64,000 nt of DNA from Moniliella sp. 'wahieum' (GCA_003971905.1 RSEE01000066.1:248001-312000); one strand, 5' to 3'; shown: positions 1-64,000, counted from the stretch's first letter. Translations and numbers: made by a program. Notes: generated from the sequence alone by a model not told the origin.

Positions 1-512
1 CCACTCGTCGGCTCCGCCCAAAGAGGGACTAGTGAAGCTTGGCTGGCTACGCCATCCTCGCCCACTGGGGCCGCCTCGATGCCCTAGGATCTATATATGT
101 AGCTGCCCCTTCCGTGCTGGCAGAGGCACCATCCACCCTCTATCTTGATCTACTTTCATGCCCGCCGGGCCTCGCTTCTGCCAGTGGTCGGCCCCATTGT
201 TGATTGAGGGATTGATCAGATCACACGCAAGGTTCCCATGGATAGCACATCACGCTAGTAGTTTAGTTTATCTATATATACAAAGTTCTCCTATGCAAGC
301 CTGCCTGTAAGGCCGTCTTGTAAGGCCGTCTATCCCTTATCAAAGCTGGAGGACTACGAAAGGACGGTTTGCTTGGGACAAGACAGTGTATTGATAGGGG
401 GGGGGGGCAGCCCGGGGAAGGGGGTACGGTACAAGAAGTCATGGTGCATAGTAGGCGCAAAAGTGGGCCAGGCTGCCGAAGGAAAGGGGGGGGGGAAGAT
501 GAATGAGCTGTT

Positions 513-2591
513 TTAGTCTACCGTCTCCATGGTGCTCTCGCCCTCAGGCTCCTCAGCCGCCTTCTCTTCTTCAGGCTCCTCCTCCGTCTCGTCAATCGAG
601 AGGCCGAGCGAGATGAGCTTGAACAGCCGGTTGGCAAAGTCTTGGGGTTGGTCCAGGCTAAAGCCCGAAGTGAGCAGGGCAGTCTCGTAGAGCAGCCAAG
701 TCAAGTCCCGCACCGTCGAATCGGCCGCGTCAGCATCGGCCTTGGCCTGCAGCTCCTTAATAATGGGGTTCTTGGGGTTCACCTCGAGCGTCTTCTTGGA
801 AGACATGTAGGAGCTCATGCTAGTGTCCCGCAACGCCTGCGCCTTCATGATCCGCTCCATGTTAGCCGACCAGCCAAACTGACCAGTGACAAGAGCAACG
901 GGCGAGCCGACAAGGCGGTTCGAAAGAACCACCTTCTCAACCTTGTCCCCGAGGATGTCCTTGATAGCCTTGAGCAGACCCTCGAACTTCTTCGCCTCCT
1001 CCTCACGCGCGGCAATCTCCTCGGGCGTCTCCTCAAGCTCAAGCCCCTCCTTGGAGACCGAGACCAGCTTCTTGCCGTCAAACTCGCGCAGCTGGGTAAC
1101 CGCGTACTCGTCAATCGGGTCCACCATGAGGAGAACCTCAAAGCCCTTCTTCTTGAGCGCCTCCAGAAGAGGAGAGTCGTTGATCGACTGAAGCGACTCG
1201 CCAGTGAGGTAGTAGATGTTCTTTTGCACCTCAGGCATGCGCGTCACGTAGTCCTTGAGGGAAGTGAGCTCATCGCCCGACTTGGTCGAGTTGAAGCGAA
1301 GGAACTCGGCGAGCTTGTTGCGGTTGGTCGAGTCCTCGTGAATACCAAGCTTGATGTTCTTTCCGAAGGCCTCGTAGAACTTCTTGTAGTTCTCCTCGTC
1401 CCCTCGATCTCCGAGATGCACTCGAGGACCTTCTTGACAATGTTCTTACGGATCACCTTCAGAATCTTGTTCTGCTGCAGGGTCTCACGCGAGATGTTGA
1501 GCGGCAGGTCCTCCGAGTCGACAACACCCTTGACAAACGAGAGCCACTCGGGGATGAGGTCCTCACAGTCGTCCATGATGAACACACGACGAACGTAGAG
1601 CTTGATGTTGTTGCGCTTCTTCTTGTTCTCAAAGAGAACAAAGGGAGCACGCTTGGGAATGTAGAGAAGAGCCTTGAACTCAAGCTGGCCCTCAACCGAG
1701 AAGTGCTTGACAGCCAGAGGATCCTCCCAGTCGTTGGTCAGAGACTTGTAGAAGGAGTTGTCTACTCTTCCGGCTCGATCGACTTGGGATCCCGGGTCCA
1801 GAGAGGCTTCGTCTTGTTGAGCTCCTCCTCCTCCTTGACAATCTCCTTAACCTTCTTCTTCTCCTTCTTGTTGTCCTCATCCTCGACCTCCTCGATCTTA
1901 GGCTTCTTGTCATCGTCGGCAGCCTCCTCCTCAACCTCGACCTCCTTCTCGACCTCCTTGGTAACGACGAGCTGGATGGGGTACGAGATGAACTCAGAGT
2001 GCTTCTTGACGATTTCCTTGATCCGCTTCTCCTCCAGGTACTCAAGCTGGTCGTCCTTCATGTGCAGACGCAGCTCCGTACCGCGGCCAATCGAGGGTTG
2101 ACAGTGTCCTGGGTGATGGTGAAGGTGCCACCAGCAGCCGACTCCCAGATGTACTGCTCATCGTCGTTGTTCTTGGTGATGATCTGCACCTTGTCGGCGA
2201 CGAGGTAGGCCGAGTAGAAGCCCACACACAACTGGCCAATCATAGAGATGTCGGCACCAGAGGACAGCGCCTCCATGAATGCCTTGGTGCCCGAGCGAGC
2301 AATGGTACCAATGCTGTTGATCAGTCCGTCTTGGTCATGCCAATACCCGTGTCGCGGATGGAGAGGATCTTGTTTTCCTTGTCGGGGTAATGCGGATGTA
2401 GAGCTCCTTCTCCTCGTCCAGAGTGGGGTCGGTGAGGCGGCATAGCGGATCTTGTCGAGCGCATCCGAGGCGTTGGAGATGAGTTCACGGAGGAAGATCT
2501 CCTTGTTGGAGTAGAAGGTGTTGATGATCAGGTCCAGCAGCTGGCTGATGTCGGCGGCAAAGCCAAAAGTTTCCGAGTTGGACGACGACAT
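513..2591 (-). CDS. HSP90: Heat shock protein 90 (cytosolic), frameshifted in this assembly
   Basis: Consecutive minus-strand ORFs carry hallmark motifs [43 protein letters not shown], [25 protein letters not shown] and end in METVD; several 1-nt frameshifts. Confidence 0.97.
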
Positions 2592-2656
2592 GGTGACGAC
2601 GGCAAGGGGAAGGTATGTGGTGGGGGAAGCAGGCGCAGGGGGCGAGGGCTGGCGAG

Positions 2657-2790
2657 GTTTTATACGCCGGTTGGTGCGCTCGGGACACGGGCCCGCCTCG
2701 ACGGACGCAGGAAGCTTGGGCACGGGGGCAGCCACAGCCGTTTGCCCCCGCAGTGGAACCTGGACGAAGGTGTTCCACTCGCTTCCCAGC
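2657..2790 (-). promoter_or_regulatory. HSP90 promoter: TATA box and putative heat-shock elements
   Basis: TATAAAA on the minus strand at ~2658-2664; clustered nGAAn/nTTCn units at ~2753-2788; shared divergent region with CGR1. Confidence 0.5.
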
Positions 2791-3034
2791 TGCCACAGCG
2801 CCAGCCAGCCGCGTATCTGCAATGTTCATCCACCCCGTCACGTGACACCTGCATCATCACCGATTGGTCACAGCCATCACATGTCCCACCCGGTCCCATT
2901 CGGCGCCAATCAGTGCTCGGTTCCGCTATTGCATCATTCCGCTCAAAATTTCCCTCGCCCGCTTTCTCTGGCGGCGCCACGGCGGCAGCATTGTGCCTAC
3001 ACCAACCACCACCCTACTGCTCCTGCCTGCAATC

Positions 3035-3482
3035 ATGCCGCCCATCTCTGCCACAACCACAAGCAAGTGCGTAGTGCCTCCTCTCTCGCGATCGCTGCTG
3101 CCCGTACGCGTACTGACTCGGACGTGCCAGGTCGCCTTATGCCGAGTCGTCGACGGCCGCTTCCGTGCCGAGCAATAAGCGGGCGGTCAGCAGCCAGGAC
3201 GCCAACTTGCCACCGGCCAACGATGTGCCGTGCAAGCCCAAGAAGACCAAGTGGGAGCGCAGGATGCGCGATCGGGCGCAGCAGGCTGGCATCAAAGCGC
3301 TCGAGCGCGAGCTCAAAACGGAGCGCGAGACGGAACGTGAACAGCATGTGGCGCGCATCAAGGAGCGGAGGCAAAAGGCAGCGAACAAGGCACGGATCGA
3401 GGAGCTTGCCAAGAAGATGTCGGGCAAGCGTCTGGAGCGGCAGAAGCGCCGCATGGGCCTTACCAAGAAGATTGCGCACTGA
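3035..3482 (+). CDS. CGR1: rRNA-processing protein Cgr1
   Basis: ATG 3035; intron 3067-3130 (GTGCGT..CTGAC..CAG); basic coiled coil KWERRM...ELAKKMSGKRLERQKRRMGLTKKIAH typical of Cgr1. Confidence 0.85.
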
Positions 3483-3883
3483 TGTAGCTGCTGTGCGATG
3501 TGATGTGCTGGGCTGTACTGTACTGATGCTATCGATGCGTGTCTGCGAGACGCGAGGACCGCCCATTGCCCATGCGAGAGCAGTGGGATATCGATAATTG
3601 CAGAAATGCTGGACGGGCAGAACAGACAACACAAATGCAATGTTGAAACAGACTGCTGACGTGGCCGCCGTGCCGCGTGCTGCCCTTGGCTGCCCCAGCT
3701 GCGTCCGCACCAGCCGGCGCTTGCCTGGATTGGGTCGGCAGGCCCACGCGCTAGGGTTGCTGGCCACACCACGTCACACTCGCCCCGTGCCAGGCTGCCC
3801 CCCTCCCCCCGCCCTGTCCGCTGCGCCGCCCACGCCGCCGCTCCTTCGCTTCCCCCTCCATCGCCCAGCCCGCCTGCCCGAGC

Positions 3884-6800
3884 ATGAAGGCTGCCTTGCC
3901 TCGCACGGCCACCGTCGCCTGGTCGCCTGAGGGCCTGGCCACCGGCACGCCCATCCTCGCCACCGGCACTGTATCGGGCGCCCTCGACGACTCCTTCTCC
4001 TCCGACTCTGTCCTTGAGCTCTGGCAGCCCGACTATGCCGGCCGCCGCGACGACCTCAAGCCTATCGTCTCTGTGTCGGCAGGCGCACGGTATGTGTCCC
4101 TGTCTCTTCTTGTGGGCCATTCCCTCATATTGCTGACCATTCTCCCTTCCAGCTTCCACCGCCTCAAGTGGGGGTACGTGGCTCCGGCTCACCCCAGTGG
4201 TGTGCTTGCTGCTGGTCTCGACAATGGTGAGTTTGCCGCCTGGGATGCTTCCAAACTGCTCGCTGGGTCAGTTAGCGATGCCCAAATCTTCCGCAATAAC
4301 CGCCACCGTGGCCCTGTGCGCGGCGTCGACTTCAACAAGCTCTCGCCCAACCTGCTAGGTTCGGGCGGTGTCAACGGCGAATCTACATTTGGGACCTGCA
4401 TGACCCACGCCAGGCCTACTCGCCCGGCGAGCGCTCAGCCAAGCTTGGCGACATCACCGCCCTTGCCTGGAACAACAAGGTGCCTCCTATTCTAGCATCG
4501 GCATCCAACAGCGGCAATACAGTTGTCTGGGACTTGCGTAACAAGTCGGAGGTTCTTGCCTGACATACGGTGGCGCTGGCCCGGCTGGAACCGCCTTTGG
4601 AGCACCTGGTGCACGTTCAGGTGGTACTAGCTCTGTCGCCTGGCATCCACACACTGCTACTCGTCTTGTCACGGCAAGTGAAGATGATGCCAACCCGGTC
4701 ATCTCAGTATGGAACCTGCGCAATGCCCACGCCCTGAGGTTATTCTTCAGGGCCACACGAGGGGAATCCTGTCTGTCGGGTGGTGCATGGCTGATGAGGA
4801 CCTGCTCGTATCGTGCGGCAAAGACAACCGAACCCTTCTCTGGAACCCGAAGACCGGCCAAAATGTGGGTGAGCTCTCCCCCAGTACCAATTGGACTTTT
4901 GACGCCCAGTGGTGCCCAAGCGATCCCAACCTGATTGCAACAGCCAGCTTTGATGGCCAGATTGGCGTCCACTCCTCCATCCCTCCAATCAATCGAGAAT
5001 GAGGAGACGGCTGCGGCTGCGGCCCGGGAACACGAGCAGGCCGCTGCAGTGGACGACAACGACTTTTTCAACAACCTCCCTAGCGTCACCGCTCCCCGTT
5101 GCCCGGTGTCATTGGTTCAGCCCCCGAAATGGCTTCGGCGTCCCACCGCGGCTGCCTTCTCATTGGCGGGCAGCTCGTTTCCATTCATCCCAACCACTCT
5201 GGGGTACACATCCGCCAAGTCGTCACTGAGCCCGGCATTGTGGACCGAGCCGAGCGCTTCAACAAGCTGTGGCAAGCGGCACCCTGGCCGAGTTTGCCGC
5301 GGACAAGGCCAAGCTGCCGATACCGATGGCTCCAACCCCGAGGAGGCGTCTAACTGGGCCTCCCTCCAAACCCTGTTCAATGCGGTGCACGGGATGAGCT
5401 CATCACCCTTCTTGGAGTGACAAAACAAGAGCTGGAGCAAACCATTGTGCCTGCCCTCGAGCAAGCTAGGGCGACTCTTGGTGGCCTGCTGGGTCCAAGC
5501 CAGGAGGCCCCAGTTCAAGAGGAGCTTGTTGCACCTCCTCAACCCGATCCTTTCGCCGATGGTGATGCGAATGGAGGCGAAGACTTTTTCGACAACCTGG
5601 GTGCCTCTGCCCAAGCCCCTGTTGCTGCTGCTGCTCCGGTCTCGGGAGATGTGCCCGCTGCAGTGGTCGAAAAAGGCCCCTTCTCCATCTACCCTGCTCA
5701 CGAGAATGCGGTGGACCAGGATATAACCCGTGCCTTGATTTTGGGTGACTTTGAGAGCGCGGTGTCCCTGTGCTTATCGGTGGAGCGGTACGCAGACGCT
5801 ATTCTCCTTGCGGTCCGCGGCGGAGATGAGCTGCTGGCCAAGACCCAGTCGGTTTACTTTGCCAAGAACAGTAGTACAAGCTCCTTCTTGCGCGTGTACC
5901 AATCTATTGTTTCGGAGGACCTTGCGGACGTTGTGGCTTTGCCGACTTGGCCGACTGGCAACAAACGTTTGTGGTGCTGTGCACCTACGCCAAGTCGGAG
6001 GACTTTGGCGTACTGACCGAAGCACTGGGCCAACGCTTGGAAGACTTATACTATTCTGGCCAAGATCCGACGCCCGCAAAAACGCTACAGTTTGCTACCT
6101 TGCAGCTGGCAGGTTGGAAAAGATGGCCCAAATTTGGGGTGACGAGATGGCGGAGCAAGAGGCTGCCATCCTTGCAGCTGCTGAAAACGGTACACTGGAC
6201 CCGGCCTATTCCAGCGCGGCGCCTCTTCGCCCACGCCGAGGCGTTGCAAGCGTTCATTGAGAAAATTATGGTCTTCGAATCGGCGGTGGGGTATGTGGAT
6301 GTGGACTTGCAAAACCCACCTGGTTCGGTCCCAGAAGATGGTTATAAGCTTGCCCCGCTTTACGACCGTCTTCTCGAGTACGTCAACTTATGGCGGACCA
6401 GGGCTTGACGGACGCAGCTGCCGCGTTCCTTCAGCGCACCCCAGCTGGGTATTTGTCCCTCAAGGGCGCCGACGCTGCCCTCGAGCTCCTCCAGGCCAAG
6501 GGGGTGGCACGCACCGGCACGGGATGGTCAGGCTTCGCTTGCGCCCTCAGCCAATCCATATGGTGCTGCGCCTGCCTCTTCTCGTACGCCCCATCCGCCC
6601 CTGCCGTTCCATCTTGGTAAATGGTGGGTACGGAGGGAGTTACGCTCCTCCTACTCCAGCCAAGCCTGTCGCGCCTGCACTGGCCGTTGCTAGTCCTTAC
6701 ACTCCTGTGGCCCCTATGGTGCCCACGGTGGAACCCCCCGTGCCACGGCCTCGAACCCGTATGCTGCTCCGTCCAATCCGTATGCGCCTGCGCCCGGGGT

Positions 6801-7888
6801 CGGCTCACCTGCCACCTCGTTTGCGACTCCGTACGGGGCGACGCCCTATGGAGCCCCGGTCCCCCCCCGACAATGGCTCAGACTTTGGCGCATCAAGCCG
6901 CCGCCACTCCTGCCACGCCGCCGCCCAAGCGAGACGTGAGCGGTTGGAACGACATCCCGACCCTCGCTGCCCGACGTCCAGCAAGCGGAATGGGGCATCG
7001 TGCTGCTCCCATCACAGCCCCGTTCCCCAACATGCCTGCTGTTTCCGCACCCGGACAACCCCCATTGGCCCCCCTCAGGGTCCACCCCGGGGCTGACCCC
7101 TAGGGGCTCTACTGCTTCGCGCCTGCTCTTGGTGGACCGCCAATGGGTCCTCCTATGCGTGCTCGTACTCCGGGTATGCCGGTTCCTGGTTCGCCAGCGG
7201 GATCGATGCGTGGTGGACTGATGGGTCCCCCACGGGGTAGTCTAGCAGCGCCGCGGGGCAGGGTCTACTTTCTCCTCCGCTTCGAGCCCGGACACCATGG
7301 GTCCACCCCAGCCGAACCCTTACGCGCCACCGCCATCGATGGCACCGCAGGGTGGTGTCAACGGCTACCGCTCCAGCCCCCCCTGGATTTGCTCCGCTCA
7401 CGCCCCAGTTGACCGGGGGACCGCCGGGCTTTGTCCCTCCGCCGATTCAGGGCCCTGCTCGGATGGGCACCCCTGGTATTGCGATGGCACCTCCGCCTGG
7501 CAGTGGGGCCGGCGCGCCGCCTCCGCGGCCGACGACGCCCCAGGTCCCGGGTCTGAAGTACCCGCCGGGCGACCGGACGCATGTTCCTCCGGCCCACAAG
7601 CCCATCGTTGGTGTTCTTAGCGGCGAGGTGGTCAAGTTCCGTGCCAGTGGCGTGCCGAAGCGAATGGCGGATGACGTGGAGGGACGGATTGGGGTGCTGT
7701 TGGATGCGCTCAACAATGAGATTGTGCCTGAACCGGTAATTGCCTTGTTGCACGAACTGTGCAAGGCGATCGTGGCGCGCAACGCGCCTGCCGCTCTCGA
7801 CATCCACGTCCAACTGGCCACGATGGTTTCTGGGGACCTGCAACGCGCGTGCGTGGGCATCAAGCAGCTCGTCTCCCATATGCGTTGA
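3884..7888 (+). CDS. SEC31: COPII coat subunit Sec31
   Basis: N-terminal RTATVAWSP...GTVSGALDDSFSSDSVLELW WD40 region, PPKWLRRP, ALILGDFESAV, Pro-rich region with GWND, KYPPGDRTH and C-terminal helical domain; intron ~4090-4152; multiple frameshifts. Confidence 0.95.
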
Positions 7889-9126
7889 GATGAAGGTGCT
7901 TGAATCGGCAGCTCGCATGACCCTGCCTTCCCGCTCGTACCTTCCTTTCCTGACCCGGTTTGGGTTGTCCAAGAAAAGCTCTGCTTTGGCCTCTGTGTGC
8001 CCCACGCTCGCTCTGCCCCTTTCTTGCTCTGATCTCTCATTCGGCTTCTCACGACGGCCTGGCCAGTCAGTGGGATCATTGGCGGGCGCGTCCAAAAGAA
8101 TGATGCCTCTGTTTCGCACCCAAAGTTTGCTGGTGGAGAGGTCTGGTAGTACCCAGTAGCAAGCTCACTGTCTCTATAGTTGGTTGTTATTGCGCGCTCT
8201 ATGTATCTTCTGTCTGAATCCCGTTCGCCCTCTGCTTATTTTATGCGTGTATCCGCATCCAGTCCTATAGCGATTTCCTATTTCACTGCCCGCTCCCTTT
8301 TCGCTCGGCTTTCGGCTGCGGCTCGTGCAGTAGCGCAGAAAAAACGGCTCGACCGTTGCTGCGTCACGCGTCACGGGACTTCCTTTGTCCTTGTTGCAAC
8401 TTGCCCATCATGCATCATGGCTCTCACTTTCATTCTCTCTTGAAGCTTGAAGCTTGAAGCTTGAGGCGAGGGCGGCGTTCGCCCACTGCATGCCTATTAA
8501 ACCATTCCCGCACCGTCCCGTCGAAGATGTAAAAGGCGCAATCTCGAGAAGCTTCAAGGCTGTACGCGTGGCAGCCCCTGAGCGCCTGAGCACTCTATGC
8601 GCCCAAATCATGTCGTGCCGTCGAGTCCCCTCGCTGGAGCAAGAGATATGGTCGAAGCTTCGATCTGCTTAATTGTGGGCGTTGTTTTGCGCCCGGCCAT
8701 GCAGTCGTCCCGCAGTGTGAAGACTTTGCGACTTTTATGCTTCCGCACTGATGAGCGTGGTGCAGCCTCATCAACGAGATGAGAACCTAGCGGCGTACCG
8801 TGCAGACAGCGTCTGCCCTCTCAAGTCACTTTCGATCCTCCTTTCCCCCGGGCTGTACTAGTCCACGCGTAAACGCCTGCTCACACAGTGCTTTTTTCCC
8901 TAAGTTGTCTGTTGCGTTTATTGTGAATTGGCTCTCTCGTAGGCATACCATTGCGTGGCATACTCATATGCCATTTATGTCTAGAGGGCTGCATGGGCAT
9001 CCTGACCACACAGCTATGAGCTGGGTATAGCTAGTAGATGCATCCGTGCGCAAAACACAGGCTAGGGAAGGGAAGCTGTGTACGTTTTATTTTACTTGTG
9101 TCGTCGCTCCGGAGAGAGCTACTGTT

Positions 9127-9473
9127 TGTTAGAGGGTACTGCTAGGGTTCTCCTGCGCGGCCCTCAATGGATCGGTGACGCTCGCCTAGCCGAGCGGAAG
9201 CGTTCCGCTCGCAGCGCGCCGCCCGCTCGCTCCATCTCCCTTCTCTCTCTCCTTTCTCCTTCCCTTCAGACGTTGCTTGAAGACTTGTGGCTCACCACTT
9301 TGCCTTCACGCCTTGTCTGAAGGTACGCCTCTGCTTCCTTCTTGACCTGTTGCTCCTCACAATGAGACGTTGCTTGAAGACTTGTGGCTCACCACTTTGC
9401 CTTCACGCTTGTCTGAAGGCTGCTTCGCAGCTGATCCATAGGATCGCGAGTGCTCCCAAGTCGCACTCTAGCA
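9127..9473. mobile_element. Solo LTR (347 bp)
   Basis: TG...CA termini with imperfect inverted ends (TGTTAGAG / CTCTAGCA); perfect 5-bp TSD CTGTT at 9122-9126 and 9474-9478; internal ~55-bp duplication (9268-9323, 9365-9419). Confidence 0.75.
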
Positions 9474-9654
9474 CTGTTCGGAAGCTTTAAACGCGCTGCG
9501 CCACAATCCGCCACCCACCACCAGTCCAAGCTCTTCTGCTGTTAAAGGGGATGGGCCCCTGAGGGTTGGCCATTTGGGATGTGCCCATACCGACACTCCT
9601 CTTGCTCCTCACCCCCACAGCTCTCCACTCGCCCCTCTCAACCAACACCCACCA

Positions 9655-10310
9655 TGGAGAACCTCGTCACCGCCGCAACTCAAGTCTTGGGCGGGACACG
9701 CATGTCGCACAACAGCAGCCCCATCCAAGCTCCTCCAGCACCTTTGATTTGGGCAGCATGTTCGGGCTGCCACCAGCACGCATCGAAGCGGCACGATGGA
9801 CGCCAGTGCATTCAGCTCGATTGCTTCCTCGCTCCTCTCCAAGAAAGAAAATCCCAGCGACCCGGGTGCGAGCGAGGAGGAGATCAAGGCCTTGAACAAG
9901 AATGTCCAGCAGGGCAACGCCCCCGTCTCGTCTCGTGACATTGGTGCTTCTGCCGCGCTGAGCGCTATCCAATCGGTGCTCGGTGGCTCGCAGGTCATTC
10001 CGCTTCAGCCAGTCCAGCGGAGGGAGCGGCGGGATCGAGTCTGAATTGATGGGTGTCGCGATGGCCCATGCCTCGGACATTTTCGAGTCGAAGCAGGCCC
10101 AAGGCCTGCTTTCGAGTGCGTCCAAGAACGAGGGGTGCAGCAAGCAGGTGAGATGGTGATGAAGATGGTGATGAAAGAAAAGGTACGTGAGACTGGCTGG
10201 CCGAACGCAGCTACCTGTACTCCTGTACTAATTCTAGTCTTTGCTAATGTGTAATACCACAGCTACAGAGCTCGGGTGGCCTGGGTGCACTAGCTGCCAA
10301 GTTTATGTAG
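9655..10310 (+). CDS. Small Gly/Ser-rich protein resembling the basidiomycete 'beta-flanking' protein
   Basis: MENLVTAATQVLGG...SRDIGASAALSAIQ...LMGVAMAHASDIFE...QQAGEMVMKMVMKEK; intron ~10183-10262; last exon LQSSGGLGALAAKFM*; family call from motif recall. Confidence 0.6.
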
Positions 10311-10480
10311 GGCGAGAAGAGATAACTAGTGTTGGGCGTGAACACGCTGAAACTACAAGCCTGGCCAAGACGTTGAATCATCTGTGGCTCTATCTTGGTC
10401 TATGTTCTCTTTGGTCTGTGTCAGATGAACGGAGGGGGCCAAAGTACACGAACCACATAGAAATCTACTCCTACATAAAA

Positions 10481-10761
10481 TCTATCCTCCATAAAATTGG
10501 GGCGTTTTTTTCTGGCGCCAGCCATACAAGATATGTGGTAAGCGTGCCACCCGGCACGTTCCAGGCCGACGCAGCCAGGCGGATGCACATGGGTGATAAA
10601 ATTCCTCCAGCGTGGAACGGTGGCTACGGTGGCGACGGGGTTGGAACGGTAGATCGGTGGACTGTTGGAACGGTGGCTAAGGTGGCGAGCAAGCACAAAG
10701 CACAAAGCACAAAGTGGGGCGAAGCCCCGCTGACCGGGCCGTAGGCCCGGTGGTCTTCTAG
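10481..10761 (+). mobile_element. Non-autonomous Helitron, subfamily A (empty copy)
   Basis: A|TCTAT... 5' end; 3' hairpin ACCGGGCC-GTA-GGCCCGGT followed by CTTCTAG|T; sits in an A/T dinucleotide without TSD; near-identical inverted copy at 13073-13334. Confidence 0.85.
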
Positions 10762-10899
10762 TGGGTTGGAAAAGAGAAACAATAAAGGACGCCCATATAA
10801 TAGAAGAACATTTGCGCCGCAAATGGATGGGCATGGCTGGCAGCGGACGGTTGATAATGCATGTCCGACTAACCAGGGCTAGTTCGCTTGCTTGTTCGC

Positions 10900-11712
10900 T
10901 TACTCCTCAGCTAGCCACTCTTCCGCCTGTGGCCCGGCATAGGCAATGTATGGCACCCGCTGTAATGAGGGCGCATTCTCAGCTGCGACAGAACCGCAGA
11001 CCCAGGACCAGCCCAGACCGGCCAGTAGGAAGATGATGCTGAGCACCTTCCATCGAAAGAGGATGTTCAAGACCATAAACCCCCCAATCCACGCCCCCCC
11101 ACAAATGCTGGATTGGTACGCGTGGAAGCGAGCCAAGTCCTGGCAACATTAAAGAAAGTAGGGGTCAAACCAACCGCGAAAGCAAACAGGAAAGCGAAAA
11201 CAAAAGTAAGACCACATGCAGACACTTTTGTCAGCCCTTCTGACCCACAGTCCACAGAGAAGGAGTGGCCCACTCAACGTACATTCTCCGTCTCGCAGAT
11301 GAGGACTGCAACGCTGCTAAACGGAGGAAGAGCCATGCAGCCCAACAGAGGTTGGAGATGCTCCAGCCGTGGAGGAAGAATAGGCGGTGGTGCCTCGGTG
11401 TTGGGTTCCTGGACCAATGCCAGCTCCAAGCGTCCTGCTGATGGAGGGGGTGGGCACGTGGCCAGGCGGTGGGCGGGTGCCAGAGGCCGGGATGGGGCTG
11501 GGTCGACGAGGCATAGGATGGGGGCATGCCGTGTGAGCCAGATTGATACGAGTCAATGTCATATCCCTCGTGGTCATCAAAGGATCGGTGTGCTTCGGGG
11601 GCGGCGGGCGCAGAGGCCGCCGTCGGAGGGTGGGAGGAAGGGGGCACGCTGCGGGCGGCGGGGGCGGTCGGAAGGGGGGAGGAGGCAGGGTGTGCTTGGC
11701 GTCAACCAGCAT
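10900..11712 (-). CDS. Conserved fungal small multi-pass membrane protein (Pro-rich N-terminus)
   Basis: PPFSSVAVLICETEN / intron ~11281-11140 / DLARFHAYQS...GPQAEEWLAEE*; hydrophobic segments; start approximate because of frameshifts. Confidence 0.6.
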
Positions 11713-12484
11713 GTTCAGCGCCACGCACGCAGCGTCAATGGAGATGGCGGCGGCGACCACAACTGCCAACGGCAACGAACCGCAACGGCAGAGCGAGCAG
11801 CAAAGCAGCAGCGCACTGATATCTGCCGGGTGAACTGCGAAGCGCACGTCACGTAGCGCAAGCACACTGACTGTATCGCCCTTGCCCTGCCGCTCCACAA
11901 CTAGCACCGCGTATGTCACGTGGCACGTCACCCTGTCGCCGGACACCCGAGGGTTGCCTCGTCGCAACAGTGGCGCCTCCCTTGCCCTCTCCTGGCACCG
12001 CCGCATCATACATTCTGCACCAGCCCTCCGACGGGCAAAATATAGCTCGAAACAGTATCTCTTTCCATTGCCACGGCCCTCTATGTCTCTTTGTCTGCAA
12101 TCGAGGATAGAAGGAATGCCCCATCATATATGGAGAGAAAAGGTCTGGCGAAATCAGACGCTTGCCATGGACCTCTGGTTCTCACCCCCCCCCCCCAACC
12201 TGGGTAGCCCCAAACACCAAACAGCAAAACATCTTGGCGTTCAACGTTCAAACTTCAAGTTCTTCAAGGCCGAGGAAAAGCCCAAATGGCTTTTTTTTTC
12301 CTCTTTTTGGCCACATGTGACGGCTACACAGTCCTGTGCTTATTGGCAGGATCAAGGGGGCGGTGAGGTGACACTACCACCTGTCGTGTCTATGGGACTC
12401 CTCCTTAGAGCTCATCATATCTTTGGAGGGAACTCTCTATATAATACCTGAAGAGAGGTATGTGAGAACGCAATTTGTAAATGA

Positions 12485-12720
12485 CGAGGAGACCACCGGG
12501 CCTACGGCCCGGTCAGCTGGGCTTCGCCCCAGCTTGGTGCTGCGTCGCAGCCGCCACCGTAGCCACCGTTCCCCGTCGCCACCTTAGCCACCGTTCCCCT
12601 TCGCCAGTAGTTATAATATCCGATACGCGGCTGGCTGGGGTGGCTGGGGTGGCTGGCTGCGCCCCGGTGGCTTACGCAATGCTGATGTAAAAGAGTGGTG
12701 CACACCCGTTTGGGATTATA
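12485..12720 (-). mobile_element. Non-autonomous Helitron, subfamily B (3' end CTCG), 5' end interrupted by a retrotransposon fragment
   Basis: Same terminal hairpin ACCGGGCCGTAGGCCCGGT, ends CTCCTCG|T on the minus strand; internal GGAACGGTGGCTA repeats shared with the 26439-26682 copy. Confidence 0.75.
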
Positions 12721-13062
12721 TACCAGGGACGCACTCAAGAACCGTTTTTCCCCTGGTTTGACGACGCGAGGATACTACGGCACCAAGACGGCGGGCAAGT
12801 TGTTGCGCATTGGAAGGAGTTGGCTACTAAGTCTCAGTGGAAATGGTTCCTCGCTCGTATGTCAACCACGTTCCTCCGTGTCCACACGCGCTTCCTAGGG
12901 TACGGGACCGGATGGCGTGAGCCGGAGGGTCCTGAATCCTGGCGATCCCCTGGTTATATCTTGGTGTGGGCCTCCAAGTAACCCCCGCAAGATGAACGGT
13001 TCGGTTTAGACGTAGCGTTCCCCCTGTCCCAGCCTTAAGCTCTGTCAATGGAATGCACACAA
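12721..13062 (+). mobile_element. 5'-truncated copy of the CRE-like non-LTR retrotransposon
   Basis: Near-identical to 16273-16620; ends at the same ...GGAATGCACACAA terminus; flanked by TATA on both sides (possible TSD). Confidence 0.9.
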
Positions 13063-13072
13063 TATAGCTTTA

Positions 13073-13341
13073 CTAGAAGACCACCGGCCTACGGCCCGGT
13101 CAGCTGGGCTTCGCCCCAGCTTGGTGCTTTGTGTTTGTGCTTGCTCGCCACCTTAGCCACCGTTCCAACGTCCATATCTAGTTCCAACCCCGTCGCACCG
13201 TAGCCACCGTTCCACGCTGGAGGAATTTTATCACCCATGTGCATCCGCCTGGCTGCGTCGGCCTGGAACGTGCCGGGTGGCACGCTTACCACATAATCTT
13301 GTGCTGGCGCCAGAAAAAACGCCCCAATTTTATGTATGACA
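13073..13341 (-). mobile_element. Non-autonomous Helitron, subfamily A, with a retrotransposon inserted near its 5' end
   Basis: Reverse complement of ~10490-10761; CTAG 3' end at 13073-13076 preceded by A on the plus strand; after ...CAATTTTATGTATGACA the retroelement begins. Confidence 0.85.
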
Positions 13342-16300
13342 CGCCCGCCCCGCCCGCCGCCCCCCCACCCCCATCCCCACCACCCCGTCCCGTACCCACC
13401 ACCCCGTCCCCGTACCCACCACCCCCGCCCCCCCCGCCACCGACTCACCCCCAAGCGCGAGTATCATTGCTCCCTTTGCACGAACCCTGGCCACAACAGG
13501 GCCCGCTGCCCCCGCAACTCCGAAGCCAGGAACCCGGTGCCCGAAGTACCGGGTCAAGGCACGCCCCTCCTCCCCAACCCCCAACTCGCCACCCCCCGGC
13601 GCCGCAGCCCCGGCTGGGCTCCGAACAGCCAACCAATGGCTACGGCGCCGAGACCCCACGCCCCACTACCCACGCCCGCGCGCGCCCCCGCGCAGACAGC
13701 CCCCCCGCCGCCGCCACCCCGACCCTCAACCCCCCGCGCCCCCGCGCACACCGCCCCCCGCCGCCGCCGCGCCCCCACACCACCGCCACCAGACGACCGC
13801 GCAACCCCTCGACCGACACGGGGGCCGACCTCCTTCCCCGTTTGACCGCCCTGGCCGAGCGCCCAGGCACACGCAAGATACCGCCACACCTGAAGCGCCC
13901 TTTCCTTCAGATGCTCGGCCGTTTGGCGGACGCTTACTTGCAGGAGCCCTCGTCAGCACACCTGATGGATATTCTAGCGGTGCCTAAGGAAGTACTCCGC
14001 CACCACAACAAGGACAATAACCTCATCGGGACGTACCCCAACAGCGCCTGGCAACCCTCCGCCCCCCGACTTCTCAACGCGCGAGGCACTCGACCCAGTC
14101 ACAAGGCCGACCGCCTCATTCGGGAGGGCTGCCTCAGCCGCGCAGCAAGCCCTCGTCGGCCAATCCACCATTGCCCTCTCACCCCCGAGACCCAGGCAAG
14201 CCTGGAAAAGCTCCACCCCGTTGGAGAGGCGAACCCCTTCAGCCTCGGCCCGGGCACAGCCTTTGGCAACACACCACCCGCACTCGTCCCACCCACACAG
14301 GCCGCGTGGTACCGCCGGGCACCACCCTCACCGACACGACGGACAGTGGCCGTATCGTGGTGGACTTGGACGAAATCGACTTTGTTGCCTTGATTGCCAC
14401 GTTCAGAATCGACGTTGGGGCAGGTCTATCCGGGTGGACCCAGCCCCTCCTAAGAACGGCCCTTGAATGCAAGCGCTTCGTCGCCTTTCTCACCGCCCTC
14501 ACCAAGAGCATTTACCACGGCACTGCCCAGGACGCGAGCTCCTGTTGGCCTCCCGCCTTACCCCCTGGAGAAGGCATCGGGAGGCATCCGCCCCATCGCC
14601 TGCGGGGAGCTGATCTACCGCCTGTGCGCCAAGGCCATCGCTCGAGCGATCGCCCCAACAGCTGGCTTCTCCCCACCCAGTTGGGAGAGTAGCATCGCAA
14701 AACGGGGTGGAGCCTATCGTACGGATGGTCGAGCGCATGACAGCGCCAGGCGGGGAGAACGATGCGGAACTGGGCGACTTCAGCCACGTCGCCATGCTCG
14801 ACTTTACCAACGCCTTCAACACTGTGCGCCGTCGCACACTCGCCAAGGCGCTCCATGCCTACGCCCCCATCTCCTCACCTTGGGCCGATGGATCTATGGT
14901 TCCCCCACCCAGCTCTGGGTCGCGTCGGGCGGAAATGAGACCAACGTCCTGTCGGCAGAGGGCGTACGGCAGGGCGACCCCCTCGCCCCCTTTTTCTTCT
15001 CCATCGCAGTGCGGCCCACGCTGGAGAAACTGGAACAGGACCTGCCGCCGGGGCACCTGGTGATGGCATACCTGGACGACATTACGATTTTCGGTCCAGG
15101 GCCAGGCATTACCGGCCTAGCCGCGGAGCTTTTGGAAGACGACGCGTCAGGCCTCAAGCTCAACCTGCGTAAGTGTGTCGAGCGGGACCGGGACCAGATT
15201 CGGGAGGATGGTCTGCAGGTTCTGGGCACTTGTGTGGGAGGGGTAGACTGTCGTCGATCGTGGCTCCGGGCCCAACTGGCCAGTCTGAGGGAGAACATGC
15301 CTAAGTTGATGGCATCACCCGCCAGGGACGCCTCTTACTATGGCGGCTCAGCACTCAGACCAAGCTGCGCCACCTGCTCCGCACCATGCAGATGGAAGGA
15401 GAGCTAGACGACGTGCTGGCCGAGATTGATGCCTTCATCTGTACGGAGTTCAGACGGATCCGGGGCGACGAGAACCCCCAAGGTGCCAAGGACGACCACT
15501 TCGACATGCTCATGAGCCTCTCTTCGGCTGGGAGGATGTGGCAGCCCGCTTTACTCGTATATCGCGCCCCACGCCCGTGCCGCGGCCAACGAGGTCAACG
15601 ACTATCTCATTACCACTTATGTTGACCGTTCGGGACCGCAAACGGCAAGGGCCAACGCATTTACGAAGCAACGCCAGCGCTGCCGCGAGATGTGGGAGCA
15701 AAGTCGACAGGAGCTCCAGAAGCTGGACGCTGCCGATGGTCGCCATGTGGTTGAGCACAGCAACCCGCTGAGCCACAACTGGCTCTCCGCCATTCCATCC
15801 GTCCCGTACCTCAAGCTCTCTGACCAGCAGGTCCAGGTTGGTCTCCAGCTCCGCACGCTGTGCCGCACCACGCGCAGCATGTGCAAGTGCGGCATCATGT
15901 CCTCGCTGGAACATATCATGTCCTGCACCCGCACCCAGGCCAAGTTTGGTGCGTTGCATGAGGCAGTGCGGGAGCCCATTCTCCAGCTCCTCCGCTCCAT
16001 CCCCGACACCCACGTCCACAACGAACCTATGGTGGAGGAAGAGGATGGGACGAGGCGCGGACGGAAGGCACAGCGCACCGATTACCACGTGATGGGCCCG
16101 GAGCACTGGGAGGAACCGGAATGGGGTAGACCACACGCTGCGCGACACGGGATCGCAGGAGGCGCAGAGCGCGTACCGGCGGGTGGTGCATGAGAGCACT
16201 GCGTCGCCTTTGGAACGCCGGGAGAAGGAACTGCTTCGGCTTGAACAAGCAGAATGCGACAAGAACGCCAAGTACCAGGGACGCACTCAAGAACCGTTTT

Positions 16301-16620
16301 CCCCCTGGTTTTGACGACGCGAGGATACTACGGCACCAAGACGGCGGGCAAGTTGTTTCTGCATTGGAAGGAGTTGGCTACTAAGTCTCAGTGGAAATGG
16401 TTCCTCGCTCGTATGTCAACCACGTTCCTCCGTGTCCACACGCGCTTCCTAGGGTACGGGACCGGATGGCGTGAGCCGGAGGGTCCTGATATCCTGGCGA
16501 TCCCCCTGGTCCCTTAATCTTGGTGGCGCCTCCAAGTAACCCCCGCAAGATGAACGGTTCGGTTTAGACGTAGCGTTCCCCCTGTCCCAGCCTTAAGCTC
16601 TGTCAATGGAATGCACACAA
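13342..16620 (+). mobile_element. Near full-length CRE-clade-like non-LTR retrotransposon (single ORF: Zn knuckle - RT - CCHC - restriction-like endonuclease)
   Basis: CSLCTNPGHNRARC knuckle; RT motifs AGLSGWT, KASGGIRPIACGELIYRL, LDFTNAFNTV, GVRQGDPLAPFFF, AYLDDI; C-terminal CKCG..HIMSC, LHEAVR, RTDY, FPLVLTTRG; no LTRs, no APE domain seen; frameshifted. Confidence 0.9.
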
Positions 16621-16628
16621 CATAGAGA

Positions 16629-16754
16629 GCGATCCCCCTGGTCCCTTAATCTTGGTGGCGCTTCCAAGTAACCTCCGCAAGATGAACGGTTCGGTTTAGA
16701 GACGTAGCGTTCCCCCTGTCCCAGCCTTAAGCTCTGTCAATGGAATGCACACAA
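16629..16754 (+). mobile_element. Short 3'-end copy of the CRE-like element
   Basis: Matches 16497-16620; flanked on both sides by CATAGAGA (16621-16628, 16755-16762). Confidence 0.85.
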
Positions 16755-16799
16755 CATAGAGAGTGCCTATGACGTAAAAGATGCACGATATGACATAGA

Positions 16800-16921
16800 G
16801 ATCCCCCTGGTCCCTTAATCTTGGTGGCGCTTCCAAGTAACCTCCGCAAGATGAACGGTTCGGTTTAGACGTAGCGTTCCCCCTGTCCCAGCCTTAAGCT
16901 CTGTCAATGGAATGCACACAA
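16800..16921 (+). mobile_element. Second short 3'-end copy of the CRE-like element
   Basis: Matches ~16499-16620; flanked by CATAGAGA (16794-16801, 16922-16929). Confidence 0.85.
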
Positions 16922-16929
16922 CATAGAGA

Positions 16930-16983
16930 GTGCCTATGACGTAAAAGATGCACGGCGGATCAATTTTGCATATGACATAGAGA
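16930..16983 (-). mobile_element. Helitron 5'-terminal fragment (subfamily B-like)
   Basis: Minus strand reads A|TCTCTATGTCATATGCAAAATTGATCCGCCGTGCATCTTTTACGTCATAGGCAC; the last 30 nt are identical to 26449-26478; an internally deleted version lies at 16763-16801. Confidence 0.75.
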
Positions 16984-18242
16984 TTCCTCACTGTCTCGTA
17001 TGTGCGGTAGTCGCCGTGGCTGTTGTCGCGAGTCATGGGCCCGTGGTCCGTGCGTTTGGCTTAGGCTGTGGTCCCTTATACCTCCCCTATAGGCCGGGCT
17101 TCCGACGTTGTCTCACTTCCGTTTTCTATGCCCTGTGCATTCCTATCATACAAGCACCATGGGGCCCGTCCTAACGTGATGCATGATGGTTATGTTTCGC
17201 TCCATGCCGTTGACTGTGAGGCCTGCTGAGGCTCAGGTGTTTAATTGCTTTATTAATGTCACGCGTCACGCGCGTCACGGGCGAAGACGAGCTGGTAAGC
17301 CTTACCACCGTCACGCGTCACGCATCGCCGCATTGTCCCCGCAACCCCACAGCTACCACAACGCCCACCACCTACGCGAAGGCACCATGTCCTTCAGGAC
17401 AAAATGCTTATTAGCGGTTTCCACCGTTAGTATATACAGAGAGTAGCAATAACCCTTTTCCGGGCGTGCCCGAGCCCCCGCCCCCCCCGATATGAGAGGG
17501 CATCCACATTTGGGTGTCTTATTATGGTCGATGATCGATATACGAAACGATACATTTTGTTTTGCTCTCCTCTCGAATAAGTTCCGGGGATCCGCATGTG
17601 AGGTTCCCGACATTGCCCGGATTGTGTTCACGCGGCACATGTGTACAACGAGGTTGCTAAGAAACGCTGATGAAGGGGGCACTGAGGCCAAGGCTGATAC
17701 AAATAGGCGAGATGCGGGTATGCTCTCCGCTTCCCTATGTCCTCGGACATGTTTGTAACACCAGTCCATGTCGACACGTACGTCCACAGGGTTGCCGATA
17801 TATGTAGCCCCCTTTTCGGCGGGACATCCCGGAAGAACGATAAAAGGCAAACGGAGGCAGAGATCCTCACATCATTGAAGTCATCCTGTGGTGGAAGTCC
17901 TCGGGGTATTTTCCGGTATAAAGCACGGAAAAGCACGGTCCCGGTTGCCGCCGAGGTGAGGCTCATTAGATGCCGAGAGAGGTGGTTATAGAAAGATCGC
18001 TCCATTGCCAAAAGGAATTTATGAGTTGGGGTGGGGTTAGGAGATTAGACCGGTGTGTGCGCGGCGACTTTATTTTGGGGGCCTCCGCAGCAACGACCCT
18101 TCCTGGTGCATTGGACATTGCACTCGTCAGAAACTGTTAGAAACTGTCCCGGCCTGTACCGCGTCTAGACTCTGTAGGCAACCGGGCCGTCCCGGCGCTG
18201 CTTCGCTTCTCCGACGGCGCAAAGCACCATCCAGTGTCGAGT

Positions 18243-18340
18243 GCTGGCCTGCCCCTTACAGGCCCGCTGGCCTGCCCCTTACAGGCCCGCTGGCCCGCCC
18301 CTTACAGGCCCGCTGGCCTGCCCCTTACAGGCCCGCTGGC
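18243..18340. repeat. 23-bp minisatellite, 4 copies plus a partial copy (GCTGGCCTGCCCCTTACAGGCCC)
   Basis: Directly visible tandem array upstream of AOX. Confidence 0.95.
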
Positions 18341-18623
18341 GTCAGAGCAGCAAGACTGGCATAGTGCGATGCCGAATATTAATGACCGATGACTGGTGAC
18401 CAGGTGACCGGTGACTCTCCAACGTCCAACCATCATCGATCGATCGTCCAATGATATACTTCTTCTTTTGGACAAATCTCGCCGAGCCCTCTTGGTATAT
18501 AGACAGCCTAGCTCTTCCCGCCACTTCCCCCAACTCCCATCAAAACACCCAACCTACCCATTCGACGAGCTAGCCACACCGCAGACACACCAACCTGTGC
18601 CACTCATCGTTCAGTTTTTGGCT

Positions 18624-20226
18624 ATGATTCCCGCTATCCGCGCGCCCACGACGACGGCATGCCGACCCGGCTTGCTTCTGTCCGCAACGGGCAGAGGCGT
18701 TGCTTTGTCCATGTCTGCCTCTTCTCGTACAATGGCCTGCTCGCATGTGCGCCCCATGTACGGAATGTACCGCACTTTGACCAATTACACGCAAGAGGAA
18801 GTCAAGCGGAATCAAGCCGACGGTCAGTGGGGGAGCACCGTCGACACCCCGACCCTCTTCCGGCCTATCTACACGGGAAAGGACGTGCAGGCCGTTGAAG
18901 TCTCCCACTTCAAGCCTCAAAATTGGTCCGACAAATTGGCGTTTGGGATGATCCAGCTTGTTCGGTATGTTGTTGGGGGCTTTCTTCCTATACCCTTACT
19001 GCTCTCATACGCGATCCTGTGTAATATCTCTCTCCCTGTTGTGACAAGAAGCTAACACCACACGTTTCCCTCGCCCGTGCTTTTCAGCAAAACATTTGAT
19101 ATTGCCACCCGTTACCACCACCAATCCATGTACCCTACTGTCAAAGGGTTTGATCAGAGCAAAGAAGGTCCTTCCCCCGGTTTCAAAGTCTCGCTACCCA
19201 AGAAAGAGAGGATGGAAGGAGTGGATCCCAACAAGACCATGGACTTGGCCGAGATGCGCAAGAAGAAAATCAGCATGACTCCGCGTGCTTGGATGACGCG
19301 TATTGTGTTTCTCGAGACCGTGGCTGGTATCCCTGGTCTAGTGGCCGCAGCTTGCCGGCACCTTCAATCACTCCGTCTCATGCGCGGGACAAAGGTTGGA
19401 TTAACACTTTGCTCGAAGACAGCGAAAATGAGCGCATGCACCTCCTTGTTGCGATGCAGTACGTTGAACATGTGGGCCCGTTTATGCGCACCATGATCCT
19501 CGTTGCCCAGGGAGTTTTTTGGAACATGTTCTTCGCTGCCTATCTCGTTGCACCCACGGCTGCTCATCGTTTTGTTGGTGCTTTGGAGGAAGAGGCGGTT
19601 ATCACTTACAGTACGTTTTCCATTATTTTTTGTCCTCTGGCTTTGCAGAATGGTATACTAACCATCGGCATGCATTTCTTTTTCAGCGTCCATCATCGAG
19701 GACATTGAGGAAGGCCGTCTTCCCGAGTGGGAAACGCTTCCGGCGGTCAAACTTGCCAGAGAGTACTGGGGCCTTCCCGACTCGGCCACCATGCGGGATG
19801 TGATTTATGCCATCCGCGCCGATGAAGCCACCCACCGTTTTGTCAACCATACTCTGGGTTCTCTTGATCCCACCAAGGACTTTAACCCTTTTGCCAACCA
19901 CATGCCCTCACCCCAACTTCGGGGCAGCGTGGCCGGTTTGACCCGGGAGGAGGCGCTTTCTTGGGCGACACGTGCTCAAGCGGGCTCTCACAAAACAACC
20001 CACCTACGGCGGAAAAGCCCGATATCATGCACAAGTTGTTGCCGACCCTCCTTCGGCCGATGCCAATGCAGCTTTGGCCCAGAACAAGGGTGACATTGCC
20101 GCCGAAGAGGTCCAACGCCCTTCCTTCGCCCTACGGCTTCCAACCGGTGATTTTTGTATTCTGGCCTTTTGCTTCTACCCGGCCTGCCGTATTGTGGGCA
20201 TGAGTGATGGAATGACTTATGCGTAG
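18624..20226 (+). CDS. AOX: Mitochondrial alternative oxidase
   Basis: [58 protein letters not shown] di-iron motifs; introns ~18965-19088 and ~19611-19686; 3' end approximate. Confidence 0.96.
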
Positions 20227-21432
20227 TACTCTCAACTTCCTCGACAAACTCCTGGCAATAACATTCACTTCTCACTCAACTTGTTCCGCTAATAATGTTC
20301 GAAATCTTTATCACTCAGGACTCCAGGTTCAGGTATTGCCATTGTAGAACCTAGTAGTACAGCCTGCGCTAAGTTACAGCTCACATAGTATGCTGGATTG
20401 AGCAGGGTGTGCTATGCTATGTGTTGTGGCGCGATGGTAATCACGGGCTCGTTGAGCTGTCGATCTTTTGAGTGGGTCTCTCACATACCAATGTGTATTT
20501 GGCTATTGACATCTCGAAAAAGCCCCAAGAGTCTGGCTTTGGGATTGAAACACTCCAGTTGTGAGAATAATGAGAGAGATGAAGTCATACATTTCTGTAA
20601 CGGGCCTTGTCTCGGGTCCTTTTACGTATACAATATAATCCGGTTGTGCTTCCCTCCCCCCCAAACCGGATCGTTTTATTGTTGACGATGACATTGTGTG
20701 GTCGGAAAGGAGTACCACACTTAGTAGTTGTGTGGGGTCCGTTTTCGTTATAGTATTTTGCATAGATCCCCATATTCTGCTGTTAATCTGATCGTTGGCG
20801 CCCCAGAGAACTCTCCACTTGCCCCGTCACTTGTTCTCTTCTCCGAAAACAGGAGAGCAAAGCAGAGAGGCACACGGTAGAGCGACAGACTATTATCTGG
20901 ACTCGCTGGACTTGGTGCGATTGAAGCGCGGGAAAACGGTATATGGCTGAGCGATTATCGATCACGACACGGGCGTGCAGATTTGAACGCATTTCTAATC
21001 ATATGGTGACCTGCTTCTGCGGAGGAAAGAAGCGTGTCGTGTTGCGTTTTCCCTGAGGACTCTGTCCTGGTGCTGTGCCCCATGTGTTTCAGTATTGCAC
21101 TTTAATTTAGAACGCTGCCATCCTTGTCGCGCACTACGTGATGCCCTACCGTGAAGCATCATGATGTGCAACGCCAATGTGTGTGTAACAAATACGGACG
21201 TTAGGGAATGTATTATGACGGGCGTGACCCACTAAGGCACCAGAAAGAGCGTTGAGAATGGGCAATTAAAGACGTGAGGCGTCAGGCGTCAGGCAAGTGA
21301 GATTCATTGCCTCGGGGACGAAGAACTCCGAAGCGTGCAAAGCTGGATCTGGCACCATGCAGGAGGTGCAACAAATGAAAAGTAGCCGGTGGCGAGAATA
21401 TTACGGATGGACGGGAGACAGCGAGTGATTCT

Positions 21433-22750
21433 TGTCAAAAGGAAGGATCAGTTGCCCCCACAAAGGAAAGGCGGCTAAATCGTGCAGAACCATCCTGGCG
21501 TATACCGCAGCACTAGACGCACCAAAGTCTTTTTTTTCAGGAGTGCGGCTCACATTCAAGCAGACTCCTCGCTTACCTCGGCCTTGGGCTCCTCCACCTC
21601 CCCTGTCGGCTCCTCAAGGGCAGACTTCTGCTCCTTGGATGTCTCCTCAACAGGATCCGCGGTCGTGGCAGCAATCTCCTCGACAGGCTCCTCGGCCTTG
21701 GGAGCAATCTCCTAACAGGCTCCTCAGCCTTGGGAGCAGTCTCTTCCACGGGGGCTGGAGTAGACGCAGGAAGGTCCTCCTTGGGCGTCTCCGTCTCTTC
21801 AGCTGGTTTGGCAGCCTCCTCGACCTTGGGGGTCTCGACAGAAGCCGCAGTCTCATTGGGCTTGTCGCTGCCAAAACCAAAGTGAATCGGCGCGGTGGAC
21901 GCAACCGGCTCAGCAGCCGCACCAAAGCCCTTGCCAAGGGTAGCCTCCTCCTCCGGCTTATCCGACGTGGCGGAAACTACATCCCACTCGTTTGTGGAAC
22001 CGGAGACAGACTCAGGCTTGGCTGCCTCCTTGGCCTCCTCTCCCTTTTTCTTCTCTTCGTCCTTGGACTCATCTTTGGACTCATCTTTGGACTCTTCTTT
22101 GGACTTCCTTCTTGGATGCGTCGTCCTTAGAGGCATTGGGGGCCTCATCATCAACCTCATCGACACGGTTGGACGCGCTGGCCGAGAGGAGGGAGCGTCA
22201 CCCTTAGCCAAAATCACGTCTTTCTCGACCATCTTCATAATGATCGTGTTCACCTCGGGTGGCACAGTCTCTGGAGGATAATGAGTAGCTCAAAAGGCTG
22301 CGGGTACACCTTGTAAGCACGGAAGAAGGCAGTGGCCGAGTCGAGGTGGAAGTCCAGGCCGCGGTTGAAGAGGAGTTCACCAACGGTGATTTGCTCCATA
22401 AAGTAGGCCTCGCGCGGCGGCAGGGTCTTTGGGAATGGTGCCGTCAGCAAGGGCGGCACGCGTGCTAGCAACAGCAGCAGCAATGGCAGTTTCGGTGGCC
22501 TTCTTGGACTCCTCGTCCTTCTTGGCCTCGGCCTTCTTTTGACGCTTGTACTGCTTGCCCAGGGAGCGGCGGAAGGTGGCATCATGGCGGCGGCGGTAGT
22601 CAAAGTAGCTGGAGAAGGCAATGTGTCAGCACCAATGAATGGAACAGCAGTGTGTGGCGGCCAGGCGCAGAGAAAAACATACGCAGCGTGGCCGACGACA
22701 GCGCCGGCGAGCGTCAGGCCAGTGACGGCGGCAGCAGTTGATGCTTTCAT
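21433..22750 (-). CDS. TOM20: Mitochondrial import receptor Tom20 with a long acidic C-terminal extension
   Basis: N-terminal TM anchor then YFDYRRRHDATFRR, EAYFMEQITVGELL, AFFRAYKVYPQPFELL; intron after the first exon; C-terminal end approximate. Confidence 0.85.
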
Positions 22751-23351
22751 GGAGGCGGAGGTGGGGTGGTGGTGGTGGAGGGGGAGGCTGTGGGCTAGGT
22801 GACTAGCGGCTACTGACTAGCGACTGGCGACTGGTCACGGTGACCGGTGACTGACTGTCATTCTGGCCACTCGCAGCAGCAGGGCAGCAGCAGCAGAGAA
22901 CAAATCTGGCTGCAGCAGGCTTCGCGGCTGCTAGGGTTGAGTCCCCACACTGCACCCCTGCCGTGGTGGAGACGCGAGCGACTGAGCAAGCGCCACAGGA
23001 CAGCGTGCTCGAGTCCGCTCCGCAGAGCGTAGCCAAGGGTGACGTCCATGGTGTGGGCGCGTGATATTGGATAGCTCCATGATGCATGATGCATGATGCA
23101 TGATGTATGGTGGGCGAGCGCACATCACGCGCATCACGTGATCTGGCATCTCGGCCGTGGGGTGGCGGCAGTAGACAGTAGGTGGCCTGTTCTCTTCTCC
23201 TCTCTTCTCTCCCGGCCGGCTGGATCGGGTGAATCCCACGACCGCCTCCGACGCCAAGCTTCCAGCGAAGCTTCCCGCGTGGCTCGCCCCGTCCCGCCCC
23301 CGCTCCCGCTCGCCCCCTCGCGGTCAGCGGCGCTGGCCACCACTGCGTGCC

Positions 23352-26185
23352 ATGGCTCCGGCTCAGGTGCCCCAAGGCCAGCCGCCGTACCCGGGCCCAC
23401 CCGGCGTACTCACGCCGCTGCGTACTCACTACCTCAAGAAGGCCCTCGTCCAGCTCCAGGTCGAGCACGAGCTTGCCATCCTCAACCGAATAGTTCGTCG
23501 TCTTGCATCTTTCCGTCACCCGCTTGACCCAACCTCCCTCCTCCCCTTCCCCCCGCTCCTTCCGCCTGGACCTGTACGTTCAGATGCTCTGGCCGCGCTC
23601 GGCGTCCCTTCATCCGGTCCCTGGCGCCCATCCAGGCCGCGGATCTGCTTTTCTTCGTTATGTTTTCCAGCGGTGGGTCCTCACCTTCCCCCTTGTCAAG
23701 CAGGCCTCCGCTGGCTTTTTCCCCAAAGTCCAGCAGTTGGCCCAAGAGTTCTACGAGTCCAACATCTCGATTCTGGCGATCGCGAAGAGCCCACAAACGT
23801 CGCAAAATCGCCAATCGGGTCGAGCGCTACGTCACGCTTCTCTTTGCTGCCGCTATCATTGCAAAGCCCCCGCCTGGCATCCCACCAGGCGAGGCGGAGC
23901 AGGTTGTTGAGCTGACCGACCAAGATCGTCAGGCCATCACGGCTGCCGAGCAGGCTGGTGTCAGTGGTGAGCAAGATGTGGCCACACTGGCGATTAACAT
24001 TATCGCAGTTCGCGTACCTCACGCTGCGCCGGGCAAGAAGACGGACTTGGCCAATTCGCAGTTTATCGTTGCGTCCAGTGCGGGCAAAGGAACGGACGAC
24101 ACCTATGTCGCCCGTACATATACTGACTTTGAACATCTCAAGCACAGGCTTCAAAAAGAAGTCGGACCTCTGGTCTGGGTGCCTGACCTCCCTCCCAAAG
24201 ACTACCCTGCACCTGATGAGAGGATACGCAGTGTGAGCAAGTCCCTGTCCGACAGATTACTTGGCCTGACTCTGGGTAGTAGTAGTTCCAACTCCACCCC
24301 AACTAGCGGTGCTAGCACGCCGAACCGGGATGTGTCCGCCGCCTCATCTTCCCCCGTTGTCGCGCGGGAAACCAATCGCCAATCGTTACGTGCCTACCTA
24401 CGCGATTTGGCCGAGATACCAGTGATGCGGACGAGCAACCCTCGACTCATTTTTGCATTCCTCCCCGATTGAGCTTACAGAGGCGGAGATGGAGGACGCT
24501 TCTCTCCGGATCGAAATGGACGCTCGCCGTGAGACAGCGACAGTAGGCTTTGCCGAAGCAAGTGAAGTACGAGCAGCGGAGTTACGGTCGTTGCTCAGCA
24601 AGCTCAAATATGAAGTGTCCCAGCCTGATGGACTCGACAAGGTGTTTTCAGTGTTTCGTACTACTTCCCAGCTCAAGGACTTACCTGAAGACTACCGCGC
24701 GATGATGGGATGGGTCAATGAGTATGGCCGCTTCGCTCTACACGTCCTTTATTGGTTCGAACAATGGGAGCGCGACATTTGCCTCATTCAGCAAAATCAA
24801 CTTTCTCATGCCCTATTCACTTTTGTCGGCTGTTTTGCACATTACCAACCCAGCGGCCATGATCAAAGGGGTGATGAACGTATTTCTGGCGCAACCCTTG
24901 GGAAGCAAGTCTTTGCTGCAACGCATAAGCGGCGCAAGTCTTTCCGAGGGCACGAAACAGCGACACGCCATGGCACAGAGCGCAGCGCTACGGATTAATG
25001 ACCCTCTGATGGTTCAAAAGTTAAGCGCTTATGTGGACCTGCCGACTGAGAAGCGAATGCAACTCAAGACGCATTCTCAACGGGAGCGTCTCCCCCCTCC
25101 CCGTTGTTGTTCTGACCAGCACTGTATGTGGCCCGCCTTTGTCGCCATCCCAGGCGGAGCGGGTAGAGAAGGCCAGGGTGTCGCGAGCCAAAGGTGAGTT
25201 CACAGGGCCTTCGACACTCCTGGACGATTTCCATACACTTATGGTTGCTCAACTCAAGATCCACGACAATGAACAGCTCGAGTCGTTGGTCACGGGGGGC
25301 ATTATCGCTGATCTCTTCCGTGATGTGGTCGCCATGTTTATCACGCCGTTGGCTGAGATTTACCGGGACGCGCATGCCTCCGACTTTGTGGGGGACATAC
25401 AGTCGTTTTGTGATGACTTGGCCCAAACGGTCAAGGCCAACCAGGAAGGTAGGTTCCCTTTAGCCATCTTGTTGGGCCACGCTGACTTTTCTCCCGCGCC
25501 AGTTTATCGACAAACCCAACAGTTATGTACCAGTCTTCCAAGATCTCGTCGGCCGTCATGAGGAAGCTATCTATCGTTTTATCCACGAAACCCAAGTCAA
25601 GGGCCATGTTCTCTTTGGCGAACTAATCGACTATGCGCAGCGGTTTATTGACTTTTTGCGTGGCCAGGCGCCAGTGCCCATGTGGCGCAGCGCAAGGGAT
25701 TGGCGAGGTGGATATGGAGACTCTTTTACCGAAGAGGGGGACCCGATGCGGATGCGATTTTGCGCGAGACGGATGTGTTGATCCTTCATGCGTACAAGGC
25801 CAAGTGGCTGCGGGAGGTACGCCTTCGTCGGCAGCTTGCGGCGCAGAGTGGCCAAGGACTCGAGGGAGACACGTTTGGCCATTCCATCCTCGGCTTTAAT
25901 TCGACCACCACCGGCGGGGCAACAGAGATGGAGGCCGATGCGCAGGCAGAGACATCGCCATTTGAGAAGGGGGGCATTCCCGACCTCGCCTACTGCCAGA
26001 GCCAGAGCTACTTGAGATCCCCAAGCTACTCCCACAGTTCCTAGAGCTGGTACGTGAATCGCTGCACCGCTCGTTCTTCCTGCTCCGTGCGTCTTCTATG
26101 GTCTGTGTGCTGACCCATCGCATGTCATACCTGGCCCCGACACACTGGTTTGCAGGTACGCCCCATGCTGCTGGAGCAGACGTAG
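23352..26185 (+). CDS. PX-domain protein of the Ypr097w/Lec1-like family
   Basis: LTPLRTHYLKKALV N-terminal motif, PX segment YVARTYTDFEHLKHRL...PDLPPK, RETNRQSLRAYLR, FLAQPLGSKSLLQRI; several introns and frameshifts. Confidence 0.85.
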
Positions 26186-26438
26186 GCAGCGTCTTCTAGG
26201 CTGCTGTTGCCAACGAATGTTGTACATATCTCATGCATTAGCCCCTCCATCTAGTACGCTGTTCAGATGCGCAATTATGTTGAGGGACGAGCGATGACGG
26301 GTATCTTCCGACGAGGAGAAACCGCTGCCAGGGCTCTGTACTCCGGGGGGTCGAGGTCGACCGAAGTCGGCATTGCCATGGCCAGAAGACGCCGGTGTGA
26401 ATAACAAGCGCTACGAAGCGCTGCTGTGACAAACCGCA

Positions 26439-26682
26439 TCTCAAAGTGTCCGCCGTGCATCTTTTACGTCATAGGCACGTGCCGACCGGTGCCACGTTTC
26501 CAGCCACCCGCAGCCAGCGCGTATCGGTGATATTATACTACGGTGGCGAAGGGGGGAACGGTGGCTAAGGTGGCGACGGGGGACCGGGGGAACGGTGGTG
26601 GAACGGTGGCTAAGGTGGCGAAGGGGGGACGGTGGCTACGGTGGCGACGCAGCAGACCGGGCCGTAGGCCCGGTGTCTCTCG
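26439..26682 (+). mobile_element. Non-autonomous Helitron, subfamily B (empty copy)
   Basis: A|TCTC 5' end, internal GGAACGGTGGCTAAGGTGGCGA repeats, terminal hairpin ACCGGGCCGTAGGCCCGGT, ends CTCG|T. Confidence 0.8.
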
Positions 26683-27221
26683 TTCCAAACAAACAAAATC
26701 TTTCAAGCGCGGAGCTAGCGCATTCGCTCAGCGCTTGCACTCAGGGCGACCGGTGAGCTTAGCGAGCGCTGACGCGTGACGCGTGACGAGCATCCATTGC
26801 ATCATGCATCATGCATCACACTCACCGGACCAACACGCCAAGTGACTAGTGACTAGTGACTAGTGACCGGTGACCTAGTGACTAGCGAAAGTAGACTGTC
26901 TCACACGACCAATGGGAAAAGGGTCGTGGAGGCCAAGACGTACACAGCCCCGTGCCGGTCATCCGCCCGCATTGGTAATCCACGGTGGCAGCAGCACTGC
27001 GGCAGCCTCCCTCGAGGCGAGCGAAAGGGCTGAAGATTGGGATGTTGGAATGCCTCCCGCTGGCTAGTGCGACGCGCGAACAACATGCCCGCAAAAAGCT
27101 AAAAAGATCCAAGTACCGCTGCGCGGTATATAAAAAAGTCGGTAACCCGACGACGCACTGTTATCCTCTCAGACCACAGCCCCCTTCGTTTCGTCTTCAT
27201 CACTCTACCACCACCTTCGAC

Positions 27222-28451
27222 ATGGCCAGTACTTCCAACAACGATTCCGCCTGCAACGGCAGCATCCACTGCATGTCTTCCCCCAACAGCCAGGCTAGCT
27301 CATCTGCCACCTACGGGGCCTTGCCTTTGCCTCCGCGCCAAGAATCTGGCGAGCACCAACCGCTGCTTGGGATAGCACCCCAGCTAGGCCCGCTTCTGGT
27401 TGCTGTGGAGGTGCTGGGGGCAAGTGCGCTAGCGGCAAGTGCTCTGCCGCCGTAAAGCGTACCCCCCCCCATACGGCCATCCCCATTGAGCCTGAGTCAC
27501 CGGGCTCCCAAGGCTCCCAATGCGCTCGCAACAGTGCAATCTCAATGGCCGCTGCTGCCGCGAGCTCAAGGGAGAGAAGAGAAACGTGCCCTGGTTGACC
27601 CCGATACAATCCGTGACATCATTATTGGTCTGTCTGACGGCCTGACGGTACGTCGCTCCTTCCTTCTTCATCTTACCTGCCTTAAGCAGACGGTGTGCAG
27701 GCAGGTACACCTTTCCCTCCACTCTCCAACTGACCCATGTCGCCATTAGGTCCCCTTTGCTCTCACTGCTGGCCTTTCCTCGGTCGGTTCATCCAGACTC
27801 GTTGTCATTGCTGGTGTGGCCGAGCTCAGTCGGGTGCGATCAGCATGGCCATGGTGGTACCTTTCTGCCCAAGCCGAAAAGGAGCACTACGATCATAGCG
27901 AGGTCAACACCGCTGGTCGTGTGGCCCAGAGCTGCGATGAGCAAATCCAATCCGAGGTGCGATATTTTGGCACCCTATGGCATTGTGGGCCCGGTGGCAA
28001 CTCAAGTGGCAATGCAGCTGCAGCAGGCTGAAGCGACGAAACAACAGCGCATTGCTTTGGACAAGTCCTCATTGACTGCGGGCGATCGGGACGAGCTGGC
28101 GGGACGGGGAGTAACGCCTTTTCTACGTCTTGGACAGGGGTTGGAGCCCGTCTCGTCCGAACGCTCTACTCGTTCGGCCATCAACATTGGCGTGGCCTAT
28201 CTTCTCGGGGGCTTGGTGCCCCCGCTCCGTATTTTTCTTCGCCACTGCTTTCCAGGGGCTGGTTGGCATCGACGATCATTACAGGCATTACCCTGCTCTT
28301 GTTTGGCATGGCCAAGCACCGCGTCACGGGCGGAGAGGAATCGCCCAAGTCTTATGCTTGGTCAGCCCTTACAACTTTGGCTGTCGGTGGGCGGCTGCAG
28401 CTCGTCGTGGCATTGTTAAGGGTGCTCGAGGGCCCTGACACAGGCCTTTGA
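27222..28451 (+). CDS. CCC1: Vacuolar Fe/Mn transporter, VIT1/CCC1 family
   Basis: DPDTIRDIIIGLSDGLT / intron / VPFALTAGLSS, YLSAQAEKEHY, SAINIGVAYLLGGLVP. Confidence 0.92.
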
Positions 28452-28827
28452 GTGCAGACGCGCGTGGTTCCCCCTCTGTGATGTGGACCGGGATGGGGAG
28501 GCTTGATTGTGCACTCTGCAGGGTTTCCTGATACATAGCCGTGGCCTCTAATAACATTGGCTGTGTCTCGCCAACTAAAGCTCACCCTGGTCCTCGAGTT
28601 CGTATACCTTTTTGTACTCCACAATCCACTTTCAGCTCTCCTTCTACCTTGTTTCCGCGATAGTGGCTTGTTTGAAGGTGGAAGAGGACAGTACTGAAAA
28701 TTGCGATAGGGCATCAGCAGGCATATCGCAATGCATCTTGCACAAAAGAATGGAATTGGCGTCGATCAAACTGTCCAAACGTGCAAATCAATATCAGTCG
28801 GTTGAACTACTTGAATGCTGTTATCTC

Positions 28828-28909
28828 GCCTCGCTATTTCAATCGGTAGAATTTGAGACTCTATTTAGAGGTCCATCTCACGGTTGTGGGTTCGAGTCCA
28901 CGTGGGGCG
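28828..28909 (+). tRNA. tRNA-Lys(CTT) with intron (anticodon reads CTA here, probably a 1-nt sequencing deletion)
   Basis: Exons essentially identical to the 40493-40577 copy; GGTTCGAGTCC T-arm; T-run terminator. Confidence 0.85.
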
Positions 28910-29135
28910 TCTTTTTGCACCACATTCCTCTGACTTGGATACGCGCCAGAAAACCTGACCTGGTATACTAACCCTGCTTTTTTCTGAATTCATAGCATTG
29001 GCAGAATTTGAGAAAGTTATGCAGCTGAATGGTTGAGCGTTGATGTTAGTAGATGACACGGGCGTAGTAGAGAGGGAGAAGAGACAAGCATGTCACACAC
29101 ACGACTATTTTCGAAACTACCGCCACGGGAGCATA

Positions 29136-29228
29136 AGCTCCGATCTTCCAGTGGTTAGGAAGTGGGATTTTGAGTTACCTCCGCGATAACAACTTCCCGA
29201 AACCTGGGTTCGAATCCCAGTTGGAGCT
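29136..29228 (+). tRNA. tRNA-Gln(TTG) with intron
   Basis: Acceptor GCTCCGA/TTGGAGC, D-arm TTCC..GGAA, anticodon arm TGGGA-TT-TTG-A[intron]-TCCCG, T-arm CTGGG-TTCGAAT-CCCAG, T-run terminator. Confidence 0.9.
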
Positions 29229-29464
29229 TTTTGCTGCTCATTTCCCCCCCAACAGCGTTTGCTGTCTCTGCTCTCTGCATCCCGTCCAAACTCTTCTCCA
29301 ACTCGCCTGCCTCAATCCTTCCCAGTCAGTATCCACATACCTCTTGTGACTCGTTATGATTTCCAGTTCGCGAGGCAAACGAATACCTGCGGCACAATCT
29401 ATCTGAGGACCAAAGGGAAGTCGTGTAGGCGAGCTGCTTGCTCCAGTCAGGGTATCATTACGCG

Positions 29465-31883
29465 TTAAGCTTTATGGTTCGTCATCACTGCTGTCGACAA
29501 TTTCATAGCGCGGAGCTTTGCTTGCTGGAAAGGAATGAATGGCAGGCGCTTGAGAGTACGCACGGCCAAAGCCTCCTCGTCGGACGAGTCGGCGGCGATC
29601 GTCACATCCTGGTCCGGACTGCTCTCTTCATCGTTCAAGACAACGGCCGAATGGGGTGCACGGGTGATGGAATGGGACTGGCGGGGGCGGCTTTCTCCCC
29701 TCGTGACTCGGTCTTGGTGTTGGGCTTGGTCTTTGTAGTCCGCGGTTTGGATTTCAGGGCTTCGCCCTGGCGCGCGGGAGAATCCATGTCTTTGCCGTAC
29801 ACGCTCACGCACACGCGTTCCTTACCTTGGCCCGTACGCACCATCTCCTCACTTGCTTCAGAGTCATCTTGCGGAGCGCCCACGACTCAATCCCCAGGTC
29901 GAGATACACATTCACCGTGTGTGGTGTCTGGACGTATTCTTCACGATATGGCCCCGAACCCAAAGTTCGACCAAGAGGCGTTCGTATTGGTTTTGGTCAG
30001 AGCACCTTGCCCCCAAAGTCGTTCATATCCACAACACCCACCTTGGACAAGTTGCCCGGCGGTTTGACACTTGTCACGGCTGGACTGATCGGGATGGAGC
30101 GCCCATCTGGCCCACCAAGACTTCGTATCGACCACGGTTGTTCCCTCGGACTAGGTCGGTGAGCTGACCAAGCGTGACGCGGCCTTGGTCTAACTTGATC
30201 CGAGCCAGAGCATGGAGCGATTTCCATGCCTCAACGCTGGCGTCGCGCATGCCCAACTCGTCATGCCCCACACATTATCGCACGTTCCACAGGGAGATAG
30301 GTCGCTGTGCGCGTCTTCGAAATACTGGCTGAAAAACACCTTGCGACACTCGAGTTTGGCTGTACTCCAGCACGCCCCGCACCTTATCGCTGCCGCCTGG
30401 CGAATCGGAGGCCACACTGGCGATTCGCACCCCGTCTTGCGGACGGTAAAAGAACACACTCGGCCGGTTCCCCATCCCGTCCGGCCGCCCCGACTCTTGG
30501 TACAACCCCTCGATGAGGTGGGTGTGTGGCGTGCACGACGTAGCGCACGTCGGGTTTGTCGATGCCCATTCCAAATGCGGTTGTGGCGCAAATGACATGG
30601 ACCTGCCCTTCTATCCAGCGTTGGTGGACCCGCGTCTTGTCAGTGTCTGCCATACCTGCATGATAGGCCGAGCACGAATCTTGCCCTCACTGAGTTGGGT
30701 GAGGTGCTTGGCCATGTCCTCCGTATTCTTTTGGCTAAGGCAATAGACAATGCCTGTTTGCGACAATGTCGAATGTTAGCAGGGCGCATCATCAAAGAGG
30801 AGGTGGCACATACCTGTCTTGCTTGGTGGCAGGAGAGAATGTAATTCGCCACATCCGCATACTCGTCCTTCCCAGTGTTTTTCGGCAAGACCGAATATGT
30901 GAGGTTGGGTCGGATTAGGGGGCTAGTAAAGTGCACCGTTCCATTGGGCAAGGCCTGGTCAGCTGGGGTAAGCTGGGGTATGCCCAAACATTCAATTACA
31001 TCTTCGACCACGGCATAGGGCGCGGTGGCGGTGAAGCAGGAGAGGGGGTGTGGGTGAAGAATTTGGTGAGCAGTCGAGCTTGCGATAGTCGGGACGGTAG
31101 TCGTGGCCATACTGACTGCAGCAATGAGCCTCGTCGATTACGATCGTGCCAAGGCGCCCGCCTCCTCGGCGTTTTGCAGCGCCGCGCGCAGCGTCTTATT
31201 CTTGGTGAGTTGTTCAGGCGTCACGTAGAGCAGCTTGGGCGGGCGCTCGTCCTCGTCCACCAGGGCAGCAACCGTCTTGGAGCCCAAAACAGCAATAGGT
31301 GGGTTGTTTTCCGATGTCATGCTGCGGACCAAGCGGTTGAGACGCGTTGTCTTCGCGTGGGGTGGCCGCCGTCATCAGGTCACAAGGGATGCCTTGATCG
31401 CGAAGATGCTCGACTTGGTCGTGCATGAGACTGACCAAGGGAGAGATGACGAGTGTGACGCCCGGCTGCAACAGTGCCGGAAGTTGGTAGCAAAAACTTT
31501 TCCCTCCGCCCGTTGGCATGACGACAAAGACGTGACGCCGGTCCAAGACGGCACGGAGGACACCTTGTTGACAGTACCGGAACTGCTGAAAGCCAGGCCC
31601 AGTACTGCTTGGCCACCCTTACAACGCCAGCTGCGTCGGCATTCACGGGGCTGGAATAATCGACGGCGCGGGGCGGGCGGTTGGTGCGCCCGCCCTGGCG
31701 CTCGAGGGCGCGAAGAGCCTGGTCGGCAAGGGTTTGGCGCTCGGCGAGGAGGCGGTGTTGCTCTTTGCGCAAGCTGGTGATTTGCAGTTCGACCTGCTCC
31801 AGCGCGGATTCAAGTGCGTGGGCGCGATGTGCATCTCTCTCGGAGAGCCCGTCGACGAACTGCGCCAAAGGCGGCAGCGGCAT
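29465..31883 (-). CDS. RecQ-family DNA helicase (RECQ1-like)
   Basis: [65 protein letters not shown] Zn motif CR...PCGTCDN; N-terminal coiled coil; 3' end approximate. Confidence 0.93.
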
Positions 31884-32200
31884 GGTGGGGCACTGCGAGC
31901 GCGAGCGCTGGTGGTGGGGGCGGGTGTGTGGAAGACGCGAGCGGAGAGGGCGAGGCCAAGGCGCAAGCGAAGTGACTTGTGATTCGTGTTCTGATTGTAG
32001 CCCCCCGTGGCCACCGCATTTCCTGCATCGACGCCGGCTGCGGAATAGACGAGGCTCCGCCCGCGTTCTTCAGTCCGCCGGCCAGGCTGGCTGGCTTCAA
32101 TATTAATCACGGATCATTAATCAGTCCTCAGTCTAGTACTCGTCTTGTTCGGGTAAGCCCCGCTCCGTCCCCCTCTCCTGCACCTGCCGAGCGTGGGCGA

Positions 32201-34266
32201 ATGGCGTCGGCCCCGCTCCCACAACCTCGGCCGGCGAGCATGGGCGACGCCCACGCCGTCGTGTCCGATGCTGGCCACGCGTCCCCACCCTCGCGTCCAC
32301 GCACGCCAGCCCGGCAGCCCAGATAGCGCGGACGACAGCGCCCCGCTGCCGACGAGCCCAGCTCGGGGGACGACGCCTCCCCCGGCGCCCACGCCCAGTA
32401 ACACGGGTCGACAGCTTCAAGGGCGCGCTGACGCGTGCCTTGCTCGGCGCCTTGGCCGTCTTCTTTCGCGCGCCGGTGCGCCTCTACCGTCCGGTCAAGA
32501 TCTCGGCCCTGTCGGTACTAGATGCGTGGCGCAGCGCGAAGGCACCACCTTGTCCTTCCGCTTCTTGCGCACCGTGTGGAAGCGTGAACGGCCTGCTTTT
32601 TTGCGCACCTGCTCGGGCCGCCGTTGCTGATCAACACGGTGATTGGATTTACGCTATTTGAAGCGTTTAGCCTGACGGAGCGAACCTTGCTGCGCCGCTA
32701 CGTCCCCTCCGGCTGGACCGCCACCGGTCGATAGTGCTGGTCGGCGGGTACCGCAATGGAGCCCGTTGTGGATCGTCACTGTATCGGGAGGCGTGGCGGG
32801 GCAGCACAGTGCCTCATATCGGCCCGCTGGACAATGTCCGCAAGGTTTTCCCAGGCCGGCCCTCGGACCCGCGCCACCCTTTGCCTCGGCGTCCCTTCTC
32901 CTGGACCGCGGTGATTCGCGCGGCGGTGCTTCCGTTTGCGGCGACAGAAACCCAGCACCAGAGGATGGTGGCCAAGGTCAAGCATTCCATTTCGGCCGCC
33001 AAGGAGCGCCAGGCGGCGTCTCCGCCGCCTGGCAAGACCAAGGCGGTCGGCAAGGACGATCGCTGGATGCGGTACCTGAATGCGTGGCGAGGCGGGGCGC
33101 ATGGCGCTGGGTTGGTGCTGAGCTTGGTGCGGGACAGTGTGGGCTTTGCATCCTTTTTCGCCGTGTTTGAAGTGAGCCGGCGGGCGGCATACCATGCCTC
33201 GATGGCGGTCGATATGGTCTATTACTTCTTCAACAAGAGTCCCACCCTTCTTCCCGGCCCGCAAGGAGGGGGCAACGTCCCACGCAGCGCTCCGGCGCCT
33301 GGATCGCATGGAGACGTACAGATTGCCGACATTGGGAGCGAAGTGGACAACGACTACTCCTACAAGGCGTCGCGCTCCTTCTTGGGCCGCACCGTGGCGG
33401 CAGTGGTGCTGATTGCCGGGGGTGCGTTGGGCGCCGCATCGTACGAGCTGCTGGGCCGACCGGCCGAGCTGATGCGCTCGGTATTTGATGGCGAACGTGC
33501 TTGGCAAGAGCAGGTCAAACCTCAGTCGGCCGCCCAGCAATCCGCCTTCCGGCGCCGACGTCATGCTTCAGCCGAGGCGGCCGGCGGCGCCCAGCGCGCC
33601 CCGCGAAGGGTTCGACGTGCGGCTCGAGCTGTGCCGCAAACGCTGCCGCGGGCGCCCGGGGCGAATGCACGCAGGTTGGGTTCGCGCCGCCACGCTCGCT
33701 GCGCTCCGGATGGCTAACACGTCGGGATCGAGTGCGCCGGATCGGTTGGGCAGGCGGGTCGACCGCCTTGGCCACAGCGCGGCGGGTGCCAATGGATCGG
33801 GCGCTCACGAGGCGCAGACGCGCAAGACGCGGGCGGGGAGCACGGTGGAACCGGGTGCGACGCACCCATGGCGCCTCCAGGGTCGTCCCAAGCCGTCGGC
33901 ATGGAGCTTGCTGCGGGACTATGCGGTGAGGAACTGGCGCCAACACCAGCCCCGCTCGCCTCGCCTGGCCCACGATCCCCCTTATGGTGCACACGTATTT
34001 CCTTCAGCCGCTCGGGCTCGACAAACGCTTCAGCTGCGCACCGCGCTCAACCTCAAGGGCGCCGGCGTCGTGCCGGAGGCACACGCGCCAATGCGCTCCG
34101 CCATCGCTGGACGGTACACAATGCCGTGACGCAATCGGTGGTGGGCACCAAGAACGCATTGGATCCCAAGGTGGGCGCTAAGATGTCGTGGTGGTTGATC
34201 CGCAAGGCGTTTACCCCGTATGGCTTGGCGTTTGCCTTCGCCATCACCCAGGATCCCGCCGCGTGA
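32201..34266 (+). CDS. Fungal mitochondrial-carrier-like membrane protein
   Basis: FFRAPVRLYRPVKIS, NTVIGFTLFEAF, PLDNVR, SLVRDSVGFASFFAVFEVSRR; frameshifted; family call is an inference. Confidence 0.6.
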
Positions 34267-34739
34267 AGCTGCGTCCCGCCGCTGAAGGTTGCCGCGGAAG
34301 CTTGGAGCTTGAAGCGTGCAACACTTGTAGTATGCTCTCGCACTGTACACCCAGGTCAAGCCATCCTGACCTGGGCATGATAATCGCCACTGTTTTTGCA
34401 TGATATGCATCCCACCATTTTCCCGCTGCATGTGCCACTGTGGGCCATCCTGAGCAGATTCGGCAATATAATTGCTCACAGACTAGTGCCTAGCAGCATG
34501 TGGCCACAGCTATGGGCCAGAATGGCACCACACGCACAAGGGATACCCAGAATAAAAGCGACACACTTAGTCGATCAGCGTTATCATGCCATACATGGTA
34601 CACCAACCTCCAGGAGGAGGTCTCAAAGACAAACACAACAAAATTCGGGAGACAGATCCATCCAGACGGACAGAGGGGAAACACGAGGGTCTCAAGGTAC
34701 CAAAAACGGAAACCCGCCAACATGTACGTGGGAAGCCAA

Positions 34740-36822
34740 TTAGACGGGGGGGGGGGGGGAGGGGAGGGGGAAACGAGGAGCGCCTAATCGCGCGCCAGGG
34801 TCGTCGCGCCACCCGAGGGAGCCGTACTTGCTGCTGAATTGATACAGTTTCCTGTTCAACTCGTCGAGAAGGTGGGAAGCATCCTGTGCCTGTCTGTGCC
34901 TGCGTCTCCATCTCTACTTCGACCTGAGCGGACGATGGTGCACAGTCACGTCTTGTCGCGAGAGCCCCATGCGGCGCAGACGTGCCTCACGGGAAGCTGC
35001 CTCAATTTGCGCGCCCATCACGTACTCCCCAATGGCTCGGATGCGCTTGCGCATCTCCCCCATCGTAGTCCTCCGGGCAGGGAACCGGATCTTGCTACCT
35101 GGCTCGGTACGCTTATCGACTTGGTACGCCGCACTACCCCCTTGCTTGACCATCTCCGCCACCTCGACTGCCTCCTCCACCTGTACATCCACCGGCGAAG
35201 AGGGCAAAACGTGGGCCATGTGCAGCAGATGATCAGGCAGTCCCCCAGGCTTGCGCGCCGCTGCAGCGGCAGGGGGCAACTGGCCTTTCACCAGGGGCGC
35301 ATCCCGCGTCACAGTCGATGTCGATCCGCGGCTCGGCTCGCGAGATGTCTTGGTTGGCGAGGGAGAAGGTTCCTGCAACGAAGTTGCGACCTGCGTTTCT
35401 TGTAGTGTCGCTTCCCTTTCCTTGCGATTGGCCTTGCGTCCCCTGGCCTTTTGTCACTCTCATCCTCCTGGGTCTCGCTAGGGCAATGCTGGTCAGTTGT
35501 CTCGACACAAGAAAAAGAAAAAACACAAATGCATACTCTTCTTCGGATGGTGGGGAACGTTTGCGCTTTCGCTCGCCCGCTTCTTTCGATTTGGGACTTC
35601 TCCGGCGGCCGTCTCTTCCAGCAGATGGGCGGATTGGTTCCCAGCCATAGTTGCTGTCGCGCGAGTTTAGGGTTGCTCTGGGCTTGGGCGAGCGGGGGTG
35701 GGAGGTAAGGTTGGTGCTGGGGGAGGCAGTGCGGCGGGTGGAGGGGGATTGCTGCGCAGGGGCATGGGTGCTGGAGGAAGGCAAGGCAGGATGCGCCCTG
35801 CGTTGCTGAATGCCAATTGGACAGCAAGTTTGGCCGCGTCCAACTCGGCTCGGGTGGCAGTACCGCTGCGTCGGGAGGCATAGGGGCTCTTCTTGGACCG
35901 TTGGAGGTAGCCCAAGTCACGGAGAAGGCGAATGTGTAGGTCAGGGCGGCACTGCTCGCAGTAATACACATCTGGGCACTCGTCCTCTCCTTCCATGCCC
36001 ATGCAAACGCAATGCTGCCAGCAATGGCACGTGTCGCATTGGATCATCAGTCCAATCGACTCTTCCACCGAGCCACAAATGCAACGCGTCTCGCCCTCAT
36101 CGCCTTCGCCTTGGTCAACGGCTTGCGGCAATTCGGATCCAGCCTCCACTCCGAGCTCCGCATCCTGGACAGGGCCTGCTTGCCCTGCAAACGGGTCGTA
36201 CGGATTTCGTCAACCCTGTCTTTACCAAGATGACGCTCTTCCGCCTCGTCTGGGCAGGGGATGCGTGTGTGGACTCGGAACTGGATGCGCGGACGGAGGA
36301 GCTGGAAGAGAGCACGTGGGGCAGCGGGGATAGCTGGGCGCGTCTCCGCGGCGGGGGCCCTCAATTACTTCGCCATCGCCAATGGCAGAGAGGCCAAGTT
36401 GAGAAAGCTCCCGGAGTGTCGAAGGCAGGCGCCGCTCCTTCTTTTTCTTGCCTTCGCTACCCTGGTCCGAGTCGCGTTCTGGTTCCGGCGCAGGCCCCGG
36501 CTCGGCAGCAAGAGCAGTGTGGTCACTGGCTGGAGGCGGGCCTGGACGGATGAGTCGGGTTTGGCAGGGTTCTCATCGTGGCGTCCTCTGGGCTCTGCGC
36601 GTGCTCCGATCGGGCGCATGGCTGGGAGAAGAATGGGTGTTGGGATCGGGCGCGGGGCTGGGCTGGGGGGGGGCCGGAGCAGCATCGAGGCAGCTGCTGG
36701 CTCGGAGTGGGGCTCGGTGGTGGGGGGGTGAGGGCGCGTGTGCCCGCAAGGGTGCGCTGTGGATGCTGGGGATGGGGGTGGGGGGGGGGGAGGCGGCGGA
36801 GGTTGGATGGGGTGAGGTGACA
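34740..36822 (-). CDS. CTI6: PHD-finger protein, Cti6-like (Rpd3L HDAC complex subunit)
   Basis: TRCICG...MIQCDTCHCWQHCVCMG...YYCEQCRPDLH PHD; RATLNSRD motif; C-terminal RRTTMGEMRKRIRAIGEYV; ends approximate. Confidence 0.75.
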
Positions 36823-37225
36823 TGGCGTGGCGAAGGGCGCATGCGGGTGCTCGCTTGGCTGGTGGGTGGTTCTGTGCCTGTGTGCTGTGGTGTGCCTGCC
36901 CAGCGCGTCGGCCTGGCCCGCCGGGCGCCTGAGACCCGCCGTGTTCCGCGGGGCGGAATGGGCTGGCAGCGCTGCATGCCACAGACGATCGGCATCCCCC
37001 GTGCAGCTGGGCCCAGGATGCATGCTGCGCACGTGACTATCAGCCCAGGTGGCCGTGGGCTGCAGCGCTGGCCTGGCGCGCAACGATTAACGACCCCCAG
37101 ACTTATCACGGAAGAACCACATGCGTGTCTGGCCAGCAACGCTCAGCTGAGGCGCAGCCCCACTCGGCTCACGCCAGCCGCCCCCGCCCGCGCCCCCCCC
37201 GCTCCTCCCCACCGCCTCCCCCCCC

Positions 37226-40200
37226 ATGCCCCCCAAGCGCTCCAAGGCCGCCAAGAGTCGCAATGCCTCGGGCGCACGCCCGGCCGCAGCGCCTCCTCCG
37301 CCCTCCGCCGCGCTAGCACCTGCCCCGCCTTCCGCCGCCAATGTCGCCGCCACGGGCACCGTTGCGCGCACCCGCAAGCGCGAGGTGCCCTATGACGCCA
37401 ACCCTGCCACGTCGCCTCTCTACAAGCTCACATCCAAGTCCTTGCTGCTGCTCCCTGCCTTGCTGGCCTGGTATGCCCTCCTGACCGGCATCACCCTCTT
37501 TCTGCACTACAAGCTGCCCAACCCCATCTCGCTCGAGGCCAGCTCGGCCGTTCGGCCGCCGGCAAGCCTGCGCCCTTTTCAGAGGAAAATGCACGCAAGG
37601 TCATGAGCTACCTGAGCGACGACATTGGCTACCGCATCGTTGGCACGCGCGAGCATGTCGAGGCTGAGGACTGGCTTTGGGACCGGGTGAGTGCCAAGGT
37701 GGGGTGGTACCCCAACCCCTCCGTGCCGGGCAAGAACTCCACCCAAGGCGAGCGTTTTGCCGGCGTCCAGGTTGAGGCTTGGCGCCAGATTGACGACGGA
37801 TCGCACCGCTTCGACTTCATGTCGGCCGTCGTGCAAAAGAAGTATTATGGCATCTCCAACGTCATCGTCCGCCTCTCGGACGGTACCGACGAGGGCAAGG
37901 TGCGTATCTATTTTCTTGGCGCTTATGCTGGCTACGGGAAGCTGACCTTTGATGTGGGGGGGGTGTAGGAAAATGCAGTGTTGGTCAATGCGCACCTCGA
38001 TTCAACCCTCCCATCCCCCGGGGCAGCGGACGATGCGGCGGCAGTGGGAGTGCTGGATGATGTCCTGCGTGTCTTGACGACGGGTCTGTTGCCTGAACTC
38101 CACCACTCGGTTATCCTCCTCTTTAACAATGGCGAGGAAAGTCTGCAAGACGCCTCCCACCTTTACTCGACCAAGCACGAAACGGTCAAGTCGGTTCGCG
38201 GTGTGATCAACCTCGAGGCGTGTGGCGTTACGGGACCAGAGCTGCTCTTCCAGGCCACGTCGCATGTGTTCCTAGAGGCGTATGCTCAGGTTCCGCATCC
38301 GTTTGGCACCGTTTTGGCCAACGACGTCTTTGCTACCGGACTCATCCTGTCTGACACGGACTTCCGTCAGTTTGTCCAGTATGCCAACTTGACCGGACTG
38401 GATATGGCCGTTGTCGGCGACTCGTACCTCTACCACACTCGCCGTGACACGCCTGAGCACATTCCGCCCGGCGTGGTGCAGCACATGGGCGACAATGTGC
38501 TTTCTCTCATCCGCTACTTGGCTGCTACCAACGCCACATCCGACAAGCTTCCGAGCGTCTACGAACCGACGCCATTCAACGAGATGCCCTACTTCTTCAC
38601 TGGGCCGCCCGCTACTTTGTCCTTCTTTCGCCCACCTTTTTCCGATCCATCTCCATGGCCACCACGGTCTGGCTCAACTTTGCCATCCAGGCGATCGCTG
38701 AGGGTGATAAGCCATTCCAGGTGTACCTTGCCTCGTTTGCTGCGCTCCTCGGTACCCTTGGTTCAATGGTAGGCGGGATTGTGGGCGCCAACGTGGTGGC
38801 AGCCATCATGATCTATGTCCTGCACCGCCCTCTCACTTGGTTCAGCCACCCATGGGCCCCGTTGGTGCTCTACTTGCCACCTGCCATATTGGGCATGGTG
38901 CTGATCCAGTCGGCTGTTTCGCGCCTGGTTCGGCCCGAGAACCGGCCGTATATGGAACGCGCTTCCTTCACCACGGCATCACGGCTACCTTTGTCTTTGC
39001 ACTTCTCATTGCCAATGTGTTTTCACTGGGCTCGGCGTACTTGGCTCTGCTGGCGGTGATCATGGGGTTGAGCAGCATGGCGTACAATGACATGTGCCAG
39101 GTCGGCATGTCCAACATTGATCTCCATCGCATTCCCGTCGACCGGCGTGTCCACTGGTCCACCTATCTTCTCATGTCCATTCTGCCTGCTACCGTTGGCC
39201 TGGAGGGTCTGACCACCTTCCTCGACCTCTTTACCCCGCTCACCGGCCGTACGGGGAAGATGCGCCGGCGGACCACCTGATCGCCACCATCGTGGGCGGC
39301 ATGTGCCTGCTCTCTGCGCCGGCGCTCATCCCACTCTCTCATCGCTTTGGCGCCCAGTCGCGCCAGCGGGCGATCCAGCTCTTGGCCGGCGCCACCGTCG
39401 TCACGATGGCTATCTTTGCCACGTTCAAGCCGTTTGACCAGCTCCATCCGCAACGGCTCTTTGTCCACCAAACCAAAACCTCACCTCGGGCGAGTGGTTG
39501 ATGAACATGGGCGGTGCCGATCCCGACTCGGCGTCGTTGGCCAAGGTGATTCACGACGCAGCGCAGCACACTGGGTTTGTCGGTAGCCTGCCGGAGAAGG
39601 TAGAGATGCACCCGTGGAACCCGGACTTTGACCCGCTCTACCCGGTCAGTCAGTTTATCGCGCCGTACAAGTACCGCCTGCCTGCGCCCGAGCACGGCGT
39701 TGCCCACCACCCGCAGTTCCGCATCACTGTCACGCACGAGCACTTTGATTGGGACCAGGGCCTGCGCAACGTGACGCTGCACATTGAGCATCCGGGCCTG
39801 ATTTGGTCTGTCGTCGCATTCGATGCGGACCTGGTCGCGTGGGACGTGGGGCCGACGCCGCCGCCGTCGGGGCTGCAGCGGCACCACATCAAGGAAGTCA
39901 GCCGGTTTGGCATCGACTCATGGGACATCAACTTGCTCGTTCGCCTTACCCCTGCCGCGCGCAGGCGGCGCAGCAACGCGGTCCACAGCCGCAGTTTAGC
40001 CACCTCGTCCGTGTCGGCCAACCTGGCCTGGACGATCCGAGTCGGTTGCGCATCGACTTTACCGCCCTGGACGAGAGCGGGATGTACCCGCAAAAGGCGT
40101 CGCAGCACCCCAAGGGGTCCCATGCCCACGTCGACACCTTTGCCTCTCTCGATGCTTTCCTCCTCGAAACGCACCCCGAGGTAGATGCGATGCTGCTGCC

Positions 40201-40228
40201 GACCGTGGCCGGGGTGGCGCTGGCTTAA
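37226..40228 (+). CDS. M28-family membrane metallopeptidase (ERMP1-like)
   Basis: LVNAHLDSTLPSPGAADD, LFNNGEESLQDASH, INLEACG, SDTDFRQF, YLYHTRRD followed by multiple TM segments; intron ~37900-37968. Confidence 0.93.
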
Positions 40229-40492
40229 CTGCCCTGCCCTGCCTACCCAGGCCTGGCTCTGGCTCTGCCTCTGCCTATGCCGCGGCCAATGGGCGGCTGC
40301 AACATGCTTATCATGCTCATCTGGATGCCCATTGCTTGCCCCATATCAGGCAGACCAAGCAGACCATGCCATAGCGGCTCTGCGAAAATAAGAGGCAGAC
40401 AGGCAAGAGAGGTGCGCGATCGACATATGTGCGGGCTACCGAATGGGCCGCCAGGGTATCGGTTGGTAGAGGCGGTGCTGGTATGCCAACGC

Positions 40493-40577
40493 GCCTCGCT
40501 ATTTCAATCGGTAGAATTTGAGACTCTTACTGCAGAGGTCCATCTCACGGTTGTGGGTTCGAGTCCCACGTGGGGCG
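40493..40577 (+). tRNA. tRNA-Lys(CTT) with intron
   Basis: Acceptor GCCTCGC/GTGGGGC, anticodon arm TGAGA-CT-CTT-A[intron]A-TCTCA, T-arm GTGGG-TTCGAGT-CCCAC. Confidence 0.93.
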
Positions 40578-40838
40578 TTTCTTTTTAGCTTCTGCCACCG
40601 AGGTTTGCTAAACCCGAGTCGATGGGAGGGGTGGTGCCTCGGCTGTCTTGATGTCCTTGGCTGGGTCTGAGTCACCCTCGTTTCTAGACCCATCGGCTCC
40701 TCCCGCACACGCACACGACCAATGTAGTGTCCACTGAGCCTTACGCACCACCACGACTGTCCCAGCCGCAGACCAAGGCGAGAGGGGAGTTCGGTTCGTG
40801 TAAGGCTAGGACCTATGCGTCTGACTTCGAAGCAACTA

Positions 40839-40938
40839 GGGCTCATGGTGTAGTGGTATCATGCCTCTTTCGGGTTCGTTCCCGAGCTGGACTCAGTTCG
40901 AATAGAGGTGGTCGTGGGTTCAATTCCCGCTGAGCCCC
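40839..40938 (+). tRNA. tRNA-Pro(CGG) with intron
   Basis: Acceptor GGGCTCA/TGAGCCC, anticodon arm CCTCT-TT-CGG-G[intron]T-AGAGG, T-arm GTGGG-TTCAATT-CCCGC, T7 terminator. Confidence 0.9.
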
Positions 40939-41048
40939 AACTTTTTTTGGTTTGTTGCGCCCCGCGGCGGATGATTGAGACACGGTTCGGGTCGGGGTTT
41001 TCTTGGGTTGCTGCGGAGCCTTCGCTTTGGGGTCCGGCAAGATCACGA

Positions 41049-41283
41049 TGTTGAGCCATCGGGTGGCTCGTGCTTTGACCAATGTCCCTTCAGTTCCTCC
41101 TCATGCCTGGGAGTTCTGTTTTTCTCTCCTGTTTTTCCTTGTTCAGCAGCTTATACTAGCCCCGGTGGCGACTCGCTGCTTGATGTTCCTCTGTAGGCGT
41201 TGCTGGTTGGCTTAGACCACCACCACCACCAGTGCAAATTGCATCACCATCATCGAGGACCACCAGGACTCCAGGTATCATCA
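41049..41283. mobile_element. Solo LTR (family 2, copy 1)
   Basis: TGTTGAG...TCATCA termini; near-TSD CACGA/TACGA; highly similar inverted copy at 56650-56879. Confidence 0.75.
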
Positions 41284-41986
41284 TACGATGCTGTGGTGAA
41301 TGTGCGCCGCGCAAGTTGGAACGTTGTACTGCTGCGCTGGCAAGCAATCTCAGGCTTAAAGCTTAACCCCCCAAGCTACAACAGCACTGATGATTAAGAT
41401 GATCAAGAATCATCATCTCCGTCTCGTGATGAAGACATTTCTCGTCTACTCCTCTACATATCAGGCTCCCCCACGGTCTGGATCCAAATTCTCCCGTCTC
41501 TTTACTTCAGTCGCGAGGATGGCGCAGGTCCGTCGTAACACCATTGTTGGTATGATAGCGTAGAGAGTGCGACTTGCGCACCGTTCGTCGTGTAGTTGAA
41601 GGCGGCAGGAAATCGCTTCATATTCCAGCCTTTTGACTCTCGATAGATCTGTTGTGTGTATCATCTTCGGAAGATTCCACTTTTCGGACAAAAGTGGGGG
41701 TGTGTAACTATATTGCGACGGCAAAGAGGACTAATGGCTAGGATCTATGTTCGTATCGAACCATCACAGTGATCAAACGGCCCCATGGGGTTGATGTATG
41801 TCATTGTGTGGAAAAAGGAAGAGACGATCATGGTGTGGAAAATGGTGAGAACAAGCGGCCTGATGCTGAGATCAAAAAAATGACAAGGAGGGGGTGTATT
41901 GCTTCTTGCAGTTCACGCCTCCACCTCTCTCTCCAGGAAGCAAAGTGTTGGTCCCGAACAGGATGCCAACGCCTGAACCGAGAGCC

Positions 41987-44121
41987 CTACGCCCTCAAGA
42001 CGAGCAACGCCACGCGCAGCAGCCAGCGCCGCAGCGGGGATGCGTTGAGCGAGAAGAGACGCGTCGCCGACGAGACGGGGTAGTTGGCCGGCAGCCCCGC
42101 CAGCAGGCCGGCAACCGAGGCCGAGGGCGCAATGCCATAGTTGATCGCAGCCAGCGCCTTGGTCGTCTCGAGCAGCGGCTGCCGAGTGCCAGTCAGGTGC
42201 TCCAGCACCGACGCCGAGCGCACCGCTTGCGCCACCTTGCCCGCCCCACCCAGCAGCGACGCCTGCGAAAAGGCAGTGTTGAACGCACCCTGCACCACGG
42301 CCGCCGCGGCCGCCGAGTTGAGCACCGAAGAACCGTACTGCGCCAGCGCGTTGGCCACAATGGCTTGCGTCACGCTCGACTGCGCCGACGCGGCCAGCGC
42401 GGCCTGGGTGCGCGCGGCAATCACGCTCGAAGCCGCAGCTTGCGCCCGCGCCGCCACAATGCTCGAAGCGACGACCTGTTGGGCCACAGCGCGCTGCTGA
42501 ATGGCCTGCGCTACGACCGAGCGAGCGTAGCTGGACGCAGCAGCTTGCTGGATCGCACTGGCCACCACCGAGGACGCTGCCACACCGAGCGACTGGGCCT
42601 GGATCGCGCGCGCCACCGCGGCCGCTTGGCTCGCCTTGACCACCGACGAGGCAAGCGAGGACTGAGCCACGGCCGCGTAGGCAGCCGCCTTGAGCGTCGC
42701 CTGCTGCTCATACGCCCGCTCGCCGCCAAACTGGACCGCACTGGAAATGGCAGCCTGGGTCAGGGCCGAATTCTTAATGGCCGCCAACGACGAGGCAATG
42801 CTGCTCCCAGTCACACCAGCTTGAATCAGCGCGCTGTCCAGGGCAGTCTGGATGGAACGCGACGCGACCGTCTCCGAAAGTGCCGCGGCCACATCTGCCG
42901 AGGTAATCCCGGTAGCCGCTTCCAGAGCAGCGGCAGATCCAATGCCCGAAATACCTGCAGCAAGAGCAGCCTTGGCCGTAGCAGCCGACCCATAGCCGTC
43001 AACCCAGCGGCCGTAGCGGCTTGGAGGGCAGCGGTAGATCCGTACCCGGTCAGTCCAGCAGCCGTGGCAGCTTGGAGGGCAGCGGTTGAACCGTAGCCGC
43101 AAACCGCAGCATCAGCAGCCGCGGCCTCGGCAGCGCCACGGATCCATAGCCCGTCAGGCCAGCTGCGGCTGCGGTCTGAGCAGCAGCAGAGTCGTAGCCC
43201 GTCAACCCTAGCGCCGCAGCCTGGAGAGCGGCGGTAGAGCCGACGGTTGCAATGCCATTCTCATACGCAGCTTGTTGTGGGACGGAAGAAGATTCAACGG
43301 TTAGTCAGGAAAAGGTCGGAAAGCAACGGGGATGAGAACACACCAGGTTGGCGGTAGCAATGTTGCTCGCCTCGGTGGTTGCCGCTGACTTGATAACGGC
43401 CGAATCGGCGGCCTCGGAGGCGATGAGCGACTTGCGTGCCGCCGTCTGGGCAGCCAACGTAGCCACTTCGGCAGCTTGGGTAGCCTTGATAGCGGCCTCG
43501 CTGGCAGCCTGGGACGAGACCTCCGAGTTGGAGGCGAAAAAGTTGGACTGCTGGGCAGCCAGCTCGGAGGAAGCGGAAGAGATCTGGCTGGCCTCCGAGG
43601 CGGCGGCTGCTGTTGGGCCGAAACGAGGGTGGCGGCTTGTTGCTGTTGGATCTGGCTCAGGCCCACCACCGACTGAGCAAAGCGTTCCTCGGCAATCTCC
43701 TGGTTAATGCGCGAAGACAAAATGTCGGCTCCGGCAAGGCAGCGCCCGATGCATTGTACACCAGATCCGCAGTAGCACCCCACGACGCTGGGAGCTCAGA
43801 AAGAGGCGCGCGTACGCGGCTTCGGGCCGATACCACCGGTGGCAAGTTGGGTAGCCGCGTCCAAGGCCAGGACGGAGCCCGAGAGAGCGGGGGCAAAGGA
43901 CGAAAACGAAGTCAGGGGGTCTGCAGGGCGAGGGCCGAGGGAGCGACGAGGTGGACCCGGTGGCCCGACTTGAGCAGGCCCAGGGCGACGGGCAGACCGT
44001 AGTCGGCATCGCCGAGGAAGACGATGGTCTTGGGCGCCTGGGCCAGGAGGGCTGGCGGCGAGTGGGGCTGCAAGAGACGCAGCGGCGGCGGTAGAGGCGA
44101 GGGAGGGCGAAGAAGGCCATT
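41987..44121 (-). CDS. Ala/Ser/Gln-rich low-complexity repetitive protein with (G)LTGYGSTAALQAATAA repeats
   Basis: ATG ~44121 downstream of TATATAA (~44239-44245); intron ~43272-43343 with a CTAAC branch site; long Ala-rich ORF 41987-43102; frameshifted, C-terminus may extend to ~41871. Confidence 0.7.
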
Positions 44122-45721
44122 GTGGGGGAGAAGGCTTTTGCTGCGAAGAGGGGTGGGGTGCTGGTAGAGGGGCGAGAGAGGGGAGCGTGTGCGGGCGCAG
44201 GTGGAGAGAAGAGGTGGCTGGGGCGGGTGGGTGGGCTGGTTATATACGGCTGCTGGGTGTGGGGGCAAGGGGGGCTGAGCAGAGGCTGTGTGTGCAGGAT
44301 GGATGCGCTGCTGCAGGGTGCACGGACCGCTGGGCCGAAGACGCAGCTGCAGGGGCAGGCGCAGGGGCAGCGCAGGAGAGCGGGTGGCCGGTGGCTGCCA
44401 ACAGCGCACGGCGGGGCACAGCGCAGCCGCTGCGGGCGATGCGCTGGGGCGATGCGTGCGGGCGATGCAGTGGGCGATGCAGTGGGCGATGCAGTGGCAA
44501 TGCAGTGGGCAATGCAGGCCCCACCACCGCTCTTCTGGGCGGCCGAGCTGCAGGCGAGGCATGTGGCTCTGCCGCCACCACAAGCACCCACCCGCTGCTG
44601 GCCTGCTGCCGCCCGTGTCTGCACATCCGGTGGAGGCGGCGCCCTGCTCCTGCGTCCGCCCGACGCCTCCCGCTGGCGCTCCTGAGCCGCACCTGAGGCC
44701 CAGGTAATAGGCCTTAGCCTTCGGCCTTGGGCCTTGGAGGTGCGACGGCGGGCGGCCGACACAGACGCCGTGCGCCTCGCCTGCTGGTCGGCGGGCCACC
44801 GCGCCGACACGGGCGCGGTGCGGGCCGGGCGCTGGCTGCATATAACTCGGGCCTTGGGGTGCGTGGGGGGGGGCCAGCGGCAGGGGCGCGGCCAGGCACT
44901 GCGCCGCCACGCCGGCTGATGTGGCCGCCAGGGCGCCAGGGCCGCCGGTCGGCTGGAGTGGGCGGGCAAGCTAAGTCCTTCCCATGCTGGCCCACGAAGA
45001 AGGCCTATGCCCCCCGCACGCATCCCCCCGGGAGCAAAGCTTACGGAGCGCATTCTCCGCTAATCGATAGCGTGCTTTCTTCCACCCCCTCTTTTGGCCG
45101 CCCGAGCTCACTTGGGCCGCAAACGAACCCTCCCCTCTTCTGTCCCGACTCAGTGCCCCGCCTGGAGGACATCCCGCTTAGAACAGCACACCACATGTGT
45201 GGGCACACTTCTGCGCCTGTGCTATCGCGATTCTCGTCGGCAACGTGCGATGTACAAGCCCACTAGATAGAGTAGCGTATACACAGTTGCCACTCCCGCT
45301 GTGCGTTCGGGTGCACAGACTACCCGAGGAGTGTCGTGTCCCGACCTATTTCGCCTGTGCCACACTCATCTTTCTCCGTCCCTCAGCTGCGCCAGAAGAA
45401 CCACGAGAGGATAAGGGCACATTGGGAGGGTGCTACATACAACCACACTGTAAAACGCAACATGTACATCCGTCTCGATTGCGATCCCAGGCGCGACTAG
45501 GCATTCTGTGCGCATGTCTCTGCCTCTACTGCAGCAGGCATCCAAACGACCAGGGCGCCATCCTATCCACCACTCCCTCTCCCAACATGAGTCCTTGATC
45601 ACGCGAAGCACGTTCCAACCACATTACCCAAACAAAGGAGACTGTGGCAATTGGATTGAGCAGCCTCAAGTTCAAGCTTGAAGCGTTGTGAGCACACGGC
45701 CACCTCCTGCACCAGCCAGAT

Positions 45722-46674
45722 CATTAATTCACCCGGGGGAGATCCACGAGCAAGACGAGCGGCATGCTGCCGTTACTCTTTCTTGCCCTCCGCCGCAGTC
45801 CAAGCCACGTCGCTCTTCGACTCGATGGTGCGGTACGGGTGGAGCGCATGCGCCAGCACCAATCTCCATTGGAAGGTCATTCGTCTCGGCGCGCCAGAGC
45901 GCCGTCTCGGCATCTGGCGCGACGCCCGTCTCGACATGGCGCTTGACCAGCCGCTCTCGCGCAACGTCCCGTCCACCTGCAGCAGCCACCGTTCATTCGC
46001 CGCCTCGGCGCCGCGCCGCCACGGCAACTCGTCCGCGGTACAGTACAGTCCTTCCACCACAACCACCTGGTGGTACGGGCAGACGCGCACGCCATGCTCC
46101 ACCGGGTCCTTGGCCGCATGAGAAAAGCCGGCGCCCACACTTCTTGGCCCGCACTCGTCGTCAGCGCCACGACAAAGTCGGAAAATGCCTACCGCCATTA
46201 CACGAATCGCCTGGCTTCGCCTCGGCCCCCCTCCGGCCGCGTCCCTTTGCTTTCGCTGCCCCCGAGCCAAAACGTACCTCGCCATCAAACGTGAAAGGCG
46301 CGCCGCGTCGGTCGTGCGCCAGCTTGGGGTCCGGGAAGGCATCCAGTTGTTTCCGACTGAAATGCCACCCATCCATACCGACCACGACGGCCACGTCCTG
46401 CCTTGTCGGTGGCGTTGGTGCCAGAGCGCATTGACCTGCTTGACCACCGCGGCGGCGAGCGAGGACTTGCCCGAACCGGGGATGCCACACAGCGCGACGA
46501 CGTAGCGCTCGCCTGGTTTCACACTGCCGCAAGCGGGTCGTGGTGAGCGGGGAGCGCGAGCAACGGGGGCACACACATGCCAAGCCCCCACCCAGATCCA
46601 GATCCAGATCCATCCACGTACTTTTCAGCGCGCGCCTCGAGCTGGAGCGCCAATTCGTTGACAGTCTTGTCCAT
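45722..46674 (-). CDS. P-loop kinase, Yfh7/uridine-kinase-like
   Basis: VVALCGIPGSGKSS Walker A, VGMDGWH, RRGAPFTFD, FSHAAKDP, VVVVEGLY; 3' end approximate. Confidence 0.85.
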
Positions 46675-48647
46675 CGCTGGGGCTAGGGAGAGACGAGCCG
46701 AGCAGTGGCCCAAGCGCGCCCCGCGCTGGCCCGAGCGGGGGGTTATAAAAGCAATGGGTTTTGTTTTGTTTTGGTTTTTTTTTTTTTCTTTTTGTTTTGG
46801 GTTGCCAGGCCAAGCGGCCAGCGCAGCGCGGGTGGACCGATTGCAAAGAGGCCGCGGCCAGTCCATCCGTTGCATTTCGCACATTGCACCACTCCTCTCT
46901 CCCATCGTGCATCGCCCGCTCGACACATTCCCCCCTCCCCGCGCGATCGGCCATTGGCAATCGGAGCGCACCAGCCATCTGCTTCCCGCAGCCAGTGGGC
47001 ATCCTCGCCCCACGATTGCATGATGCCTGGTTGCAGGCACGCCGACGCTATACCCCTGGCGAAAGTGATGGCATGTGTGTGGTGCTCAGCGCTCACTGCG
47101 CTCACTCATTTGCTTCCACCTTAGACCTTAGGAAAGGGCAAGAGGGAAATAGGCTGGCGTCATTCGCACTGGGGGGGTCGGTCCTTCCTGTGCCCGTGCT
47201 CACGGAGAAGGTCCCCCAACAAGTTAGACCAAGAATGGGAGAGCAAGGAGACGTTGTGAGAGGACGAAGTGACTGTAACAGAGCAGAGGAGAACCGAAGA
47301 GTGACTAGCGTTGACTTTGACTCCACCCACTCCTCTGGGTTGGAGTATGGTGGCATGTGCATGTGCATGTGAACCCACTTGATGTGATGGCTTGATCGGC
47401 CATGTCGCTGACAACCGCAACTACTGGCTATAGTGTTCCGCGACTGGGGCGCTCCGGATTGGGTATACCGTCGCACCTGGTTCCCCTCCTTCCTCTTCTC
47501 CCTGTTGCATCCAAGGTTGGGCTAGCGCAAGGAGCTTCCATGACGCAGTATCTCTGACGGTTTCCGTCCTGCACAGGTGAGCTTCCTGTTTTTTCTCCGT
47601 GTGTTTTCTTCCTGCTTCTGGCGCTTGTCCTTTTGCCAACGGTTGAATTCAAGGTGGGACTAACGCCAGGAGCTTACAAGAAGCTATCTCTGACTGTTTC
47701 CGCCCTGTACAGTACAATCGTCTTTAGCTTGGTAGCGAAGCTACTTGGCGGTTGACGGACAACCGCGCTTCTGGGCTCTCATTCTCATTGGTGCGACCGA
47801 TTCCTCCCGCCCCCCCTTGATCGCCCAGTGTAGTGCTTCGCCCGAGCCCCCATTCGTTCACCCTGCTCCCCACGGCCGAGAGGAACAGCCCAGTACACCG
47901 TCGAGACGGAGGAAGAGCGTGCTGTGGGAGGATCCGTGGCGCCCTCGCAGACAGCCGCGGTGGGCCAAACGCTTGTCTAGCCGTCCTGGACTATACGGAA
48001 GCACTCGCCTCGGCAGCCCCACAGACATCCCGTACCGAGCGACGATGAGCGTCGTCCGCAGGAGCGACCGAGGCGCCCATCACGTGCATGCGCGCCGCGG
48101 GGCTCTCCCCCGTGCTCGACGGACACTGGCAGAGGAGCCACACCATCCCCATTATGGGTCCGTCGTCCGAGTTGGGGGTGTGTCGGCTAGCTGCGGCACG
48201 GGGAGGAGGCAAACTGCGCTCTGCCGATCACGGTCGAGACATCCAGGATTTTCTCCGGATTTATTTGGGGCGCGTCCATCTGCCCAGCGCTCTGGGGACG
48301 GCGTGGAGAGCGGCGACGCGGGCACGGTGGATGGGGGTGTGGTGTGTGGTGTGTAATGGAGCTGACGATTGGCTGGTGTTTCATGCGACGCGTGAGGCAG
48401 GACGAGTGACGTGCATGCGCGCGTGGCGGCGGGGCAGAGGGCCAGTGTGGGCAGCGCATTGTGGCGGCGCGGCTCCTTTGTTTGTCTCTGCCTTTTTCCC
48501 AGGCCTGCACCGCTGGGCAATCAAAGCACCTCCGCCGCAGCCTCGCTTGCGTCCTCTGTCCCGCCCGTCTCGTCTCCGTCTCCGTCGCCGTCTCTCTCCG
48601 TCGCCGGCACACCGCCCCGCCCGGCGGCCTGTGCGTTCCCCCACACC

Positions 48648-51060
48648 ATGGCGGTGGTTGCTGCCAGCACCCATCCTCGCCCCGCCCGCCCCGCCCGCCG
48701 CCCAACCACGAGTGGGCGCCGCTCGACTCGCTCCGCCAGCCCCGCAGCCGCTCCCGCTCCCGCGGCCGCCTTCCCGCCGCCGCCGCCGCTCTCGCTGTCG
48801 CTGCCGCTGCCCCGCCTCCGCTCCCGGCTCCCTTGCGCGTCTCCCCCGAGCAAGAGCAATGGCCTAAGCACCCCCCGAGCCAGCAGCAGGACCCCTATGC
48901 ATCCGCTCCATCTGCCTTCCCCCTCCCCCGTCCTACCCCTCCCCCCGAGCGGGAGCAGGTACGGGAGCCAGAGCCAGAGCCGGAGCCAGAACCCGAACCC
49001 GAACCCGAACCAGAACGCGACACAAGCGCCGACATGAGCACCACCCCGCTCGGCCGCAGACGGCTCAAGTCCCAGGCCGCGCGCCTGACGCCCGAGGAAC
49101 GGAATGAGTTTGGCCCGCTGGGCGGCCCGGCGCCCGACGTGAGCGAACGCTATGTTGAGTGGGACGCGCGCCCGCGCAAGCTCTCGCGCCCATTGGATCC
49201 GCGCCTGGCCACCGCCCACGCCCGGGCCGCACCCACGTTGCCCGCGTCGGCTTCGTTGGATCCCAACTTGGCCTCCGCCTTTCCTCAGCCCGACGTCAGC
49301 TTGCCCGCGTCTGCTTCGGCCCCGAGCCAGGTTAGCCCTCCTGTCCTGGAGCCTGTGGCCGCACGCGCGCCGCAGCCGCAGCCGCAGCCCGCTTCGCCGC
49401 CCAAGCCCACCAGCTCCACGGCGCAGCGAGAGCGGGCGCAACCGTACGAGCGCACGCCTCGTCGGTCCCGTGCCAATGGCGTTGCGCCATCCGGTACGAC
49501 GCCTCCCGCCCCCGCCGTTCTCCCGCCTGGCGCAAACGGTACCCGCCTCCTCCAGCGCAGCCCAGCTGCCCTGGCACCTGACCCGTTCCGCGCGTCCAAT
49601 GGCACGCCTGCCCGGTCCGAGCCGGAGTGGGGGCAGGATACGGAGCGGTACGCGGACGAGAACGCGGACGTGGACGGGGACACGAGTGTGTCGCAGATCC
49701 TTGCTTCCAGGCATCGGCCAAGCGCAAACGCTTGGCCCAAGCCGCGCGGAAGAACCTTGATTCGACTGAGCTGCAAGAATTTGGCCCGCTGGGGGGAATC
49801 AGGCCGTCGGGCTCGCAGACTGAGGCTGGGGAGGCAGCCAATGCGCCGCCTGGCCCGGGCCTGGACCCCAGCTGGCCTAGTCAGCGCACCACTAACGTTA
49901 ATGAGATACCTACTGTGGCCCGCCGTGCGCGTCTGGCCCGGGCCAAGGAACTTCTTGCTGCTGCCGCCGCGGCAGGGAGGGGGAGGCGCAGCGCCAATTG
50001 GCCGCATCGAACGATCCCAACTTTGACATGGCCTCGGCCTTGGCCCTGTGCGGGCTGGTGGACAAGTGGGACATTCACGGCAACCCTTACGATCTCAAAG
50101 AGATCCCACTTCGTCCTGCTCACCCGCACACTGAAGCGCCTCCTTCTCCTTCTCCTTCTGCTTCTCCTTATGCTTCTGCCTCTGCTTCTCACCATCATCC
50201 GCCACCTCCATCGTTCCTCCGACTCGGACGCCACCGGCTTCCTCCCCTACCCGGCCCCAAGCGACATACCGTACGTCTTGCCCTGCCCTGCCATGCCCCC
50301 TGCCCTGCCCTGCCCTGCCCTGCCCTGCCCTGCCTGCCCTGCCCTGCCCTGCCCTGCCGCCCTGCCCTGCCCTGCCCTGCCCTGCCCGCCCTGCCCTGCC
50401 CTGCCCTGCCTGCCTGCCCTGCCCTGCCCTGCCCTGCCCTGCCCTGCCCTGCCCTGCCCTGCCCTGCCCTGCCCTGCCCTACCCTACCTCCCGCTGGCGC
50501 CGTGTCCCTGACTCTATCTTTTTCCCATCCAGCCCCCGCCTCGCCCACTGTGCCGTTGACCTTGGCGCCGGCGGCCTCTCCTTCTGCCCCGGCCCCGGCT
50601 CCAGTCCCAGGGCCGCTTTCACTTTCGCATTCGCATTCACCTTCGCTTTCACATTCGCCTTCGCACGCCTACCCGCCCCGCCGTGACGCGCACCCCCCGA
50701 GCAGTCCCGCCTCGAGCCAGACCAGAACAAGAGCAAGAACAGCTACCGCGTTCCTACCATCAGTACCGGGAGCAGCCACCGGCGTCCCACCCCTTCCACC
50801 CACACCAACCCCAGGCAATGTACCAGCCGCTGCAACCGCAAGCGCAACCACAAGCGCCAAGCGCAAGCGCATATGCTGCCGCACCAGTTCGCCCAAAACT
50901 ACTACGCTCCTCCCTCGCCGCAGGGCGTGTACCCCCTGCTCCTGTGCCCGGGGCGATGGACGCAGCGGCGTACGGCGGCCTAATGCCCGGCCGGGACGCG
51001 CCGCGGCCGCCTGCCGATACCGAGCCCGGCGCAGGGTGCTGCAAGTGCGTGGTGATGTGA
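48648..51060 (+). CDS. Pro-rich hypothetical protein ending in a CaaX motif (GCCKCVVM*)
   Basis: Linked plus-strand ORFs; probable intron ~50270-50532 containing the CCCTG array; terminal CCKCVVM-stop; start uncertain. Confidence 0.5.
50281..50480. repeat. (CCCTG)n pentanucleotide microsatellite, ~200 bp
   Basis: Directly visible; lies between a GTACGT donor and a CTGAC...CAG acceptor, so probably intronic. Confidence 0.95.
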
Positions 51061-52464
51061 ACAGGTTAACGGTTAACAGGTGAAGAGGTGAAGAGGTGAG
51101 CGTTGGACCGTGGCGCGCTATGCGCTGTGCGGTGTGCGTTGCGTGGTGTTGCCGCGGATCACGCGCATGGGGCCGAGGGGTGGGTGCCTGTGCGGGAGCG
51201 GAGCGGGAGCGGGGCGGGGTCCGAATGCGCGGGTGTGGCGCATCCGGGTGCCGGCAACGTGGGACGTGTGGGAGGGGGACCGAGACGATGGGGTATGGTA
51301 TATGAGGTTGGTACCCTGGCCGCCCAAACGACCGCGCGAGCTTGGTTTTCTCGGTGCTCTCCCTCCCCTCCCCTTCTCTGCTCTGCTCTGCTCTGCTCTC
51401 CTTCCTTTCCTTTAGTTTTTCTTTAGTTTTTTTTCTTTTTTCTTTGACGTTTTGGTCTTCTTTTCATACCCCCCCCCCCCCCCCTTCACCGCCCTTTGGT
51501 CTGAATTGAATTCCCCGTGTTGAGCCAGTCGCGTTGCCCATCCCGTCCCTCGGACCCCCGCTTGCTCGTCGCGCCCTGCCCAATTCAAGTACGAATCCAC
51601 CCGTCTTGGCTTAGTGGTCTGTTCTGGTGTGGTGTGGGCGGGGGTCGGTCTCGCACGGGCCCGGAAAGCTGAGCTGAGCGGAGCTGAACTGGTCGTGCCA
51701 TGCAGCTGGCGTACGGCTCAGTTGGGAGCTGGTCCCCTTATTGCACCTGTATAGCGACGTACTACCAGACCGCGCCGTCTGCCTGCCGTAGTAGTACGTC
51801 GCTACACCCCCCCGCCTCGTTCAGGTTGAAGTTCAACCGTTCAGCTGATCTGATGAACGATGAACACGTACCGTCCCACGCTAGCCAATCCCCACGGCGC
51901 CTTCCCTTTGCGGTACGGCCTAAGGCTCTCAAGGTTCCCACATTCTCTGCGGCCCAAGTGCCTAGGCTGTAGTGCCTGTTTTTGAGCTGCACCACCGACC
52001 ACAACTCCTAACTGGTCCTGTATAACACTGGCAAACGCTCGAGGAGCTCGTTGGCGCGCTGAACGATCAGTTGATCGTTGAACTGCCTCCCAGCTCTGTC
52101 CTGCATCACCACGTCGCATCTCTTTTATCACGCTGGTTGATCGAGATCCAGCCGATGCTAGCCGCGCCCGACCAAAGCACCCAGGCGGATGATCGGTGAT
52201 CCATCAGATGATGCTCGAAACTTTGATTGGGGAGGTACATGCTCTAGTGCCTACACTTGGGTAGACTTCTCTCCCGTCGCCGAAGCACAGGGGAGCAGAC
52301 AGACTCGAAGAAAAGAAAAAAAGGAAGACGAGGGTGAGAGTGGTCTGGCAATGGAATGGGAGTCGGCCAGTTGGAGAGGCAGAGTAGAGGTGGGGTTAGG
52401 GGGGGGGGGGCAGGGGAAGAACCTAGAATCAAGCCAACCCACCCGGTCGAGATGGTCGAGATGC

Positions 52465-54134
52465 TTAGAAAGAGGTAGCATTGTTGAAGGCCAACAGGTT
52501 GGGGCTGCCCTGGACATCCGTCAGGGTGTTCTTGGTGGCAAACCCGAGCAACGCATCCTTCAGGTCCGTCGGGTGCAGCACCGACACAATCGACGCCTTG
52601 GTCTCGGGCGCCGAGGCGAGCGAACCGAGCATCCACTCGAGCGCAGCAGCGGGCACAGGCGCAGCCTGCAGCAGCGTGGCAGCGTGCTTGCGCAACACCT
52701 GCGTCAAGTCCCGCTGTGCATTGGCCGCCGCCACCGACTCGAGCGTGGGCATCGGGATCGCACCCTTGATCGTGGCAAAGTCGTCCGATCCATAGATCGA
52801 AAGCAGGTAGGCAAGAAGGCCCACCGTGTGGGGCGTGGCCATCGACGTGCCGGACAGGAGCGCAGTCGCGTCCTTGCCCGTGTTCCACGTCGACTTGATG
52901 TTCAAACCAGGCGCAAAAATGTCGACGCAGGCGCCCTTGTTGGAGAAGTAGGCACGCTTGTCACCGACATCAGATGCACCCACCGTAACGGGCAGCTTGG
53001 CACCAGCAGGCGAAGTGTTGCACGCGTCCGCATTCTCATTGCCTGCGGCAACGGCAAAGTGGAGACCAGACGAAACGGCACCGTTGACAGCCGCGTCGAG
53101 GGTGGGCGACTTGCCACCCGCCAGCGACATGTTGGCGACAAAACCCTTGTGCTTCTTGCGCGTGGCCGCGTCCGCTGTAGCAAGCTTGGCCGAGATCTCC
53201 TTGGCATCGTTCACAGCCCAGCACACCCGCCGTCACATCCGACATGGTGCCCGAACCCGAGCTGCTCAGGACCTTGACAGCCACCAAGTCGGCGTTCTTC
53301 GACACACCCGTCGTCTTGCCGCCAATCGTGCGGCACAGTGGGTGCCGTCCGTTGCCGTCCACATCCCCTCACCATAGGGATGGTCTTGCCCCAGCGGGCA
53401 CGCCCCTCAAAGTCATTGTGGTTGATGTAAATGCCAGTGCTGGTGAAACAAGGTCAGTCTCCGGGGCGAACAGCACCGAAAAGGGGGGCATTCAAAAACG
53501 TACTCAATAATGTAGGCAGTCACACCTGCGCCGGCAGCCTCGTCATAGACATACTTGTTGAAGTTGCCAAAGCCCAACTCTTCGCGGTGCGAAATGCGGG
53601 CGAGACCCCAGGGGGCACCCTTCTCAGTCAGGTGCTCGTGCTCCTTGGTGGAAACGAAGGGATGGAAAAGTCATGGAGCCAGGCAGAATGCTCATCCGGG
53701 CGGATCTCCTGCGTCGTGACAATCGAATCGCGCTCGACATACTCCACCTCAGGCTGGGCGCGGATAAAGGCGAGGACATCGTCGGTGAATTGGCCGGCGT
53801 AACCTTGGAGGTGCTCATCCAGGTCGTAGATGTGGCGAATGCCATGCTCCGCGGCAGTGGCCACGCCAAAGCCGCGGTAAGCACTGGCCTCGACCTGCGC
53901 GGCAGCAATGAGCTGCTGGTGGGCGAGGAAGGAGGCGGTGGAGACGCCGTTCTTCAGCTTGATCATGTACTTGCCGGGCAGCTCGCCCAAGTGGTCCTGG
54001 GCGCTGCGGAGGGCAGCGGGGATGACCGAGGCATCCTGCACGTCTGCGCCGGGCACAAAGCGGTTCTGGGGGGCGGGGCGCGCGGAGGCGGCGGCGGCGG
54101 CGAGGGCAAGGCCAAAGGCGGTGGAGAGGCGCAT
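52465..54134 (-). CDS. PRB1: Vacuolar subtilisin-like serine protease (proteinase B-like) with I9 propeptide
   Basis: Signal peptide [19 protein letters not shown]9 propeptide (GYAGQF...VEYVERD), [17 protein letters not shown] region, [22 protein letters not shown]. Confidence 0.92.
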
Positions 54135-55034
54135 CGTGGGTCCAGTCCAGCGGCGGGGGAGGGGGGCGGGAGGACGGAGGCTCGAGCAGGCCGGTGCACG
54201 ACGGCGGCCAACGTCTTTTAAGCGCCCAGCGCCTGGGGCCGCGTGGCGATAAGCGGCCGGTTGCGGCTGCGCACCCCCCGCACGGCGCCAGTGTGGCCGC
54301 TAGGGTTCTGCGTGCTCTCCGTCTGCCGTCCCGCGTCCCGCGTCCCGGCGACCACCGCTCCCCCGCCAGCCGCACGGCAGCAGTGTGTCGCAACCGCATG
54401 ACGCCAGCACATGGCGGGCGCCGCGGCGGCCGCAGCAGCGCGCCAGTGTGGCTGCCTCGGCTGGTCCGTGCACTGGCAGCCACCCAACAGATGCCAATTG
54501 GATGGCGCGTCAACCTCACTTGCGTCGCCTGCTCGCCTTGATCGCACCCCATCCGCACGCCAGTCCCTTGCATGGAAGCCTCGCCTATTCATTGCGCCTT
54601 GTAGGAACGAATCTGCATCCCAGCAACGAAGAGACCCCAGCCCCACCCTTGCTGCCATGCTCATTACATAGAGCAGGCGCCACTCCTCCCCCAAGCGCAA
54701 TCAAGTCGATTTGCTACTCATCTCTTCTCGGTCCCCTTCATCGTTCCAGGCGTGTGTGTTACTGCCATTGCGCAAACTATCCGACGTGCCCAACGCCAAG
54801 GTTAACTCACAAGGACACTGGATGATTACTACTCAATGTGGTTATGCGTTAAGTGGGAGACACAGACAACTTGTCAAAGTACAGTGGGGGGAAGTTTAAT
54901 GCCGTACCACGATGGCGGGCATGCGATCCAATGGGGGCCAATGCATCTCCCAATGGTCATGAGAAAGACGAGGAAGGTTGGCTTGAAATGAGGGACCCCA
55001 ACCCCCGACACTTGACGGCAGAAGGACCGAGGGT

Positions 55035-55476
55035 TTACCGGCCGCCAAATCCGCCGCTTGCGCCGCGCGAGACCGAGTTGCCGCCCAGCTTGCTGTCATT
55101 CGTCGTCGTGTACCCGCCCTTGGTAGCTGTATACAAGCGTCAGACGCGTGCCTCGCAAGACCGCAACAGGGGGAAGAGGGGGAAGAAAACGTACTGGAAG
55201 ACATGAGCGTGCCGCGCTCAAGAATCTGCTCTACCACCTCCACTCCTTTGCACCGGGGAAGGAGTTTTCGAGCTGCATCTTGCTTGCACGGCCCATCATG
55301 CCCTGGGAGCCTTGGAGCGTGACAAACACGTCAAAACGAATCGACCACGTCGGCGAGCGGGACCGACCGGTCTTTCTTCCACGCTTCGTACTCGGGGCCA
55401 TTGACAACGACTTGGAACTCTTCTTGGAGCGGTGTTCAGGCTTGAGGGTGACCTTGAGGTACGAGCGGGGCGCCAT
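55035..55476 (-). CDS. SBDS N-terminal-domain protein, Rtc3-like
   Basis: WKKDRSVPLADVVDSFDVFVTLQGSQGMMGRASKMQLENSF...EQILERG; probable intron from ~55194; Gly-rich tail. Confidence 0.75.
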
Positions 55477-56321
55477 GATGGATGAGGAGGGGCAGTGGGA
55501 AATAGGAGTGGAACCGGATGGGGGCACAGAGGGGTAGGAGAATGCGTTGGTTGCGAGGAGAGGAGTAGATGGGTGTGATGCAGTGGGAAATGGCGAGATT
55601 CTTGCGAGGGTATTTATACAAATACCCCAGAGAACCAGGCAGCTGCCCCTCTTGTACGACTTGAGGGGCTGGGGCACAGGAGCAGTGTGTGTGACCCCGC
55701 ACGGACCATCGACCCACCGCCGTGCGGGGGGAGGGGCTGGGCCTTACTGGTTACCGGTTACCAGGCCTTAGCCATACCAGTTGACCTGACTAGTGGCTGC
55801 TCACGCGCCACGCACTGATGTGCTCCCACACCACGCGTCACACAGCCATGCCCTGCACGTCGGTTGGGTGGGGGTTAGGCACCCCACCAGTCTCCCTGTG
55901 GATTCGCCCCATGCGTCTCATCCATCTCATCCATCCTCATCGTCCGCGTCATCCACCGCCGCCACCGAATTCCGCCGAGCCTGAGCCCATTCTCTGGCCG
56001 CGCCCAATCGGTTGCTTCGGGCGCCCAGCCCACTAGTCGTGCTCGGCAAGCTTCAAGCTTCAAGCTGCAAGTCATCGAGTCATCCACGTCATCCATCGTC
56101 GACATGATCGTCTCACGAGCACCACCTGTCGGGCAGCGTCACGCGAGTCATAATGTTCTCAGGTCCAGCCTCAGGCTCGCCGCAGCCCTCAGAGGCGCCA
56201 AGGTCGCGCCGTGGGTCGAACATTTCATTGACGTCACATCTGCTTACCGCAGTCGCAGCGGTGTGGCTGACCGCCAGACCAGGACGAAAAGGGGCGGATG
56301 GTCCAAATGAGAAGCAAAAAA

Positions 56322-56428
56322 TGAAGGCAGTGGGACTCGAACCCACGAATGTCGCAGTTCCATCCACTCTTAAGCGGAAGCGCTTAATGACTTGAATACG
56401 ATGCCATAGACCACTAGGCTATGCCTCC
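56322..56428 (-). tRNA. tRNA with CAA anticodon (Leu), intron-containing, short variable loop
   Basis: Acceptor GGAGGCA/TGCCTTC-A, D-arm GCC-TAGTGGTCTAT-GGC, anticodon arm TCGTA-TT-CAA-G[33-nt intron]C-TGCGA, T-arm GTGGG-TTCGAGT-CCCAC, T6 terminator. Confidence 0.85.
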
Positions 56429-56649
56429 TGATGGCTGTGCTTCCACAGTTACACACTACATGGAAGCAATGATTATTTTTTGCTATTCATCAAGGCCGTC
56501 CAAGTCTCGCCTGTCGTGCTGTGCGCCGGCATTGCACGGGTCGGATCCACATTTGCTGGGGCAATAACGACGAGCAGCACCGACGGACACGACGGATTTC
56601 TGTCGTTCGTTACCCTTACGCTGCACGAAGGCTTGAACCGACCATCATC

Positions 56650-56879
56650 TGATGAGACCTGGAGTCCTGATGGTCCTCGAGGGTGATGCAATCGCACTAG
56701 TAGTGGTGGTCTAAGCCAACCATCAACGCCTACAGAGGAACATCAAGCAGCGAGTCGCCACCAGGGGATTAAGCTGCGGAACAAGGAAAAAACAGGAGAG
56801 AGAAAACAACGGAACTCCCAGGCCTGAGGAGGAACTGAAGGAAAATTGGCCAAAGCACGAGCCACCCGATGGCTCAACA
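56650..56879. mobile_element. Solo LTR (family 2, copy 2, inverted)
   Basis: Reverse complement of 41049-41283; TGATGAG...CTCAACA termini; near-TSD TCATC/TCGTC. Confidence 0.75.
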
Positions 56880-58053
56880 TCGTCCACGGCACAGGCGTGC
56901 CTGCCGTGACGCGTGACGGAGGATGAACAGCAGCGCACGGTGGAGAGGCGGAACGCCATCCAACAAAAGGGACGCGAGAGCCAAAAGTTGTGCGCTACGC
57001 CTAGACGAGCGAGCTTTGTGCTCCAGGGGTTTGTTGCCAGGTTGCACGCCCGGACCGCAAAAGCAATGCTCGGTCTGCAGCAGGACCAACAGGATGACCT
57101 ATAGCACACGGTCTCTCGCGCGTTGTCCCTGCCCATTCTCGCACCCAACTTAGCGGGACGAAGAAAGGCACGCCTGTGTACAGAATGATGCACTGACAGA
57201 TTAACGCGTTCCTCTGGCGCCCCTCCACTGCAGAAGAGGGATTGATCAGGATGTGAGCCGGTTGGCTGGATGTGCTGGGCATGCCGCCGACACAGCAAAA
57301 CTCGCGTTGTGCCTGCCTGCTCGCCCACCTCTTTCGTCCTCCATCTGAAGCGCTCCTCACCTGTAGGCGAGAAGCGCCGCCTCCGGGGGGAGTGCAGACA
57401 CAGGCAAACAGGCAACCGATGCGTGGCTCGGTCGGTGGGGATTGGGCTTGGACGTTGGACGGTGGATGTTGGACGGATGGCATCGGAGGCGCAGGCAGGG
57501 AGGCAGTGTACCGTGGTGGGGGGCTGCAGCTGGCTGCGCCGCTGCCAGGGCAGCCATGTGCTCCCGTGGAGCGTGGCGGGGCGGACTGGAGCAGGCATGT
57601 AGGCGCGCAGGAGCCGCACGGCGCTGCTGAAGCGCTGAAGGCTGCGGAGCGGAGCGCAGCCACCCGCACTGCCGCCGTGCGGGCCGACGCGGGCTGGGGG
57701 GCCGAGGGCGGGGTAATTAGGTGAATGGCGCGCCGCGGAGTATCGATTAGGTCAGCAGCGCGCTCTGCTGGGGGCCCCGATGGCATGCATGCATCGCGCC
57801 CCCTGGCAGAGCCCACCGGACGCCGAGCGTGAAACCGCAGGCTCAGGCGCAGGCCCAGCCCACGCGGTCCCATGTCACATGTCCCACACCCTCGACCAGC
57901 CATCATGCATCACGCGTCACGCGCCACCGGCTCACACCTCACGCGCGCCTGCGGTGATGTGCGCACGCAAATATTCAAACCCCCAGCCAGCACAATGCCC
58001 CCGCCCGCATCCATCCACGCCAGCACGCCCCCGCCCCACCTGTCCTCCACCCC

Positions 58054-59393
58054 ATGTCCGTCGTCTCCAAGCTCGCTGTGGCCGCCGCCGCGCCTCTCGC
58101 GCTCCTTGCGCTCCTCAGCCCGCGCAGCCAGGCTGCCCGCAAGCACCTCAACACCCTCCTCTACTTCACCTCCATGGGCCTGTGTTCCGTGTACGGCATC
58201 CTGCTCGCGCTCGTCGTCTGGGTCGTGCCCGGCGAGCGCCTCAACATCTCTACTACTCGCCGCGCCATGCACGCCCTCACCTCCCTCCTCACTGGCACCC
58301 ACTGCATCGTCGAAGGGTACGACAACATCCCCGTCAACAGCCCCTGCGTGCTGGTGGGCAACCACCAGAGCACGCTCGACATTCTCTACCTCGGTGCCAT
58401 CTTCCCCAAGCACACCAGCATCATGGCCAAGAAAGAGCTCAAGTGGGTGCCCTTCCTCGGCCAGTGGATGAGCCTGTCCGGCGCAGTCTGGATCGACCGC
58501 AAGAGCCGCAAGGATGCGATCGCCACCTTCTCCCGCATTGGGCAGCAGATGCACCGCGAAAACCTCTCGCTCTGGATTTTCCCCGAGGGCACCCGCAGCA
58601 AGTTGCCCGTGCCAGGCCTGCTGCCATTCAAGATGGGCGCCTTCCACCTTGCCCTCCAGGCCGGTGTGCCGATTGTGCCGGTGGTGTGTGAGAACTACTA
58701 TGCTCTGTACGACAATGGCAAGACGCGCTTTGAGGCTGGCCCGATCCGCATCCGCATCTTGCCGCCCGTGTCGAGCGAACCTTACTCCAAGGACACGGTC
58801 CACGACTTTTCCGACAAGGTGCATGCGCAGATGCTTGCCGAGCTCCACCGCCTGGACGCGGAGCGCGACACGCAAGATCTCGCTGGCGCCATCGAGGTAC
58901 CGGACGGCGCGACGCACCCAGAAAATATGGTGGCCGCCGCCACCGCTGTCACGTCCCATGCCGCACCGCCTTCGCCCCGGGACCACCTGGGTGGGGTGGC
59001 GCGGTGGATGTCGTATGTGGTGGGGTGGGCAAGGGCCCCGACCTGGCCAAGGAGGTGCAGCGGCAGACGGACGAACTTCATAAGAAGGGACTGGGCTATG
59101 GCGAGGCACCGGAAGACTTTGGTCTGCTGAGCTATGCCGACCAACAACAACAACAGCAGCAGCAGCAGCCCCAGGCCGAGTCTACCCAGGTCGACACTGG
59201 TGCGAGCAACGAGGCAACGTTGCGGAAGCCTGCATCGGAGCTCATGAAAGTGGAGTCCTGGTCGATAAGGAGGAGGTGCCTGCCGCCAACTAGGCTGCTC
59301 CTATCTTGGATTTCCTCCCTCCCCCCCCCCCTCCTCCCACCAATCTCAATCGCCATATCCTTGCCCTATCTTTTCACTTTGCCCTCAGCCTGA
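58054..59393 (+). CDS. SLC1: 1-acyl-sn-glycerol-3-phosphate acyltransferase
   Basis: NHQSTLD, AKKELKWVPFLG, WIDR, FPEGTRS, LPFKMGAFHLA; C-terminus frameshifted, end uncertain. Confidence 0.93.
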
Positions 59394-59551
59394 GTTCAGT
59401 GCCCCACCTACTCTCTCACGTCTTTCCCCTGACGCTCCCTCTGTCGTTAAGAAGTGGAAACGAAAAGTTCTAGTCTCTCACGTATACAGGCGGGCCCCGC
59501 CGCGCGACCTGGCTCGCCTTGGCGGCACGTAGCCATGCTTACCTAGTCCTC

Positions 59552-61957
59552 CTAGTCCTCCAACCACCGGTACTCAAACCTGTCCGGCGCGCATGTTAAC
59601 CCACCTGCCCGACGCACATAAACGCATCACGACCCCAAGTAGTAGTAAGGAGGAGGAGGAGGCACACCTGAGTTTGCGAGAGAGGGGGGGACGTACCGAA
59701 ACCCTGCCTTTTGGCGCTGCATCCAACTGCCTTCCCAATCAAAGTAGAGGTAGGTGCCGACCTCGTAATCGTCTGTGATCTCCTGTGGCTCGCTGTGCCG
59801 CTGGAACCAGGTGAGGTACTGGGTGTGGAAGCGCCACGAGTGCCGTTTGAGCTCTTGCGCGGCCAAATACTGGTGGTATGTGCCAGGTTGGTAGTAGAAG
59901 ATAAAAAAGAGCGTGTCCAAGCCCAGGTGGCGATACATGGCCGGTTGCTCCAGTGTCGCCAGCGGGTGGTGGGGGTAGTACGCCGGGGTGGGGGGTAGGG
60001 CGTGGTTGGCTCATAGTACCGCGCGCTCTCGTTGGCCGGTACAATCGACGGCAGCTCGCACGTCCCTCCCGCCGCCTCGTTCGGCTCGTGGCGGGCAAGC
60101 AACGCCGTGTCCACTAGCAGCGCAGTCCCAGGCCCCATGCACACACACACGGGTCATTTCCAGTCAATATCCAATGGCTCCGTCTCGCACTCTCTCTTGG
60201 GGGGGAGAGGACCCGGAGAGACCGAGAGGGTGGGAGAGAGACGTACGGATTGGCTCTGCGTTGGGCGCTGCGGCCAACGACGGGCTCCCTGGCGCGTGGG
60301 GCGGCGCCGACGCCGGAAGCGTATCTGGTTCGGGAGAGACAGGGCAATAGGCGGGGTCAACTGGTCCTCCGCAGGATCCAGTGCGTCGGATGCAGGGGTA
60401 GCTCCGGTCGCTGGGTGAGGGTCCAGCGAGTCGAGCATGGCCCCTGCATCAGTCGACACGGTTGCAGCCGCACAGGACTCCTCTGATGCACCTGGCTCGA
60501 CAGGGGCTGAAAGAGGGGCCACATCTTTTGTTGCAACGGGAGGTGGGTGCTGGGATGGTAAGGAGGTGCTCGTGGAAGCCGAGCTGGCAGAATGGTGGGA
60601 TTGGGGGGAAGCGTTGTCCTGAGAGTTGGAAGAGGGGGATTCTCCCACCTTCACTGCCTCAGTTGGGGAGGATGGGAGCTGCGGTAGTGATGGTGATATG
60701 GTGGTTGTGGGATTATAGCAGCAGCAGCGGCAGCCGCGTATTGAATCGGAGGTTTGGTCGCCGTGCTCACCGTACTCGTCTGCGTGGGGGATGCAGTGGC
60801 TCCTTGGGCGATAGAAGGGACATTGGAAAAGTTAGCCGACGGGACGACAGCGGTGCCGTCCTGCTGCTCATCGTCCTTGGAAGGTGTAAGCCGGGGCAGT
60901 GGCGCCTCTTCCTTTTCGTCATCCTTGTCTTTCAGCTGCTCTTTCCGCTTGCTACCTCGCTTGTCTTTGGCTGCCATGAGGGCCACATCGGCTTTGCTTT
61001 CATCCACTGACTCGCGTTTCTTGGGGGAAGACTTGTGGTGTCCCTCGGGCGGAGGGACGGTGGTGCTGGCATGGGAGGAGGTCATATCGTCTGCATCCTT
61101 GAGACCGAATGCCTCCTCTTCCTCATCCAGGTTGAATGCGTCGTACAGATAATCGTACTGCTGGTGGTCATCTTGGTCCCATTCTGCATTGTTCTCCACA
61201 TAAAAGTCAACGTCGTCTTTGATACTATCCAAGTTTTCCGGCTCGAGGCTGTCGTTCTCAACGATGCGTAGAAGCAATTCCAGGCGGCTAATGTGCCAAT
61301 TGCGCGCACTGTTCTGTGCCTTGAGCGAGGCGATGTGGCCCTCTTTGGAAAGGCTGGTACCCTTGCGCGCCTTTTTGGATGCGGCCAGCTGCTCAATTTT
61401 GGCCTCGGCCGCTTCGACTTGATGGGAGAGCTGATCGACGTGGTGGGAGAGCCAAGAGGTAGCCTCATCTTTAGCCAACTCGGCTGGGTCCTTCTTGGTA
61501 GCGGCGATCAAGCCCTCTTTGGAGAAGGCCTTGATCTTCATTTCTCTCTCTACCGTTTTAAATCGTTCCATCTGCGCCTCTATGATCCGCCGATTCTCCA
61601 GGAGCAGTGTCTTGTCTTTAATGTCGTTGGACTGGAGCCAGGTCTTGATCTGCTCCCGCAAGCGCTGCAGCCTCTTGATGATCGTCTTGAGCTCGCCCTC
61701 CCATTTATCCTTTTGCGATGGATTGACTGCGTTGTACAATTTGTCGTGGACAGTATCAAACTCATCCACCCCCTCCTTGACGCGTTTGAGGGTGCGCTCG
61801 ATGTAACCTGGGGAGGAGGCAGTGTACAGAGATGATCAGAGTCAGCATGTGCCATCGCTCGCGGGGGATGCATATCGGGGCAGATGGCATCAGCTGCGAA
61901 CAGACGAAAGGAGGGGCTGTATGGATAGATACCCTGCAATTTGTTGCGGGCAGCCAT
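59552..61957 (-). CDS. NOT3: CCR4-NOT complex subunit Not3/Not5
   Basis: MAARNKLQ / intron / IERTLKRVKEG...KRLQRLREQIKTW...MERFK...KAFSKEGL; NOT box DTLFFIFYYQPGTYHQYLAAQELKRHSWRFH...FEYRWLED*. Confidence 0.95.
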
Positions 61958-62499
61958 GTGTTGTGTGTCGGGGGCTGCAACTGCAAAAGCGCAGATGCGA
62001 GAGAGAGAAGAGACGGATGGATGGTGGCGAGTGGGCCGAGTGGGCTGTCGTGGGCAGGATGAGCGAAGTAGTGGCAAAGCCAGCGCAGCTCATCAGCGGC
62101 TGTGGGCAACGATGGCGGCGCCTGTACGCCAACACCCCTATAGGGTGTGAGTAGCTTATTGGAGACCAAGTAGCCCGAACAGCTCCTAGCTGTGCTCCAC
62201 ATCCGGGGGGGCAATCGGAGCACCACCCATCACAATACCCATCACCCATCGTCGGAGCATCTGAGTATTTCACATTTCACATTTCAGACTCAGCGCAGCC
62301 AGCCCGTGGCTTATCATCGATCGAGCATTGGCCAGTACCTCCAGACCGCCGCATTTGGGGCACGTGATCAGGCGGACTGGCCTTCCGCCCGGGGCGGAAT
62401 CTGCACAACTTCTCGCGTCTCTGCCGCCCTTGCGCTTTCCCCTCCCGACCCATCCCTCCCACGAGCAGCGCCGACCGACCTGCCAGGCTCTCCTCCACG

Positions 62500-63295
62500 A
62501 TGGTCCTCGCCTGTGTTGGCTCTGTGCTGCGCCCCCGTGCGTCGGGCGTGCTTCTTCCGCGCCTCTCCCGCCCGCTCTCCTTGTCGGCTGCCGCGCGGAG
62601 CCAGGCCCCGTCCGCCTCGAAGTCTGCCCCCGCCGCCACGGAGGCCGAGTCCGACGCTCCGTCCAAGGCCGGCAAGGACAAGGCGTTCGTGCCCCGCTAC
62701 CCCTTCTCCAAGAATGTCATGACCCGCGTCGAGATTCCCAAGTGGCCTGAGCAGAAACCCCACGAACCCAAGCGCGAGCGCATCAACAAGAACATTCCCC
62801 ATCCAGATGGCGCTCGTGCGCGAGGTGGACCCTGAACATGCCAAGTGGCGCCTGTTCAAGAACAAGACCAGGACCCAGATCCCCATGGGCTCCATCCTCT
62901 CCGTTGACATTTGGACCAACGCGATGGCCAAGCACTCCTTCACCACCGTGTCGGGTGTGCTGATGGCGGTCCATCGCCGTGGGACGGGTACGACGTTCCG
63001 TCTGCGTACGCTCGTCGAAAAGTTGGGTGTGGAGCAGATCATCCCGCTCTTCTCCCCTGCCATCAAGGACATCCACATCGTCAAGCGTGCCCTGGGCCGT
63101 GACTCGACTCGCGACCAACGCAAGGCGCTGGCCCTCACCCCCTTCCGTCGCTTCCGCCGCGCCAAGCTGTACATGATCCGCAAGGACGATCGCTGGATCA
63201 AGCATGTTCCCAACCTCGTCAAGGCCGACCGCCTACAGCGACAGCAGGCATCCCAAAAGTCTTCGGCTGGTGGCAAGCGCATGTTTACTCGTTGA
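62500..63295 (+). CDS. MRPL19: Mitochondrial ribosomal protein bL19m
   Basis: Targeting-like N-terminus; GSILSV...SGVLMAVHRRGTGTTFRLR...GVEQIIPLFSPAIKDI...RRAKLYMIR; one frameshift. Confidence 0.88.
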
Positions 63296-64000
63296 GGCAC
63301 TGGGGACAACCGTATGGATGCTGATTTGCCCACAGGAAGGCGGCCGCTGTGCCTCGAGTCTTTTGTAGGTGGTGGTAGAACAGCCGGTGCGAGCAGGTAT
63401 GGTAGAGCTGAGCTGGACAAACTCAGGTTGCGTCAAACCGATAAAATAGTCTACTCAGCGGAGGCACCGGGACTCTTTGTCCACGATGGGGCGAGCCGTC
63501 GGCATCGTCGGCTGTGGGAGAGATGGCGGGCCATGTAGCAGCTGCACATCGATACCACATTTTTTAGATCTCATCCATTCAGCAGAACTGAGAAATAAGG
63601 GTGGACCCAACACGTCTTTTGCCAGATTTGTGGCTGTGTTCTCTCCCTCTGCACCACCCGACTGTGTATTGTTCGCTTCCATCTGAGCGAACCACAACTA
63701 TCCCGCAATCATGGCCGCTTTGAGATCTGATCCTGAGTTGGCTCGGAGCATGCACATTTTTTTTCTCACAGACTACAAGTACACCCAGCAGCATGATGTC
63801 GGGCCTCTGGGAGCGAGGTTCACCATGTTCACTACTACAGTGACTGTAGTGCCCAAGTTCGCAATTAGTAAGCCGTTTCCTCTCCCTCCTTCTTCGAACC
63901 TCTGTCTTTCTTTTACACACCGCGAGGGGAAGGGGTATCCAGGACTCCCGAACGTTGGCATCCCCTCTCCGCCCAGATAGGCAAGGCTGCCTTCGCCGGC

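Follow-up and report, generated by a model that had tools for sequence, protein, structure and literature searches.

Can a retrotransposon adopt the end of another transposon as its place of insertion? The question is raised by a stretch of DNA of 64,000 nt (henceforth the window) from an Ustilaginomycotina-like basidiomycete, in which all four copies of a non-LTR retroelement, one frameshifted full-length copy and three 5'-truncated ones, are antisense to short Helitron-like elements. An earlier note on this DNA had proposed that the retroelement targets the 5' terminus of Helitrons. The anatomy of the locus and its junctions can be read directly (Table 1), and the cluster of insertions by target-primed reverse transcription (TPRT) at Helitron 5' ends is real. 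As a whole account, we propose that copies of a family with a restriction-like endonuclease (RLE) were placed by TPRT where short non-autonomous Helitron-like elements begin, and that the family has a real preference for this neighbourhood, a proposal whose prospects of being right or wrong we consider evenly balanced.

Table 1. Features of the locus in window coordinates. A slash within a sequence marks an element boundary; carets in the text mark the nick.
Feature	Position	Strand	Remarks
Helitron-like element a	10464..10762	+	Uninterrupted relative of c; 5' end TCTACTCC, set by alignment and approximate; 3' end hairpin and CTAG/T
Helitron-like element b	12485..12715	-	Complete, 231 bp; minus strand A/TCCCAAAC...hairpin...CTCG/T
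TATA target-site duplication of copy 1	left 12717..12720, right 13063-13066		Direct sequence reading
Non-LTR copy 1	12721..13062	+	5'-truncated, 342 bp; last ~80 codons and 3' UTR
Spacer TATAGCTTTA	13063..13072		Separates 3' end of copy 1 from 3' end of Helitron c
Helitron-like element c, body and 3' end	13073..13341	-	Positions ~7/9 to end; hairpin and CTAG/T
Full-length RLE non-LTR retrotransposon	13342..16620	+	3279 bp; dead
CX2CX4HX4C knuckle	13468-13509	+	In full-length element
RT motifs	14589-14609, 14803-14820; YLDD 15069-15080	+	In full-length element
CCHC	15882-15926	+	In full-length element
REL motifs	LHE 15954, E 16023, RTD 16074	+	In full-length element
Stop codon	16515-16517	+	In full-length element; 3' UTR of ~103 nt beyond
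5'-terminal 8 nt (TCTCTATG) of Helitron c	16621..16628	-	Separated from c body by full-length insertion
Non-LTR copy 2	16630..16754	+	5'-truncated, 125 bp; CATAGAGAG on either side (16621-16629, 16755-16763)
E2	16763..16801	-	39-nt 5'-terminal Helitron fragment, TCTCTATGTCATAT...GGCAC; duplicate of E1 with 15-nt deletion
Non-LTR copy 3	16802..16921	+	~120 bp; inside tandem unit B, no independent insertion
E1	16930..16983	-	54-nt 5'-terminal fragment of a third Helitron subfamily; A/TC junction with host DNA at 16983/16984
Helitron-like element d	26439..26686	+	Complete, uninterrupted comparator; A/TCTCAAAG...hairpin...CTCG/T

The retroelement and its copies

The full-length element matches RVT_1 in one of the eight ORF pieces scanned against Pfam (E = 6.7e-11; score 42.7 bits, cut-off 29.6), and relatives found by tblastn align across 13815-16511. 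Its main frame holds six internal stops as well as out-of-frame stretches. In the REL region the window translation reads C-x1-C-x7-H-x3-C-x9-LHE-x20-E-x16-RTD, and C794, C797, H805, C809, H820, E842, D853 and D870 are invariant among 30 relatives. The longer relatives (n = 57) reach at best 40% identity, the named ones belonging to Cryptococcus neoformans and Rhynchosporium, while the C-terminal piece has 174 relatives, led by P0058 (80% identity) and including P0059 from Kwoniella. A comparison of the family profile with solved proteins placed R2 first (E = 6e-23 to 8e-18) and LINE-1 ORF2p next; similarity to R2 is limited to the N-terminal and RT parts, and no direct sequence match of the REL domain to any solved structure was found. 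The Pfam matches of the eight pieces include no APE endonuclease family; the N-terminal region is low-complexity and degenerate, and zf-C2H2_10 gave a weak match under its cut-off (20.4 vs 26.2 bits). A scan of 9500-27500 gave no match to an HDV-like ribozyme or to any Rfam family. As the earlier note had suggested, the RVT_1 match, the fit to the REL motif and the R2 profile match support the identification of the element as a non-LTR retrotransposon with an RT and a restriction-like endonuclease, of the CRE/Cnl1-like kind.

The four copies are tied together by their 3' end. The 13-mer GGAATGCACACAA occurs exactly four times in the window, ending at 13062, 16620, 16754 and 16921 and always on the plus strand (0.17 occurrences expected by chance; none of 100 shuffles attained four), and the last ~120 nt of all four ends align base for base. 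The flank that follows is CATAGAGAG in three cases and TATAGC in one, with YATAG common to all. The sequence CATAGAGA, the reverse complement of a Helitron 5' end, also stands without a retroelement, preceded by ATATGA, at 16794-16801 and 16976-16983, and after 16983 it gives way to host DNA, where the minus strand reads A/TCTCTATGTCATAT. The identical ends and their shared flank are thus as the earlier note described them. An identical 3' end next to two different flanks, 5' truncation, and the short duplications TATA and CATAGAGAG are hallmarks of TPRT.

Copy 1 is 96.0% identical to 16273-16625 across 354 nt and is also matched by tblastn with P0058. Run X1 has loose ends at the other extremity of the element: one of them would allow the full-length copy to begin at 13337 instead of 13342, which would make the target-site duplication 0 rather than 2, and another full-length 5' junction carries the same TGACA/CGCCC next to a different flank. 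Depth in this run, a further hallmark of TPRT, was 30-46 over the last ~450 nt of the element versus 3-8 in the RT region, and scans of sequence collections found no further DNA copies of the family. YATAG may itself be part of the retroelement's own 3' end, in which case the duplications would change.

Helitron-like elements and insertion sites

The window holds four 3' ends of the short Helitron-like family, at 10762 (+), 12485 (-), 13073 (-) and 26686 (+). All four complete copies (a, b, d and the composite of E and c) start with TC after an A and have a T next to the 3' end; terminal inverted repeats or duplications were not seen at these elements. At the four 3' ends, a stem of ACCGGGCC and GGCCCGGT ends 10-11 nt short of the terminus. 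The 8-bp hairpin is part of the minimum-energy fold in two of them and appears in the centroid only in a third (z = -0.62); the fourth (13073-13135) is imperfect, with one base missing. The terminus is the canonical CTAG in two cases and CTCG, which is not CTRR, in the other two. Since neither an autonomous Rep/helicase Helitron nor an empty orthologous site was seen in the window, the label 'Helitron' rests on terminal structure. Element a shares 93.8% identity with 13072-13334 across 275 nt, the 5' region of b can be aligned with that of d, and E1 is identical to 26478-26449 at 30 of 30 positions (16930-16959).

The full-length retroelement interrupts one of these ends. The first bases of the c body, TGTCATAC (from 13341 downward), align with TGTCATAT of E1, and together with TCTCTATG (16621-28) they are contiguous as TCTCTATGTCATAT in E1 and E2, which identifies the event as an insertion into a Helitron. 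Target site 1, used by the full-length copy and copy 2, is TCTCTATG^, 8 nt inside the Helitron 5' end; target site 2, used by copy 1, is GCTATA^A/TCCC, 1 nt outside the 5' end of a different Helitron. Both independent sites therefore lie 1-8 nt from the Helitron 5' T, on the Helitron sense strand, and with nicks at +8 and -1 a fixed rule relative to the Helitron terminus fails. The 9-nt duplication around copy 2 closes with a G that is the opening base of E, which places E at the locus before copy 2. Two outer TCTCTATG^TCATAT sites, identical to the used one, are empty and trace to a single pre-duplication site.

These junctions change several details of the original proposal. The copies are indeed antisense to the Helitrons, and the left junction of the full-length copy does lie in the body of c; Helitron b, however, is complete and ends at 12715, so that copy 1 sits 1-5 nt outside b and not in its body. 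A sense-strand nick ~8 nt from the 5' TC holds for the full-length copy and copy 2 but not for copy 1, 1 nt upstream. From the suggested duplications of 2, 4 and 8 bp, the 4 bp of TATA stand, copy 2 has 9 nt (CATAGAGAG) in place of 8, and the full-length copy has 2 or 0. Nor do four copies amount to four events. When 16631-16799 (unit A) is aligned with 16800-16981 (unit B), all 167 aligned positions agree and the two units differ only by two indels (2 nt and 15 nt); TRF gives a period of 167, 1.9 copies and 98% matches; copies 2 and 3 have two substitutions in common; and a GAT microhomology links the boundaries of the units to the host flank (GATCCCCC vs GATTCCTC). Copy 3 and the flank next to it therefore arose by tandem duplication of copy 2 and its own flank, which leaves two to three independent insertions at just two target sites. 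Given two sites in a single 4.5-kb cluster, local effects (re-use of a regenerated site, Cnl1-like array growth) inflate the picture.

How strongly do these sites point to Helitrons? The window contains 101 CTATR sites, about three of which lay so close to Helitron 5' ends before the insertions. In a post hoc test, the association reached p ~1e-3 against random CTATR sites and p ~0.03-0.05 against AT-rich ones. With two to three events at two sites in one window, homing of the retroelement to Helitrons is plausible, although we would place it somewhat below an even chance.

Mechanism, locus history and alternatives

How the nick is made and in what order the pieces arrived are inferred, as is the preference for Helitrons. 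The endonuclease would nick the Helitron sense strand immediately 3' of CTATR, and the freed 3'-OH would prime cDNA synthesis on the element RNA, the 3' end of which probably carries or pairs with YAUAG. The second strand would be cut 0-9 nt further along, a variability that would account for the variable duplications (0 or 2, 4 and 9 nt), and incomplete cDNA would yield the 5'-truncated copies. At this locus, a composite Helitron, consisting of the 54-nt 5' fragment E and element c, would have entered an A/T site 11 nt from Helitron b. The full-length element would then have entered after the inner TCTCTATG, followed by copy 2 at the same nick, with the duplication CATAGAGAG taking its last G from E. 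Subsequently, the 169-182-bp unit of copy 2 plus E would have been duplicated in tandem at the GAT microhomology, and copy 1 would have arrived in an event of its own at GCTATA^A, one nucleotide before the start of Helitron b.

Read as true homing, the niche would be the 5' end of the Helitron family: the DNA-binding N-terminus would recognise a conserved T-rich block ~20 nt inside, and the RLE would nick the Helitron sense strand at the closest CTATR, either at the terminus or slightly beyond it. We hold this reading tentatively, as one that is rather less probable than its negation. If true, a dispersed, self-renewing rolling-circle transposon would be the retroelement's safe harbour, each insertion would cripple the end where Helitron transposition is thought to start, and no other RLE-type element, nor any other fungal one, would be known to have a second transposon as its homing target.

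The same sites could arise with no recognition of Helitrons at all, from a loose preference for CTATR followed by W in AT-rich DNA. AT-rich patches are rare in a 60% GC genome; among them are both the 5' ends of Helitrons and the A/T-rich places into which Helitrons themselves insert, and clustering would follow from re-use of regenerated sites and local duplication. Both used sites have an A+T content of 0.64 in 25 nt in a window of 60% GC, where 3.1% of 20-mers reach 0.65; the position of the nick relative to the Helitron end is inconstant, and the identical outer Helitron site is unoccupied. Relatives such as Cnl1 enter ordinary genes too (10.1101/2021.08.11.455996). Furthermore, about 14 pre-insertion CTATR sites were equally AT-rich (a partly manual count), about three of them at Helitron 5' ends, which makes two matches only mildly unlikely. 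Even so, two matches under this AT-rich null still have p ~0.03-0.05, every insertion lies on the Helitron sense strand, ten AT-rich CTATR sites outside Helitrons in the window are empty (e.g., TCTCTATA at 12434-12441), and X1 shows its additional full-length 5' junction at the same TGACA. We consider a loose motif a serious possibility, yet one that we lean against.

Other histories concern how the array came about. The 16.5-17.0 kb region, including the E fragments, might stem from one or two TPRT events through template jumping, of which RLE-type reverse transcriptases such as R2 are capable, between read-through RNAs carrying downstream Helitron sequence (3' transduction). Units A and B are identical but for two indels, as expected for one RNA source, and begin within 2 nt of the same element position. 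Such an origin is nonetheless improbable: it requires a source locus with E downstream of the element, an order that insertion at TCTCTATG^ does not give, a 9-nt duplication, but not template jumping, accounts for the extra G at 16629, and the microhomology at the unit boundaries fits duplication of DNA. Causality could also run the other way, with Helitrons arriving beside existing retroelement copies, or with a Helitron capturing and carrying the retroelement, as Helitrons do capture foreign DNA. Either order of arrival of copy 1 and Helitron b fits the sequence, b lying at an A/T one base from the TATA duplication, and the Helitron 5' ends at the locus are composite (E plus c). We nevertheless regard such a reversal as quite improbable, since the Helitron 5' end now divided by the full-length copy is unbroken in other places (TCTCTATG/TCATA), and the 9-nt duplication around copy 2 takes in the end of the Helitron together with a single base of E. 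Random capture, moreover, would not stop exactly at the family 3' terminus, as the full-length copy does and as is seen with another flank, and even carriage as cargo would leave the original insertion into a Helitron standing. It is very improbable, finally, that the tandem part (16631-16981) is an assembly artefact: near-identical units of 169-182 bp are prone to mis-assembly, but 2-nt and 15-nt indels between units are seldom made by collapse or expansion, and the main conclusions draw on the full-length copy and on copies 1 and 2, with unit B not needed.

Comparison with known systems

Insertion by TPRT at Helitron-like 5' ends can be set against several described families. Cnl1 of Cryptococcus is likewise a fungal non-LTR element with an RT and a C-terminal restriction-like endonuclease, and the nearest named relatives of the window element, at 33-45% identity, are hypothetical proteins of C. 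neoformans and Kwoniella. Cnl1 is described in head-to-tail arrays of full-length and truncated copies, formed by repeated use of one site (10.1101/2021.08.11.455996), and the same arrangement is found in the window. Cnl1 and its telomeric fungal relatives MoTeR and FoTeR, however, build their arrays in subtelomeric regions or telomere repeats, whereas the locus described here has Helitron-like 5' ends as flanks and belongs to a window that bears genes and is free of TTAGGG-type repeats. CRE1/CRE2, SLACS and CZAR resemble the window element in their single RT-REL ORF, and their REL motif (given in PMC12857005) is matched by the window translation except that L replaces R in RHD/N and T replaces P in R/KPD; they differ in targeting the spliced-leader gene of kinetoplastid hosts. 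R2, the best solved relative of the family, targets 28S rDNA, unlike the window element. TPRT by R2 likewise starts from a nick in the first strand, and the position at which the second strand is cut varies.

Tx1/Tx1d carries an APE-type endonuclease. Its host is a vertebrate and its target a cut-and-paste transposon, whereas the window target is a rolling-circle Helitron, and its specificity was established biochemically, whereas that of the window element is putative. Tx1/Tx1d is a non-LTR retrotransposon preferring another dispersed DNA transposon as its target (PMC6719617). It embodies the ecological idea that the earlier note called a 'renewable safe harbour' and is a precedent for the targeting of DNA transposons by non-LTR elements.

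Identity and copies of the retroelement

The retroelement at this locus is a non-LTR element with a restriction-like endonuclease (RLE), present in one full-length and three 5'-truncated copies. Of eight ORF pieces scanned, one contains RVT_1 (42.7 bits, with a cut-off of 29.6; E = 6.7e-11). For this RT piece, 57 longer proteins were found among 7999 candidates scored, the best at 40% identity, and the named relatives are proteins of Cryptococcus neoformans and Rhynchosporium graminicola. The C-terminal piece has 174 relatives at E <= 1e-3, 53 at <= 1e-10 and one at <= 1e-30. Among them are P0059, from Kwoniella, and P0058, an intact 279-aa protein with 80% identity over the matched stretch, which confirms that the ORF ends at the stop at 16515-16517, followed by a 3' UTR of ~103 nt. 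In the full-length copy the main reading frame is interrupted by six stops and part of the motifs fall in other frames, so this copy is dead. Its 5' part is very C-rich, and tandem units of 16-20 nt there encode proline-rich low-complexity sequence. A CX2CX4HX4C knuckle is flanked by this C-rich part, and the N-terminus of relatives is C2H2-like.

An alignment of 30 relatives has the invariant columns C794, C797, H805, C809, H820, E842, D853 and D870, and the window translation carries the endonuclease motif C-x1-C-x7-H-x3-C-x9-LHE-x20-E-x16-RTD. This translation matches the restriction-like endonuclease (REL) motif given for SLACS and CRE in PMC12857005, where Cnl1, MoTeR, SLACS, CRE1/2 and CZAR form one clade. 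With a family profile, the best solved relatives were R2 proteins (E = 6e-23 to 8e-18), and LINE-1 ORF2p ranked next; with only the REL piece as query, no solved structure matched significantly. The tentative CRE-like assignment is well motivated, and the retroelement would be a new addition to the fungal Cnl1/CRE-like group.

The claim of the earlier note that four copies share an identical 3' end is upheld: the window has four occurrences of the 13-mer GGAATGCACACAA, all on the + strand (ends at 13062, 16620, 16754 and 16921), against a chance expectation of 0.17, and none of 100 shuffles has as many as four; the last ~120 nt of the four ends align without gaps except for a 2-nt insertion in copy 2. 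The flanks are likewise as described there, with CATAGAGAG following three ends and TATAGC one. In a self-comparison of the window, copy 1 was 96.0% identical to 16273-16625 over 354 nt and copy 3 was 98.5% identical to the end of the full-length copy over 131 nt. When ten relatives were compared with the window by tblastn, all 18 matches fell within 12721-16511, so this is the sole locus of the retroelement family in the window.

Features of the window, with positions on the forward strand
Feature	Position	Strand	Remarks
Full-length retroelement	13342-16620	+	3279 bp
C-rich stretches of its 5' part	13364-13431; 13734-13786		up to 81% G+C
CX2CX4HX4C knuckle	13468-13509
Retroelement copy 1	12721-13062	+	5'-truncated
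Retroelement copy 2	16630-16754	+	5'-truncated
Retroelement copy 3	16802-16921	+	5'-truncated
Helitron a	10464-10762	+	3' end 10762
Helitron b	12485-12715	-	3' end 12485
Helitron c	13073-13341 (body); 16621-16628 (5' end)	-	3' end 13073
Helitron d	26439-26686	+	3' end 26686
Fragment E1	16930-16983	-	5'-terminal Helitron fragment
Fragment E2	16763-16801	-	5'-terminal Helitron fragment
TCTCTATA	12434-12441	+	in an AT-rich patch
tRNA-Gly(ACC)	29145-29228	+	ARAGORN
Not3 (CCR4-Not subunit) gene	60651-61835	-	best match Tilletiaria anomala, at most 50% identity
Inverted repeat pair, ~245 bp	41045-41290; 56643-56883		87% identity, unclassified
Dispersed repeat, 95 nt	28827-28916; 40492-40586		91.6% identity
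Short tandem array	50279-50492		units of about 80-90 nt

Helitron-like elements and junction anatomy

The target family comprises short elements of about 230-310 bp, four of whose 3' ends lie in the window. All four contain the stem ACCGGGCC/GGCCCGGT, which finishes 10-11 nt before the terminus. It folds as a clean 8-bp hairpin in a and b (z = -2.7 to -3.8) and imperfectly in c, where one base is missing from the stem (z = -2.5); in d it appears in the centroid only, and the fold is no better than shuffles (z = -0.6). The 3' termini read CTAG in two copies and CTCG in two, with T next, and the 5' ends start with TC preceded by A, the terminal sequences within the family being TCTCTATG, TCTAC, TCCC and TCTCAAAG. 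Neither duplications nor inverted termini were seen for the window copies. This structure has the hallmarks of non-autonomous Helitrons, with the caveats that two termini are CTCG and that no Rep/helicase partner was found within the window. Because no Rfam family occurs in 9500-27500 and no tRNA was found near the locus, the target does not correspond to a small RNA gene. Elements a to d each contain two to three internal tandem units of ~25 bp (GGAACGGTGGCTAAGGTGGCGAC-like), and family members have two neighbouring 3' hairpins. The 5' regions are mosaics: nucleotides 1-24 of E1 resemble c, and the following 30 nt are identical to d.

Read on the Helitron (minus) strand, with a slash marking each junction, Helitron b is complete (A/TCCCAAAC...CTCG/T) and copy 1 is situated outside it, within what was originally the spacer TAAAGCTATAA between the 3' end of c and the 5' end of b. 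The cDNA of copy 1 begins after GCTATA, 1 nt upstream of b, and the duplication is TATA. Helitron c is split: the initial 8 nt (TCTCTATG) occupy 16628-16621, and the body begins TGTCATAC at 13341. As fragments E1 and E2 contain the uninterrupted form TCTCTATGTCATAT, the full-length copy entered c after position 8, with a 2-nt duplication. Hence two proposals of the earlier note, that the left junctions of the two larger copies are Helitron bodies and that the cut lies ~8 nt from the Helitron 5' TC, hold for the full-length copy (offset +8 from the 5' T) but not for copy 1 (offset -1). In X1, a sequencing run with related copies, one contig joins another flank to the same TGACA/CGCCC, giving a loose end at 13337 (among the 8 of 21 loose ends listed) whose 30-letter flank has no match in the window. 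Either this copy occupies the equivalent position in another target, or the retroelement truly starts at 13337; the latter would reduce the full-length duplication to 0, and the nick position is unchanged either way.

Copy 2 has CATAGAGAG on each side. In CATAGAGAG, the ninth base is where fragment E starts, a stretch of 54 nt (presumably the pre-duplication form of E1 and E2) that abuts the 5' end of c; that base thus comes from E, and E was present before copy 2 arrived. From the target-site duplications of 2, 4 and 8 bp suggested previously, the 4 bp remain as TATA and the 2 bp fit the full-length copy (unless it starts at 13337), but the duplication of copy 2 is 9 bp. Fragment E has a proper A/TC junction with host DNA of its own at 16983/16984, the base before the 5' end of c is C, and the E-to-c join reads GGCAC/TCTCTATG directly. 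E and c therefore read as one composite Helitron, apparently with two 5' ends and inserted at an A/T site, of which only the outer end has the A/TC host junction. Its parts, 16930-16983 with 16621-16628 and 13073-13341, are a 54-nt 5' fragment of one subfamily and a complete element of another.

Two ways of assigning these junction sequences to the retroelement were rejected. That CATAGAGA is the retroelement's own 3' UTR, which would have overturned the previous interpretation, disagrees with its absence from copy 1 and its two occurrences at a Helitron terminus without a retroelement. That E extends the 3' UTR of a retroelement subfamily disagrees with its homology to the 5' regions of b, c and d.

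Insertion events and a possible site preference

Sequences 16631-16799 and 16800-16981 form two units that match at all 167 aligned positions; a 2-nt and a 15-nt indel are their only differences, and Tandem Repeats Finder reports a period of 167, 1.9 copies and 98% matches. Copies 2 and 3 have two substitutions in common relative to the full-length copy and copy 1; the array unit starts GATCCCCC and the host flank beyond the second unit starts GATTCCTC. The simplest account of the aligned units is a DNA-level tandem duplication of copy 2 plus E at a GAT microhomology. An independent insertion of copy 3 at the outer TCTCTATG would place no second E downstream and was rejected, whereas a template jump during target-primed reverse transcription (TPRT) or a 3'-transduction is possible, yet would presuppose a source locus in which the retroelement is followed by E, and leaves the G at 16629 unexplained. 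Under the tandem duplication, independent insertions number two or three, at two sites: those of copy 1 and the full-length copy, and probably that of copy 2.

How far the association with Helitron 5' ends exceeds chance depends on the background chosen. The motif 5' of the nick on the Helitron sense strand, CTATR, has 101 sites on both strands of the window, and before insertion about three lay on the sense strand of a Helitron, no more than a few nt from its 5' T; against all 101, two independent insertions at such sites have a chance probability of about 1e-3. However, both used sites are AT-rich (0.64 A+T in 25 nt, hand count) in a window of 60% G+C. In the present sequence, 14 CTATR sites have at least 0.60 A+T; the hand-corrected pre-insertion number is again about 14, three at Helitron 5' ends, and against these p is about 0.03-0.05. 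A strict rule of Helitron termini is disfavoured by three points: the association was tested post hoc, a site identical to a used one stands empty in the outer E, and the nick offsets are unequal. The homologous T-rich block of the Helitron lies 20-23 nt downstream of the nick at both used sites versus 29 and 14 nt in the unused E1 and E2 (hand count), but with so few sites a constant spacing is only a hint. An unoccupied sequence like the used nick motif, TCTCTATA, lies 44 nt from the 3' end of b.

The junction anatomy, together with what is established for R2-type elements, suggests how insertion might proceed. The RLE would nick the Helitron sense strand 3' of CTATR, and the resulting CTATR-3'OH would prime reverse transcription. 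This primer probably pairs with YAUAG at or just past the RNA 3' end, which would explain a junction T for target A in copy 1 and a C for target G. A second-strand cut 0-9 nt further on would produce duplications of variable length, and a site regenerated by duplication could permit head-to-tail stacking, as likewise described for Cnl1 arrays in 10.1101/2021.08.11.455996.

Other copies, the rest of the window and known systems

Neither alignment A1 nor P0058 found a relative when metagenomes were scanned, and exact-pattern scans of genome_contigs and viral_contigs gave 0 loci. X1, a food metagenome, is the sole run listed as containing retroelement sequence (share 0.23), and no RNA run is listed. 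Its retroelement fragments are mostly 90-99% alike, and their summed depth is 30-46 over the last ~450 nt versus 3-8 over the RT region, as expected for many 5'-truncated TPRT copies. Across 15305-16296, X1 copies have 1-3-nt indels at or near the frame changes of the window copy, which suggests that more intact family members probably exist in the X1 organism. The X1 contigs give no useful cover of the 3' flanks, leaving 13028-13184 and 16639-16795 uncovered and 16953-17100 nearly so.

Elsewhere, the window contains no TTAGGG-type repeats. The other best-scoring named matches of the Not3 gene are mostly from Ustilaginomycotina, and public protein sets seem to cover the host lineage poorly. 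Two repeat families and a short tandem array (see table) are further features of the window.

Site-specific RLE retrotransposons, among them R2, CRE/SLACS and the fungal elements of telomeres, serve as models for reaching harmless multicopy targets and offer a basis from which programmable gene insertion can be developed. A full-text literature search yielded no Helitron-targeting retroelement among its listings and abstract openings. Should AT-rich CTATR patches be all that the family prefers, the locus would amount to an unremarkable nest of dead transposons. A relative homing to a DNA transposon terminus would, if true, represent a new target class: a parasite living on a parasite and disabling the initiation end of its host element, and a natural RLE plus zinc-finger module with a new DNA specificity. 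A non-LTR element that prefers another transposon is known from Tx1, which inserts into Tx1d according to PMC6719617, and a real preference for Helitrons would be a fresh variation on this strategy.
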